Assembly (NCBI RefSeq): GCF_003918875.1
Contig: NW_025765275.1
Coordinates: 1 to 64,000, forward strand
DNA length: 64,000 bases
Origin: Haliotis rubra
Lineage: Eukaryota
Direction of reading: 5' to 3'
The position numbers were made by a program, and so were the translations under genes. Below are positions 1 to 64,000 of the stretch, one piece after another. The notes under the pieces were generated by a model. The model was not told where the DNA came from. It worked only from the letters and a program-made list of their open reading frames with translations, and searched no databases. Numbering within the stretch: the stretch's first letter is position 1; each line of letters opens with the position of its first letter.

Positions 1-1392
1 CGCCATTTTCATAGCCGCCTCAGTTTCCCTCAAAGCACTGGAAGAGAGAATTCGCTACCTGGTAAAGAAAGATGGAAATGGCTGCGAAAAACTCGCAGTA
101 CCACGACCCTATCAGGTAAGACCAAGTTATTTTGTTGTCAAATAACGTTTAATGAATTATTATTTACTTTACAGAAATCCGGATTGGTAAACAAGCTAAT
201 CTGTCGAATTACAGCCACTGGCCATAGGTATTCGTCACTATGCATTATTCGACTTACATGTTAATTTGGTGCAGCTAGACATATGTCTTGAATTTATTTC
301 ATATCCGTTTGATATTGTTCATATATTTTGCACATGGGTCATGAATCATCTTAGCTACAAAGACATAATTTCCGTTTTATTTTCAATTCAGTGCGTGTCA
401 TGGTTATGGCAATTTTTAACATGGCGGTCTATGGGGAAAGAATACGCAATGTTATATATATGTTATAAAATTATGTATCTGTGACCAAGATGATTTCCTA
501 ACAACCTGCAAAATTTGACAACCAAATATGGAAAACTGAATTAATGAAAATTACACAGCTACACTAAAATAGCATGCAAGTCTATGAGAATTTTGCCGAC
601 TGACGTAAAGTCCCATGACTGTATAAGCAGTTTTGCTCGAACTATTTTCAAACGATGGTGAAGTAAAATAAGTCTATCTAAAACTATACTACAATTTTGA
701 AAAATATAGCAAATAGATTATATATTAATGGATTTGTTTTATTCATTTAGGCTGTTGTGAGGAAACATGTGCCACGACTACTCCTGGAGGAAAAGATCAC
801 CTCTCTTACTGAAGGTATGTGTTTATGGTACTACGAAATATAGACATAATTTCACTTTGAATATTTTATTATTATGCTTCCCTAGATACATTTCACAAAA
901 TGAACCATACTAAAGTTACATTTGCAAATGGATTTGAATAACCGGTAACTTAATCATTGATTTCAAATTGGAACAAATAAATCTTAACTTCACACCTGTG
1001 TGAAATTGCAGTCAAACTGACCCCTTGGTTTTACAATACCGTAATTACTCCAAGGTTATGTCACATGAGATAACTCGACTCCATTTATCAGGATGTTTAT
1101 GTCAGGCCGTTCACTTACTGATTGCATAATCTAAAGTGATAAATCTGTAGTTTGCTTGTTGGTATAAATGTCGCTGCAAATTTAAAACTCGAATGAATGA
1201 ATGGGAAATGCAAAGAAAAAGTAACGTGTTATTGTTTAATTTTTTTTCAGCAAAGCTGATGATGAGTCTGGAGACTGTATAATGAATGACCAAGGATGGT
1301 CAGCAGGAACATGTGAAGGGTAATTTTGACCTATCTGTAGCGACTTTCATTATAAATAGTAAATAATTTCAAATTAATGGTGTAGAGACAAG

Positions 1393-1526
1393 GTTTATGG
1401 ATGTCAACTCCTTGATTATGTGAAAACATATTTTCAGGGTGAATGCTTACCCCTTCGTCAGGTGTAAGCATTCACTCCGAAACATTGTAAGTTTTCACAT
1501 AATAAAAGACGTTGACATCCGTAAAC
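1393..1526. repeat. Related palindrome, Penelope-type remnant with a hammerhead-like core on the minus strand
   Basis: Arms gtttatggatgtcaac and gttgacatccgtaaac. The minus strand reads ctgacga-aggggtaagcattcaccct-gaaa. Confidence 0.6.
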
Positions 1527-1602
1527 ATGTCATGTCTTGAAAGACTAGATGGTGTAAACATACAGTCACTACTGGGTGAATATACTTGTGCCTTCAACAA
1601 TA

Positions 1603-1686
1603 CGACTGACTGACTGAGTTTGGTTTTACGCCGCTTTTAGCAATATTCCAGCAACATCACGGCGGGGGACACCAGAAATGGGCTCA
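1603..1686 (-). mobile_element. 3' half of the short SINE
   Basis: gactgactgactgagtttggttttacgccgcttttagcaatattccagc, nearly identical to 41686-41763. Confidence 0.8.
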
Positions 1687-2080
1687 ATACGAACTGTAAG
1701 AGATTGAATATAGCAATTTGATGAAAATCTATTACTAGTACCATTATTACTATATAGAAAATGCAATAAATGTTCAGATATATATAACGTATTACTACCT
1801 CTGGTCTGGGAAGCATGTAACTCCAGAGCAAATTTTGTATAGATTGTGTGTCCTCTTTAGAAAATAAGATATTTCATTCAGTCAATGAAGTGTGATGAAT
1901 TGCATAATTTGAGTTTTGAGAAAACTAGTGCAAAGTGTGATTGTTCAATTCTCTTTTATTCAAACTTCCTTTTGGATTACTCATTTTAAATCATCCTTGA
2001 CATTTTCAGTTTCTTGTTGATTGATGTTTGTGTAATTTATCAAAATAACCTAGTAATTCGTTATTACCTGCCATTTTCAG

Positions 2081-2385
2081 AAACTTGCACAACGCCTAAA
2101 CAGACTTGCATCTATCGATTGGCCAGATAGACGAAAGAAAAGGTAGCGACAACACTCACCATAGACATGACATCACCAGTCGTGAGTGACGAAGATGACG
2201 TCAATTAGTTGCATTCCGTCTCCTTTGTCTGGGAGTCCAGCAAGCTTAGGGCATACACGACGACACTGAACTTGGAAAGAATCTACACCTCCACTGCTCT
2301 CGTCATGGCCAACGTGAGGACGAGGATGAGGCATCCAACCCACCGGAGGGATCTCCGCCCAGGGATGCCTTATTGGGCTAACTGA
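2081..2385 (+). pseudogene. Degenerate terminal exon of an uncharacterised, probably transposon-borne gene
   Basis: After acceptor ccattttcag it reads KLAQRLNRLASIDWPD, then a frameshift, then KVATTLTIDMTSPVVSDEDDVN*LHSVSFVWESSKLRAY...RPGMPYWAN*. It is a GC-richer island in AT-rich DNA, with further splice-bounded islands upstream at 1-115, 175-227 and 751-814. Confidence 0.45.
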
Positions 2386-2989
2386 CCAACTCTTGCAATA
2401 TAATTGAATTTATTTTCAATTTCATAATGTAATTTTTATTTTATTTTATTTTGTATTGTAAGCTGTATGTTGTGTTATTGTATGATGTATATCATAGTGG
2501 ATGTTTGGCGATAGTTGTGACATAGAGTGTGTGGCTGAATGCCAAGGCGTGCAAATAAATGTCCGATGCAGCTATGTTTTATTACTGTGTTAAGTTGTAT
2601 CTTAGTGTTATTTTTCACCATTAGCATGATTTTTGAAATAAATTTCATATCTAACATGCTATTTCAAGATAATAAGTGAATGAAAGTTTAACTGATGAAA
2701 AATTCCTACTTTGCTATAAATGATATATGATTTCTTAAACTGGATTGAGTTATGCCAAAATGTTTTGCTCTGTTTTTTAGTGCTATATTACTAGTTATAT
2801 GTATGATCTTTATTTGCCTTAAATGCTAATTCATATTCATGTTGAGAAAATAAAACAATGAATCTTATTATATATTCTGTTTTTCTTTAAGTAAATATCA
2901 TGACAATAACAAATTTCTTCTATTGTTTTTAACAAGAGTTTATGATATGAATAAAGAAGAATGGTTACATTTGGCTCTTTGAAGCGCAT

Positions 2990-3361
2990 ATGAAAACCTG
3001 TGAACCTGAAATTGAAACCAGTAACTGAAACTATGCTGAAACTATGTCGGATTGTTGGTAACTGAAACTATGCGGAAACTATGTCGGATTGTTGGTAACT
3101 GAAACTCTGCGGAAACCTGTTGGAGTCTTATTAATAACTGAAACCTTGCGGAAACCTGATGGATTCAAAGTTAACAACTGAAACTCAACGGAAACTTGTC
3201 GGAGTGTGGGTAACGGAAACCGTGCGGAAACCCTTAGAAAGTGGGTAATTGTAAGTTTCTGTTATTGCGGAAACTCAATGTAAAAGAACGGAAACTCACT
3301 GGATGCTAGGTGGAAACTTAAGTTTCAGTCCACTTTCCACCAAGTTATTTTTGCTTTGGAT
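2990..3361. repeat. Array of degenerate ~11-37 bp repeats (aactgaaac / gcggaaac), probable subterminal region of a nested DNA transposon
   Basis: More than 12 copies of a ggaaac/gaaact core, mostly direct, a few inverted (gtttc) near 3255 and 3322. The array ends at ttttttgctttggatg. Confidence 0.6.
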
Positions 3362-4948
3362 GTGTCTTTTAACAGTTTAATATACGAAAAAGTGATAAAT
3401 CCTTTCAGGTATTGGTGTATAGTCTCATTGGTCACCCAAGATAGCACACCTGGCAACTAATTGCATAATGTCCGCCTTTCTTTAAAAACAGTAATTTAGT
3501 TAGCCAATAATGGGCAATCAATAAATGTATTGCCGGTTAATCCTTTGAAAGAAGGACGTTGTTTTTACGCAGACACCGACACGACAGAGTGTATTCAGTA
3601 TAGATTAGTAAATCTACATACATAAACACTACCTTTTAACAATTCCGCTGTGTAAGATAAAAGTAATTAATCAATCAGCGTGTTATCGGTTAATCCTTTG
3701 ATCGATGTTTATAATGTTGAATATTTACTCCAGACACAAGAAATGCCAAATGGGAACCTTTGTCGGGTAATCTAAGTGTGTTACCACTAATTATACCTGT
3801 TATAAATTCATTAACTGACCATCAAGTGAATGATGACAAATAACATGTGTAGGTTTATACCACCTAACACGGGTTACAACGAAGGAGTATTAATTGCTGT
3901 ATTGCATGTGAAAACTTATGGGCCGACACTGTTTTGAGAATACAAACAGATGTTTACATGACATGATTAAATATCAAGGTAAAACAACACAGAAATGGGA
4001 TCAGTTTGGATCAGTCATTATACAAATAGGGCCTAACGACACCAATCGATTTTGACAGAATCGTCTATGAAAACAAGTTGTAACTCGGAAACTAGGCAAA
4101 GCAGGAGACAAAATTAAATGACAGTAGATTGTGAGAACATATAGCTTTCATTTTCCACAACAATTGTCACGATTTCAGGTTTATACAAGCCTGTAAACAC
4201 GATAATTTACCCCCTAAAATGTAGATGAATTCTGCATCGGCTCTCAAAGCTATTCCTCATATGACGTCACAGAGGCGCGCCGCTCTGATTGGTTAAAATT
4301 TCGTTCGCGGGTGAGAATTGTGCACTGTTGTCAAAAAGGTCGATTTAAGTCAATTAAAGGTCGAAATGAGTAGTTTTAATGACGGGGTTTCATTTATAAC
4401 GATGCCAGTTAGTGATTTATGTATTTGTACCCCCTAGGGTTTATGTGACCTTTAAACACTAGGGTACCCACCGCCCCACTCCCATGGAAGATCGTAAAGA
4501 TGAGTAAGAACATATAGATCGAAAAATGTCTTTTCAAAGATTTGTGCAGTGTCGGGGTTACAGCACTACAGCTTTGAGATTGGTTTGTACTAGACCTTAT
4601 TGGGATGTTTCTAATGTTCACCCTTCAGTCATAATTTCCCAAATGTCTTTTCTTCTTTTGCGGGAACACTTGACTTGCCTCCGACTGCCACCCGTGAGCA
4701 TCTGATATGATCCTTATGACACAGTGGAATCGGTGATTTGGTATTACGAAGATATGTTCCTGTCCCCAATCATATTGAGTACATTTCGTCACCCGAATTA
4801 GTTTATTTCTTATTTCAAGACCCAAAAAAACTGCAATTAAATTCCCATACATAATATCTCCCTGTTACTGGAATATTCTGGTCTGCCTGTGGTCATGCAC
4901 GAGCATATTACTGTATCTGACACTCACGAAACACTGACTTTTCTTCAG

Positions 4949-7900
4949 ATGGGATCCGTCCGCATCCATCCATGATGGTTTGGAAGGTTCCAGCCCTTTC
5001 TCAGTGTTTGACTCGAGTGGAAATGCTGTGGCATTTGGACAACTGAATAATGTCATGACGACACCAATGTGGCACGACAAAACCAACAACTTCCTGTACT
5101 ATGGAATTATGGGAGGAATCGAACAGATCCCGACAAATTTCTCCTACCACATTTTGGCAGCATATTCCTCGGCGGGACCTGAAAGTGTAAGTAGATATTC
5201 TACTTAGTGAACATCTCGTCGGCTCGTTTGAGGAATAAATGCTGTTTAAGGGGTTATTCATTCAGCGACTATATTTTGTCCATTTCTGAATTTCAAGTAG
5301 GTTCTAAGAAAAGGGTGTTTGAATCAAGTCGATAAACAAAATGGCTGCCGTACCTCGTTTTCATCCAAATACTAAAGACACCAAGCGTAACCCTTGCCAC
5401 ATGCACGAGTAAAGCACACACAAGGCACAACCAGACATAAGAGTCCACACACGTCGGTAGTCCTTGTGTCTTCAACAGGAGGTGAGGTGAAATTGGGTTT
5501 AACGTCGTGCTTGAGAATATTTCGCTCATATGACGACGTGCATGCGTGTGTATGTGTATGTGCGGCTGCTTGTAGTAGCCCAGACTGAAGCTGGTTTCAA
5601 AGTGCTAGCCCACTGAGATACCATGCCACAGTGAAGCATGAATACCCCACTCAGACACATTATACTGACTCCGAGCCGACCAGTCCTTGTTGTACCCATT
5701 AATGCCGAGCGCCATGCAGGGACCAACAAGTACCATATTTTAACGTCTTTTGGTATAAGGGGATCGAACCCGCGACCTTCCGCTATCCGGGCGGACGCTC
5801 TAACCACTACACCACGGAGGCGGTCGTCTTCAACAGGAACGGAAGGTTGCAGAACATGTGTCCATCGCGGGTTGACGAAGACGAATTCCGCGTACAAAGC
5901 ATCACACTACACCACAGACCTTGTTTTATGGAATGGATTCTTGACAGACACCAGGAACTGCTACTGTCCTAAAACGACATGTTTAAGCATATGATATTGT
6001 TGTTGATCAGCAGCAAGCCTGTTGCTCTCTGTTACCAGTAGTCACATTGTTAATGTTGTTTATGAGTAAACAGAGTTTCAGTGTTGTTGGTCGGTAGGCA
6101 TGTCGTTATTGTTGGTTTCAGTGCACATCGTGTCTTCGTCCTTACCAATAGGCACCGTGTTATGGACGCAGTTCTGTCGAACATATTAAAGACAACCATC
6201 TGCTCTGAATATCATCCTCTATATACATGGGAATATGTGTTAGTTTGTTACGATTAAGATCTACATTTTTAACTTATCCCAATGTGTTGGGATTTGAATT
6301 TGAGATGAAATATTTCAATATATTTTTATTGAAAGCACAGAAAAGCATCCCTTCCATACCAAAAACAACCTCAACATATAAAACATCCATATGGTAGGGT
6401 AATCAGTTATGTGGTACATAGTTTCATCAGTAGACTACCATCGGGTTCTGCTTGGACAATATGCCTGTTTATAACTCTGGGGCTGTGATACCGACTAAAT
6501 ATACATGTATACCCAGCACACTTTGAAACTGTCGACAAACCAATATTCGTTAGCAGAAACTAAAACTCTCTCTCTCGTAATAGATTATTGTGTGTTCCTG
6601 ACGTTAGATAATGTTTCCGTACAACTGTTTCAAACTGGTGATTTTATTTTCAACTTTTCAGAGTCTTTCTGTGTGGGGTTTCGTAATCAGGAGCTTTGTA
6701 TACAAGGAAGATAAACCGGCGGATCCCTCTGGGGACACACTGGGGTACTGGACAGATGAAGGTGACCTTAAACACTTTAATTAATGACTACTTCAAGTCA
6801 TTGCTGTTTGACAATGGTACAAGAATCCGTATAGACGCGTCTCACCCACGATATACAGCAGTTGTTATCCATAAAGTGTGTTAAATAGTGAGCTTTAATT
6901 AGGTCTTGGCTTTGAACGTTTTAGGACAGTTTCCGGGCAGATTTGTGTTTCTCCGCAAACGTGTCAGTTGTAATGTTTATTGTCTGAATAGAGTACGTGA
7001 GTATAGTTTTAGCAATATTTCGGCAATATAACGAGATATAGGCTTCACACATTGTACCCATGTGGGGAACCGCGGACGCTTTACCCTCCAGGCTACCTGT
7101 CTCAATAGGAGTCATCAAGCGATATCTAACGACTCAAAGGCAGAAGATAATAGTACTACCAACATATGTCACACTGAAATCCCCTTGTGTACAATGATAA
7201 CTTCCAGTCACCTAAATCGAGGGTTCGAATCCCACTTTGCACTTGGTATTTGTCTAGGTTTGGTAGCACCATACAAATGTTCTTTTGTTTTCGAAGAGTG
7301 GTGATGCTTCAGACCTGCATCCCTTCGGTGGGACCTTTTGCCTTCATGTGCCTACTGTTTCCATGTCAAGGCGTCAACGTCCAACTGTTTCCATGTCAAG
7401 GCGTCAACGTCAACGTCCTACTGTTTCCATGTCAAGGCGTCAACGTCCTATTGTTTCCATGTCATGGCGTCAACGTCCTACTGTTTCCATGTTAATGTTA
7501 CAGGGGCCTATTACTTCGTTGTCTGTTACAGGGTCCTACTATTTCGAGAAAACCGATGGAACATCAACGTTTGAAGATACATTGATCAAAGTGTTTGCTG
7601 ATGCCCGCAATAGAAGTATACCATACAGGTACCTGTATAGTTTTGGTACAATAGGACAACAATTGATAAGATGGCGTATTGCGTCGTTGAGGCAATGTAT
7701 TTATGTTTAGTTTACAGTATATACATCTTGATAACTGAAACATCTGGCCGACTGAGTCGCCTGAGGAGCAGATTTGTGTGACATTTATGTTCCTTCCGAT
7801 GACTGAATATTTCAGACCAAAATCATGAATAATGGTTCCAGTGAATAATGGTTCCAGTGCCGCGATATGTGATTAACGTGAACATATCCTGCAACTTAGC

Positions 7901-10900
7901 ATGTTACCCATACGCTGTGGTATATCTCTATTTGCACAACAGATAATCTTTATTCCTTGATCTTTTCGTTCGGAACATATATCCTCATTCCTGTTTCTCC
8001 TCTTTCGGTGCTTATCTTTCTTTCTTCCTAAATCTTCCGTATTCCTTGGTCTCGTTTTCTTCAAATGAGCTATTGTTATTCCTAATGCATGCACTCCTCG
8101 TATATACGTTTATTCCTGTTTCATATCTTCTGCAGGTATGTAGAACTGGACACCTGGTGGTTTACAAAAGGTCAAGGTGGAGGGGTCAAGGAGTGGACAG
8201 CACCAGCAGACATCTTCCCCAACGGCATCGAGTACGTCTACAATAATCTAACATTACTGGTGGTAAATCAGTTTCCATATGGCACATTGATATTAATGGT
8301 AACACTGTACTACCAAATATTTTTAGTGTTCATCAATACATAGGTAGCCCGACTGAACAAGATTCTATACGATTTACAACTTTGTACAGATTGTGTTCGG
8401 TTTTACACAAGTTCTGAAGGAGAAATTGAACGTAATGATAAATCCCAGCAACCCTCAACCCTTATGTAGCAAGTCATTCGCACACGCACGCACGCACGGG
8501 TGCGAAAAATAGAAAACAGAGTTTTTGGTGGAAGGGTAGTTGTCTTGACATATCCCGCTTTAAGACCTGACCTGCCCATTGAGAATAAGATGATGACATG
8601 GATTGTTTTGTTGTGGACTAGTCGGCCAACACCACCTTCAGAACGATCTGGGAAAACGGTAATACAGATATAATTTATGTTATGTTTGTTTTCAGGTATG
8701 TCCACAGGAGCTTGAACGTACCCATTGTGGCGAAAAATAATTTCTGGTGAGTTGTGAGAAGGGAGCTTCGCAGAATGAACTAAGTGAAAGCATTAACATA
8801 CTTGAGTCTTTGACGGCTCAGTAGGGAAATGATCGGGTTGTCTGTGTCTTTGTTGGGTGAGAGGCCCCTCCAGTTGTCCTGAAGGCAGTGGCTTCGCTAC
8901 ACTTCCGAGGACATTGTTTCGTGGTCTGTTGCGAAAAGCACTACGATGTCCAGAAGGACATTAATTATGTTACGTTGATTCCGTGAAACTGTGGCACTTT
9001 CAAAAGAACTCATTTCAATATTTATTTATTGCAGGTCCAGTGATAACATATATGCAACACAAAATGGCGGAAAGTTCAATTTTGAATTTGAAGGAGACAT
9101 GGCAATACCGACAGATGAGGCATTTACAAATATTATTGATTTATACATATAGTTTACATTGAGTGTGGAACGGTTATATTTCATCAAAGTAACTGGTCTT
9201 GTTTCATAATAATATGATATATTTATGTAATCATTTCTAATACTGAAATATGGAACCATGAAGATTTAGTATTTGAAATACGACAAGTGTATCACGATGT
9301 GTCTACAAACAATGTCAGTTAAAGGAAGTGATCTACTGATCCACTCAATTTTTAACCACTCTGACCCTGACTTTAAACCACTCACCAACGCCCTGTGGTG
9401 GTTGTAAGAGGCGACTAAAAAGATCCTTTGGTCAGACTAGGTTGTTTAGTAGATGGCCTGTCATCATACTGCGAAAGCGTGGATTGATTGAGAGAGCTTG
9501 ATTTTTACGCCGCGTTTTAAAGCTTGTCTCATGCTGAGTCTGCCTCAACAAACAATGGAACAATCTACCAATGAAGGAGCTGTGAAAATACTTTTCGATT
9601 CGGAGCCATGTGACGTCAGAGAATGATTTGTTTACTTCCAGGCCTTCTGGGACAAAATCTTCAGTGATTCCAAGCAGTGGGGATTAGCCACATATATACA
9701 AGTAGGATTTGCCACCATACGCTCTCAGTTATATTCTGCAATGAATTATTCATCGATATTTCTGGGAGAAGGCTTTCTTAGGACGTTTAACGCTGATGAC
9801 GTCACAAAACAATCAGACGTTTCAGACTAATAGCCATTGTAAAGAGGCGGTCGTGAAATGTTTTATGGTACATATTGAACAAAACAGGGTATTAGCAGAA
9901 TGTTAGTAGTAAGTGTATGTCACGGTGCTTATTGTTATACACGTTAAGTGAAAGTTCTATACGGAACAAGATATGCCGCATGCTTTATATTCACGCAATT
10001 TCTAAACAATGATGATAAAAAATCCTTCCTGACTGATACATATTAGTGCCTGTTGGCTCCAGTGATGTTTACATATACTTTACAATACCGCTGATTACGA
10101 AGTTTAATCCATGTGTATCAGTCAACAGAATATTGTCTTCTGCAGGACAACATGACTGAAATATTCCGTACTTTCCCACGGATGCAGACGGACCTTAACT
10201 TTGCGCGAGATTGGTTGGTTAAAATGGCGGCGTCTGCTTTGAGACACAACATCACCATCCAGTACTGTGGCGCCACCCCAACGATGGCGCTCCTGGCACT
10301 CCAGTTACCGGCTGTCACCAAGGTCAGAAACAGTCGTGGATGTTGATGTCGGTACATTTTAGCATATTCACAGTGACATAATACGCTTACTGTGCATCCA
10401 CTTTAGGACAAATTATGCATCCAGTCATAAGAAAGGTATGATCCAGTCTGATGTTTCCCCCGATACAATCCTCTGTCGCAACAGGACATATTTTGTCATA
10501 TGCCATGACGTATGAAACGACAATGAAACATCGACAACACTATAATTGGGCTATAATAGTTACATTCGGAACGCGTCGTTTTACTTCGTTTCGAGTTACA
10601 CAAATCAGATTTGCTGCTCCGAATGATTCTCACTCGTACCGAGAATATATGTCGGATATTAATACCTTTATCCAGGTGCGCGTCCTGGGAGGCTATGGCA
10701 CAGAATTGGACCAGAGGAATATTCTTGCTTCGTCCGTATTCTCCGCACTTTTAGATGTGTTGGTCTTCAAAGGTGTGCTCCGTACACAAGACCAGAAGGG
10801 AGGTGGGAACATTTTTTATGGTTGCTATTGTGGTTATGTTAGTTTACGTTTTTGTTGTTGATGATATAACCATTCCCGTTGTTATCGGCAGCGGCCATTA

Positions 10901-13900
10901 AGCCTAGTGGTATGGACGTCACGTCTAAACCAGGTGAACCAGCATAAATGCATACAACTGTAAAATCTCTCTCCTTCAACTCCCTAATCAGCTTCGACAA
11001 CGATGACATTGAGCTTTGATCGCTGCCTAACTAACCCGAGACATTTGATAGCAAATCCTTTTATTGAAACATTTAAATAGGATTTGATCCGCAATATACA
11101 TTTTGATGTTCGAAATTCGTTAAAAAACGGCGACATGATAATTGACTCAGCTCAGGTACAGCGAAAATTATTTTGACATCTTAAAATTGTTCCAACCTGT
11201 GAATGTGTAAGGCATGCCTTACCTATATGTCTGAAATTATCCGATGTGGACTAGTACAGAGTTTAGCAATGCTTTCTTTCAAGGCACTGGAACAATCTCT
11301 GCAGCTCAGAGCAGCGTGATAGCTGTCTTGTCGCGGGGTCCAGTTGGGATTGGTGACCAGATCGGACATACCAATTCTTCCATCATCAATAGGTAGTTAC
11401 TGTTTCATCTATCGCCTCCCATCAATGATAATAATTATGCACAAATGGCCTGAAAAGTGAAACAAGGGGTTTCTGTTTCCCATCAAGATGTAAATGTAGG
11501 TGTCTTCAACGAGACTGAATTTAATTCTTCTCCGTATATGTAAGTAAATTTTCTGTCCCTTTTGACAACCTGAACCAGGAAAAACACATATATAAAGCAA
11601 TATCCGGAACATATGAATGTCCCCAGCACCAAGTTGTCCAACTGTTCTTGGTGCCTTAGGTTTAGTACCTCCCAGTCTCTTGGTGCCTTAGGTTTAGTAC
11701 CTCCCAGTCTCTTGGTGCCTTGGGTTTAGTACCTCCCAGTCTCTTGGTGCCTTGGGTTTAGTACCTCCCAGGCCATGTTTATGACTGACTCTCTCACGTT
11801 GTCTAGTAGAATGCCTGTATTTCCATCTAGTGACTCTCATCTCACTCTCTCACCTCTAGTAGGCCATGTTTATGACACTCTCATGTCTGTAGAAGCCTAT
11901 TTCCATCTAGTGACTCTCATCTCACTCTCACCTCTAGTAGGCCATGTTTATGACACTCTCATGTCTGTAGAAGCCTATTTCCATCTAGTGACTCTCATCT
12001 CACTCTCATCTCTAGTAGGCCATGTTTATGACACTCTCATGTCTGTAGAAGCCTATTTCCATCTAGTGACTCTCATCTCACTCTCATCTCTAGTAGGCCA
12101 TGTTTATGACACTCTCATGTCTGTAGAAGCCTATTTCCATCTAGTGACTCTCATCTCACTCTCACCTCTAGTAGGCCATGTTTATGACACTCTCATGTCT
12201 GTAGAAGCCTATTTCCATCTAGTGACTCTCATCTCACTCTCATCTCTAGTAGGCCATGTTTATGACACTCTCATGTCTGTAGAAGCCTATTTCCATCTAG
12301 TGACTCTCATCTCACTCTCATCTCTAGTAGGCCCATGACACTATCACTGTAGAAGCCTATTTGTCATCTAGAAGCCTATTTCCATCTAGTGACTCTCATG
12401 TCTGTAGAAACCTATTTCCATCTAGTGACTCTCATCTCTAGTCCATTAGGCCATGTTTATGACACTCTCATGTCTGTAGAAGCCTATTTCCATCTAGTGA
12501 CTCTCATCTCACTCCATGTTCATCTCTCATGTAGGCCATGTTTATGACACTCTCATGTCTGTAGAAGCCCTATTTCCATCTAGTGACTCTCATCTCACTC
12601 TCACCTCTAGTAGGCCATGTTTATGACACTCTGAACATGTTTGTAGAAGCCTATTTCCATCTAGTGACTCTCATCTCATCTTAAGCGATCTCACCTCTAG
12701 TAAATTAAGGAACACAAAGCTTCACCAATCTGTTGAGAGACTTACTTGCTAAGGGTGCAACTCACAGGTCTCTACGATTCAACTCTGTTAACTTTTACAT
12801 CAGTTGCTATGTTTTAAAGATCACATGGTCATATCAGTAGCACATAATGTACCCGTTGAGGTGAAGAGCGCTTGTCTTGTCTGCAGGTTCAGTCAAAGGT
12901 GATGACGTTTTAACACGTGTTTATCAAAATATGCTGCTGCCTGTTTAAGAAAGTAAAATTGCAAATGCCGTCCACTATGTACCAGATGACATTTCAAGAT
13001 GGCAGCGGCCGAAACGCCGACATCTGGGCGACACTCACCGGCGTGTATAAGGGTGGGTCAGCCCCGGAACAGGTGTACGGGATTATCTATGTTTCCGGCT
13101 TGAACAGGACCTTTAACATCACCCCGACGGCAGCCAATATTGGGTTTGAAGTGAGTATGCCGTACGTATTTAAAGGGACATTCGGCGCGAAGAAAGCGCA
13201 AGTCCCAGCCAGTATGATTCAAGTAGTTTAAACATCACGTACGTCATCAGTGATGTATCATACCTGTAAAGAATGCGTTAAGTTACGAATGTGAGACGAC
13301 TTGCACTTTAGATTATGCATGTTGTATCGACGGTTCAATTTTATATGCATATTGGTCTATCAAGCAAATAAATTCCTACCCAAAACGATACTTAAATTGG
13401 CACGTGGCAGTACTTCAATACCTCAAACATTAGCTGGAAATTGTGTGTTTCCAATGATTGCTCTTCAAATGGATTAATATCAGTTGGGTATGAGTTACCT
13501 CTGTTAAGTATTCCACACTTGGTACTTAATCCTCATCAATGAGATCGGGTAACAGCACGTTGAACGTATTTCAGGTACATGTAGATACAGAGCGATGGGA
13601 TAGCCTTGTGACTGAAGCGTTGGTTTGTTACGTTCACCTTCTGTGGTGTGCCATGGGTCCTGGAATGAAGGAAAATCACCGAAGCAACAATTAATGTCGG
13701 TACATCAGAAAATGGTGCTTCCAATGCCTCAATCTTCAGGCTTCAGCACCTACACATATTTACTGTTGCAGTACCCAGTGAGCAAGATCTTCTCTGCAGC
13801 TGATCCAACAAAGCAGTACGACTTCAGCGACAGCAAACCCTTCACCATCCCGCCATGCCAACTGGAATTCTGCATGTACTATACGTCACCAGTTATAAAA

Positions 13901-14732
13901 TATAAGTAAGGCACCTATTGTTCATATTTCGCAAAAGTCAGCTTTCCAGATTGATATGCAAATACGTCTCTTGTGAATTAAGAACATCCAAGAACATTAA
14001 GAGCTATCTACAGCACCAACTTCAAGGTAACGTGTTAACTGTTCTTATCAGTTATGTATGTTTCACGAGGTAAACAGGAAAATATAAAGGAAATATACAT
14101 TTGTATCATCTTCCGTAGAAATCTGTTTTTTGAACATGGGACTTAAATATATTCCGTTAAATTCCACCAAATTCCGTAGATGTTTGTTGGCGGTGGGCGG
14201 TGTTATCCACATGGGTGCAGTATGTGAAGTTCACATCTAGTGTCCCCGACAGCGATAATGGTCTCAGCTCCATCTTTCTGCTCACTGATTTCACCCAAGT
14301 GTTAAATGTCTAAGATCTGAATCACTCCCATCTTTCCTTCCACATCAGTCTGACAGGCCGTTATGTAACTGAAATACTGTTGTACGCTGCAGTAAACACT
14401 TACCCGCATTGACTATTTGTTGCAGAAATAGAGAAGTTCTCGTCCTGGGTGAATTGGAAAAGTGGGTACCAATGTCTCACAACAGGATCGTTAATGTCAC
14501 CGTCGGCGACGTCATCACTGTCCACGTCAAGGGTCAGGCGGGAGAGAGTGTTGAGATGTGGTTTGCCGATGATGTACGGTTCGGTGCTTTGAAAACTATT
14601 ATAGGGACAGACGGCCTGGGTAGTATCATATATGAAATAAAATCTCATCCTGTTAACAACTCTGACCTCAGAAGAGCTTCAACGGTTGCTGTTGTCATGG
14701 GTATCCTAGCAACAATGATGCTCATGATGTAA
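4949..14732 (+). CDS. Copy 1 (5'-partial) of a secreted, putatively GPI-anchored clan GH-D (GH36/raffinose-synthase-like) glycoside-hydrolase-like gene; exons 4-13 and 15-17 present, exon 14 absent
   Basis: Exons read by hand: 4949-5186, 6662-6761, 7532-7628, 8136-8231, 8696-8746, 9035-9119, 9642-9701, 10146-10322, 10676-10802, 11284-11392, (exon 14 missing), 12986-13150, 13772-13905, 14426-14732. Phases are compatible except across the missing exon. Motifs: LGYWTDEGSYYF, YVELDTWWF, FPNGI, WGLATYIQD, GPVGIGDQIG, GELEKWVPMS, and a hydrophobic C-terminal tail. Exons 1-3 are not in the window. Confidence 0.8.
5481..5825 (-). mobile_element. Full-length tRNA-derived SINE with 13-bp TSD, intron 4 of copy 1
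   Basis: TSD gtcttcaacagga at 5468-5480 and 5826-5838. The minus-strand head has A-box tggtgtagtgg and B-box ggttcgatcc. Confidence 0.88.
6992..7100 (-). mobile_element. Decayed short SINE in intron 5 (also at about 28157-28290 and 53474-53607)
   Basis: tttagcaatatttcggcaatat ... ggcttcacacattgtacccatgtggggaaccg. Confidence 0.65.
7351..7545. repeat. 30-bp tandem repeat running into exon 6, about 6 units in copy 1 (2 units in copy 2 at 28533-28592)
   Basis: Unit cctactgtttccatgtcaaggcgtcaacgt. Confidence 0.9.
11647..11770. repeat. 32-bp tandem repeat, about 4 units in copy 1 (1 unit in copy 2 at about 34303)
   Basis: Unit tcttggtgccttaggtttagtacctcccagtc. Confidence 0.9.
11770..12700. repeat. 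78-bp minisatellite, about 12 units with a garbled 3' part, intron 13 of copy 1
   Basis: Unit ctagtaggccatgtttatgacactctcatgtctgtagaagcctatttccatctagtgactctcatctcactctcacct; it produces the spurious 26-aa-repeat ORF 11775-12338. Confidence 0.95.
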
Positions 14733-17702
14733 GACGAAACTGACTGCATTGTTGCTGGTTGGTCGACACAAGGCCAAAACTCCATCTCATCTCATTGGGT
14801 TAATTCTGTATTAATAAGCAGTTACATTTTGATGGTATACTACTTTTTCCTTTAATGTGACAGAGATATCCGTACCGTTCGATTGGGTGTTTTTGTTCTT
14901 TTAAAGCTTGGTGCGGATTTGAACTGAACCATTCTGTCCTTCCAAAGTCGGCACAAACAAAGCTCTCGTTCATACAGGTCCTGACACAACTGAAGAGTAT
15001 CAGGCATTGTGCAATACATTTACCATTCTAGATTTCTTCACTTGTTCTGGGCTACTTTCTATTACATACAAAAGTTAACATATTATGACCTAACATATCT
15101 TTTCCAAGCCTGTGAATGATGCACAATTAGTACCTGCTTTGGTACTAATTTTTCGTAATAAACTATCGGAATCTGTGACCACAAAAACATCTCCCAAAAC
15201 AAAATGTGCAACTGTCAATGATCACCTGTATCACACGGAATCAGCTCCATGCGAAATGCATAATGCCAAGGTATATGTTTGGTGGGAAATGTTTTCTATG
15301 GGACTAATTCCCCCGAGAAGATGTTTACAAAGGATGTTTACCGCTATGGTAACAGATACTCTTTGGCACCGTCCCTTTGAATTGGTGCGTAAGTGTTCCT
15401 CTCCTATGCATTAATTGTTTGGCCTGTCGAAAATCAGAAAGTTTTGTCACACACACATAACTATAACACCTTTGTTCACTTGGCTTGTTTTGTTTGGAAG
15501 AATGTATCAGAATGTATGGTGTTTGCTATGTACCTGGGCCGTAAGATAGTCGTAAGTTTATGTTAATGTAAGGCACTTACGACTATCTCAGCGCTTAGAG
15601 AGCTTCGAAAATCTGGGCCCTGACCAAACAAGAATTGTGTGTGGGACCGAAAGTTTAACTCGGTTTACATTGAGTTCCGTGTAAGAAATTAACATGGTTA
15701 CTTTTTTATGGTAAAGTTTTTATTAAATCAATGTTTGGTTTGGGAAGGTTCCGCTCTAATGTTATGCTAATCGATCGACCGTTTAGTCGAGGATCCAGAC
15801 TGGCAGATACTTTACAGCAGGTCACTTTAACATGTTGTACAGTTCCGGTGGTGAGATCACTGCGGGGTGATCCAGGAAACCGTTGTATCAAAGCCTTGTA
15901 AGCGATAGGCTGTTCTAAGCCCTGAATGGTTCCATCTTCATGTTTCATTACTTTATGGTATCAACAAAATGGGTTGTTCAAATCGGTTATTGAACTGCCA
16001 GATTGCCAATAATGTGTCATTAGATTTGTATATTCACATATTATTGTCCGACAAATCCGCTTCAGAAACAATCACTTTCTCCTTTCTTTCTTCTTCAAAG
16101 TGGTATGAGTTTTTACGATTCTTCCTACTTGCCAAATGTATCTCTTCTGACAATCTTTTGGTAATTTACTTATGGTGTTCACAAAAATGCAAAGCAACAC
16201 ATACAGCCATGTGCTTGCACTAACGAAGCCTGTCTCCATCTTAGCGCATATTATCGTTCATGTTTTGTATAAAGCCTCCTGTTACGTTAGTGCCACGCTG
16301 AGGTATGGATGGTGTCATTGAAAGTTTGAAATAATGTATGTATTGTGTTTCCAGAATTAATGGGGGGTTTACAACTTGATAGTGAAACATTTTAGTTTTT
16401 ATCTTGCCTTCATGTAAAATACTTTAATTTCATTGGTCAATGACGCTTTAACAAGTTTCCGTGTCACCAATCCCAGGAGGGTGACAACTGGAAAAAATAT
16501 TACCCGCTGCCACGGTTACCGCTAATCTCTCCATCGAGAAGCTGTATCGCTAACAATCGTATGACGTCATAACATGACGCATACAGTGCACGGAGTTCGA
16601 AACCTGTTTGCGTCATGTTTTTGAGTCCACTATGTACACATTTATTTTACCGGCTTTCAGTTCTTTATTTAATTACTATTTTATATATTGGATCGTTTTG
16701 CACACTCAACGTAAACATAATTAACCATTTTTATGGCAATTTTTAGAACTTATCGATCTTCAAAATAAAATGATATTTTGTACATTTAACATGGCGGTAA
16801 GATAAATACGTTGTAAACGGCTCGGATGACACTACTACAATGAAGCGTACATCAGACCGTATTACGCTCGAGAGAAGCATACAACTTATAGCATCAACCC
16901 TTCCCATGTCATATTACTGCTATGAAATGTACGTTTGGCGTCAGATCAAACCTTGCCATGACAAGGATCTCTTTTTATATTAAGGCTTGTACAATAACAA
17001 TCTGGTGACAAGGGCTTTAAGATGTGAGTATGTATGAAAATGATTTCAATGTGTACCTTTGTCACGTGCGACGACTTGCGGTTTGGTCGGGTAACCATAC
17101 AGACTGTATACTGAATGTGTTTGATGCTATTGTATGTAACATGCACTGTAAGAAGACATGACATTGAAGAAGCGATGAAGGTTTGACCCTTAAGGGGTTT
17201 GATATGCACTGTGGGCAATAAGAGAAGACGTCAAAAGCTTTCTTAAACCATTGGTTATCATATATTTACCTTCGTTTTGATTATTTTCTATCACCTTTCA
17301 TAATTATTGCATCCAGTTAGAATGCGTTGTATTCAAATATATGTGTCTTGATCTTTATAATAAAGCTAACAAATATCACCACGTGTTTAACGGTACCCAA
17401 ACCTTAGCCTTTCACGCGGGCTGTGAAAGTTGAGCCTCCATCGGGAATTATTCAGTAGAACATTGTTTGTTTGCTTATTGTTGTCAGTTGCTGTCAGCAA
17501 GGTTCCCGCTGTATTACGACGCTCCGTACACAATCGACTATTAAAAGCCAACTAGTGGTTTCGGTATCTTTAACAACTCCCACATCGCGGATACGATGGC
17601 AAGAGATGACTGAGCACATACCAAGACCATCCGATGTTCTTAAGTCGGCTCTTTCCACCTGCATGGCAACGACGAGCCATGGATATATCAGTAGATGTAT
17701 AC

Positions 17703-17753
17703 TATGGCTGCAATATTGCCGATGTGACGTTAAATAATAACTCACTCACTCAC
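17703..17753 (+). mobile_element. 51-bp retroposon 3' stub with (CTCA)n tail and 15-bp TSD, private to unit 1
   Basis: TSD tcagtagatgtatac at 17688-17702 and 17754-17768; empty site at about 42519-42533. Confidence 0.8.
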
Positions 17754-19291
17754 TCAGTAGATGTATACACATTTCACACCTTGTGGTGGCACAATTGTAC
17801 CTGATGGTCAATCGTTTGAATGGTTGCGTTATCCCAAATCACGTCAAGAGTTGGTAATTGTTTCACATGGATACTCCTCTCAGACACAGTGTAGTGAGTC
17901 CGGACAGACAAGTCATGTTCATGCCTTGCGTCACGCAGGATATAGCAGGGGGTGGGGGTAAGTACAGGACAGGCAGTTGCTGGCAACGAATTATTAACTG
18001 AAATACCTTTAGACGTCTTTACGATCAGCAATTTCCACAACTCAACAAACACCGCATTTGATGTTGTGGTAAGCTACAAGCAAGGTTGAAGAAACTCACA
18101 TGCTATAAATTGTTTCATATTTCAAAGTTATTTTCTGAACATTTGACTCTTTTTTAAGTTGCTGGCCAAATGAGAGAGTGAGTGAGTGAATGATGCTTTG
18201 ACCCGCATCAGCACTTTTGCAGCTATACTGTGCAAGCGTCTCAAACGTTTACCAAATCTATGAGAAGTAAAAAAGAATATAATCCAAACATCTATCATTA
18301 CTTTACTGGGACTTTGTTGATAAAATAAAACTGCAACTTTCAAATTATGCTGGGCAGGAATTGCCCAGTTGTCTCAGGCGCTAAAACATGTTGTGCAGAG
18401 TTGGGTTCCTTGGACTGACCAGAACGCCATGTTTGTAGCTTACATTCTGTCATGTCATGTCCTTTTCCTAGATGTTTTCAGCAACATATCATGCTACTAC
18501 GTGATTAACGTTTTAGATCCACATCACTTCCTTCCCCAACGAGACATGACATACTGTGTTCCGCTTGTCAATTGAAACTGTAGGATGTTCATAGAACGAT
18601 GAAAAAAGATTCTGAAGCAAAGAAAACAAAACAAAAAACATCAATTTGAATGCTGTCATGCTTAAATTATTTTTGTCATCTCTGAATACATTATGTCATC
18701 AACAAAGTAGTTCTTGAAAGGCATTTAGAAGTTTATGACAAACATAAATATAGGACACGTTGTATAGATAACGTCTTTTTATTCTTTACACGACGTTCAA
18801 AGTTAATTCTTGCTCCTTCATCAGAAGAATGAATTATCGTGAGAAAGAATAAAAAGAAGTTGTTTTCATAAAACATGTCATGTATTCATCAACAGAGTAG
18901 TCAGTAAACGATATGTTTATACCTAACTAAAACAACGATGGAAATCCACGTCTACATATTTGACAATGATCAACGTATCCAACCTATGGGACAAGAAATC
19001 CTTACGCCTATGAACCTTTCTGCGTATCTTACATCCCATGGAGGAGATAAACATTAGTTTTTCATTCGGTCGATGGACGCTTCCTTTCACATGTACAACC
19101 ACACAGATCATGTTCCACTGTGTCTTAAACAAATGTATGCAGCGTAATAAAATCTCCCTCCTCTTTTGGGAGCATGTACAAATGTACGGCACTTCGCGAG
19201 ACCTTAGTACTTCCGGTGACAAACAACGTTTCATACCTTTTCGAATGGTCACATCAAATCCTTGAAGGGCATTTAGAAGTAGAATGCATGA

Positions 19292-19435
19292 GAAAAGCAA
19301 GATTTATGGATGTCAACTTCTTTATTGTGAATAACACCACGTTTCGGAGCTTATGCTTGCTCCTTCACCCGAAACGCTCGAAAAACGTCGTATTATTAAC
19401 AATAAAGAAGTTTACATCCATAAATCTTGCTTTTC
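19292..19435. repeat. 144-bp imperfect palindrome, Penelope-type remnant (duplicate at 44087-44230)
   Basis: Arms gaaaagcaagatttatggatgtcaacttctttattgt and acaataaagaagtttacatccataaatcttgcttttc, around gtttcggagc...gctccttca...ccgaaacg. Confidence 0.7.
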
Positions 19436-19619
19436 GAATGGTCCCATGGTTCTCAGTTGACAGTAAGGAAGCGATAATCATTGCAGGAATAACAAATTTC
19501 CGATCTAACCATCCCCACATTAGCCAACTGTTACGACTATCAACAGCTGGGACCAGACAAGTATGGTTGTACACGTGGTTCGGTCTAGTAAAGTCATATT
19601 TGGCCGTCGCAAACTGGTT

Positions 19620-20620
19620 CATGCTAGAAACAACTACGTCTTACAAATACTTAGGAGTTTATTTTACAAACCACCTACCGTGGTCCTTACATGTCAGAAA
19701 TGCATCGATGCAAGCAAAGAAAATACTAATTGGTATTATTAGATATATTTATATTTTAGGTGACTTGTCACACAAATCATTTTTTAGAATGTTTGATGCT
19801 AAGATTAGTCCCATACTTCTATATGGTTCTGAGATTTGGGGAGTCCAAACATTTCATACACTAGAAAAAGAACATTTGTACGCAATTAAAATATTTCTCG
19901 GTGTGAAAGTTACTACTTCAAACATAATGGGTTATGGTGAATGTGGTAGAAAGCAGTAAAATATTAGTTAAAACTCTTAAATATGCCATCTTACAGATTA
20001 CCCAAAAATGTTACAATATGATGATTTTGTACGATAGAAATCATTATGGAAAACGTGATTAGGTCACAGATGTTAAAAATTTACTATTCCTTCCGGTTTC
20101 GATAATATATTGCTAGAACAGTGTATAGAGTTGCATCCAAATTTTCTCATGTCCACTAAACAAAGGTTACAATATATATCTGTATCAAATAAATGTTTTT
20201 ATTACAGAATGTTTAAGCAATCGATATACAATAAAACCTATTTATCATCTTTACATGTTCGGAAATATTTGATAATAGAAACGTATATATATTGGAATAA
20301 GAAAAGAAGATGGAATATGTAAAATGTGTGATTTGAATCTAATTGAAGATGTATATCATTTTCATTGTGTCTGTGCAGCCTACCACACTTTGAGAAATAA
20401 GAATATTAAGAACTATTACTTTGTACATCAGAATATTTATAAATTTATATCTCTATTAACCTATTCTAGCAAGGAACACCTTGAAACATTGTCAATTTTT
20501 CAGTATCATGCCTTTCTACACAGAAAAAAAGTACTCTCTCAACTGCCTAATAATAATAGTGTCTGTATACATGTACTATAGGCCTGTGACATATTAAGTG
20601 CAAATAAAGATTGATTGAAC
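19620..20620 (+). mobile_element. 5'-truncated degenerate LINE 3' end (RTE-X/L2-like; clade uncertain), unit 1
   Basis: YKYLGVYF, FDAKISPILLYGSEIWG, GECGR and a C-terminal CxxC...EDxYHFxxxCxxYxxLR; ends aataaagattgattga. Confidence 0.8.
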
Positions 20621-21031
20621 TGGCTATTGAATATACGTTTGTGACCAGAAATCTGGTACTGGCAGTAAGCTGGGTCCCGTCTCGCACATCGCAAGTTGGC
20701 GCCGTCAAAGGGCCCCGGGAACCAGCTAAATACCGGAAGTAGCGCCTCGCGAGACTTACAGGCCCTATTTCACTTTTGGGCATGACCAAGTAGAGTAGGA
20801 TATATCTTCTAATTTACTAACTTCTGTTTATGAGTTGTGACAAACCTTATACTTTCCTTATGATCCGCAGGAGAACACCAACCAACATGTCCACAAAACG
20901 TCGCATTACCTCACAAAATATTCTGTTCCACCATACACATTCCACATTTTCAATACACCAGCCCCCTTAACCAATCTTTATCAACACCACTGAAACTATG
21001 ACGGTTTGATAAGGGCTGCTTTTGGTTATGG

Positions 21032-21041
21032 GTCACGTGAT
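21032..21041. promoter_or_regulatory. E-box / CLEAR-like motif GTCACGTGAT about 125 bp upstream of the start codon (duplicate at 45819-45828)
   Basis: 9/10 match to GTCACGTGAC, with CCAAT (about 20971) and GATA (about 21007) motifs just upstream. Function is untested. Confidence 0.35.
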
Positions 21042-21817
21042 TATCGGACCGCTATACTACACGTTGTGCAGCTGTACTTTGTCCTGTACGAGATGAAATA
21101 CGAGGTGACTAAGGTGGCAGATAACGCCTACATCGAAACAACATCGGTTCCCGCAACTAAATCATGGCTGGCTACTGGTCCGGTGCTGTACTACTCTGTG
21201 TGTGTTTTACCTGCTTCCCAATTACAGGTACGTTATGTCTGTCGTGTCACAGATAATATTATCAATATATTCCTACGTGTTCTGAAACAAGTCATGTTGA
21301 TTACTGTTATCTCAATCCCGTGAAATAGGGTCTAGAACTGTGGCCTATATGTTCACAGTGTCACCTGTGACAGATAATATGTGTTGAATATGATACTGAT
21401 TGTCAAAGAGACCCTGGAATGTCACAAAGAAATCATTAACTTGTAACAAATAAGAAGATCCACGTCAATACACATATCTTTACATGTAAACTAACGACGG
21501 AAGACTAGAGAATGATACTTATTTAACATTCGAGTTACCGTAAAACACCGTTGTGTCGAACTTATTACTGTCAGGAAATATAATTGTGGTCCCTTCGTAT
21601 GCTTTCTTTATTCATCATTTTCGGCTTAGTCAAATGTTGCAATACTCAAAGTATTTATGTTGGTCGCTTCAAATGTGCCGCCTTCGAGTGCTCGACTGAA
21701 ATTAGAAATATATTTCCAAACAGTGCCGCTACATGTGTTGGATTCAAAAGCTAGTTATAATATGAGGTTTTGGGGCTGGCGTATGCAAAGGTGAAATACC
21801 AGCGTCACCCAGATACA

Positions 21818-22800
21818 AGTGAGATGTAAGTGGGTTTATTGTTACACTGACGGCAAGACTGAGATGTAGGTGGGTTTATTGTTACACTGACGACAAGAGT
21901 GAGATGTAGGTGGGTTCATTGTTACACTGACGGCAAGACTGAGATGTAGATGGGTTTATTGTTACACTGACGGCAAGAGTGAGATGTAGGTGGGTATATT
22001 GTTACACTGACGGCAAGAGTGAGATGTAGGTGGGTTTATTGTTACACTGACGGCAAGAGTGAGATGTAAGTGGGTTTATTGTTACACTGACGGCAAGACT
22101 GAGATGTAGGTGGGTTTATTGTTACACTGACGACAAGAGTGAGATGTAGGTGGGTTTATTGTTACACTGACGGCAAGACTGAGATGTAGATGGGTTTATT
22201 GTTACACTGACGGCAAGAGTGAGATGTAGGTGGGTATATTGTTACACTGACGGCAAGAGTGAGATGTAGGTGGGTTTATTGTAACACTGAGGGTGAGAGT
22301 GAGATGTAGGTGGGTTTATTGTTACACTGACGGCAAGAGTGAGATGTAGGTGGGTTTATTGTTACACTGACGGCAAGAGTGAGATGTAGGTGGGTTTATT
22401 GTTACACTGACGGCAAGAGTGAGATGTAGGTGGGCTTATTGTTGCACTGACGGCAAGAGTGAGATGTAGCTGGGTTTATTGTAAGACTGACGGCAAGAGT
22501 GAGATGTAGGTGGCTTTATTGTTACACTGACGGCAAGAGTGAGATGTAGGTGGGTTTATTGTAACACTGAGGGTGACAGTGAGATGTAGGTGGGTTTATT
22601 GTTGCACTGACGGCAAGAGTGAGATGTAGGTGGCTTTATTGTTACACTGACGGTGAGAGTGAGATGCAGGTCGGTTTATTGTTACACTGACGGCAAGAGT
22701 GAGATGTAGGTGGGTTTATTGTTACACTGACGGTGAGAGTGAGATGTAGGTGGGTTTATTGTTACACTGACGGTGAGAGTGAGATGTAGGTGGGTTTATA
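21818..22800. repeat. 40-bp minisatellite, about 24 units, intron 1 of copy 2
   Basis: Unit gagtgagatgtaggtgggtttattgttacactgacggcaa, perfectly periodic, no spacers. Confidence 0.97.
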
Positions 22801-23819
22801 GTTTATTAATCGTAATTATCCAAGAGACATATTTCAGGGACAGGGACGTCCACATTTCTCCCTAACTAATAAAACGGAGGTTACTCGTGGAAGAGATCAG
22901 ACTAATCATTGGTTGACAATTCATCTTGTCGATTGTCTTTGACAGCGGTTGGTTTCAGCCATCTTGGATAACAGCGGTTATACTCTGGTTATACCAGGCT
23001 GTACATTTGTTCATGGTTTGTTTATCACTGACCCTTGTCAAGGCCGATTATGGCTTTGATCCCTCAGATCTTTTGTTTCTGTTTGCTTCTGATAATAGAA
23101 CTGTGTACAATATTTTCTTAGTTAATGACATCCGATCTCAGGAGCACAGCTCTGTGACACCTCGCGTCTTCCCTTGTTGTACTGTTGTAGTGCCTCCGGC
23201 TCTTCAGCGTGACGACCAAACACTTTAACTACTAGGCTACCCCACCGCCCTCTAAATTAGAACTCGGTCGCATATCCTGTTTGTAAAGATGATCTTCATA
23301 CAACTTCTGGTGTTGACTTGATGTGAGATGAGAGAGGCACAACCTTCCCACTTGTGTAGCGTCTTCTGGATTACTCTGCATCTGCTACGATTACAGGTAC
23401 ACTTGATTCCACAAACATCAACATGTAGTAACTTCCAAACCAGTGTTTACATTGTAACGCGTTCCTGACAGCTAGGTTTATCAGAAACGAAGTGCTAAAA
23501 CGTTTGGTTCCAACTCTACAGTGGGACTGTTTCAAGTAGGAACCACAATAGGTATATCTCCTACATCGGGTGTTTACTGTGTGTAACCTTTACCTTAACA
23601 TTTCATGATGTCCCGATGGTAAGGACTTCTTGCATCAACCAACGCACTTGCTCAGAGAGTCGTGATTTATTACAAAGCTAAATAACCTGCCTCCTTTTCA
23701 GATTGTGGTAAACATTTCCTACTTGTTTGGTTTATCCAGTGTTGATGATTACCGGGGCGATAGCATGAAGTTAGTCTGGCTCACAGTTATTTGTCCTTCC
23801 GTGAAGTCCTTTGTGTAAT

Positions 23820-23984
23820 GGGGCCGATAGCCCTTTGGTTAAAGCCTCCGCTAGTAACTCTGAAGACCCGGTTTCTATTCCCCACATGGATATACAATGT
23901 GTGAAGCCCATTTCTGGTGTGCCCCACTGTGATATTGCTGGAATATTGCTAAAAGCGGCGTAAAACCATACTCACTCACTCACC
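23820..23984 (+). mobile_element. Older copy of the short tRNA-derived SINE (intron 1, copy 2; duplicate at about 48525-48697)
   Basis: gaagacccggtttctattccccacatgg ... gatattgctggaatattgctaaaagcggcgtaaaacc followed by (ctca)n. Confidence 0.8.
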
Positions 23985-26071
23985 TACACGTGTAATGCAA
24001 ACGACACATATGAAGCAAGTGTAGATTTTACTGAGGTTCAGAATCTCCAATCTCACAGGGCATTTCAGTCTTAATGGAGAAGTTTTTGTTCTATCACAAA
24101 TACTTATTTTCAGGGACTGAGCGTCAAAGGAATATCTACCGAAACTTAAGAAACCTCAAACTTTGTAGTATTTAGAATCTGGTATGATGAAGAGGAATAA
24201 CATTAATGGTGCTTCATTTCGGTGTTAGCATTTTGTCTATCCATAGAATTTGTTCCTATTCAACTACCACAAACTACTGTCTGAGATACCCGGGTGCCCT
24301 TGGACAAATAATCTTAGCGCATGGTGGTCGTTTTCCCCATTCCTTAACAGAGACTTAGAGCAGTCGTAGGACTAATGTTGTTTGTACAGTGGCACTCGGT
24401 TCTATATAGTCCCACCCCAGAGTTAAACACTTACACGTGTATAACCGGATATGTTTCAGCCGATGCCGATGTCTTCAGTGTAGCTACCTTCCCAGACGGA
24501 CGTTACGAGATAAAGATCAATAATGTCACGTGGTTGAGCAGCGCCCCAACATTCTTCGTCATCAACGACACGCGCTTCTCCGCCGATGATGGCAGCCTCG
24601 TTCTCGACAGTATCAACACTACCATATCCGGTACAGGCCAGTTCGGGGTCGAGGTCTCCAAGAACTTCCATTACCGAGCTGGTGACGTTCCAGTCATCAC
24701 GAGTATCGTCATATACGGGACATCAATCATGTCATTCATAGTGGTAATGTACCTTTCAAACTTTTCAACGTGCAGAACGCAAAAAATAATCTTTATTGTA
24801 GATGGATGTAAATACATTTACATTGATGCTTCTCATTTCGTTTTACATTATTGTAATTATTGTTACGTTAGGGAACAGTCTTTACTTATAACATGTTCTT
24901 TCTACGATACACATCTAGCTGGAAATTTCGGCTGCGTTTGTAAATAGTTACGTTATCTGATTGTTTCGGACTTCCTCTGTTCCCGTCCACTTGCTTTGTT
25001 TTGTATAAGTTGTAAACAATATGTGTTTGGAGTTTCTGCAAGGAAGCACTTTAACAAACACGAGGATAATTTGGATATTCATGATGACTCTTTCATTTCA
25101 TTTTGATGAAGCGCTTCCCCGACGGAGCCTCAAACACAAATCAAAGCAACATAGACGGTGTTATCTGTGGTTACCCCGGATTCAAACTGGACACCACGTC
25201 CAAACTGGGATACATGTCGTTCGGGGGAGCTGACTTTCAACAGTCCGTCGGAAGGTAAGCTACTCGGTGAATACTAGGACAATTGCTATTTGCACTGCAA
25301 GTAACAATCCAAAACTTTGTTTTCTAAGTAAGGATTAGATATAACCTCTATATTTACAATGTAGAGCAACGATTCGGTGTAGATTCTAACACTGCTATAA
25401 AACAGGTGATGTACAGGGTGGTGTAGGGAAGCTAATATACAGATATGAAGTAGCGTTTTACAATGGAGCAGAGACGCCTGTTGAATACATAGGAGAGAAT
25501 CTGAGATACATTAGGTCCTTACAAATGAAACCAGTCGAATTACCACAGAAGGATTACCTCTGATTGAAGTCTTTGATGAGATGATGGTAAGCTGGGGTAT
25601 GTATCAGCCTTGGTCATGACTGATAGATAGTTGAAATCTTTAATATGGATGTCTTCTTGGAGATGTCTGAGTTTGAAGTGAGGGCTCTGATTTTGTCCTA
25701 CTGGATGCTGTGGTTTTAACGAATATGGTCAGATGGATCTGATTTCATGTCTTGTTTAGACACCGAGCAATGTTATGTTGATGCTTGTTATCGTATCCCA
25801 GCAACGTAGATAGATGCTCCAGGTGTCAATCACCCGATAGTCTTGTTGAGACTCGACTATGTACAGGCCACTGTAGCTGGTTTACTGCGTGTCCCGAGAC
25901 ATACGAAAACTGGATACGATCTATTCTCTTGTCTCTTACCTGACGGCACGTATTTGGCTTCTTGGGCTTACTGCATTGATACATTAACAGACTCAATGTC
26001 AACTAATGAAAAACAATATATGTCGGAATCTCAGTGTGTGAAATAATATCAAATGCTGGAATTACTTCCAT

Positions 26072-26216
26072 GGAGTGAGTGAGTTGCTTTGAGTAATATT
26101 CCAGCAATATTGGGACACCAAAAATGGGCGTCACACTGCACCCATGTGGGGAATCGAACCCAGGTCTTCGGCGTGACGGGCGAACGCTTTAAACACTAGG
26201 CTACCCCACCGCCCCA
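26072..26216 (-). mobile_element. Older copy of the short tRNA-derived SINE (intron 3; duplicate at about 50806-50948; interrupted in copy 1)
   Basis: gagtgagtgag ... ggggaatcgaacccaggtcttcggcgtgacg ... ctaccccaccgcccc. Confidence 0.8.
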
Positions 26217-29200
26217 CTCCCATGGAAGATCGTAAAGATGAGTAAGAACATACAGATCGAAAAATGTCTCTTCAAAGATTTGTGCAGTGTCGGGGTTACA
26301 GCACGACAGCTTTGAGATTGGTTTGTACCAGACCTTATTGGGATGTTTCTAATGTTCACCCTTCAGTCATAATTTCCCAAATGTCCTTTCTTCTTTTGCG
26401 GGAACACTTGACTTGCCTCCGACTGCCACCCGTGAGCATCTGATATGATCCTTATGACACAGTGGAATCGGTGATTTGTTATTACGAATATAGTTCCTGT
26501 CCCCAATCATATTGAGTACATTTCGTCACCTGAATAAGTTTATTTCTTATTTCAAGATCCAAAAAAAATGCAAATAAATTCCCATACATAATATCTCCCT
26601 GTTACTGGAATATTCTGGGCTGCCTGTGGTCATGCACGAACATATTACTGTATCTGACACTCACGAAACACTGACTTTTCTTCAGATGGGATCCGTCCGC
26701 ATCCATCCATGATGGTTTGGAAGGTTCCAGCCCCTTCTCAGTGTTTGACACAAGAGGAAATGCTGTGGCATTTGGACAACTGAATAATGTCATGACGACA
26801 CCAATGTGGCACGACAAAACCAACAACTTCCTGTACTATGGAATTATGGGAGGAATCGAACAGATCCCGACAAATTTCTCCTACCACATTTTGGCAGCAT
26901 ATTCCTCAGGGGGACCTGAAAGTGTAATTAGATATTCTATTTAGTGAACATCTCGTCGGCTCGTTTGAGGAATAAATGGTGTTTAAAGGGTTATTCATTC
27001 AGCGACTATATTTTGTCCATTTCTGAATTTCAAGTAGGTTCTAAGAAAAGGGAGTTTGGATCAAGTCGATAAACAAAATGGCTGCCGTACCTCGTTTTCA
27101 TCCAAATACTAAAGACACCAAGCGTAATCCTTGCCACATGCACGAGTAAAGCACACACAAGGTACAACCAGACATGTCGGTAGTCCTTGTGTCTTCAACA
27201 GGTATTGAAGGTTAATGTTGTTTATGAGTAAACAGAGTTTCAGTGTCGTTGGTCTGTAGGCATGTCGTTATTGTTGGTTTCGGTGCACACCGTGTCTTCG
27301 TCCTTACCAATAGGCACCGTGTTATTGACGCAGTTCTGTCGAACATATTAAAGACAACCATCTGCTCTGAATATCATCCTCTATATACATGGGAATATGT
27401 GTTAGTCTGTTACGATTAAGATCTACATTTTTAACTTATCCAAATGTGTTGGGATTTGAATGCTTCTATTTCTGAGATGAAATATTTCAATATACTTTCA
27501 TTGAAAACACAGAAAGGCATCCCTTCCATACCAAAAACAACCTCAACATATAAAACATCCATCTGGTAGGATAATCAGTTATGTTGTACATAGTTTCATC
27601 AGCGGACTATCATCGGGTTCTGCCAGGACAATATGCCTGTGTATAGCTCTGGAGTATAGCTCTGTGATACCGACTAAATATACATGTATACCCAGCACAC
27701 TTTGAAACTGTCGACAAACCAATATTCGTTAGCAGAAACTAAAACTCTCTCTCTCTTAATAGATTATTTTGTGTTCCTGACGTTAGATAATGTTTCCGTA
27801 CAACTTCTTCAAAGTGGTGATTTTATTTTCAACTTTTCAGAGTCTGTCTGTGTGGGGTTTCGTAATCAGGAGCTTTGTATAGAAGGAAGATAAACCGGCG
27901 GATCCCTCTGGGGACACACTGGGGTACTGGACAGATGAAGGTGACCTTAAACAATTTAATTAATGTCTACTTTAGGTCATTGCTGGTACAAGAATCCGTA
28001 TAGACGCGTCTCACCCACGAAATACAACAGTTGTTATCCATAAAGTATGTTAAATAGTGAGCTTGAGGTCTTGGCTTTGAATGTTTTGAGACAGTTTCAG
28101 GGCAGATTTTTGTTTCTCCACAAACGTGTCAGTTGTAATGTTTATTGTCTGAATAGAGTACGTGAGTATAGTTTTAGCAATATTTCGGCAATATCATGAG
28201 ATACAGGCTTCCCACATTGTATCCATGTTGGGAACCGAACCCGGGTCTTCAGTGTCACGAGCGGACGCTTTAACCTCCAGGCTACCTGTCTCAATAGAAG
28301 TCATCAAGCAATATCTAACGACTCAAAGGCACAAGATAATAGTATCACCAACATATGTCACATTGAAATCCCCTTGTGTACAATGATAACTTCCAGTCAC
28401 CTAAATCGAGGGTTTGAATCCCACTTGGTATTTGTCTAGGTTTGGTAGCACCATACAAATGTTCTTTTGTTTTCGAAGAGTGGTGAATGCCTCAGACCTG
28501 CATCCCTTCGGTGGGACCTTCTGCCTTCATGTGCCTACTGTTTCTATGTCAAGGCGTCAACGTCCTACTATTTCCATGTCAATGTTACAGGGTCCTACTA
28601 TTTCGATAAAACCGATGGAACATCAACGTATGAAGATACATTGATCAAAGTGTTTGCTGATGCCCGCAATAGAAGTATACAATACAGGTACCTGTATAGT
28701 TTTGGTACAATAGGACAACAATTGATAAGATGGCGTATTGCGTCGATGAGGCAATGTATTTATGATTAATTTACAGTATATATATCTTGATAACTGAAAC
28801 ATCTGGCCGATTGAGTCGCCTGAGGTGCAGATTTGTGTGACATTTATGTATTTCCGATGACTGAATATTTTAGACCAAAATCATGAAAAATGGTTCCAGT
28901 GCCGCGATATGTGATTAACGTGAACATATCCTGCAACGTAGCATGTTACCCATACGCTGTGATATATCTCTATTTGCACAACAGATAATTTTTATTCATT
29001 CATCTTTTGGTTCGGAACATATATCCTCATTCCTTTTTCTCCTCTTTCGATGCTTATCTTTCTTTTATTCCTAAATCTTCCGTATTCCTTGGTCACGTAT
29101 TCTGCAAATGATCTATTGTTATTCCTAATGCATGCACTCCTCGTATATACGCTTATTTCTGTTTCATATCTTCTGCAGGTATGTAGAACTGGACACCTGG

Positions 29201-31547
29201 TGGTTTACAAAAGGTCAAGGTGGAGGGGTCAAGGAGTGGACAGCACCAGCAGACATCTTCCCCAACGGCATCGAGTACGTCTACAGTAATCTAACATTAC
29301 TGGTGGTAAATCAGTTTCCCTATTGACACATTGATATTAATGGTAACACTGTACTACCAAATATTTTTAGTGTTCATCAATACATAGGTAGCCCGACTAA
29401 ACAACATTCTATACGATTTACAACTTTGTACAGATTGTGTTCGGTTTTGCACAAGTTCTGAAGGAGAAATTGAACGTAATGATAAATCCCAGCAACCCTC
29501 AACCCTTATGTAGCAAGTCATTCACACACGCACGCACGCACGCACGCGTGCGAAAAATAGAAAACAGAGTTTTTGGTGGAAGGGTAGTTGTCTTGACATA
29601 TCCCGCTTTAAGACCTGACCTGCCCATTGAGAATAAGATGATGACATGCATTGTTTTGTTGTGGACTAGTCGGACAACACCACCTTCAGAACGATCTGGG
29701 AAAACGGTAATACAGATATAATGAATGTTATGTTTGTTTTCAGGTATGTCCACAGGAGTTTGAACGTACCTATTGTGGCGAAAAATAATTTCTGGTGAGT
29801 TGTGAGAAGGGAGCTTCGCAGAATGAACTAAGTGAAAGCATTAACATACTTTAGTCTTTGACGGCTCAGTAGGGACATGATCGGGTTGTCTGTGTCTTAG
29901 TTGGGTGAGGGGCTCGGCCAGTTGTCCTGGAGGCAGTGACTTCGCTACACTTCCGAGGACATTGTTTCGTGGTCTGTTGTGAAAAGCACTACGATGTCCA
30001 GAAGGACATTAATTATGTTACGTTGATTCCGTGAAACTGTGGCACGTTCAAAAGAACTAATTTCAATATTTATTTATTGCAGGTCCAGTGATAACCTATA
30101 CGCAACACAAAATGGCGGACAGTTCAATTTTGAAATGGAAGGAGACATGGCAATACCGACAGATGAGGCATTTACAAATATTATTGATTTATACATATAG
30201 TTTACATTGAGTGTGGAACGGTTTATTTCATCAAAGTAACTGGTCTTGTTTCATAATAATATGATATATTTAGGTAATCATTTTTAATACTGAAATATGG
30301 AACCATGAAGATTTAGTATTTGAAATACGACAAGTGTATCATGATGTGTCCACAAACAATGTCACTTAAAGGAAGTGATCTACTGATCCACTCAATTTTT
30401 AACCACTCTGACCCTGACTTTAAACCAATCACCAGCGCCCTGTGGTGGTTGTAAGAGGCGACTAAAAAGATCCTTTGGTCAGGCTATGGTGTTTGGTAGA
30501 TGGCGTGTCATCATACTACGAAAGCGTGGAGTGACTGAGAGAGCTGGATTTTTACGCCGCGTTTTAAAGCTTGTCTCATGCTGAGTCTACCTCAACAAAC
30601 AATGCAACAATCTACCAATGAAGGAGCAGTGAAAATACTTTTCGATTCGGAACCATGTGACGTCAGTGAATGATTTGTATATTTCCAGGCGTTCTGGGAC
30701 AAAATCTTCAGTGATTCCAAGCAGTGGGGATTGGCCACATATATACAGGTAGGATTTGCCACCATGCGCTCTCGATTATATTCTGCACTGAATTATGCAT
30801 CGATATTTCTTCAAAAAGGCTTTCTTAGAACGTTAACGCTGATGACGTCACAAAACAATCAGACGTTTCAGTGTAATCGATATTCTAAAGAGGCGGTCGT
30901 GAATTGTTTTATGGTACATATTGAACAAACAGGGTATTAGCAGAATGTTAGTAGTAAGTGTATGTCCCGGTTCTTATTGTTATACACGTGAAATGAAAGT
31001 TCTGTACGGAACAATATATGCTGCATGCTTTATATTCGCGCAATTTCTAAACAATGATGACAAAAATCCTTCCTGACTGATACAGAAGTGCCCGAGGGTC
31101 TCAGTGATGTTGCAAATACTTTACAATACCGCTTATTGCGAAGTTTAATCTATGTGTATCAGTCAACAGAATATTGTCTCCTGCAGGACAACATGACGGA
31201 AATATTCCGTACTTTCCCACGGATGCAGACGGACCTTAACTTTGCGCGAGATTGGTTGGTTAAAATGGCGGCGTCTGCTTTGAAACACAACATCACCATC
31301 CAGTACAGTGGAGCCACCCCAACGATGGCGCTCTTGGCACTCCAGTTACCGGCTGTCACCCAGGTCAGAAACAGTCGTGGATGTTGATGTCGGTACATTT
31401 AGCATATTCACAGTGGCATAATACGCTTACTGTGCATCCACTTTAGGACAAATTATGCATCCAGTCATAAGAAAGGTATGGTCCAGTCTGATGTTTCCCC
31501 CGATACAATCCTCTGTATGAAGATCTAACAACTCGCAACAGGATATA

Positions 31548-33125
31548 TACTACCGACAATAAGTATGGGAACACCCAAAGATCAAAGTATAACAAAGAAA
31601 ATTTAAAGTGGCAGGGTCGGTTTATTACAAGGGTACAGAAAACATTATTTGTTCTTAAAATGTAATGGATTTATGGGCAGATATCATTGACTGCAATGCC
31701 AGTACAAGCAGCGGAAGAGGATAGGGGTCAAAACGGAAAGTCACAGTATCAATAGTGGGTGTGTCCTCCACGTTGATTGATGCATTCTGTACATCTGCGC
31801 CTCATGGACCTGACAAGGGTCGGAGGGTAGCTTGGGGAATCAACTGCCATTCAATCTGGAGCCACTGTACAAGAACCTGAAGAGTCGGTGCCATTCCATG
31901 ATTGTCTCTAGCACGTCTTTCAAGAATGTCCCATAGATGTTCAATTGGAGCCAGATCCGGTGAATAAGCTGGCCACTGCATCACATTCACATTACTTTGT
32001 CACAAGAAGTCTCTAACGACTCGAGCTCGATGTGGTCTGCATTGTCATCTTGCAGCTGTGCTCCGGCACCAATGGTGTTCAAAGCTGGAAGAACCAGAGG
32101 ACGCAGAATCTCATCCCGGTACCTCAATCCAGTCAAATTGCCCTGTACATGGTACAGAGGAGTACGGTGATGTAAGCTGAAGCCTCCCCAAACCATCACA
32201 GAGACACCACCAAATCTGTTCCTCTCCCTCACAGTAGCATCGTGGTAACGTTCTCCACGCCTCCTGAAAACCCTAATCCTTCCATCGTTGTGCTCAAGAC
32301 AGAATCGTGACTCGTCAGTGAAGAGTACCCCGGATCACTGTTGCTGATTCCATCTCAAATGTGCTCTGGCCCAGGCCAGTCTTGCAGCTCTATGATGTGG
32401 GCGGCGATGAGGACGTACCGCTGGACGACGTGACCGTACATTAGCAGCTCTGAGACGGTTCCTGATGGTTGAGATGCTGACGTTTGTGTTGGTTGCATGT
32501 CTGAGCTGCAGCCGTATAGCACTGGCAGTTGTGAAGCGGTTCCTAAGGGCGTGGAGTACGACATATCGATCGTCTGCCCTTGTCGTTTTTCGTGGCCTTC
32601 CTGACCGAGCTCTGTCTTGTACTCGGCCGGTGGTTTGGAACCGTTCCCTCAGCCTATGAATGACGGAAGGGGACACCTGAAGACGACGACCAACGCTTCT
32701 TAAGGAGCAAGGCAATGGCCCTGCTTCTGTTGTTGTCGTTTAATGGTCTAAGCTTAGGCATATTGGGGTAATTGTGAGGCTTCAACACTGTCTGCAGCTT
32801 CTTCTAAGGAAAAGTTGCCACAACATGCATGGGAAGTCTGTCTTTCACGTGCACGAGGTTGCTGTGTTTGGGCGTTTGAATCAGACACAGTGCAGGTTTG
32901 TTTTGACACCTTCGTTTTTTGCTGTTTTGGACACATTTTAATTTCATCAAAACTTCACAAATATTGAAGCAATTGCTTCAACTGTTTTTTTAACATGTCT
33001 TTAAAGTGTCCACTAAGCACATGTCACAGATACATTTCACTTTTATGAATTAATGAAGCCACCGCTGTCAGGTTTGTGCATGGCGATCAAATTTGAGGGT
33101 GTTCCCATACTTTTTGTTTGTAGTA
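31548..33125 (-). mobile_element. Tc1/mariner DNA transposon (Tc1-type), full length 1578 bp, inactive; in intron 11 of copy 2 only
   Basis: 29-bp TIRs (tactaccgacaataagtatgggaacaccc vs the reverse complement of gggtgttcccatactttttgtttgtagta, 26/29 identical). TA duplication at 31546-31547 and 33126-33127. Empty site caggatatattttgt in copy 3 (about 57107-57120). Confidence 0.95.
31749..32761 (-). pseudogene. Disrupted Tc1-type DDE transposase
   Basis: HTH region (RSGRPRKTT), then VLFTDESRF, VMVWGG, LQDDNA, WPAYSPDLAPIEHLW and a C-terminal GGHTHY. It has an in-frame TGA near 32335 and several frameshifts. Confidence 0.92.
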
Positions 33126-34599
33126 TATTTTGTCATATGCCATGACGTATGAAACGACAGTGAAACATCGACATATATATAGTTGGGCTATAATAGTTAC
33201 ATTCGGAATGCGGCGTTGTACTTCGTTTCGAGTTACACAAATCAGATTTGCTGCTCCGAATGCTTCTCACTCGCACCGAGAATTTACATTAGATATTAAT
33301 ACCTTTATCCAGGTGCGCGTCCTGGGAGGCTATGGCACAGAGTTGGACCAGAGGAATATTCTTGCTTCGTCCGTATTCTCCTCACTTTTAGATGTGTTGG
33401 TCTTCAAAGGTGTGGTCCGTACACAAAACCAGAAGGGAGGTGGGAACATTTCTTATGGTTGCTATTGTGGTTAATGTTAGTTTACATTTTTGTTGTTGTT
33501 GATATAACCATTCCCGTTGTTGTTATCGGCAGCGGCCATTAAGCCTAGTGGTATTGACGGCACGTCTAAACCAGGTGAACCAGCATGAATGTAGACAACT
33601 GTGTAAAATCTCTCTCCTTCAACTCCCTAATCAGCTCCGACAACGGTGACATAGGTCTTTGATCGCTGCCTGACGACCCCGAGACATTTGATAGCAAATC
33701 ATTTTATTGAAACTTTTGAATAGGATTTGGACCGCAATATACATTTTGATGTTCGAAATTCGTTAAAAAACGGCGACATGATAATTGACTCAGCTCAGGT
33801 ACAGCGAAGATTATTTTGACATCTTAAAATTGTTCCAACCTGTGAATGTGTAAGGCATGCATTGCCTATATGGCTGAAATGTGGACTAGTACAGAGTTTA
33901 GCAATACTTTCTTTCAAGGCACTGGATCAATCTCTGCAGCCCAGAGCAGCGTGATAGCTGTCCTGTCGCGGGGTCCTGTGGGGATTGGTGACCAGATCGG
34001 ACATACCAATACTTCCATCATCAATCGGTAGTCACCTTTTCATCTATCCCCTCCCATCAATGATAATAATTATACACAAATGGCCTGAAAACTGAAACAG
34101 GGGGCTTTCTGTTTCCCATCTGTTTTGCATTAAGATGTAAATGTATGTGAATTCAACGAGACTGAATTTAATTCTTCTCCGTGTATGTCAATAAATTTTC
34201 TTTACCTTTTGACATAAACGTGAACCAGGAAAACACATATATAAAGCAATATCCGAAACATACGAAATGTCCCCAGAACCAAGTTGTCCAACTGCTCATT
34301 GTTCTTGGTGCCTTGGGTTTAGTACCTCCCAGTCTCTTGGCTGTCGTTGGTATAGTGTCCGAGTTTGATGCCAGGAGCACAACCCTTCTCACTCTCTAGG
34401 TAATGTAGAAGGTTGCAATGTTGGGCAGTCTGCAAATTCTCGGAAACGTATTTGATGGGTTCGACTAAGCAGCGCTTCCTGGTCCGTATTCGATTATTTA
34501 CAGACAGCTGTCATATCGCTGGAGTATTGCTGAGTACGGCGTTGAACAACAGCCAAACCAATCGACATCAAACCTGTATTAGTCTACACTCATTCCCTT

Positions 34600-35335
34600 C
34601 TCAGCTCTAGTGGCACTCAGCCCGCTCTCACTTCTAGTAGCCTATATGCACAACACTCTCTATAGTAGGCTGTACTCATTCCCTTCTCAGCTCTGGTGAC
34701 TCTCATCCAACTCTAACCTCTAGTAGGCCATGTTTATGACACTCTCATCTCTGTAGAAGCCTATTCCCATCTAGTGACTCTCATCCAACTCTAACCTCTA
34801 GTAGGCCATGTTTATGACACTCTCATCTCTGTAGAAGCCTATTCCCATCTAGTGACTCTCAGCCCACTCTCACCTCTAGTAGGCCATGTTTATGACACTC
34901 TCATCTCTGTAGAAGCCTATTCCCATCTAGTGACTCTCAGCCTACTCTCACCTCTAGTAGGCCATGTTTATGACACTCTCATCTCTGTAGAAGCCTATTC
35001 CCATCTAGTGACTCTCAGCCCACTCTAACCTCTAGTAGGCCATGTTTATGACACTCTCATCTCTGTAGAAGCCTATTCCCATCTAGTGACTCTCAGCCCA
35101 CTCTCACCTCTAGTAGGCCATGTTTATGACACTCTCATCTCTGTAGAAGCCTATTCCCATCTAGTGACTCTCATCCAACTCTAACCTCTAGTAGGCCATG
35201 TTTATGACACTCTCATGTCTGTAGAAGCCTATTCCCATCTAGTGACTCTCAGCCCACTCTCACCTCTAGTAGGCCATGTTTATGACACTCTCATATCTGT
35301 AGTAGCCTATTCCCATCTAGTGACTCTCATCCCAT
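34600..35335. repeat. 78-bp minisatellite, about 8-9 units, intron 13 of copy 2 (only about 1.5 units at 58660-58785 in copy 3)
   Basis: Same unit with copy-specific variants (atctctgtag, attccc, cagccc/catccaac). Confidence 0.95.
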
Positions 35336-38249
35336 CCTCAGCTCAAGTACTGTCGATGACAAACATATAGATATCTGGCAATTTTGCTCTCAGGATATGT
35401 AGCTCTGATGGAACTATCCTCAAACCAAACAGCCCTGCACTCGAAATAAATGCTCAGGTTGTGCAGGTGAGTAAGCTGTGAGCGACCCCAACTCCGCTTT
35501 TTGAACAGTTTGTATGTAATGTCACGAACTGACAAAATAATCGATACCTCTCAATTGTTTTACCATGCGTATGGTTTTTAATTGCAAATATCTTAAGTTT
35601 ATTATCTTAAGCGATATTATTTCCAAAACCTAGATTGTGCTAACGTGTGGTTAGTTCTCAGAGAATACCTCACCATGGTACTTTCGTGTTAAATTTAATT
35701 TCATTTAAGACTTGATCTATCAAAGAAAGACTGTTTTTTGTTTAGCTCGTGGTGCAAAATGTATGCGAGTGTAAATCTATGACACATATCATTGACGTGT
35801 AACCATGCAAATGACACCATCAGTGGATCTGTCCATGATTAAGGAACAAAAAGCTTCACCAATCTGTTGAGAGACTTACTTGCTAAGGGTACAACTCACA
35901 GGTCTCTACGATTCAACTCTGTTAACTTTAACATCAGTTGCTATGTTTTAAAGATCACATGGTCATATCAGTAGCACATAATGTACCCGTTGAAGTGAAG
36001 AGCGCTTGTCTTGTCTGCAGGTTCAGTCAAAGGTGATGACGTTTCAACACGTGTTTATCAAAATATGCTGCTGCCTGTATAAGAAAGTAAAATTGCAAGT
36101 GCCGTCCACTATGTTCCAGATGACGTTTCAAGATGGCAGCGGCCCAGACGGCGACATTTGGGCGACACTCAACGGCCTGTATAGGGGTGGACCAAACCCG
36201 GAACAGGTGTACGGGATTATCTATGTTTCCGGCTTGAACAGGACGTTTGACATCACCCCGACGGCAGCCGACATTGGGTTTGAAGTGAGTATGTCGTACG
36301 TATTTAAAGGGACATTCGGCGCGAAGAAAGCGCAAGTCCCAGCCAATATGATTCAAGTAGTTGAAACATCACGTACGTCGTCAGTGATGTATCATACCTG
36401 TAAAGAATGCGTTAAGTTACGAATGTGAGACGACTTGCACTTTAGATTATGCATGTTGTATGTGCATATTGGTCTATCAAGCAAATAAGTCCCTACCCAA
36501 AACGATACTTAAAATGGCACGTGGCAGTTCTTCAATACTTCAAACATAAGCTGGAAATTGTGTGTTTCCAATGCTTGCTCTTCACATGGATAAATATCAG
36601 TCGGGTATGAGTTACCTCTGTTAAGTAATCGATACTTGGTACCTAATCCTCATCAATGAGATCGGGTAACAACACGTTGAACGTATTTCAGGTACATGTA
36701 CATAGAGAGCTTAGGATAACTTTGTGACTGAAGCGTTGGTTTGTTACGTTCACCTTCTGTGGTGTGCCATGGGTCCTGGAATGAAGGAAAATCACCGAAG
36801 CAACAATTAATGTCGGTACATCAGAAAATGGTACTTCCAATGCCTCCATCTTCCGGCTTCAGCACCTACACATATTTACTGTTGCAGTACCCAGTGAGCA
36901 AGATCTTCTCTGCAGCTGATCCAACAAAGCAGTACGACTTCAGCGACAGCAAACCCTTCACCATCCCGCCATGCCAACTGGAATTCTGCATGTACTATAC
37001 GTCACCAGTTATAAAATACAAGTAAGGCACCTATTATTCATATTTCGCAAAACTCAGCTTTCCAGATTGATATGCAAATACGTCTCTTGTGAATTAAGAA
37101 CATCCAAGAACACTAAGAGCTATCTGCAGCACCAACTTCAAGGCCACTTCTTCACTGTACTTATCAGTTATGTATGTTTTACGAGGTAAACAGGAAAATA
37201 TAAAGGAAATAAACAGTTGTATCATCTTCCGTAGGAATCTGTTTTTTTAACATGGGACTGAAATATATTCCGTTAAATTCCGTCGAATTCCGTAGATGTT
37301 TCTTGGCGGTGGGCGGTGTCGTTATCCACATTGGTGCAGTATGTGAAGTTCACATCTAGTGTCCCCGACTAGGATATTGCTGGAATAATGTCAGCATTAA
37401 TCATCCGTGTTTGTTTTGTTTAAAATGCTACATCACACACATTTTGAATATGTCACATACAAGATATTTGACATGCCTCCCAAATTTGCTTTCCGCCAAG
37501 TATTGAATCTTGACCTTCATCTAAGTTTATGTCAGAATATGGGATTGAGAAAAATGTGCCATGTTGGGGGATAAAACTGGAGATAAAGCCCATGACCAGC
37601 TGATCCTGTTACGGATAAGGGACATAACTGTATCATCTTATGCACCTTGGTTCTTCCAACGTCCTATGCTACAAATCCTTAAACCTTAGTGCAGTTTCCC
37701 GTGTACACGTTCGGGTGTTTCTTGAGGCTTTTAGGTATGCTTCAATACACGTATGTGTGAGTAATTTCCGTTACCATACTCTCCTGTACGTCTCCGGGAG
37801 TATATTGTTTCGAACCAGGTTTTGCTTTAGTGGCTCACATTTACACAAAATCGAATATTTTACCATTGATCTCTATAGAAACGTTGTATTTGTTGCTAAC
37901 ATTATCAAAGCCCGCTATTACATGTACACGTATGCATATTCTAACCTTAAAGAAACAAACCAGTTCCTTTTCCGAGTACAGGAAGCTAAACAGACCACAG
38001 TCCCGCACAAAATGTCGCCCGCTAGAAAATATATGTGGTCACATTCTACATACGTCGTGATGTAAACAAAGACAAGACCACATATTGGAACATATAGTCA
38101 GTTTTAGTTACTGGATGGATGTAGATACAATACACAGACATCTTACTAAAAATCATCCAATCACGGCTGTCCAATGATGTTAATGTGGCTTTCCCATCCT
38201 TTCGAGGTATCCATTCACAGCTGGGTGGACTGCGACACATAGTCACAGT

Positions 38250-38530
38250 ACTTTGTCCAAGTTTTACTGCACGTTGCTGTACCCGCAACTAGGTGTTTGC
38301 ACGTATTCATGTGACCACCATCTGGTCATATACTAACGGATTCGTAGGTTCTTTTAAGTGCACAGGGTTGTGTACTGTACACTAGCTAGGGTTTGTGACA
38401 ACACTGAAAGAGTCTGCACACAAAGTTGACTCCTTGGCGGTTTTTACACCAGGTCACAGATGGGATCGATCACGGCAACTTAAACTCGCTGGATCACGAG
38501 CCTGGCGTCTTAGACAGCTCGCCCACTACA
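38250..38530 (-). mobile_element. Probable old SINE of another family in intron 16 of copy 2
   Basis: gaaagagtctgcacacaaagttgactc core, plus a tRNA-like head on the minus strand (cgagctgtctaagacgccaggctcgtgatccag ... tcgatccc). Family not assigned. Confidence 0.4.
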
Positions 38531-40013
38531 CCCCTATACGGGGTCCTCAAAGGGTCAACTCACCCACTCTCATGTTCCTTAAGTTTTCGGTAAGAACATT
38601 CCCCAGTCATCAATCGCACCTCAATTCCCGGTACACAATAAGGCGTGGAAAACATATGCTGAAGTAGACACAGGTGGTACCATGTTTGCATTGTGTTGGG
38701 TTTTTTTTCAGCTCCATCTTTCTGCTCACTGATTTCACCCAAGTGTTATATAAATGTCTAAGATCTGAATATCTTCCATCTTTCCTTCCACATCAGTCTG
38801 ACAGGCCATTATGTAACTGAAATACTGTTGTAAGCTGCAGTAAACACTTACCCGCATTGACTATTTGTTGCAGAAATAGAGAAGTTCTCGTCCTGGGTGA
38901 ACTGGAAAAGTGGGTACCAATGTCTCGCAACAGGATCGTCAATGTCACCGTCGGCGACGTCATCACTGTCTACGTCAAGGGTCAGGCGGGAGAGAGTGTT
39001 GAGATGTGGTTTGCCGATGATGTACGGTTCGGTGCTTTGAAAACTATTATAGGGGCAGACGGCCTGGGTAGTATCATATATGAAATAAAATCTCATCCTG
39101 TTAACAACTCTGACCTCAGAAGAGCTTCAACAATTGCTTTTGTCATGGGTATCCTAGCAACAATGATGCTCATGATGTAAGACGAAAGTGACTGCATTGT
39201 TGCTGGTTGGTGGACACAAGGCCAAAACTCCATCTCATCTCATTGGGTAAATTCTGTATTAATAAGCAGTTACATTTTCATGGTGTACTCATTTTACCTT
39301 TAAAACGTGACAGAGATATCCGTACTGTTCGATTGGGTGTTTTGTTCTTTTAAAGCTTGGTGCGGATTTGAACTGAACCATTCTGTCCTTCCAAAGTCGG
39401 CAGGAAAACAGTATTTCTCTTTACCACAAACTCAGCTATCGTTCATACAGGTCCTGACACAACTGAAGAGTATCAGGCATTCTGCAATACATTTACCATT
39501 CTAGATTTCTTCAGTTGTTACATTATGAAAATAAATATATTATAACCTAACATATCTTTTCAAGAAATGTTAGCCTGTGAATGATGCACAAGATGAAACC
39601 TGCCTTGGTACTTACGTTTCGTATAAATATCGGAATCTGTGACCACAAAAAACATCTCCCAGAACAAACTGTGCAATTGTCAATGATCACCTGTATCACA
39701 TATGAAATAAGCTCCATGCAAAATGGATAATGCCAAGGAACACGTATGGTGGGAAATGTTCCTAGAAAACTGTTCTATGGGACTAATTCCCCGAGAAGAT
39801 GTTTACAAAGGAACAATACCGCTAAGGGAACAGATACTCTTTGTCACTGTCACTTTGAATTGGTGTGTAAGTGTTCTCTCCTGTGCATTAATTGTTTGGC
39901 CTGTCGAAAATCAGAATGTTTTGTCACACACACATAACTATAACACCTTTGTTCACTTGGCTTGTTTTGTTTGGAAGAATGTATCAGAATGTATGGTGTT
40001 TGCTATGTACCTT

Positions 40014-40120
40014 GGCCTAGGTTTTCGAAGTTCTCTTAGCGCTAAGATAGTCGTAAGTTTATGTTAATGTAAGGCACTTTACGACTATCTTAGCGATTAT
40101 AGAGCTTCGAAAATCTGCCC
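40014..40120. mobile_element. Palindromic MITE-like element (partially deleted duplicate at 15533-15621)
   Basis: Arms ttttcgaagttctcttagcgctaagatagtcgtaa and ttacgactatcttagcgattatagagcttcgaaaa, with ggcc/ggccc-type termini. Confidence 0.65.
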
Positions 40121-40373
40121 TGACCAATAAAATTGTGTGTGGGACCGAAAGTTTAACTCGGTTTGCATTGAGTTCCGTGTAAGAAATTAACATAGTTACT
40201 TGTTTATCGTGAAGTTGTTATTAAATCAATGTTTGGTTTGGGCAGGTTCCGCTCTAATGTTATGTTAATCGATCGACCGTTTAGTCGAGGATCCAGACTG
40301 GCAGATACTTTACAGCAGGTCACTTTAACATGTTCTACAGTTCCGGTGGTGCTGAGATCACTGCGGGGTGATC

Positions 40374-40537
40374 CGCTCGCTGACTTGGTTGACACATGTC
40401 ATCGGTTCCCCAATTGCGCAGATCGATGCTCTATGCTATTGATCACTGGATTGTCTGGTCCAGACTCGATTATTTACAAACCGCCGCCATATAGCTGGAA
40501 TAGTGCTGAGTGCGGCGAGGAGACTAAACTCACTCAC
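40374..40537 (+). mobile_element. 5'-truncated SINE with (CTCA)n tail and 16-bp TSD, private to unit 2
   Basis: TSD tcactgcggRgtgatc at 40358-40373 and 40538-40553; empty site at about 15856-15872. Confidence 0.82.
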
Positions 40538-41687
40538 TCACTGCGGAGTGATCAAAGCCGTTGTATTAAAAGCCTTTTAAGCGATAGGCTGTTCTAAGAC
40601 CTGAATGGTTCCATCTTCATGTTTCATTACTTTCTGGTATCAACAAAATGGGTTGTGCAAAGCGGTTATTGAAGTGCCAGATTGCCAATAATGTGTCATT
40701 AGATTTGTATATTCACCTATTATTGTCCGACAAATCCGGTTTAGAAACAATCGCTTTCTCCCTTCTGTCTTCTTCAAAGTGGTATGAGTTTTACGATTCT
40801 TTCTACTTGCCAAATGTATCTCTTCTGACAATCTTTTAGTAGTTTATTTATGGTTTTCACAAAATGCAATGCAACACATACAGCCATGTGCTTGTACTAA
40901 CGAAGCCTGTCTCCATCTTAGCGCATATCATCGTTGATGTTTTGTATAAAGCCTCCTGTTACGTTAGTGCCACGCTGAGGTATGGATGGTGTCATTGAAA
41001 GTTTGAAATAATCTATGTATTGTGTTTCCAAAATTAATGGGGGTTTACAACTTGTTAGTGAAACATTTTAGTTTTATCTTGCCTTCATGTAAACTACTTT
41101 AATTTCATTGGTCACTGACGCTTTAACAAGTTTCCGTGTCACCAATCCCAGGGGTGACAACTGGAAAAATATTACCTGCTGCCACGGTAACCGCCAAGCT
41201 CTCCATCGAGAAGCTGTATCGCTAACAATTGTATATAACATGACGCATACAGTGCACGGAGTTCGAAACCTGTTCGCTTACCTGTTTTGAGTTCACTATG
41301 TACACATTTATTTTACCGGCTTTCACTTCTTTATTTAATTACTATTTTATATATTGGATCGTTTTGCACACTCAACGTAACAGAATTAACCATTTTTATG
41401 GCAGCTTTTAGAACTTATCCATCTTCAAAATAAAATGATATTTTGTACATTTAACATGGCGGGAGGATAAATACGTTGTAAACGGCTCGGATAACACTAC
41501 TACAATGAAGCGTACATGAGACCATATTACGCTCGAGAGAAGCATACAACTTATAGCATCAACCCTTCCCATGTCATATTACTGCTATGAACTGTACGTT
41601 TGGCGTCAGATCAAACTTTGCCATGACAAGGATCCCTTTTTATATTGAGGCTTGTACAATAACAGTCTGGTGACAAGGGCTTTCAGA

Positions 41688-41849
41688 CTGACTGACTGAG
41701 TTTGGTTTTACGCCGCTTTTAGCAATATTCCAGCAATATCACGGCGGGGACACCAGAATGGGCTTAACACATTGTGCCCGTATGGGGAATCGAACCCGGG
41801 TCTTCGGCGTGACGAGCCAACGCTTTAACCACTAGGCTACCCACCGCCC
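41688..41849 (-). mobile_element. Short tRNA-derived SINE with (CAGT)n tail and 12-bp TSD, private to unit 2
   Basis: TSD agggctttcaga at 41676-41687 and 41850-41861; A-box tagcctagtgg, B-box ggttcgattcc. Empty site at about 17010 in unit 1. Confidence 0.9.
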
Positions 41850-44414
41850 AGGGCTTTCAGATGTGAGTATGTATGAAAATGATTTCAATGTCTACCTTTG
41901 TCACGTGCGACTACTTGCGGTTTGGTCGTGTAACCATAACGACTGTATACTGAATGTGTTTGATGCCATTGTATGTAACATGCACTGTAAGAAGACATGA
42001 CATTGAAGAAGTGATGAAGGTTTGACCCTGAAGTCGTTTGATTGGCACTGTGGGCAATAAGAGATGTCCAAAGCCTTGTTACACCATTGGTTCTCATATA
42101 TTTACCTTCGTTTTGATTATTTTCTATCACCGTTCATAATTATTGCATCCAGTTAGAATGTGTTGTATTCAAATATATGTGTCTTGATCTTTATAATAAA
42201 GCTAACAAATATCACCACGTGTTTAACGGTACCCAAACCTTAGCCTTTCATACGGGCTGTGAAACCTGAGCCTTCATCGGGAATTATTCAGTAGAACATT
42301 GTTTGTTTATTGTTGTCAGTTGCAGTCAGCAACGTTTCCATTATATTGCAACAACCCGTAAACAATCGACTATTAAAAGCCTAACTAGTGGTTTCGGTAT
42401 CTTTAACAACTAACAGTGCGGATAAGATGGCAAGAGATGATTGAGCACATACCAAGACCATCCGATGTTCTTAAGTCGGCTCTTTCCACCTGCATGGCAT
42501 AGATGAGCCATGGATATATCAGTAGAAGTATACACATTTCACTCCTCGTGGTGGCACAATTGTACCTGATGGTCAATGGTTTGAATGGTTGCGTTATGCC
42601 AAATCACGTCAAGAGATGGTAATTGTTTCACATGGATACTCCTCTCAGACACAGTGTAGTGAGTCCGGACAGACAAGTCTTTGTTTAATCATGTTCATGC
42701 CTTGCGTCACGCAGGATATAGCAGGGGGTGGGGGTAAGTGGCAACGAATTATTAAATGAAATACTCTTAGACGTCTTTACGATCAGCAATTTCCACACCT
42801 CAACAAACATTGCATTTGATGTTGTGGTAAGATACAAGCAAGGTTGAAGAAACTCATATGCTAATTGTTTCGTATTTCAAAATTATTTTCTGAACATTTG
42901 ACTCTTTTTTAAGTTGCTGGCCTAATGAGCCCTTGTAATGCTACACTTCAAAACCATATCAAATGAGTGAGTGAGTGAGTGAATGATGCTTTGACCCGCA
43001 TCAGCACTTTTGCAGCTATACTGTGCAAGCATCTCAAACGTTTACCAAATCTATGAGAAGTCAAAAAGAATATAATCCAAACATCTATCATTACTTTACT
43101 GGGACTTTGTTGATAAAATAAGACTGCAACTTTCAAATTATGCTGGGCAGGAATTGCCCAGTTGTCTCAGGTGCTAAAACATGTTGTGCAGAGTTGGGTT
43201 CGTTGGACTGACCATAACGCCATGTTTGTAGGTTAGAATTCTGATTCTGTCATGTCGTTTTCCTAGATGTTTTCAGCAACATATTATGCTACTACGTGAT
43301 TAACGTTTTAGATCCACATCACTTCCTTCCCCAACGAGACATGACATACTGTGTTCCGCTTGTCAATTGAAACTGTAGGATGTTCATAGAACGATGAAAA
43401 AAGATTCTGAAGCAAAGAAAACAAAACAAAAAACATCAATTTGAATGCTGTCATGCTTTAATTATTTTTGTCATCTCTGAATACATTATGTCATCAACAA
43501 AGTAGTTCTTGAAAGGCATTTAGAAGTTTATGACAAACATAAATATAGGACACGTTGTATAGATAACTTCTTTTTATTCTTTACACGACGTTCAAAGTTA
43601 ATTCTTGCTCCTTCATCAGAAGAATGAATTATCGTGAGCAAGAATAAAAAGAAGTTGTTTTCATAAAACATGTCATGTATTCATCAACAGAGTAGTCAGT
43701 AAACGATATGTTTATACCTAACTAAAACAACGATGGAAATCCACGTCTACATACTTGACAATGATCAACGTATCCAACCTATGGGACAAGAAATCCTTAC
43801 GCCTATGAACCTTTCTGCGTATCTTACATCCCATGGAGGAGATAAACATTAGTTTTTCATTCGGTCGATGGACGCTTCCTTTCACATGTACAACCACACA
43901 GATCATGTTCCGATGTGTCTTAAACAAATGTATGTAGCGTAATAAAATCTCCCTCCTCTTTTGGGGGCATGTACAAATGTACGGCACTTCGCGAGACCTT
44001 AGTACTTCCGGTGACAAACAACGTTTCATACCTTTTCGAATGGTCTCATCAAATCCTTGAAGGACATGTAGAAGTAGAATGCATGAGAAAAGCAAGATTT
44101 ATGGATGTCAACTTCTTTATTGTGAATAACACCACGTTTCGGAGCTTATGCTTGCTCCTTCACCCGAAACGCTCGAAAAACGTCGTATTATTAACAATAA
44201 AGGAGTTCACATCCATAAATCTTGCTTTTCGAATGGTCCCATGGTTGACAGTTGACAGTAAGGAAGCAATAATCATTGCAGGAATAACAAATTTCCGATC
44301 AAACCATCCCCCATTAGCCAACTGTTACGACTATCAACAGCTGGGACCAGACAAGCATGGTTGTACACTTGGTTCGGTCTAGTAAAGTCATATTTGGCCG
44401 TCGCAAACTGGTTC

Positions 44415-45407
44415 ATGCTAGAAACAACTACGTCTTACAAATACTTAGAAGTTTATTTTACAAACCACCTACCGTGGTCCTTACATGTCAGAAATGCATC
44501 GATGCAAGCAAAGAAAATACTAATTGGTATTATTAGATATATTTATATTTTAGGTGACTTGTCACACAAATCATTTTTTAGAATTTTTGATGCTAAGATT
44601 AGTCCCATACTTCTATATGGTTCTGAGATTTGGGGAGTCCAAACATTTCATACACTAGAAAAAGAACATGTGTACGCAATTAAAAGATTTCTCGGTGTGA
44701 AAGAAACTACTTCAAACATAATGGGTTATGGTGAATGTGGTAGAAAGCAGTAAAATATTAGTTAAAACTCTTAAATATGCCATCTTACAGATTACCCAAA
44801 AATGTTACAATATGATGATTTTGTACGACAGAAATCATTATGGAAAACGTGATTAGGTCACAGATGTTAAAAATTTACTATTCCTTCCGGTTTCGGTAAT
44901 ATATTGCTAGAACAGTGCATAGAGTTGCATCCAAATTTTCTCATGTCCACTAAACAAAGGTTACAAGATATATCTGTATCAAATAAATGTTTTATTACAG
45001 AATGCAATCTATATACAATAAAACCTATTTATCATCTTTGAATGTTCGGAAATATTTGTTAATAGAAACGTATATATATTGGAATAAGAAAAGAAGATGG
45101 AATATGTAAAATGTGTGATTTGAATCTAATTGAAGATGTATATCATTTTCATTGTGTCTGTGCAGCCTACCACACCTTGAGAAATAAGTATATTAAGAAT
45201 TATTACTTTGTACATCAGAATATTTATAAATTTATATCTCTATTAACCTATTCTAGCAAGGAACACCTGGAAACATTGTCATTTTTTCAGTATCATGCCT
45301 TTCTACACAGAAAAAAAGTACTCTCTCAACTGCCTAAAAATAATAGTGTCTGTATACATGTACTATAGGCCTGTGACATATTAAGTGCAAATAAAGATTG
45401 ATTGAAC
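44415..45407 (+). mobile_element. Same degenerate LINE 3' end, unit 2
   Basis: Duplicate of 19620-20620 (ORFs 44361-44753 and 45111-45368). Confidence 0.8.
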
Positions 45408-46747
45408 TGGCTATTGAATATACGTTTGTCACCAGAAATCTGGTACTGTAAGTAAGCTGGGTTCCGTCTCGCACATCGCAAGTTGGCGCCGTCAAAGGGC
45501 CCCGGGAACCAGCTAAATACCGGAAGCAGCGCCTCGCGAGACTTACAGGCCCTATTTCACGTTTTGGCATGACCGAGTAGAGTAGGATATATCTTCTAAT
45601 TTACTAACTTCTGTTTATGAGTTGTGAGAAACCTTATATTTTCCTTATGATCCGCAGGAGAACACCAACCAACATGTCCACAAAACGTCGCATTACCTCA
45701 CAAAATATTCTGTTCCACCACACACATTCCACATTTTCAATACACCAGCCCCCTTAGCCAATCTTTATCAACACCACTGAAACTATGACGGTTTGATAAG
45801 GGCTGCTTTTGGTTATGGGTCACGTGATTATCGGGCCGCTATACTACACGTTGTGCAGCTGTACTTTGTCCTGTACGAGATGAAATACGAGGTGACTAAG
45901 GTGGCAGATAACGCCTACATCGAAACAACATCGGTTCCCGCAACTAAATCATGGCTGGCTACTGGTCGGTGCTGTACTACTCTGTGTGTGTTTCACCTGC
46001 TTCCCAATTACAGGTACGTTATGTCTGTCGTGTCACAGATAATATTATCAATATATTCCTACGTGTTCGGAAACAAGTCATGTTGACTACTGTTATCTCA
46101 ATCCCGTGAAATAGGGTCTAGAACTGTGGCCCTATATGTTCACAGTGTCACCTGTGACAGATAATATGTGTTGAATATGATACTGATTGTCAAAGAGACC
46201 CTGGAATGTCACAAAGAAATCATTAACTTGTAACAAATAAGAAGATCCACGTCAATACACATATCTTTACATGTAAACTAACGACGGAAGACTAGAGAAT
46301 GATACTTATTTAACATTCGAGTTACCGTAAAACACCGTTGTGTCGAACGTATGACTGTCAGGAAATATAATTGTGGTCCCTTCGTATGCTTTCTTTATTC
46401 ATCATTTTCGGCTTAGTCAAATGTTGCAATACTCAAAGTATTTATGTTGGTCGCTTCAAATGTGCCGCCTTCGAGTGCTCGACTGAAATTAGAAATATAT
46501 TTCCAAAAGTGCCGCTACATGTGTTGCATTCAAAAGTTAGTTATAATATGAAGTTTGGGGGCTGGCGTATGCAAGGTGAAATACCAGCGTCACCCAGATA
46601 CAATCTCTGCCTTCGCTTCGATTTCGCAAGTCAATACGTGCCATATCAGCGGGTGTATTTCCCGTTTGACCCAGTGTCATGGTGACATCCGTGTTTGCCT
46701 AGGACACTGCCACTCCTTATCTCAGCAACATTTTCGAACAGGATCAG

Positions 46748-47402
46748 TGGCTTTATTGTTACACTGACGGTGAGAGTGAGATGTAGGTGGGTTTATTGTT
46801 ACACTGACGGTGAGAGTGAGATGTAGGTGGGTTTATTGTTACACTGACGGTGAGAGTGAGATGTAGATGGGTTTATTGTTACACTGACGGTGAGAGTGAG
46901 ATGTAGGTGGGTTTATTGTTACACTGACGGTGAGAGTGAGATGTAGATGGGTTTATTGTTACACTGACGGCAAGAGTGAGATTTAGGCGGGTTTATTGTT
47001 ACACTGACGGCAAGACTGAGATGTAGGTGGGTTTATTGTTACACACTGAAGGCAAGACTGAGATGTAGGTGGGTTTATTGTTACACTGACGGCAAAGAGT
47101 GAGATGTAGGTGGGTTTATTGTTACACTGACGGCAAGAGTGAGATGTAGGTGGGTTTATTGTTACACTGACGGCAAGACTGAGATGCAGGTGGGTTTATT
47201 GTTACACTGACGGCAAGAGTGAGATGTAGGTGGGTTTATTGTTACACTTACGGCAAGAGTGAGATGTAGGTGGGTTTTATTGTTACACTGACGGTGAGAG
47301 TGAGATGTAGGTGGGTTTATTGTTACACTGACGGCAAGAGTAGAGATGTAGATGGGTTTATTGTTACACTGACGGCAAGAGTGAGATGTAGATGGGTTTA
47401 TA
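46748..47402. repeat. 40-bp minisatellite, about 16 units, intron 1 of copy 3
   Basis: Same unit as 21818-22800. Confidence 0.97.
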
Positions 47403-50400
47403 GTTTATTAATCGTAATTGTCCAAAGAGACATATTTCAGGGACAGGCCCCACGTCTAAATTTCTGCCTAACTAATAAAACGGAGGTTACTCGTGGAAGA
47501 GAGCAGACTAATCATTGGTTGACAATTCATCTTGTCGATTGTCTTTGACAGCGATTGGTTTCAACCATCTTGGATAACAGCGATTATACTCTGGTTATAC
47601 CAGGCTGTACATTTGTTCATGGTTTATTTATCACTGACCCTTGTCAAGGCCGATTATGGATTTGATCCCTCAGATCTTTTGTTTCTGTTGTTTGCTTCTG
47701 ATAATAGAACTGTGTACAATATTTTCCTATTTAATGACATCCGATCTCATGAGGCACAGCTCTGTCCTCCCCTTGCGTCTTCCCTTGTTGTACTGTTGTA
47801 GTGCCTCCGGGTCTTCAGCGTGACGACCGAACGCTTTAACTACTAGGCTACCCCACCGCCCTCTAAATCTCTAGAATTAGAACTCGGTCGCATATCCTGT
47901 TTGTACAGATGATCTTCATACAACTTCTGGTCTTGACTTGATGTGAGATGAGAGAGGCACAAGCTTGCCCACTTGTGTAGCATCTTCTAGAAATGTCTGC
48001 TGGATTACTCTGCATCTGCTACGATTACAGCGTACACTTGATTCCACAAGCATCAAAATGTAGTAACTTCCAAACCAGGGTTTACATTGTAACGCGTTCC
48101 TGACAGCTAGGTTTATCAGAAACGAAGTGCTAAAACGTTTAGTTCCAACTCTACAGTGGGACTGTTTCAAGTAGGAACCACAATAGGTTTATCTCCTACA
48201 TCGGGTGGTTTCTATGTGTAACCTTTACCTTAAAATTTCATGATGTCCCGATGGTAAGGACTCCTGGCATCAACCAACGCACTTGCTCAGAGAGTCGTGA
48301 TGTTTTACAAAGCTAAAGAACCTGCCTCCTTTCAGTGACAACGTTCACATTGTTATTTTTCTTGGATGTTCATAACATCGTCTTCTTAATGAAGTCACGT
48401 ATCACGATTGTGGTAAACATTTCCTGCTTGTTTGGTGTATCTAGTGTTGATGATTACCGGGGCGATAGCATAAAGTTAATCTGGCTCACAGTTATTTGTC
48501 CTTCCGTGAAGACCTTTGTGTAATGGGGCCGGTAGCCCTTTGGTTAAAACCTCCGCTAGTAACTCTGAAGACCCGGTTTCGATTCCCCACATGAATATAC
48601 AATGTGTGAAGCCCATTTCTGGAATAATTGCCCCACTGTGATATTGCTGGAATATTGCTAAAAGCAGCGTAAAACCATACTCACTCACTCACTCACCTAC
48701 ACATGTAATGCAAACGACACATATGAAGCAAGTGTAGATTTTACTGAGGTCAGAATCTCCAATCTCACAGGGAATTTCAGTCTAAACCTAGAAGTTTGTT
48801 CTATCACAAATATTTATTTTCAGGGACTGAGCGAAACTCAAGAAACCTCAAACTCTGTAGTATTTACAATCTGGTATGATGAAGAGGAATAACATTAATG
48901 GTGCTTCATTTCGGTGTTAGCATTTTGTCTATCCACAGAATTTGTTCCTATTCAACTACCACAAACTACTGTCTGAGATACCCGGGTGCCCTTGGACAAA
49001 TGATCTTAGCGCATGGTGGTCGTTTTCCCCATTCCTTAACAGAGACTTAGGTAGTCGTAGGACTAATGTTGTTTGTACAGTGGCACTCGGTTCTATATAG
49101 TCCCACCCCAGAGTTAAACACTTACACGTGTATAACCGAATATGTATAAGCCGATGCCTATGTCTTCAGTGTAGCTACCTTCCCAGACGGACGTTACGAG
49201 ATAAAGATCAATAATGTCACGTGGTTGAGCAGCGCCCCAACATTCTTCGTCATCAACGACACGCGCTTCTCCGCCGATGATGGCAGCCTCGTTCTCGACA
49301 GTATCAACACTACCATATCCGGTACAGGCCAGTTCGGGGTCGAGGTCTCCAAGAACTTCCATTACCGAGCTGGTGACGTTCCAGTCATCACGAGTATCGT
49401 CATATACGGGACATCAATCATGTCATTCATAGTGGTAATGTACATTTCAAACTTTTCAACGTTCAGAACGCAAAAAATAATCTTTATTGTAGATGGATGT
49501 AAATACATTTACACGTCCCACATTGATGCTTCTCATTTCGTTTTACATTATTGTAATTATTGTTACGTTAGGGAACAGTCTTTACTTATAACATGTTCTT
49601 TCTACGACACACATCTAGCTGGAAATTTTGGCTGTGTTTGTAAATAGTTACGTTATCTGATTGTTTCGGACTTCCTCTGTTCCCGTCCACTTGCTTTGTT
49701 TTGTATAAGTTGTAAACAATATGTGTCAGAAGTTTCTGCAAAGGTAGCACTTTAACAAACACGAGGATAATTTGGATATTGATGATGACTCTTTCATTTC
49801 ATCCTCATCCATTCATTTGATATGGCGCTTCCCCGACGGAGCCTCAAACACAAATCAAAGCAACATAGACGGTGTTATCTGTGGTTTCCCGGATTCAAAC
49901 TGGACACCACGTCCAAACTGGGATACATGTCGTTCGGGGAGCTGACTTTCAAGAACAGTCCGTGGGAAGGTAAGCTACTCGGTGAATAATAGAAAAAATT
50001 GCTATTTGCACTGCAAGTAACAATGGCGATAATAAAGTGGAATTCATGTCAATCCAAAACTTTGTTTTCTAAGTAAGGATTAGATATAACTTCTTTGTTT
50101 ACAATGTAGACAAACGATTCGGTGACGATTCTAACACTGCTATAAAACAGGTGATGTACAGGGTGGTGTAGGAAGCTAATATACAGATATGAAGTAGCGT
50201 TTTACAACAGAGCATAGACGCCTGTTGAATACACAGGAGAGAATCTGAGATACATTAGGTCCTTACAAATGAAACCACAGAAGGATTACCTCTCATTGAA
50301 GTCTTTGATGAGATGATGGTAAGCTGGGGTATGTATCAGCCTTGGTCATGACTGATAGATAGTTGAAGTCTTAAATATGGATGTCTTCTTGGAGATGTCT

Positions 50401-51956
50401 GAGTTTGAAGTGAGGGCTCTGATTTTGTCGTACTGGATGCTGTGGTTTTAACGAATATGGTCAGATAGATCTGATTTCATGTCTTGTTTAGACACCGAGC
50501 AATGTTATGTTGATGCTTGTTATCGTATCCCAGCAACGTTGATAGATGCTCCAGGTGTCAATCACCCGATAGTCTTGTTGAGACTCGACTATGTACAGGC
50601 CACTGTAGCTGGTTTTACTGCGTGTCCCGAGACATACGAAAACTGGATACGATCTATTCTCTTGTCTCTTACCTGACGGCACGTATTTGGCTTCTTGGGC
50701 TTACTGCATTGATACATTAACAGACTCAATGTCAACTAATGAAAAACAATATATGTCGGAATCTCAGTGTGTGAAATAATATCAAATGCTCGAATTACTT
50801 CCATGGAGTGAGTGAGTTGCTTTGAGTAATATTCCAGTAATATTGGGACACCAAAATGGGCGTCACACACTGCACCCATGTGGGGAATCACTCCCAGGTC
50901 TTCGGCGTGACGGGCGAACGCTTTAAACACTAGCTACCCCACCACCCACTCCCATGGAAGATCGTAAAGATGAGTAAGAACATATAGATCGAAAAATGTC
51001 TTTTCAAAGATTTTTGTAGTGTCGGGGGTTACAGCACGACAGCTTTGAGATTGGTTTGTACTAGACCTTATTGGGATGTTCCTAATGTTCACCCTTCAGT
51101 CATAATTTCCCAAATGTCCTTTCTTCTTTTGCGGGAACACTTGACTTGACTTGCCTCCGACTGCCACCCGTGAGCATCTGATATGATCCTTATGACACAG
51201 TGGAATCGGTGATTTGGTATTACGAAGATATGTTCCTGTCCCCAATCATATTGAGGTACATTTCGTCACCCGAATTAGTTTATTTCTTATTTCAAGACCC
51301 CAAAAACTGCAATTAAATTCCCATACATAATATCTCCCTGTTACTGGAATATTCTGGTCTGCCTGTGGTCATGCACGAACATATTACTGTATCTGACACT
51401 CACGAAACACTGACTTTTCTTCAGGTGGGATCCGTCTGCATCCATCCATGATGGTTTGGAAGGTTCCAGCCCCTTCTCAGTGTTTGACTCGAGTGGAAAT
51501 GCTGTGGCATTTGGACAACTGAATAATGTCATGACGACACCAATGTGGCACGACAAAACCAACAACTTCCTGTACTATGGAATTATGGGAGGAATCGAAC
51601 AGATCCCGACAAATTTCTCCTACCACATTTTGGCAGCATATTCCTCGGCGGGACCTGAAAGTGTAAGTAGATATTCTACTTAGTGAACATCTCGTCGGCT
51701 CGTTTGAGGAATAAATGCTGTTTAAAGGGTTATTCATTCAGCGACTATATTTTGTCCATTTCTGAATTTCAAGTAGGTTCTAAGGAAAGGGTGTTTGAAT
51801 CAAGTCGATAAACAAAATGGCTGCCGTACCTCGTTTTCATCCAAATACTAAAGACACGAAGCGTAACCCTTGCCACATGCACGCGTAGGTCACACACAAG
51901 GCACAACCAGACATAAGAGTCCACACACGTCGGTAGTCCTTGTGTCTTCAACAGGA

Positions 51957-52301
51957 GGTGAGGTGAAATTGGGTTTAACGTCGTGCTTGAGAATATTTCG
52001 CTCATGTGACGACGTGCATGCGTGTGTATGTGTATGTGCGGCTGCATGTAGTAGCCCAGACTGAAGCTGGTTTTATAGTGCTAGCCCACTGAGATACCAT
52101 GCCACAGTGAAGCATGAATACCCCACTCAGACACATTATACTGACTCCGAGCCGACCAGTCCTTGTTGTACCCATTAATGCCGAGCGCCAGGCAGGGACC
52201 AACAAGTACCATATTTTAACGTCTTTTGGTATGAGGGGATCGAACCCGCGACCTTCCGCTCTCCGGGCGGACGCTCTAACCACTACACCACGGAGGCGGT
52301 C
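51957..52301 (-). mobile_element. Same SINE insertion, intron 4 of copy 3
   Basis: Same TSD (51944-51956 and 52302-52314) and body; absent from copy 2. Confidence 0.88.
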
Positions 52302-53851
52302 GTCTTCAACAGGAACGGAAGGTTGCAGAACATGTGTCCATCGCGGGTTGACGAAGACAGAATTCCGCGTACAAAGCATCACACTACACCACAGACCTTG
52401 TTTTATGGAATGGATTCTTCCCAGACACCAGGAACTGCTACAGTCCTTAAACGACATGTTTATGCATATGATATTGTTGTTGATCAGCAGCAAGCCTGTT
52501 GCTCTCTATGACCAGAAGTCACATTGTTAATGTTGTTTATGAGTGAACAGAGTTTCAGTGTTGTTGGTCGGTAGGCATGTCGTTATTGTTGGTTTCAGTG
52601 CACACCGTGTCTTCGTCCTTACCAATAGGCACCGTGTTATTGACGCAGTTCTGTCGAACATATTAAAGACAACCATCTGCTCTGAATATCATCCTCTATA
52701 TACATGGGAATATGTGTTAGTTTGTTACGATTAAGATCTACATTTTTAACTTATCCCAATGTGTTGGGATTTGAATGCTTCTATTTCTGAGATGAAATAT
52801 TTCAATATATTTTCATTGAAAACACAGAAAAGCATCCCTTCCATACCAAAAACCACCTCAACATATAAAACATCCATATGGTAGGGTAATCAGTTATGTG
52901 GTACATAGTTTCATCAGTAGACTACCATCGGGTTCTGCTTGGACAATATGCCTGTTTATAACTCTGGGGCTGTGATACCGACTAAATATACATGTATACC
53001 CAGTACACTTTGAAACTGTCGACAAACCAATATTCGTGAGCAGAATCTAAAACTCTCTCTCTCGTAATAGATTATTGTGTGTTCCTGACGTTAGATAATG
53101 TTTCCGTACAACTGCTTCAAACTGGTGATTTTATTTTCAACTTTTCAGAGTCTGTCTGTGTGGGGTTTCGTAATCAGGAGCTTTGTATACAAGGAAGATA
53201 AACCGGCGGATCCCTCTGGGGACACACTGGGGTACTGGACAGATGAAGGTGACATTAAACAATTTAATTAATGTCTACTTTAAGTCATTGCTGTTTGACA
53301 ATGGTACAAGAATCCGTATAGACGCGTCTCACCCACGAAATACAACAGTTGTTATCCATAAAGTGTGTTAAATAGTGAGCTTTAGGTCTTGGCTTTGAAT
53401 GTTTTGGGACAGTTTCCGGGCAGATTTGTGTTTCCCCGCAAACGTGTCAGTTGTAACGTTTATTGTCTGAATAGAGTACGTGAGTACAGTTTTTGCAATA
53501 TTTCGGCAATATAACGAGATATAGGCTTCACACATTGTACCCGTGTGGGGAACCGAACCCGGGTCTTCAGTGTCACGAGCGGACGCTTTACCCTCCAGGC
53601 TACCTGTCTGAATAGAAGTGATCAAGCGATATCTAACGACTCAAAGGCACAAGATAATAGCATCACCAACATATGTTACACTGAAATCCCCTTGTGTACA
53701 ATGATAACTTCCAGTCACCTAAATCGAGGATTCGAATCCCACTTGGTATTTGTCTAGGTTTGGTAGCACCATACAAATGTTCTTTTGTTTTCGATGAGTG
53801 GTGAATGCTTCAGACCTGCACCCCTTCGTTGGGACCTTCTGCCTTCATGTG

Positions 53852-54101
53852 CCTACTGTTTCCATGTCAAGGCGTCAACGTCCTATTGTTTCCATGTCAA
53901 GGCGTCAACGTCCTACTGTTTCCATGTCAAGGCGTCAACGTCCTACTGTTTCCATGTCAAGGCGTCAACGTCCTACTTTTTCCATGTCAAGGCGTCAACG
54001 TCCTGCTTTTTCTTGTCAAGGCGTCAACGTCCTATTGTTTCCATGTCAAGGCGTCAACGTCCTACTTTTTCCATGTCAATGTTACAGGGTCCTACTATTT
54101 C
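53852..54101. repeat. 30-bp tandem repeat running into exon 6, 8 units in copy 3
   Basis: Same unit as 7351-7545. Confidence 0.9.
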
Positions 54102-57100
54102 GAGAAAACCGATGGAACATCAACGTATGAAGATACATTGATCAAAGTGTTTGCTGATGCCCGCAATAGAAGTATACCATACAGGTACCTGTATAGGTTT
54201 GGTACAATAGGACAACAATTGATAATATGGCGTATTGCGTCGATGAGGCAATGTATTTATGTTTAAGTTACAGTATATACATCATGATAACTGAAACATT
54301 TGGCCGATTGAGTCGCCTGAGGTGCAGATTTGTGTGACATTTATGTTCCTTCCGATGACTGAATACTTCAGACCAAAATCATGAAAAATGGTTCCAGTGA
54401 AAAATGGTTCAAGTGCCGCGATATATGATTAACGTGAACATATCCCGCAACATAGCATGTTACCCATACGCTGTGATATATCTCTTTTTGCACAACAGAT
54501 AATCTTTATTCCTTGATCTTTTGGTTCGGAACATATATCCTCATTCCTTTTTCTCCTCTTTCGATGCTTATCTTTCTTTATTCCTAAATCTTCCGTATTC
54601 CTTGATCTCGTTTTCTTCAAATGATCTATTGTTATTCCTAATGCATGCACTCCTCGTATATACGCTTATTCCTGTTTCATATCTTCTGCAGGTATGTGGA
54701 GCTGGACACCTGGTGGTTTACAAAAGGTCAAGGTGGAGGGGTCAAGGAGTGGACAGCACCAGCAGACATCTTCCCCAACGGCATCGAGTACGTCTACAGT
54801 AATCTAACATTACTGGTGGTAAATCAGTTTCCATATTGACACATTGATATTAATGGTAACACTGTACTACCAAGTATTTTTAGTGTTCATCAATACATAG
54901 GTAGCCCGACTGAACAAGATTCTATACGATTTACAACTTTGTACAGATTGTGTTCGGTTTTACACAAGTTCTGAAGAAATTGAATATACTTGATAAATCC
55001 CAGCAACCCTTAACCCCGACCATGTGTTCTTCTGGATGTTGTGACGTTGGTTTTGTTTATGTAGCAAGTCATTCACACACGCTCACACGCACGCACGCGT
55101 GCGAAAAGTATAAAACAGAGTTTTTGGTGGAAGGGTAGTTGTCTTGACATATCCCACTTTAAGACCTGACCTGCCCATTGAGAATAAGATGATGACATGG
55201 ATTGTTTTGTTGTGAACTAGTCGGAAAACACCACATTCAGAACGATCTGGGATAACGGTAATACAGATAAATGAATGTTATGTTTGTTTTCAGGTATGTC
55301 CACAGGAGTTTGAACGTACCTATTGTGGCGAAAAATAATTTCTGGTGAGTTGTGAGAAGGGAGCTTCGCAGAATGAACTAAGTGAAAGCATTAACATACT
55401 TTAGTCTTTGACGGCTCAATAGGGACATGATGGGGTTGTCTGTGTCTTTGTTGGGTGAGAGGCCCCTCCAGTTGTCCTGGAGGCAGTGACTTCGCTACAC
55501 TTCCGAGGACATTGTTTCGTGGTCTGTTGCGAAAAGCACTACATGTCCAGAAGGACATTAATTATGTTACGTTGATTCCGTGAAACTCTGCCACTTTCAA
55601 AACAGAAATACAAGAACTCATTTCAATATTTATTTATTGCAGGTCCAGGGATAACATATATGCAACACAAAATGGCGGAAAGTTCAATTTTGAAATGGAA
55701 GGAGACATGGCAATACCGACAGATGAGGCATTTACAAATATTATTGATTTATACATTTAGTTTACATTGAGTGTGGAACTATTATATTTCATCAAAGTAA
55801 CTGGTCTTGTTTCATAATAATATGATATATTTATGTAATCATTTCTAATACTAAAATATGGCTCCATGAAGATTTAGTATTTGAAATACGACAAGTGTAT
55901 CACGATGTGTCTATAAACAATGTCAGTAAAAGGAAGTGATCTACTGATCCACTCAATTTTTAACCACTCTGACCCTGACTTTAAACCAATCACCAGCGCC
56001 CTGTGGTGGTTGTAGAGGCGACTAAAAGATCCTTTGGTCAGGCTATGTTGTTTGGTAGATGGCGTGTCATCATACTACGAAAGCGTGGAGTGATTGAGAG
56101 AGCTGGATGTTTGCGCTGCGTTTTAAAGCTTGTCTCATGCTGAGTGTGCCTCAACAAACAATGGAACAATCTACCAATGGAGGAGCTGTGAAAATACTTT
56201 TTTCGATTCGGAGCCATGTGACGTCAGTGAATGATTTGTATATTTCCAGGCGTTCTGGGACAAAATCTTCAGTGATTCCAAGCAGTGGGGATTGGCCACA
56301 TATATACAGGTAGGATTTGCCACCATACGCTCTTAGTTACATTCTGCAATGAATTATTCATCGATATTTCTGGGAGAAGGCTTTCTTGGGACGTTTAACG
56401 CTTATGACGTCACAAAACAATCAGACGTTTCAGTGTAATCGATATTGTAAAGAGGCGGTCGTGAAATGTTTTATGGTACATATTGAACAAAACAGGGTAT
56501 TATTAGCAGAATGTTAGTAGTAAGTGTATGTCCCGGTGCTTATTGTTATACACGTGAAATGAAAGTTCTGTACGGAACAAGATATGCTGCATGCTTTATA
56601 TTCACGCAATTTCTAAACAATGATGACAAAATTCCTTCCTGACTGATACAGAAGTGCCTGATGGTCTCAGTGATGTTTACATATACTTTACAATACCGTT
56701 GATTGCGAAGTTTAATCCATGTGTATCAGTCAACAGAATATTGTTTTCTGCAGGACAACATGACGGAAATATTCCGTACTTTCCCAAGGATGCAGACGGA
56801 CCTTAACTTTGCGCGAGATTGGTTGGTTAAAATGGCGACGTCTGCTTTGAGACACAACATCACCATCCAGTACAGTGGCGCCACCCCAACGATGGCGCTC
56901 TTAGCGCTCCAGTTACCGGCTGTCACCCAGGTCAGAAACAGTGGTGGATGTTGATGTCTGTACATTTAGCATATTCACAGTGGCATAATGCGCTTACTGT
57001 GCATCCACTTTAGGACAAATTATGCATCCAGTCATAAGAAAGGTATGATCCAGTCTGATGTTTCCCCCGATACAATCCTCTGTATGAAGATCTAATAACT

Positions 57101-58214
57101 CGCAACAGGATATATTTTGTCATATGCCATGACGTATGAAACGACAGTGAAACATCGACACCACTATAATTGGGTTGTAATAGTTACATTCGGAACGCGT
57201 CGTTTTACTTCGTTTCGAGTTACACAAATCAGATTTTGCTGCTCCGAAGGCTTCTCACTCGCATAGAGAAATTTATATTGGATGTTAATACCTTTATCCA
57301 GGTGCGCGTCCTGGGAGGCTATGGCACAGAATTGGACCAGAGGAATATTCTTGCTTCGTCCGTATTCTCCTCACTTTTAGATGTGTTGGTCTTCAAAGGT
57401 GTGCTCCGTACACAAGACCAGAAGGGAGGTGGGAACATTTTTTATGGTTGCTATTGTGGTTAATGTTAGTTTACGTTTTTGTTGTTGTTGATGTAACCAT
57501 TCCCGTTGTTGTTATCGGCAGCGGCCATTAAGCCTAGTGGTATGGACGTCACGTCTAAACCAGGTGAACCAGCATGAATGCATACAACTGTAAAATCTCT
57601 CTCCTTGAACTCCCTAATCAGATTCGACAACGATGACATAGAGCTTTGATCGCTGCCTGACTAACCCGAGACATTTGATAGCAAATCCGTTTATTGAAAC
57701 ATTTAAATAGGATTTGATCCGCAATATACATTTTGATGTTCGAAATTCGTTAAAAAATGATAATTGACTCAGCTCAGGTAAAGCTAAGATTATTTTGACA
57801 TCTTAAAATTGTTCCAATTTTACCTATATGGCTGAAGGTGTCCGATGTGGACTAGTATAGTGTTAAGCGATGCTTTCTTTCAAGGCACTGGAACCATCAC
57901 TGCAGCTCAGAGCAGCGTGATAGCTGTCCTGTCGCGGGGTGCAGTGGGGATAGGTGACCAGATCGGACATACCAATACTTCCATCATCAATCGGTAGTTA
58001 CTTTTTCATCTATCCCCTCCCATCAATGATAATAATTATACACAAATGGCCTGTAAAGTGAAACAAGGGGTCTCTGTTTGCAGTTTCCCACTCGTAACCG
58101 CCAGTGTACAGCTTTGCATCAAGATGTAAAAGTAGGTGCATTCAACGTGAATGAATTTAATTCTTCTCCGTATATGTAAGTAACTTTTCTGTACCTTTTG
58201 ACACAAACGTTTAG

Positions 58215-58401
58215 TACGTTTAGTACCTCCCAGTCTCTTGGTGCCTTAGGTTTAGTACCTCCCAGTCTCTTGGTGCCTTACGTTTAGTACCTCCTAGTCT
58301 CTTCGTGCCTTAGGTTAAGTACCTCCCAGTCTCTTGGTGCCTTAGGTTTAGTACCCCCCAGTCTCTTGGTGCCTTACGTTTAGTACCTCCCAGTCTCTTG
58401 G
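58215..58401. repeat. 32-bp tandem repeat, about 6 units in copy 3
   Basis: Same unit as 11647-11770. Confidence 0.9.
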
Positions 58402-61400
58402 CTGTCGTTGGTATAGTGTCCGAGTTAGCTGCCAGGAACGCAACCCTTCTGACTCTCTAGGTAATGTAGAACGTTGCAACGTTGGGCAGTCTGCAAATTC
58501 TAGGAGAGGTATTGGATGGGTTCGACTAAGCAGCGCTTCCTGGTCCCGACTTGATTATCTACAGAAAGCCACCATATCGCTGGAATACATGTATTGCTGA
58601 GTGCGGCGCTGAAGAACAACCAAACCAAACCAAATCAAACCAATACCAGCCTACACTCATTGTCTTCTCAGCTCTGGTGACTCTCATCCCACTCTCACCT
58701 CTAGTAGGCCGTGTTTATGACACTCTCAGGTCTACAGTAGCCTATTACCATCTCAGCTCTAGTGACTCTCATCCCACTCTCAGCTCATGTAGCAAATTTC
58801 TTCCTTAACTGGAGAAGCATGCATTCATTACATTGTCAGCTCCTGAATTAATAGGGGACTTAATAGGACATGCCACTTTTGTATTCGTTATCGGCGACAA
58901 ATATTGTCGTTTGTGCGATGTTTGAGCGTTTGAACGCTCGTTGGTCTGTCCCCTAACTTGAGCCAGGTGACTCTAGGTATGCATCCACAGGTGATGGAGG
59001 CACAAATCTTCACTCAACCTGGAAAGTACTGTCGATGACAAACAAATAGATATCTGGCAATTTTCTTCTCAGGATATGTAGCTCTGATGGAACTGTTCTC
59101 AAGCCAAACAGGCCTACACTCGAAATAAATGCTCAGGTTGTGCAGGTGAGTAAGCTGTGACCGACCATAGCTCCGCGTTTTGAACACTAAGTGACAAAAT
59201 ACTCGATACTTCTCTGTTGCTTTAATCATACGAATGGTTTTTAATTGAAAATATCTTAAGTTTATTATCTTAAGCGATATTATTTCCAAAACCAAGATTG
59301 CGCTAACATTTGGCTAGTTCTCAGAGAATACTTCACCATGGTACTTTTGTGAAAGACTTGATTGATTCATCTCCGGGACATCCAATCTTTGAAAATCTAT
59401 AAATTTCCTTTTAAGTTAAGCACATTTAAAACAGTGGAACATACCAGGGGTCGTGTGACTGTTAGCGAATTTCTTACCTTTTTGCAAAGAACCAGTACAT
59501 TTATTCACCTAGTTATCCACTCATATTACTTTTTCAAACCTACTGCAGGAATACATGTCTGATAAATGGACACACTCAAATTAAAAAAAACCGAATTCTT
59601 TCAAACTCGGTATACTTTATTTTCAACATCAGAAAATATCTCGGTGTATAAAATGTATGCGAGTGTAAATCTATGACACATATCATTGATGCCTACCATC
59701 CAAGTGAAACCACAAGAGGATCCTTCCATGGTTAAGGGACAGTACTCTTCACCAATCTGTTGAGAGACTTACTTGCTAAGGGTACAACTCACAGGTCTCT
59801 ACGATTCAACTCTGTAAACTTTTACATCAGTTGCTATGTTTTAAAGATCACATGGTCATATCAGTAGCACACAATGTACCCGTTGAGGTGAAGAGCGCTG
59901 ATCTTGTCTGCAGGTTCAGTCAAAGGTGATGACGTTTTAACACGTGTTTATCAAAATATGCTGCTGCCTGTTTAAGAAAGTAAACTTGCAAATGACGTCC
60001 ACTATGTACCAGATGACATTTCAAGATGGCAGCGGCCCAAACGCCGACATCTGGGCGACACTCACCGGCTCGTATAAGGGTGGATCAGCCCCGGAACAGG
60101 TGTACGGGATTATCTATGTTTCCGGATTGAACAGGACGTTTGACATCACCCCGACGGCAGCCGATATTGGGTTTGAAGTGAGTATGCCGTACGTATTTAA
60201 AGGGACATTCGGCGCGAAGAAAGCGCAAATCCCAGCCAATATGATTCAAGTAGTTTAAACATCACGTACGACATCAGTGATGTATCATATCTGTAAAGAA
60301 TGCGTTAAGTTACGAATGTGAGACGAATTGCACTTTAGATTATGCATGTTGTATCGACGGTTCAATTTTTTTATATGCATATTGGTCTATCAAGCAAATA
60401 AATTCCTACCCAAAACGATACTTAAATTGGCACGTGGCAGTACTTCAATACTTCAAACTTAAGCTGGAAATTGTGTGTTTCCAATGCTTGCTCATCAAAT
60501 GGATAAATATCAGTTGGGTATGAGTTACATCTGTTAAGTAATCCACACTTGGTACCTAATCTTCATCAATGAGATCGGGTAACAGCACGTTGAACGTATT
60601 TCAGGTACATGTAGATAGACAGCGATGGGATAGCCTTGTGGCTGAAGCGTTGGTTTGTTACGTTCACCTTCGGTGGTGTGGCATGGGTCCTGGAATGAAG
60701 GAAACTCACCGAAGCAACAATTAATGTCTGTACATCGGAAAATGGTGCTTCCAATGCCTCAATCTTCAGGCTTCAGCACCTACACATATTTACTGTTGCA
60801 GTACCCAGTGAGCAAGATCTTCTCTGCAGCTGATCCAACAAAGCAATACGACTTCAGCGACAGCAAACCCTTCACCATCCCGCCATGCCAACTGGAATTC
60901 TGCATGTACTATACGTCACCAGTTATAAAATACAAGTAAGGCACCTATTGTTCATATTTCGCAAAACTCAGCTTTCCAGATTGATATGCAAATACGTCTC
61001 TTATAAATTAAGAACATCCAAAAACATTAAGAGCTATCTACAGCACCAACTTCAAGGTAACGTGTTCACTGTTCTTATCAGTTATGTATGTTTCACGAGG
61101 TTAACAGGATAATATAAAGGAAATAAACATCTGTATCATCTGCCGTAGGAATCTATTTTTTTAACATGGGACTTAAATATATTCCGTTAAATTCCGTCGA
61201 TTTCCGTAGATGTTTGTTGGCGGTGGGCGGTGTCGTTATCCACATGGGTGCAGTATGTGAAGTTCACATCTAGTGTCCCCGACTGGGATAATGCTGGAAT
61301 AATGTCGACATTAATAATCAGTGTTTGTTTTGTTTAAAATGCTACATCAAACACATTTTGACTATGTCACATACAAGACATTTGACATGCCTCCCAAATT

Positions 61401-62250
61401 TGCTTTCCACCAAGTATTGAATCTTGACCTTCATCTAAGTTTATGTCAGAATATGGGATTGAGAAAACTGTGCCATGTTGGGGGATAAAACTGGAGATAA
61501 AGCCCAATGACCAGCTGATCCTGTTACGGATAAGGGACATAACTGTATCATCTTATTCACCTTGGTTCTTCCAACGTCCTATGCTACAAATCCCTTAAAC
61601 CTTAGGCACCCTTGAAGAGCCACCTCCTCGTGGTGGGTGCTGGGTAACGCTAAGCGTTCTTCGAGCTCCCGTTATGGACCCGGGGGGATATTTGGTCCAC
61701 CAACCCGTTTGCCGTGGGTTGCGCCCCTGTGTCGGTGGAGGACGGGAGTCTGGTGGTTGAGGGCAATAAGATCCTGGAACCGTGTTCCCTTTGCCCAACA
61801 CACCACTTTGGCCCTTACTTCACCTAGACGGGTGGTAGAACTGGCCCGGTTCTATCAATCGGCTGGTCACGCCGTGCCCTGCGCATTGAATCATTCAAAT
61901 TTATATCAATGTACATTTATATAATGTTGATATTGAATGTTGTATTTCACAAATATATTGTTATATCTATTTGCCTAGAATCAGTCCTATGCCAGAAGGC
62001 GGTGGCTCATGGGCCAATCTGGTGATAATGACCTCCAAATGATGTATGTCTTCCACTTCTTGTCACGGGCCGAACCAGTCTGACATTTTGTTGGTAGATA
62101 AATGCAGCCATTTGTGTTGTTTTCTTTGGAGTATAACACCCCTGTATCCCTGGTGTCAGCATCTTGGAGATCCGGTGCATATTGACACTGTCCTTGTTGA
62201 CACTCCATGGTGGGTGGGGAGCAGGGGTGCTGAACCATATTCGTTCCATT

Positions 62251-63420
62251 ATGACTACACAACTATCTGGTTCAGCAAGAAATAAAAACAAAGAGACGAA
62301 TCGACAATGTTGATGAATCTTTGAGAACTGTTCCCTCAAATGCTGATTCCTGGGCTCGTTTCCTGGTGATAGAGGCTACTGATTTCCTACCGATCAAATT
62401 AAATCCTTTCGCTATTTCCAAGGCTGTTCTGGAATTTGTGGGGACGTTAAAAACGTCACCCGTCTCCGTAGCGGTTCACTTCTGGTGGAATGTGCACGGA
62501 AACAGCAATCTCTAAATCTTTTATCGATTGAAACATTTGCTAAAGTTGAGGTTGCTGTGTCTGTGCACAGAACTTTAAATTCCTGTCGTGGAATCATTCG
62601 CGACAGAGCTCGTTGTCTGTCAGACATGTCCGAGGAGGACATTGCTTCAGAACTACATGATCAGGGTGTGACAGCAGTCAAACGTTTCACGTTCAAGAAA
62701 GAAGGTAACATTGTGCAAACAAATACTTACCTCTTAACGTTTGCGCGTGCCTCATTGCCACAGTCTATAAAAGCAGGGTATTTTAATATCGGAGTGGACG
62801 TGTATGTCCCCAGTCCACTCCGGTGTTATAAATGTCAAAAATTTGGTCATGGATCAAACTCTTGTCGTGGTTCTGTGATTTGTCATCGCTGTGGCGAGAG
62901 CCACGACAGCACAGACTGTAACAAGATTTTTCAATGTGCTAACTGCCATGGCCCTCATGGTGTCTCATCAAAATCATGCCCTGTGTGGCAAAAGGAGTAA
63001 AAAATCATGAGATTAAAATGTGAGAAAAACATCCTTTACCTTGAGGCTAAGAACCTTTTTGCAAAATGAGGTTTCTACTCCAGTGACATACTCTGCTGCA
63101 GTCACTCGTACTGTATCAATGTCCTCTGTTGCTTGTCAAACTGATTTGACTTGGGTCATGTCAGTAAAACCTGTTTCTGCTGCTCCACTAAAGCCCCCAG
63201 CTACTCAACCTATGTCCCCAGTCACACAGTCTACTTCTTCTTCCCAGACTGCGAGTCTGCCTGAGGTACAATCCAAAACAGTTCACACACAGCCAGCCTC
63301 ACTCAGTTCTGGAAAACCAAAAGGTAAAAAATTAAACAGAAAAGAGACACATTCCGTCCATTTACCTTCCGAGCTCCCTTTGGAGAATCCCTTTGGACCT
63401 CTCGACATGAAGGCCACACT
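62251..63420 (+). pseudogene. LINE ORF1 (gag-like nucleic-acid-binding protein with three CCHC knuckles), frameshifted and with a stop
   Basis: PLRCYKCQKFGHGSNSC, CHRCGESHDSTDC and CANCHGPHGVSSKSC in ORF 62485-63000; upstream LNPFAISK motif; Ser/Thr/Pro-rich tail in ORF 63020-63427. Confidence 0.88.
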
Positions 63421-63422
63421 GT

Positions 63423-64000
63423 CATAACAATCTCATAACAAATATTCAATGTGGTTTCAGGAAAAATCGTAGTACCATTGATCATTTGGTACGTTTAGAA
63501 TCCTTTGTTAAAAATGCAATATTAAATAAACAACATGCAGTATCGATATTCTTTGATCTCGAGAAAGCGTACGATACCACCTGGAAGCATGGCATTTTAA
63601 AGGATTTACATGATTTTGGTTTAAGGGGTCGTTTACCTCTTTTTATATCACAGTTTTTATCAGACAGGCAATTTCAAGTCCGAGTGGGTTCAACCCAGTC
63701 TGACCATTATAATCAGGATCAAGTTGTCCCCCAAGGAAGTATTTTGTCTGTCACTTTATTTAGCATTAAGATCAACAGCTTATCCAAGGTTTTAAACGAT
63801 TCAATTGATGGATCACTTTTTGTGGATGATTTTAACATTTCTTGTCGCGGTAAGAATATGCATACTATCGAACGGCAACTACAGTTGTGTTTAAATAAAA
63901 TACATAAATGGTGTCTTGAAAACGGCTTTAAATTTTCTAAATCAAAAACTAATTGCATACATTTCTGCCGTAAATATAAACCACATAAAGACCCAGAACT
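63423..64000 (+). pseudogene. LINE ORF2 reverse-transcriptase fragment; the endonuclease domain is missing
   Basis: Open frame not listed in the ORF track: QCGFRKNRSTIDHL, FFDLEKAYDTTW, VPQGSILSVTLF, LFVDDF, WCLENGFKFSKSKT. Confidence 0.92.

Follow-up and report, generated by a model that had tools for sequence, protein, structure and literature searches.

A tandemly repeated Haliotis rubra gene from a GH36-like clade that is probably membrane-tethered and non-hydrolytic

The first 64,000 nucleotides of Haliotis rubra contig NW_025765275.1 (assembly GCF_003918875.1), the whole stretch of DNA analysed here and hereafter called the window, raise the question of whether a tandemly amplified gene encodes a cell-surface protein folded like a glycoside hydrolase (GH) but lacking an essential part of the catalytic machinery. 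A sequence-only reading of the region had proposed a GPI-type surface protein that recalls clan GH-D and seems to lack its acid/base aspartate.

A unit of about 24.4 kb is found three times in the window (copies A, B and C; Table 1), as expected from the tandem amplification proposed earlier. Copy B carries a real gene, whose exon junctions were fixed by a tblastn search with orthologue P0001 followed by junction-wise refinement against the H. asinina protein P0060. Its 17 exons sum to 2310 nucleotides, equivalent to the predicted 769 codons plus a stop codon. All splice sites are intact, with AG at every acceptor and with GT at 15 donors and GC at one, and the junctions agree with those of RefSeq model P0061. 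The encoded protein is 86% identical to P0060, contains 12 N-X-S/T sequons (about a dozen had been claimed), and includes the motifs ELDTWWF, GPVGIGDQIGHTN and DGTILKP on which the earlier reading drew. By inspection, residues 1 to 21 comprise a short polar start and the hydrophobic core GAVLLCVCFTCF, followed by PITA/DAD. Pfam searches with single-exon translations gave no matches, and PDB phmmer and Atlas searches with single exons returned only noise. The empty-site joint (31544 to 33125) of the Tc1/mariner remnant within intron 11 is seen in DNA contigs.

Table 1. Features of the tandem array in the window, with the exons of copy B.
Feature	Coordinates	Strand	Basis or remark
Copy A: exons 4-13 and 15-17 only, remaining exons in frame, RVLGGY	~4450-14732	+	Homology begins at intron 3 breakpoint; exon 14 deleted
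Copy B: complete 17-exon gene, 769 codons plus stop, TAG at codon 257	21164-39180	+	tblastn with P0001; junctions refined against P0060
Exon 1: ATG and signal-peptide-like hydrophobic N-terminus	21164-21227	+	tblastn, refinement; orthologue model helix at residues 2-18
Exon 2: N-terminal beta-sandwich	24460-24743	+	Acceptor at 24460 fits orthologues
Exon 3	25112-25254	+	In-frame 3-nt deletion in copy B versus other copies
Exon 4	26686-26923	+	Junction refinement
Exon 5: site of premature stop	27841-27940	+	Junction refinement
TAG, codon 257	27880-27882	+	TAC (Tyr) in six other genomic copies; Tyr in orthologues
Exon 6	28591-28687	+	Junction refinement
Exon 7: ELDTWWF; D314 (29192-29194), LDDGW-type motif, barrel strand 2	29179-29274	+	D314 column is Asp in 62/64 sequences
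Exon 8	29744-29794	+	Junction refinement
Exon 9: GC donor, common to all copies	30083-30167	+	Junction refinement, copy comparison
Exon 10: ends ...ATYIQ	30689-30748	+	Junction refinement
Exon 11: codon 1 is D407, presumed nucleophile (31187-31189)	31187-31363	+	Asp in 63/64; C-terminal end of barrel strand 401-406 in model
Tc1/mariner remnant, intron 11, copy B only	31545-33124	-	PF01498, E 2.6e-15; not in A or C
Exon 12: VRVLGGYGTELD; R467 (33316-33318); G471 (33328-33330), acid/base position	33313-33439	+	Profile alignment, copy comparison
Exon 13: GPVGIGDQIGHTN	33919-34027	+	Aligned to GPLYVSDSPGKHN of 7EXF
Exon 14: DGTILKP	35394-35466	+	Aligned to DGSILRA of 7EXF
Exon 15: C-terminal beta-sandwich	36120-36284	+	Junction refinement
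Exon 16	36888-37021	+	Junction refinement
Exon 17 and stop: N745-N746-S747 (39103-39111), spacer DLRRAS, hydrophobic tail T754-M769 (39130-39177)	38874-39180	+	Orthologue model: 744-757 low confidence, helix 756-769
Copy C: exons 1-16 in window, RVLGGY	45951-64000 (continues past window end)	+	Exon 1 1-bp deletion; exon 3 frameshifted, GG acceptor

The reading frame of copy B is not open as assembled, because a TAG at codon 257 that the sequence-only reading overlooked interrupts it. The codon is TAC in both other window copies and in four more located on other contigs (C1264_1, C1264_2, C2489_1 and C2489_2), which complete the set of seven H. rubra genomic copies compared in this study. DNA sequencing runs yield C at position 27882 on one collapsed paralogue contig, with a depth of ~153 compared with ~20 elsewhere, and the DNA-run contigs hold none of the five variants private to copy B at 27756-27882. 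The TAG is therefore neither confirmed nor refuted by these runs, since they offer only the collapsed paralogue contig without the variants that would identify copy B.

The three copies in the window are not equivalent. Copy A lacks exons 1-3 and 14, whereas copy C is frameshifted and has lost its exon 3 acceptor. Exon 17 of copy C lies outside the window (C385, ~67655-67979). A stop codon upstream in the exon 2 open reading frame of copy C was rejected as a lesion because it precedes the true acceptor. Of the copies located elsewhere, C1264_1 carries a 2-bp insertion in its exon 17, and many frameshifts affect both C1264_2 and C2489_2. C2489_1 is open through exons 2-17, but neither exon 1 nor a promoter was found within 11 kb 5′ of the 3′ segment of intron 1 that it retains (about 13 kb upstream of exon 2). 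As assembled, not one of the seven genomic copies is intact. Given the premature TAG in copy B and the truncation and frameshifts in copies A and C, the array at this locus may be partly or wholly non-functional in the sequenced individual, and the locus may make no full-length protein.

One explanation for these defects is that the whole H. rubra sub-array consists of decaying pseudogenes without present function, in which the acid/base residue was lost through relaxed constraint rather than in favor of a new role. That every copy is defective as assembled is consistent with such decay, as is the fact that RefSeq contains only a partial model of 523 aa for the sub-array. Exonic RNA contigs were also missing from two possible RNA runs, which yielded nothing beyond the intronic Tc1 element and short repeats, but the contig sets are small and this lack is therefore no evidence of silence. 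We consider general decay unlikely, in part because the acid/base residue was lost before H. rufescens, H. asinina and H. rubra diverged, and H. rufescens and H. asinina keep full-length orthologues (767 aa and 770 aa, respectively; 77-86% identity). Moreover, dN/dS values among the seven H. rubra copies are 0.18-0.61 rather than about 1, and the splice sites of copy B have all been preserved. Copy C (C385) and C2489 copy 2 are nearly identical (dS 0.007) and yet differ in their indels, a pattern better explained by long-read errors left uncorrected in a repeated region than by genuine lesions. With haplotigs, long-read indels and a nonsense codon present, this region needs accurate resequencing before genes and pseudogenes are called.

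To evaluate the fold, an AlphaFold model of the H. asinina orthologue P0060 (pLDDT 88.8, pTM 0.86) was searched against known glycosidase structures, as the sequence-only reading had suggested. Foldseek returned 7EXF as the top match (E 3e-23), and VIA-align superposed residues 25-740 of the model on residues 5-749 of the 7EXG/7EXF chain with a Z score of 25.8 and an rmsd of 3.5 Å over 596 aligned residues, covering all three domains. GH27 and GH36 alpha-galactosidases came next (Z 20-22), and among named Atlas clusters Raffinose_syn/Sip1 and Melibiase lie nearest. A family profile matches 7EXF with E values of 7e-4 to 9e-4 and aligns aRvsddY to IRASDDF (442-448). A barrel-only profile aimed at the nucleophile region of PDB sequences again gave an alignment only from the QYCM motif onward. 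The Pfam model PF05691 (Raffinose_syn) scores P0011 at 13.2 bits, which is below the gathering cut-off of 20, and finds no match in P0060 or P0001; a precomputed match exists for a single family member, P0153. The likeness to clan GH-D and to the raffinose synthase/Sip1 family, originally proposed from motifs alone, was correct: the predicted fold is that of clan GH-D, and its nearest counterpart within GH36 is the raffinose-synthase/alkaline alpha-galactosidase branch.

The window gene belongs to a family of at least 1695 proteins from marine invertebrates and protists, which databases name ‘uncharacterized’ or give the automatic label ‘Alpha-galactosidase’. Searches of the literature on mollusc raffinose synthase or GH36, and on the family's RefSeq LOC identifiers, found nothing about it. 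Canonical members are soluble and carry the nucleophile motif YEQDW and the acid/base motif R-(A/V)-S-x-D-Y; the family has at least 40 loci in abalone, and in the H. rubra genome the canonical paralogues form arrays far larger than that of the window gene. Phylogenetic analysis recovers a tail-bearing gastropod clade with 100% SH-aLRT support and, nested within it, a five-member Haliotis clade without the acid/base Asp (also 100% SH-aLRT), in which the replacement is Asn in one branch and Gly in the branch of the window gene.

Retaining GH27 and GH36 enzymes operate by a two-Asp (KxD/RxxxD) logic, and D447 of 7EXF is the proven acid/base residue, as evident by the inactivity of the D447A variant (PMC9912918). 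The family profile aligns R467-V-L-G-G471 of copy B with R443...D447 of this enzyme, and thus places RVLGGY, which had been noticed in the three window copies and is present in all seven genomic copies, on the RASDD motif. Among 64 sampled members of the uncharacterised invertebrate family, the acid/base column is Asp in 58 and the nucleophile column is Asp in 63. Since nearly all family members have the acid/base Asp, whereas the window gene and its branch have Gly, the earlier description of the protein as catalytically altered is supported, and by this alignment an essential catalytic residue has been lost, as in a pseudoenzyme. Any loss of activity is judged relative to an ancestral glycosidase function that is assumed, because no family member has a known activity. 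The other catalytic position, which the sequence-only reading placed at YIQ/D across exons 10 and 11, does retain Asp. The K-x-D segment is unaligned to 7EXF by sequence, and D407 is presumed to be the nucleophile from its conservation in the family and its position after a barrel strand in the model.

Changes to the active site extend well beyond the acid/base residue. Copy B departs from the family at 37 of 122 conserved columns (about 30%), compared with a median of 3 for canonical members, and 29 of these 37 columns are in the barrel, mostly around its catalytic face. The altered active-site columns include E405I, W408N, C447S, M448G, R452T, S469L, W479R, D498G and W501R, whereas D314, D407, R467 and D532 are kept, the last of these within GIGD, a motif whose family consensus is GPVGxxD. 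The four retained residues, together with dN/dS values below 1 and intact orthologues in two species, would also be expected if the protein were still an enzyme that functions without a protein acid/base. Such an enzyme might rely on a carboxylate that has changed position (E475 or D477 of the ‘GTELD’ stretch, where helix 6 begins), on a substrate whose leaving group is good, or on a catalyst that is exogenous or carried by the substrate; it might also be a transglycosylase that traps the glycosyl-enzyme intermediate. Myrosinase (GH1) provides a precedent, as it lacks the acid/base Glu. Conservation of D477 extends across the tail-bearing clade, but this residue is also present in P0004 alongside the canonical Asp and is therefore not a specific compensation, and E475 is Gly in H. 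rufescens. Furthermore, the many altered active-site columns look like erosion of the site rather than a single swap, and we regard persistent catalysis as quite improbable.

The C-terminus of copy B has the layout described by the earlier reading, in which NNS and a spacer (DLRRAS) precede a hydrophobic tail whose 16 residues run to the end of the protein. This layout is conserved in P0060 and P0001. Hydrophobic C-terminal tails occur in 11 of 65 aligned sequences (the 64 sampled members and copy B), and seven of these 11 fall in the eight-member gastropod clade, whose eighth member, P0004, is just outside the tail cutoff. Most canonical members end in Cys and have no tail. By inspection, the tail resembles a GPI signal and would serve as a membrane tether. 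It could instead be a conventional tail anchor or a single-pass transmembrane helix that is not cleaved, given that its 16 residues are helical in the predicted orthologue model. This seems doubtful because the protein stops with the hydrophobic stretch and leaves zero cytosolic residues, because 16 residues are short for a stable transmembrane helix, and because a short polar spacer and a small-residue cluster (N-N-S) are present before the stretch at a suitable omega distance. The recurrence of the layout in orthologues despite sequence drift likewise argues for a GPI-type signal.

We lean modestly toward the full reading that this is a tethered protein with a GH36 fold that has lost its acid/base residue and serves as a non-hydrolytic, glycan-binding surface pseudo-glycosidase. 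A tandem array of a 17-exon gene would give rise to a secreted, N-glycosylated protein of ~770 aa, with the N-terminal beta-sandwich, (beta/alpha)8 barrel and C-terminal beta-sandwich of GH36 alkaline alpha-galactosidases and raffinose synthases. A gastropod subclade would have gained the hydrophobic tail, and a Haliotis-only clade inside it would then have replaced the acid/base Asp. The resulting protein would be located on the outer membrane face, where it might still bind glycan in its -1 pocket without completing general-acid-assisted hydrolysis. Within this reading, the analysis establishes the fold, family membership, residue losses, hydrophobic tail, tandem copies and stop codon, and the GPI anchor, glycan binding and inactivity are inferred. 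The clade as a whole is probably membrane-tethered, non-hydrolytic and GH36-like, and the locus in the window may be decaying.

A broader proposal, which we offer only tentatively, is that the family represents an unrecognised animal GH36-like branch with E-x-D for K-x-D, massively expanded in abalone, from which a Haliotis lineage evolved a GPI-anchored, acid/base-less glycan receptor as the first natural GH-D pseudo-glycosidase. To our knowledge, no GH-D or GH36 pseudoenzyme has been described, and a limited literature search found no GH36 pseudoenzyme. If the reading of a non-hydrolytic surface protein holds, clan GH-D would join GH18, GH1 and GH13 as a glycosidase fold recruited by animals for a non-catalytic surface role. 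The abalone paralogues, in which the canonical Asp gives way to Asn and then Gly and soluble forms give way to tail-anchored ones, would constitute a natural stepwise series from a retaining glycosidase to a binding protein. The analysis also flags ~1700 invertebrate proteins whose active site is clearly GH36-like but for which no substrate is known, a family relevant to the processing of algal alpha-glycosides by grazers and filter feeders.

The closest known system is the AtAkalphaGal3/raffinose synthase-Sip1 branch (Arabidopsis; PDB 7EXF-7EXJ; PF05691), which shares with the window protein the full three-domain fold, the R-x-S-x-D, GPxxxxD...N and DG.IL+P motifs aligned by profile, and presumably a nucleophile Asp at the end of barrel strand 4. 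However, identity is only 11-12%, with Pfam scores under the gathering threshold. In place of the Lys of the plant KVD motif, the canonical invertebrate family has Glu and the window gene has Ile, and the acid/base Asp is Gly in the window gene. The plant alkaline alpha-galactosidase is cytosolic, whereas the window protein is predicted to be extracellular, glycosylated and membrane-tethered. The GH27 and GH36 alpha-galactosidases and alpha-N-acetylgalactosaminidases (rice 1UAS, human GLA, T. maritima GalA, F. plautii GalNase) superpose over the barrel and C-terminal sandwich (Z 19-22), but show no significant sequence similarity and possess the acid/base that the window protein is missing. 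Nearer relatives are the canonical paralogues (H. rufescens LOC124128193, P0011; H. rubra LOC124270048, P0066), which match copy B in length, exon-level homology and domain order at 37% identity and differ in keeping YEQDW and R-x-S-x-D-Y and in having no hydrophobic C-terminal tail.

Pseudo-glycosidases of other clans include the GH18 chi-lectins, the GH1 domains of alpha-Klotho, and the GH13-like proteins 4F2hc and rBAT. The beetle GH28 pseudoenzymes are another reported case (PMC6549527). Binding or scaffolding roles have been proposed for these proteins, and although their folds and clans differ from those of the window protein, they resemble it in that gene duplication within an expanded GH family was followed by loss of a catalytic residue, with the fold kept and selection maintained.

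Single-exon translations gave no Pfam matches. When a 102-aa translation of window positions 24423-24728 (exon 2 plus 37 nucleotides 5′ of its acceptor) was searched with HMMER against a representative set of 1.84 billion proteins, it matched the 767-aa H. rufescens protein P0001 (E 3e-36) and several relatives of ~770 aa, the matches being ‘uncharacterized protein’ models of Haliotis rufescens, H. asinina, H. rubra and H. cracherodii. We modeled copy B, the middle of the three tandem gene copies, by tblastn with P0001, followed by junction-by-junction refinement against the H. asinina orthologue P0060. The resulting gene has 17 exons with AG at every acceptor, 15 GT donors and one GC donor (exon 9, common to all copies), and its exons sum to 2310 nt, or 769 codons plus TAA, which is the same length and thus the same model as proposed in a sequence-only reading of this DNA. 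Its translation shares 86% identity with P0060 and 77% with P0001. It carries a hydrophobic N-terminus, 12 N-X-S/T sequons and a C-terminus in which N745-N746-S747 is followed by the spacer DLRRAS and by 16 hydrophobic residues through the final residue.

A word-based search with P0011, a canonical H. rufescens relative that carries the acid/base Asp, returned at least 1695 proteins, all unnamed, from molluscs, annelids, amphioxus, hemichordates, tunicates, echinoderms and protists. One of these has a precomputed PF05691 match, and full-length family members give sub-threshold Pfam matches only, to Raffinose_syn, Melibiase_2 and GH97. The fold of P0060, predicted from a 64-sequence alignment (pLDDT 88.8, pTM 0.86), finds as its best Foldseek match the Arabidopsis alkaline alpha-galactosidase AtAkalphaGal3 (7EXF, E 3e-23), with which VIA-align superposes 596 residues (Z 25.8, rmsd 3.5 Å, model 25-740 on chain 5-749). 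GH27 and GH36 alpha-galactosidases come next (Z 20-22), and among named clusters in the Atlas, Sip1/Raffinose_syn and Melibiase are the closest. These structural comparisons confirm the earlier call of a GH-D fold, and specifically of the raffinose-synthase branch. The F. plautii galactosaminidase is also among the best structural matches.

The family profile aligns with the 7EXF sequence (E 7e-4 to 9e-4), pairing QYCM with ACMS, aRvsddY with IRASDDF (442-448), GPVGPSD..N with GPLYVSDSPGKHN, and DGLILKP with DGSILRA. In AtAkalphaGal3, D383 (KVD) is the nucleophile and D447 (RASDD) the acid/base, and an Ala mutant of either is inactive (PMC9912918). The column equivalent to D447 holds Asp in 58 of 64 sampled sequences, Asn in three, Gly in two and Glu in one. 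Copy B reads R467-V-L-G-G471-Y, with Gly at the acid/base position, as do the other two copies in the window and the four elsewhere in the genome; the proposed loss of this residue is thus borne out. At the presumed nucleophile column (YEQDW), 63 of 64 sequences have Asp, which survives in copy B as D407; its codon opens exon 11, at the exon 10/11 boundary where the nucleophile had been placed. We take D407 to be the nucleophile because its column is near-invariant and it directly follows barrel strand 401-406 of the model, an assignment made for a segment that has no sequence alignment to 7EXF. Where GH27/GH36 enzymes have K-x-D, canonical members have Y-E-Q-D-W, such that Glu replaces the substrate-binding Lys, which hints that their substrate may be something other than plain alpha-galactosides.

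Erosion extends beyond the acid/base motif. Across 55 canonical members, 122 columns reach 90% conservation or more; copy B departs from 37 of these (29 in the barrel), versus a median of 3 for canonical sequences. The changes include E405I and W408N, which adjoin the nucleophile, as well as C447S, M448G, R452T, S469L, D471G, W479R, D498G and W501R. A still-active enzyme, relying on an atypical acid/base or on substrates whose leaving group is good, is an improbable alternative. Candidates for a migrated acid/base are E475 and D477 (‘GTELD’), at the start of the helix after the motif. The E475 position is Gly in H. rufescens, and D477 is also found in the Patella relative P0004, which keeps the canonical Asp. 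Therefore, neither looks like a specific replacement, although the acid/base may still have migrated.

In a maximum-likelihood tree built after removal of the motif columns, copy B groups with P0060 and P0001 (support 100) within a five-member Haliotis clade whose members all lack the Asp, with Gly in this group and Asn in the sister branch (support 100). This clade is nested in an eight-member gastropod clade of Haliotis, Patella and Lottia (support 100), seven of whose members pass a test for a C-terminal hydrophobic tail, with P0004 falling just outside the cutoff; canonical members mostly end in Cys and have no tail. Because the tail spans the wider clade and the Asp loss lies in the nested one, the tether came first and the acid/base loss second. 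That the anchor is a true transmembrane tail rather than a GPI anchor is doubtful, and this question is independent of the other alternatives. The acid/base loss is older than the divergence of three species of Haliotis, and full-length ORFs persist in two of the three.

Elsewhere in the H. rubra genome, the N-terminal exon has at least 40 matches, on contigs C2492 (an array of more than 20), C550, C721, C191, C429, C535 and C115. Their RefSeq models (P0071-P0080) identify them as canonical paralogues in which the Asp is retained. The family has undergone strong expansion in abalone.

A ~24.4-kb unit occurs three times in the window, which lies on contig C385, with 88-97% nucleotide identity, introns included, upon self-comparison. 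The intronic minisatellites are common to the copies and differ in copy number; the 30-bp array is what gives RefSeq model P0061 its false N-terminus. The empty site of the Tc1/mariner remnant (joint 31544→33125) is also present in DNA contigs. Across the assembly (1.378 Gb, 2855 contigs), seven gene copies were found: three on C385, two on C1264 (62,996 nt) and two on C2489 (2,833,743 nt).

Features of the tandem array and state of the seven gene copies as assembled
Feature	Position	Observation
C385 copy A	~4450-14732	starts at breakpoint in intron 3, unique sequence upstream; exon 14 missing
C385 copy B	21164-39180	TAG at codon 257
C385 copy C	45951 to past window end	1-bp deletion in exon 1; exon 3 frameshifted, acceptor lost; exon 17 lies 3.7 kb beyond window end
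C1264 copy 1		2-bp insertion in exon 17; source of partial 523-aa RefSeq model P0061
C1264 copy 2		several frameshifts
C2489 copy 1		exons 2-17 open
C2489 copy 2	C2489:~11500-34200	several frameshifts
Minisatellite, 40-bp unit	21818-22803 and 46747-47405	intronic
Minisatellite, 30-bp unit	7351-7492 and 53852-54079	intronic
Minisatellite, 78-bp unit	11800-12674 and 34692-35334	intronic
Minisatellite, 32-bp unit	11646-11771 and 58218-58401	intronic
Tc1/mariner remnant	31545-33124 (-)	intron 11, copy B only; HTH_Tnp_Tc3_2, E 2.6e-15
261-aa ORF	19174-19959 (+)	A-B spacer; no Pfam match
Duplicate of 261-aa ORF	43969-44753	B-C spacer; split in two
Unique segment	1-4450	AT-richer (GC 0.34-0.35), no counterpart beside other copies; array starts at its end

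None of the seven copies is intact as assembled, as would be expected if the H. rubra array were simply decaying. For C2489 copy 1, no exon 1 was found in the 11 kb that precede the surviving 3′ portion of intron 1, about 13 kb upstream of exon 2. Codon 257 of copy B (27880-27882, exon 5) is TAG; it is TAC in copies A and C and in the four further copies, and Tyr in the orthologues. The sequence-only reading had missed this stop codon. Public DNA runs aligned to 27700-33600 each yield one high-depth contig at the TAG site (~153 versus ~20 nearby) that shows the consensus base of the paralogues, C, and lacks all five private variants of copy B. Because contigs drop minority variants, these runs speak neither for nor against the G. 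Two presumed RNA runs give coverage confined to the intronic transposon of copy B, and therefore say nothing on expression either way.

Copy C (45951-64000) and C2489 copy 2 hardly differ (dS 0.007) and both contain the same large last-intron insertion, yet their indels and frameshifts are different. Duplicated haplotigs and uncorrected long-read indel errors are therefore likely to have contributed to the defects seen in this part of the assembly. Pairwise dN/dS among the seven copies is 0.18-0.61. Simple decay is possible but unlikely, as the loss of the Asp predates the three-species split and full-length ORFs are kept in two Haliotis species.

We modestly favor the interpretation that the gene encodes a GH36-like glycoprotein, tethered to the membrane probably by a GPI anchor, that would be unable to carry out general-acid catalysis and would serve as a putative glycan-binding protein at the cell surface. 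The original observation was largely right, though it overlooked the stop codon and the defects of the sister copies, and its interpretation is supported as to fold, family and acid/base loss. Our literature search found nothing on this family of GH36-like invertebrate proteins; for pseudoenzymes within expanded digestive GH families, beetle GH28 offers a precedent (PMC6549527).
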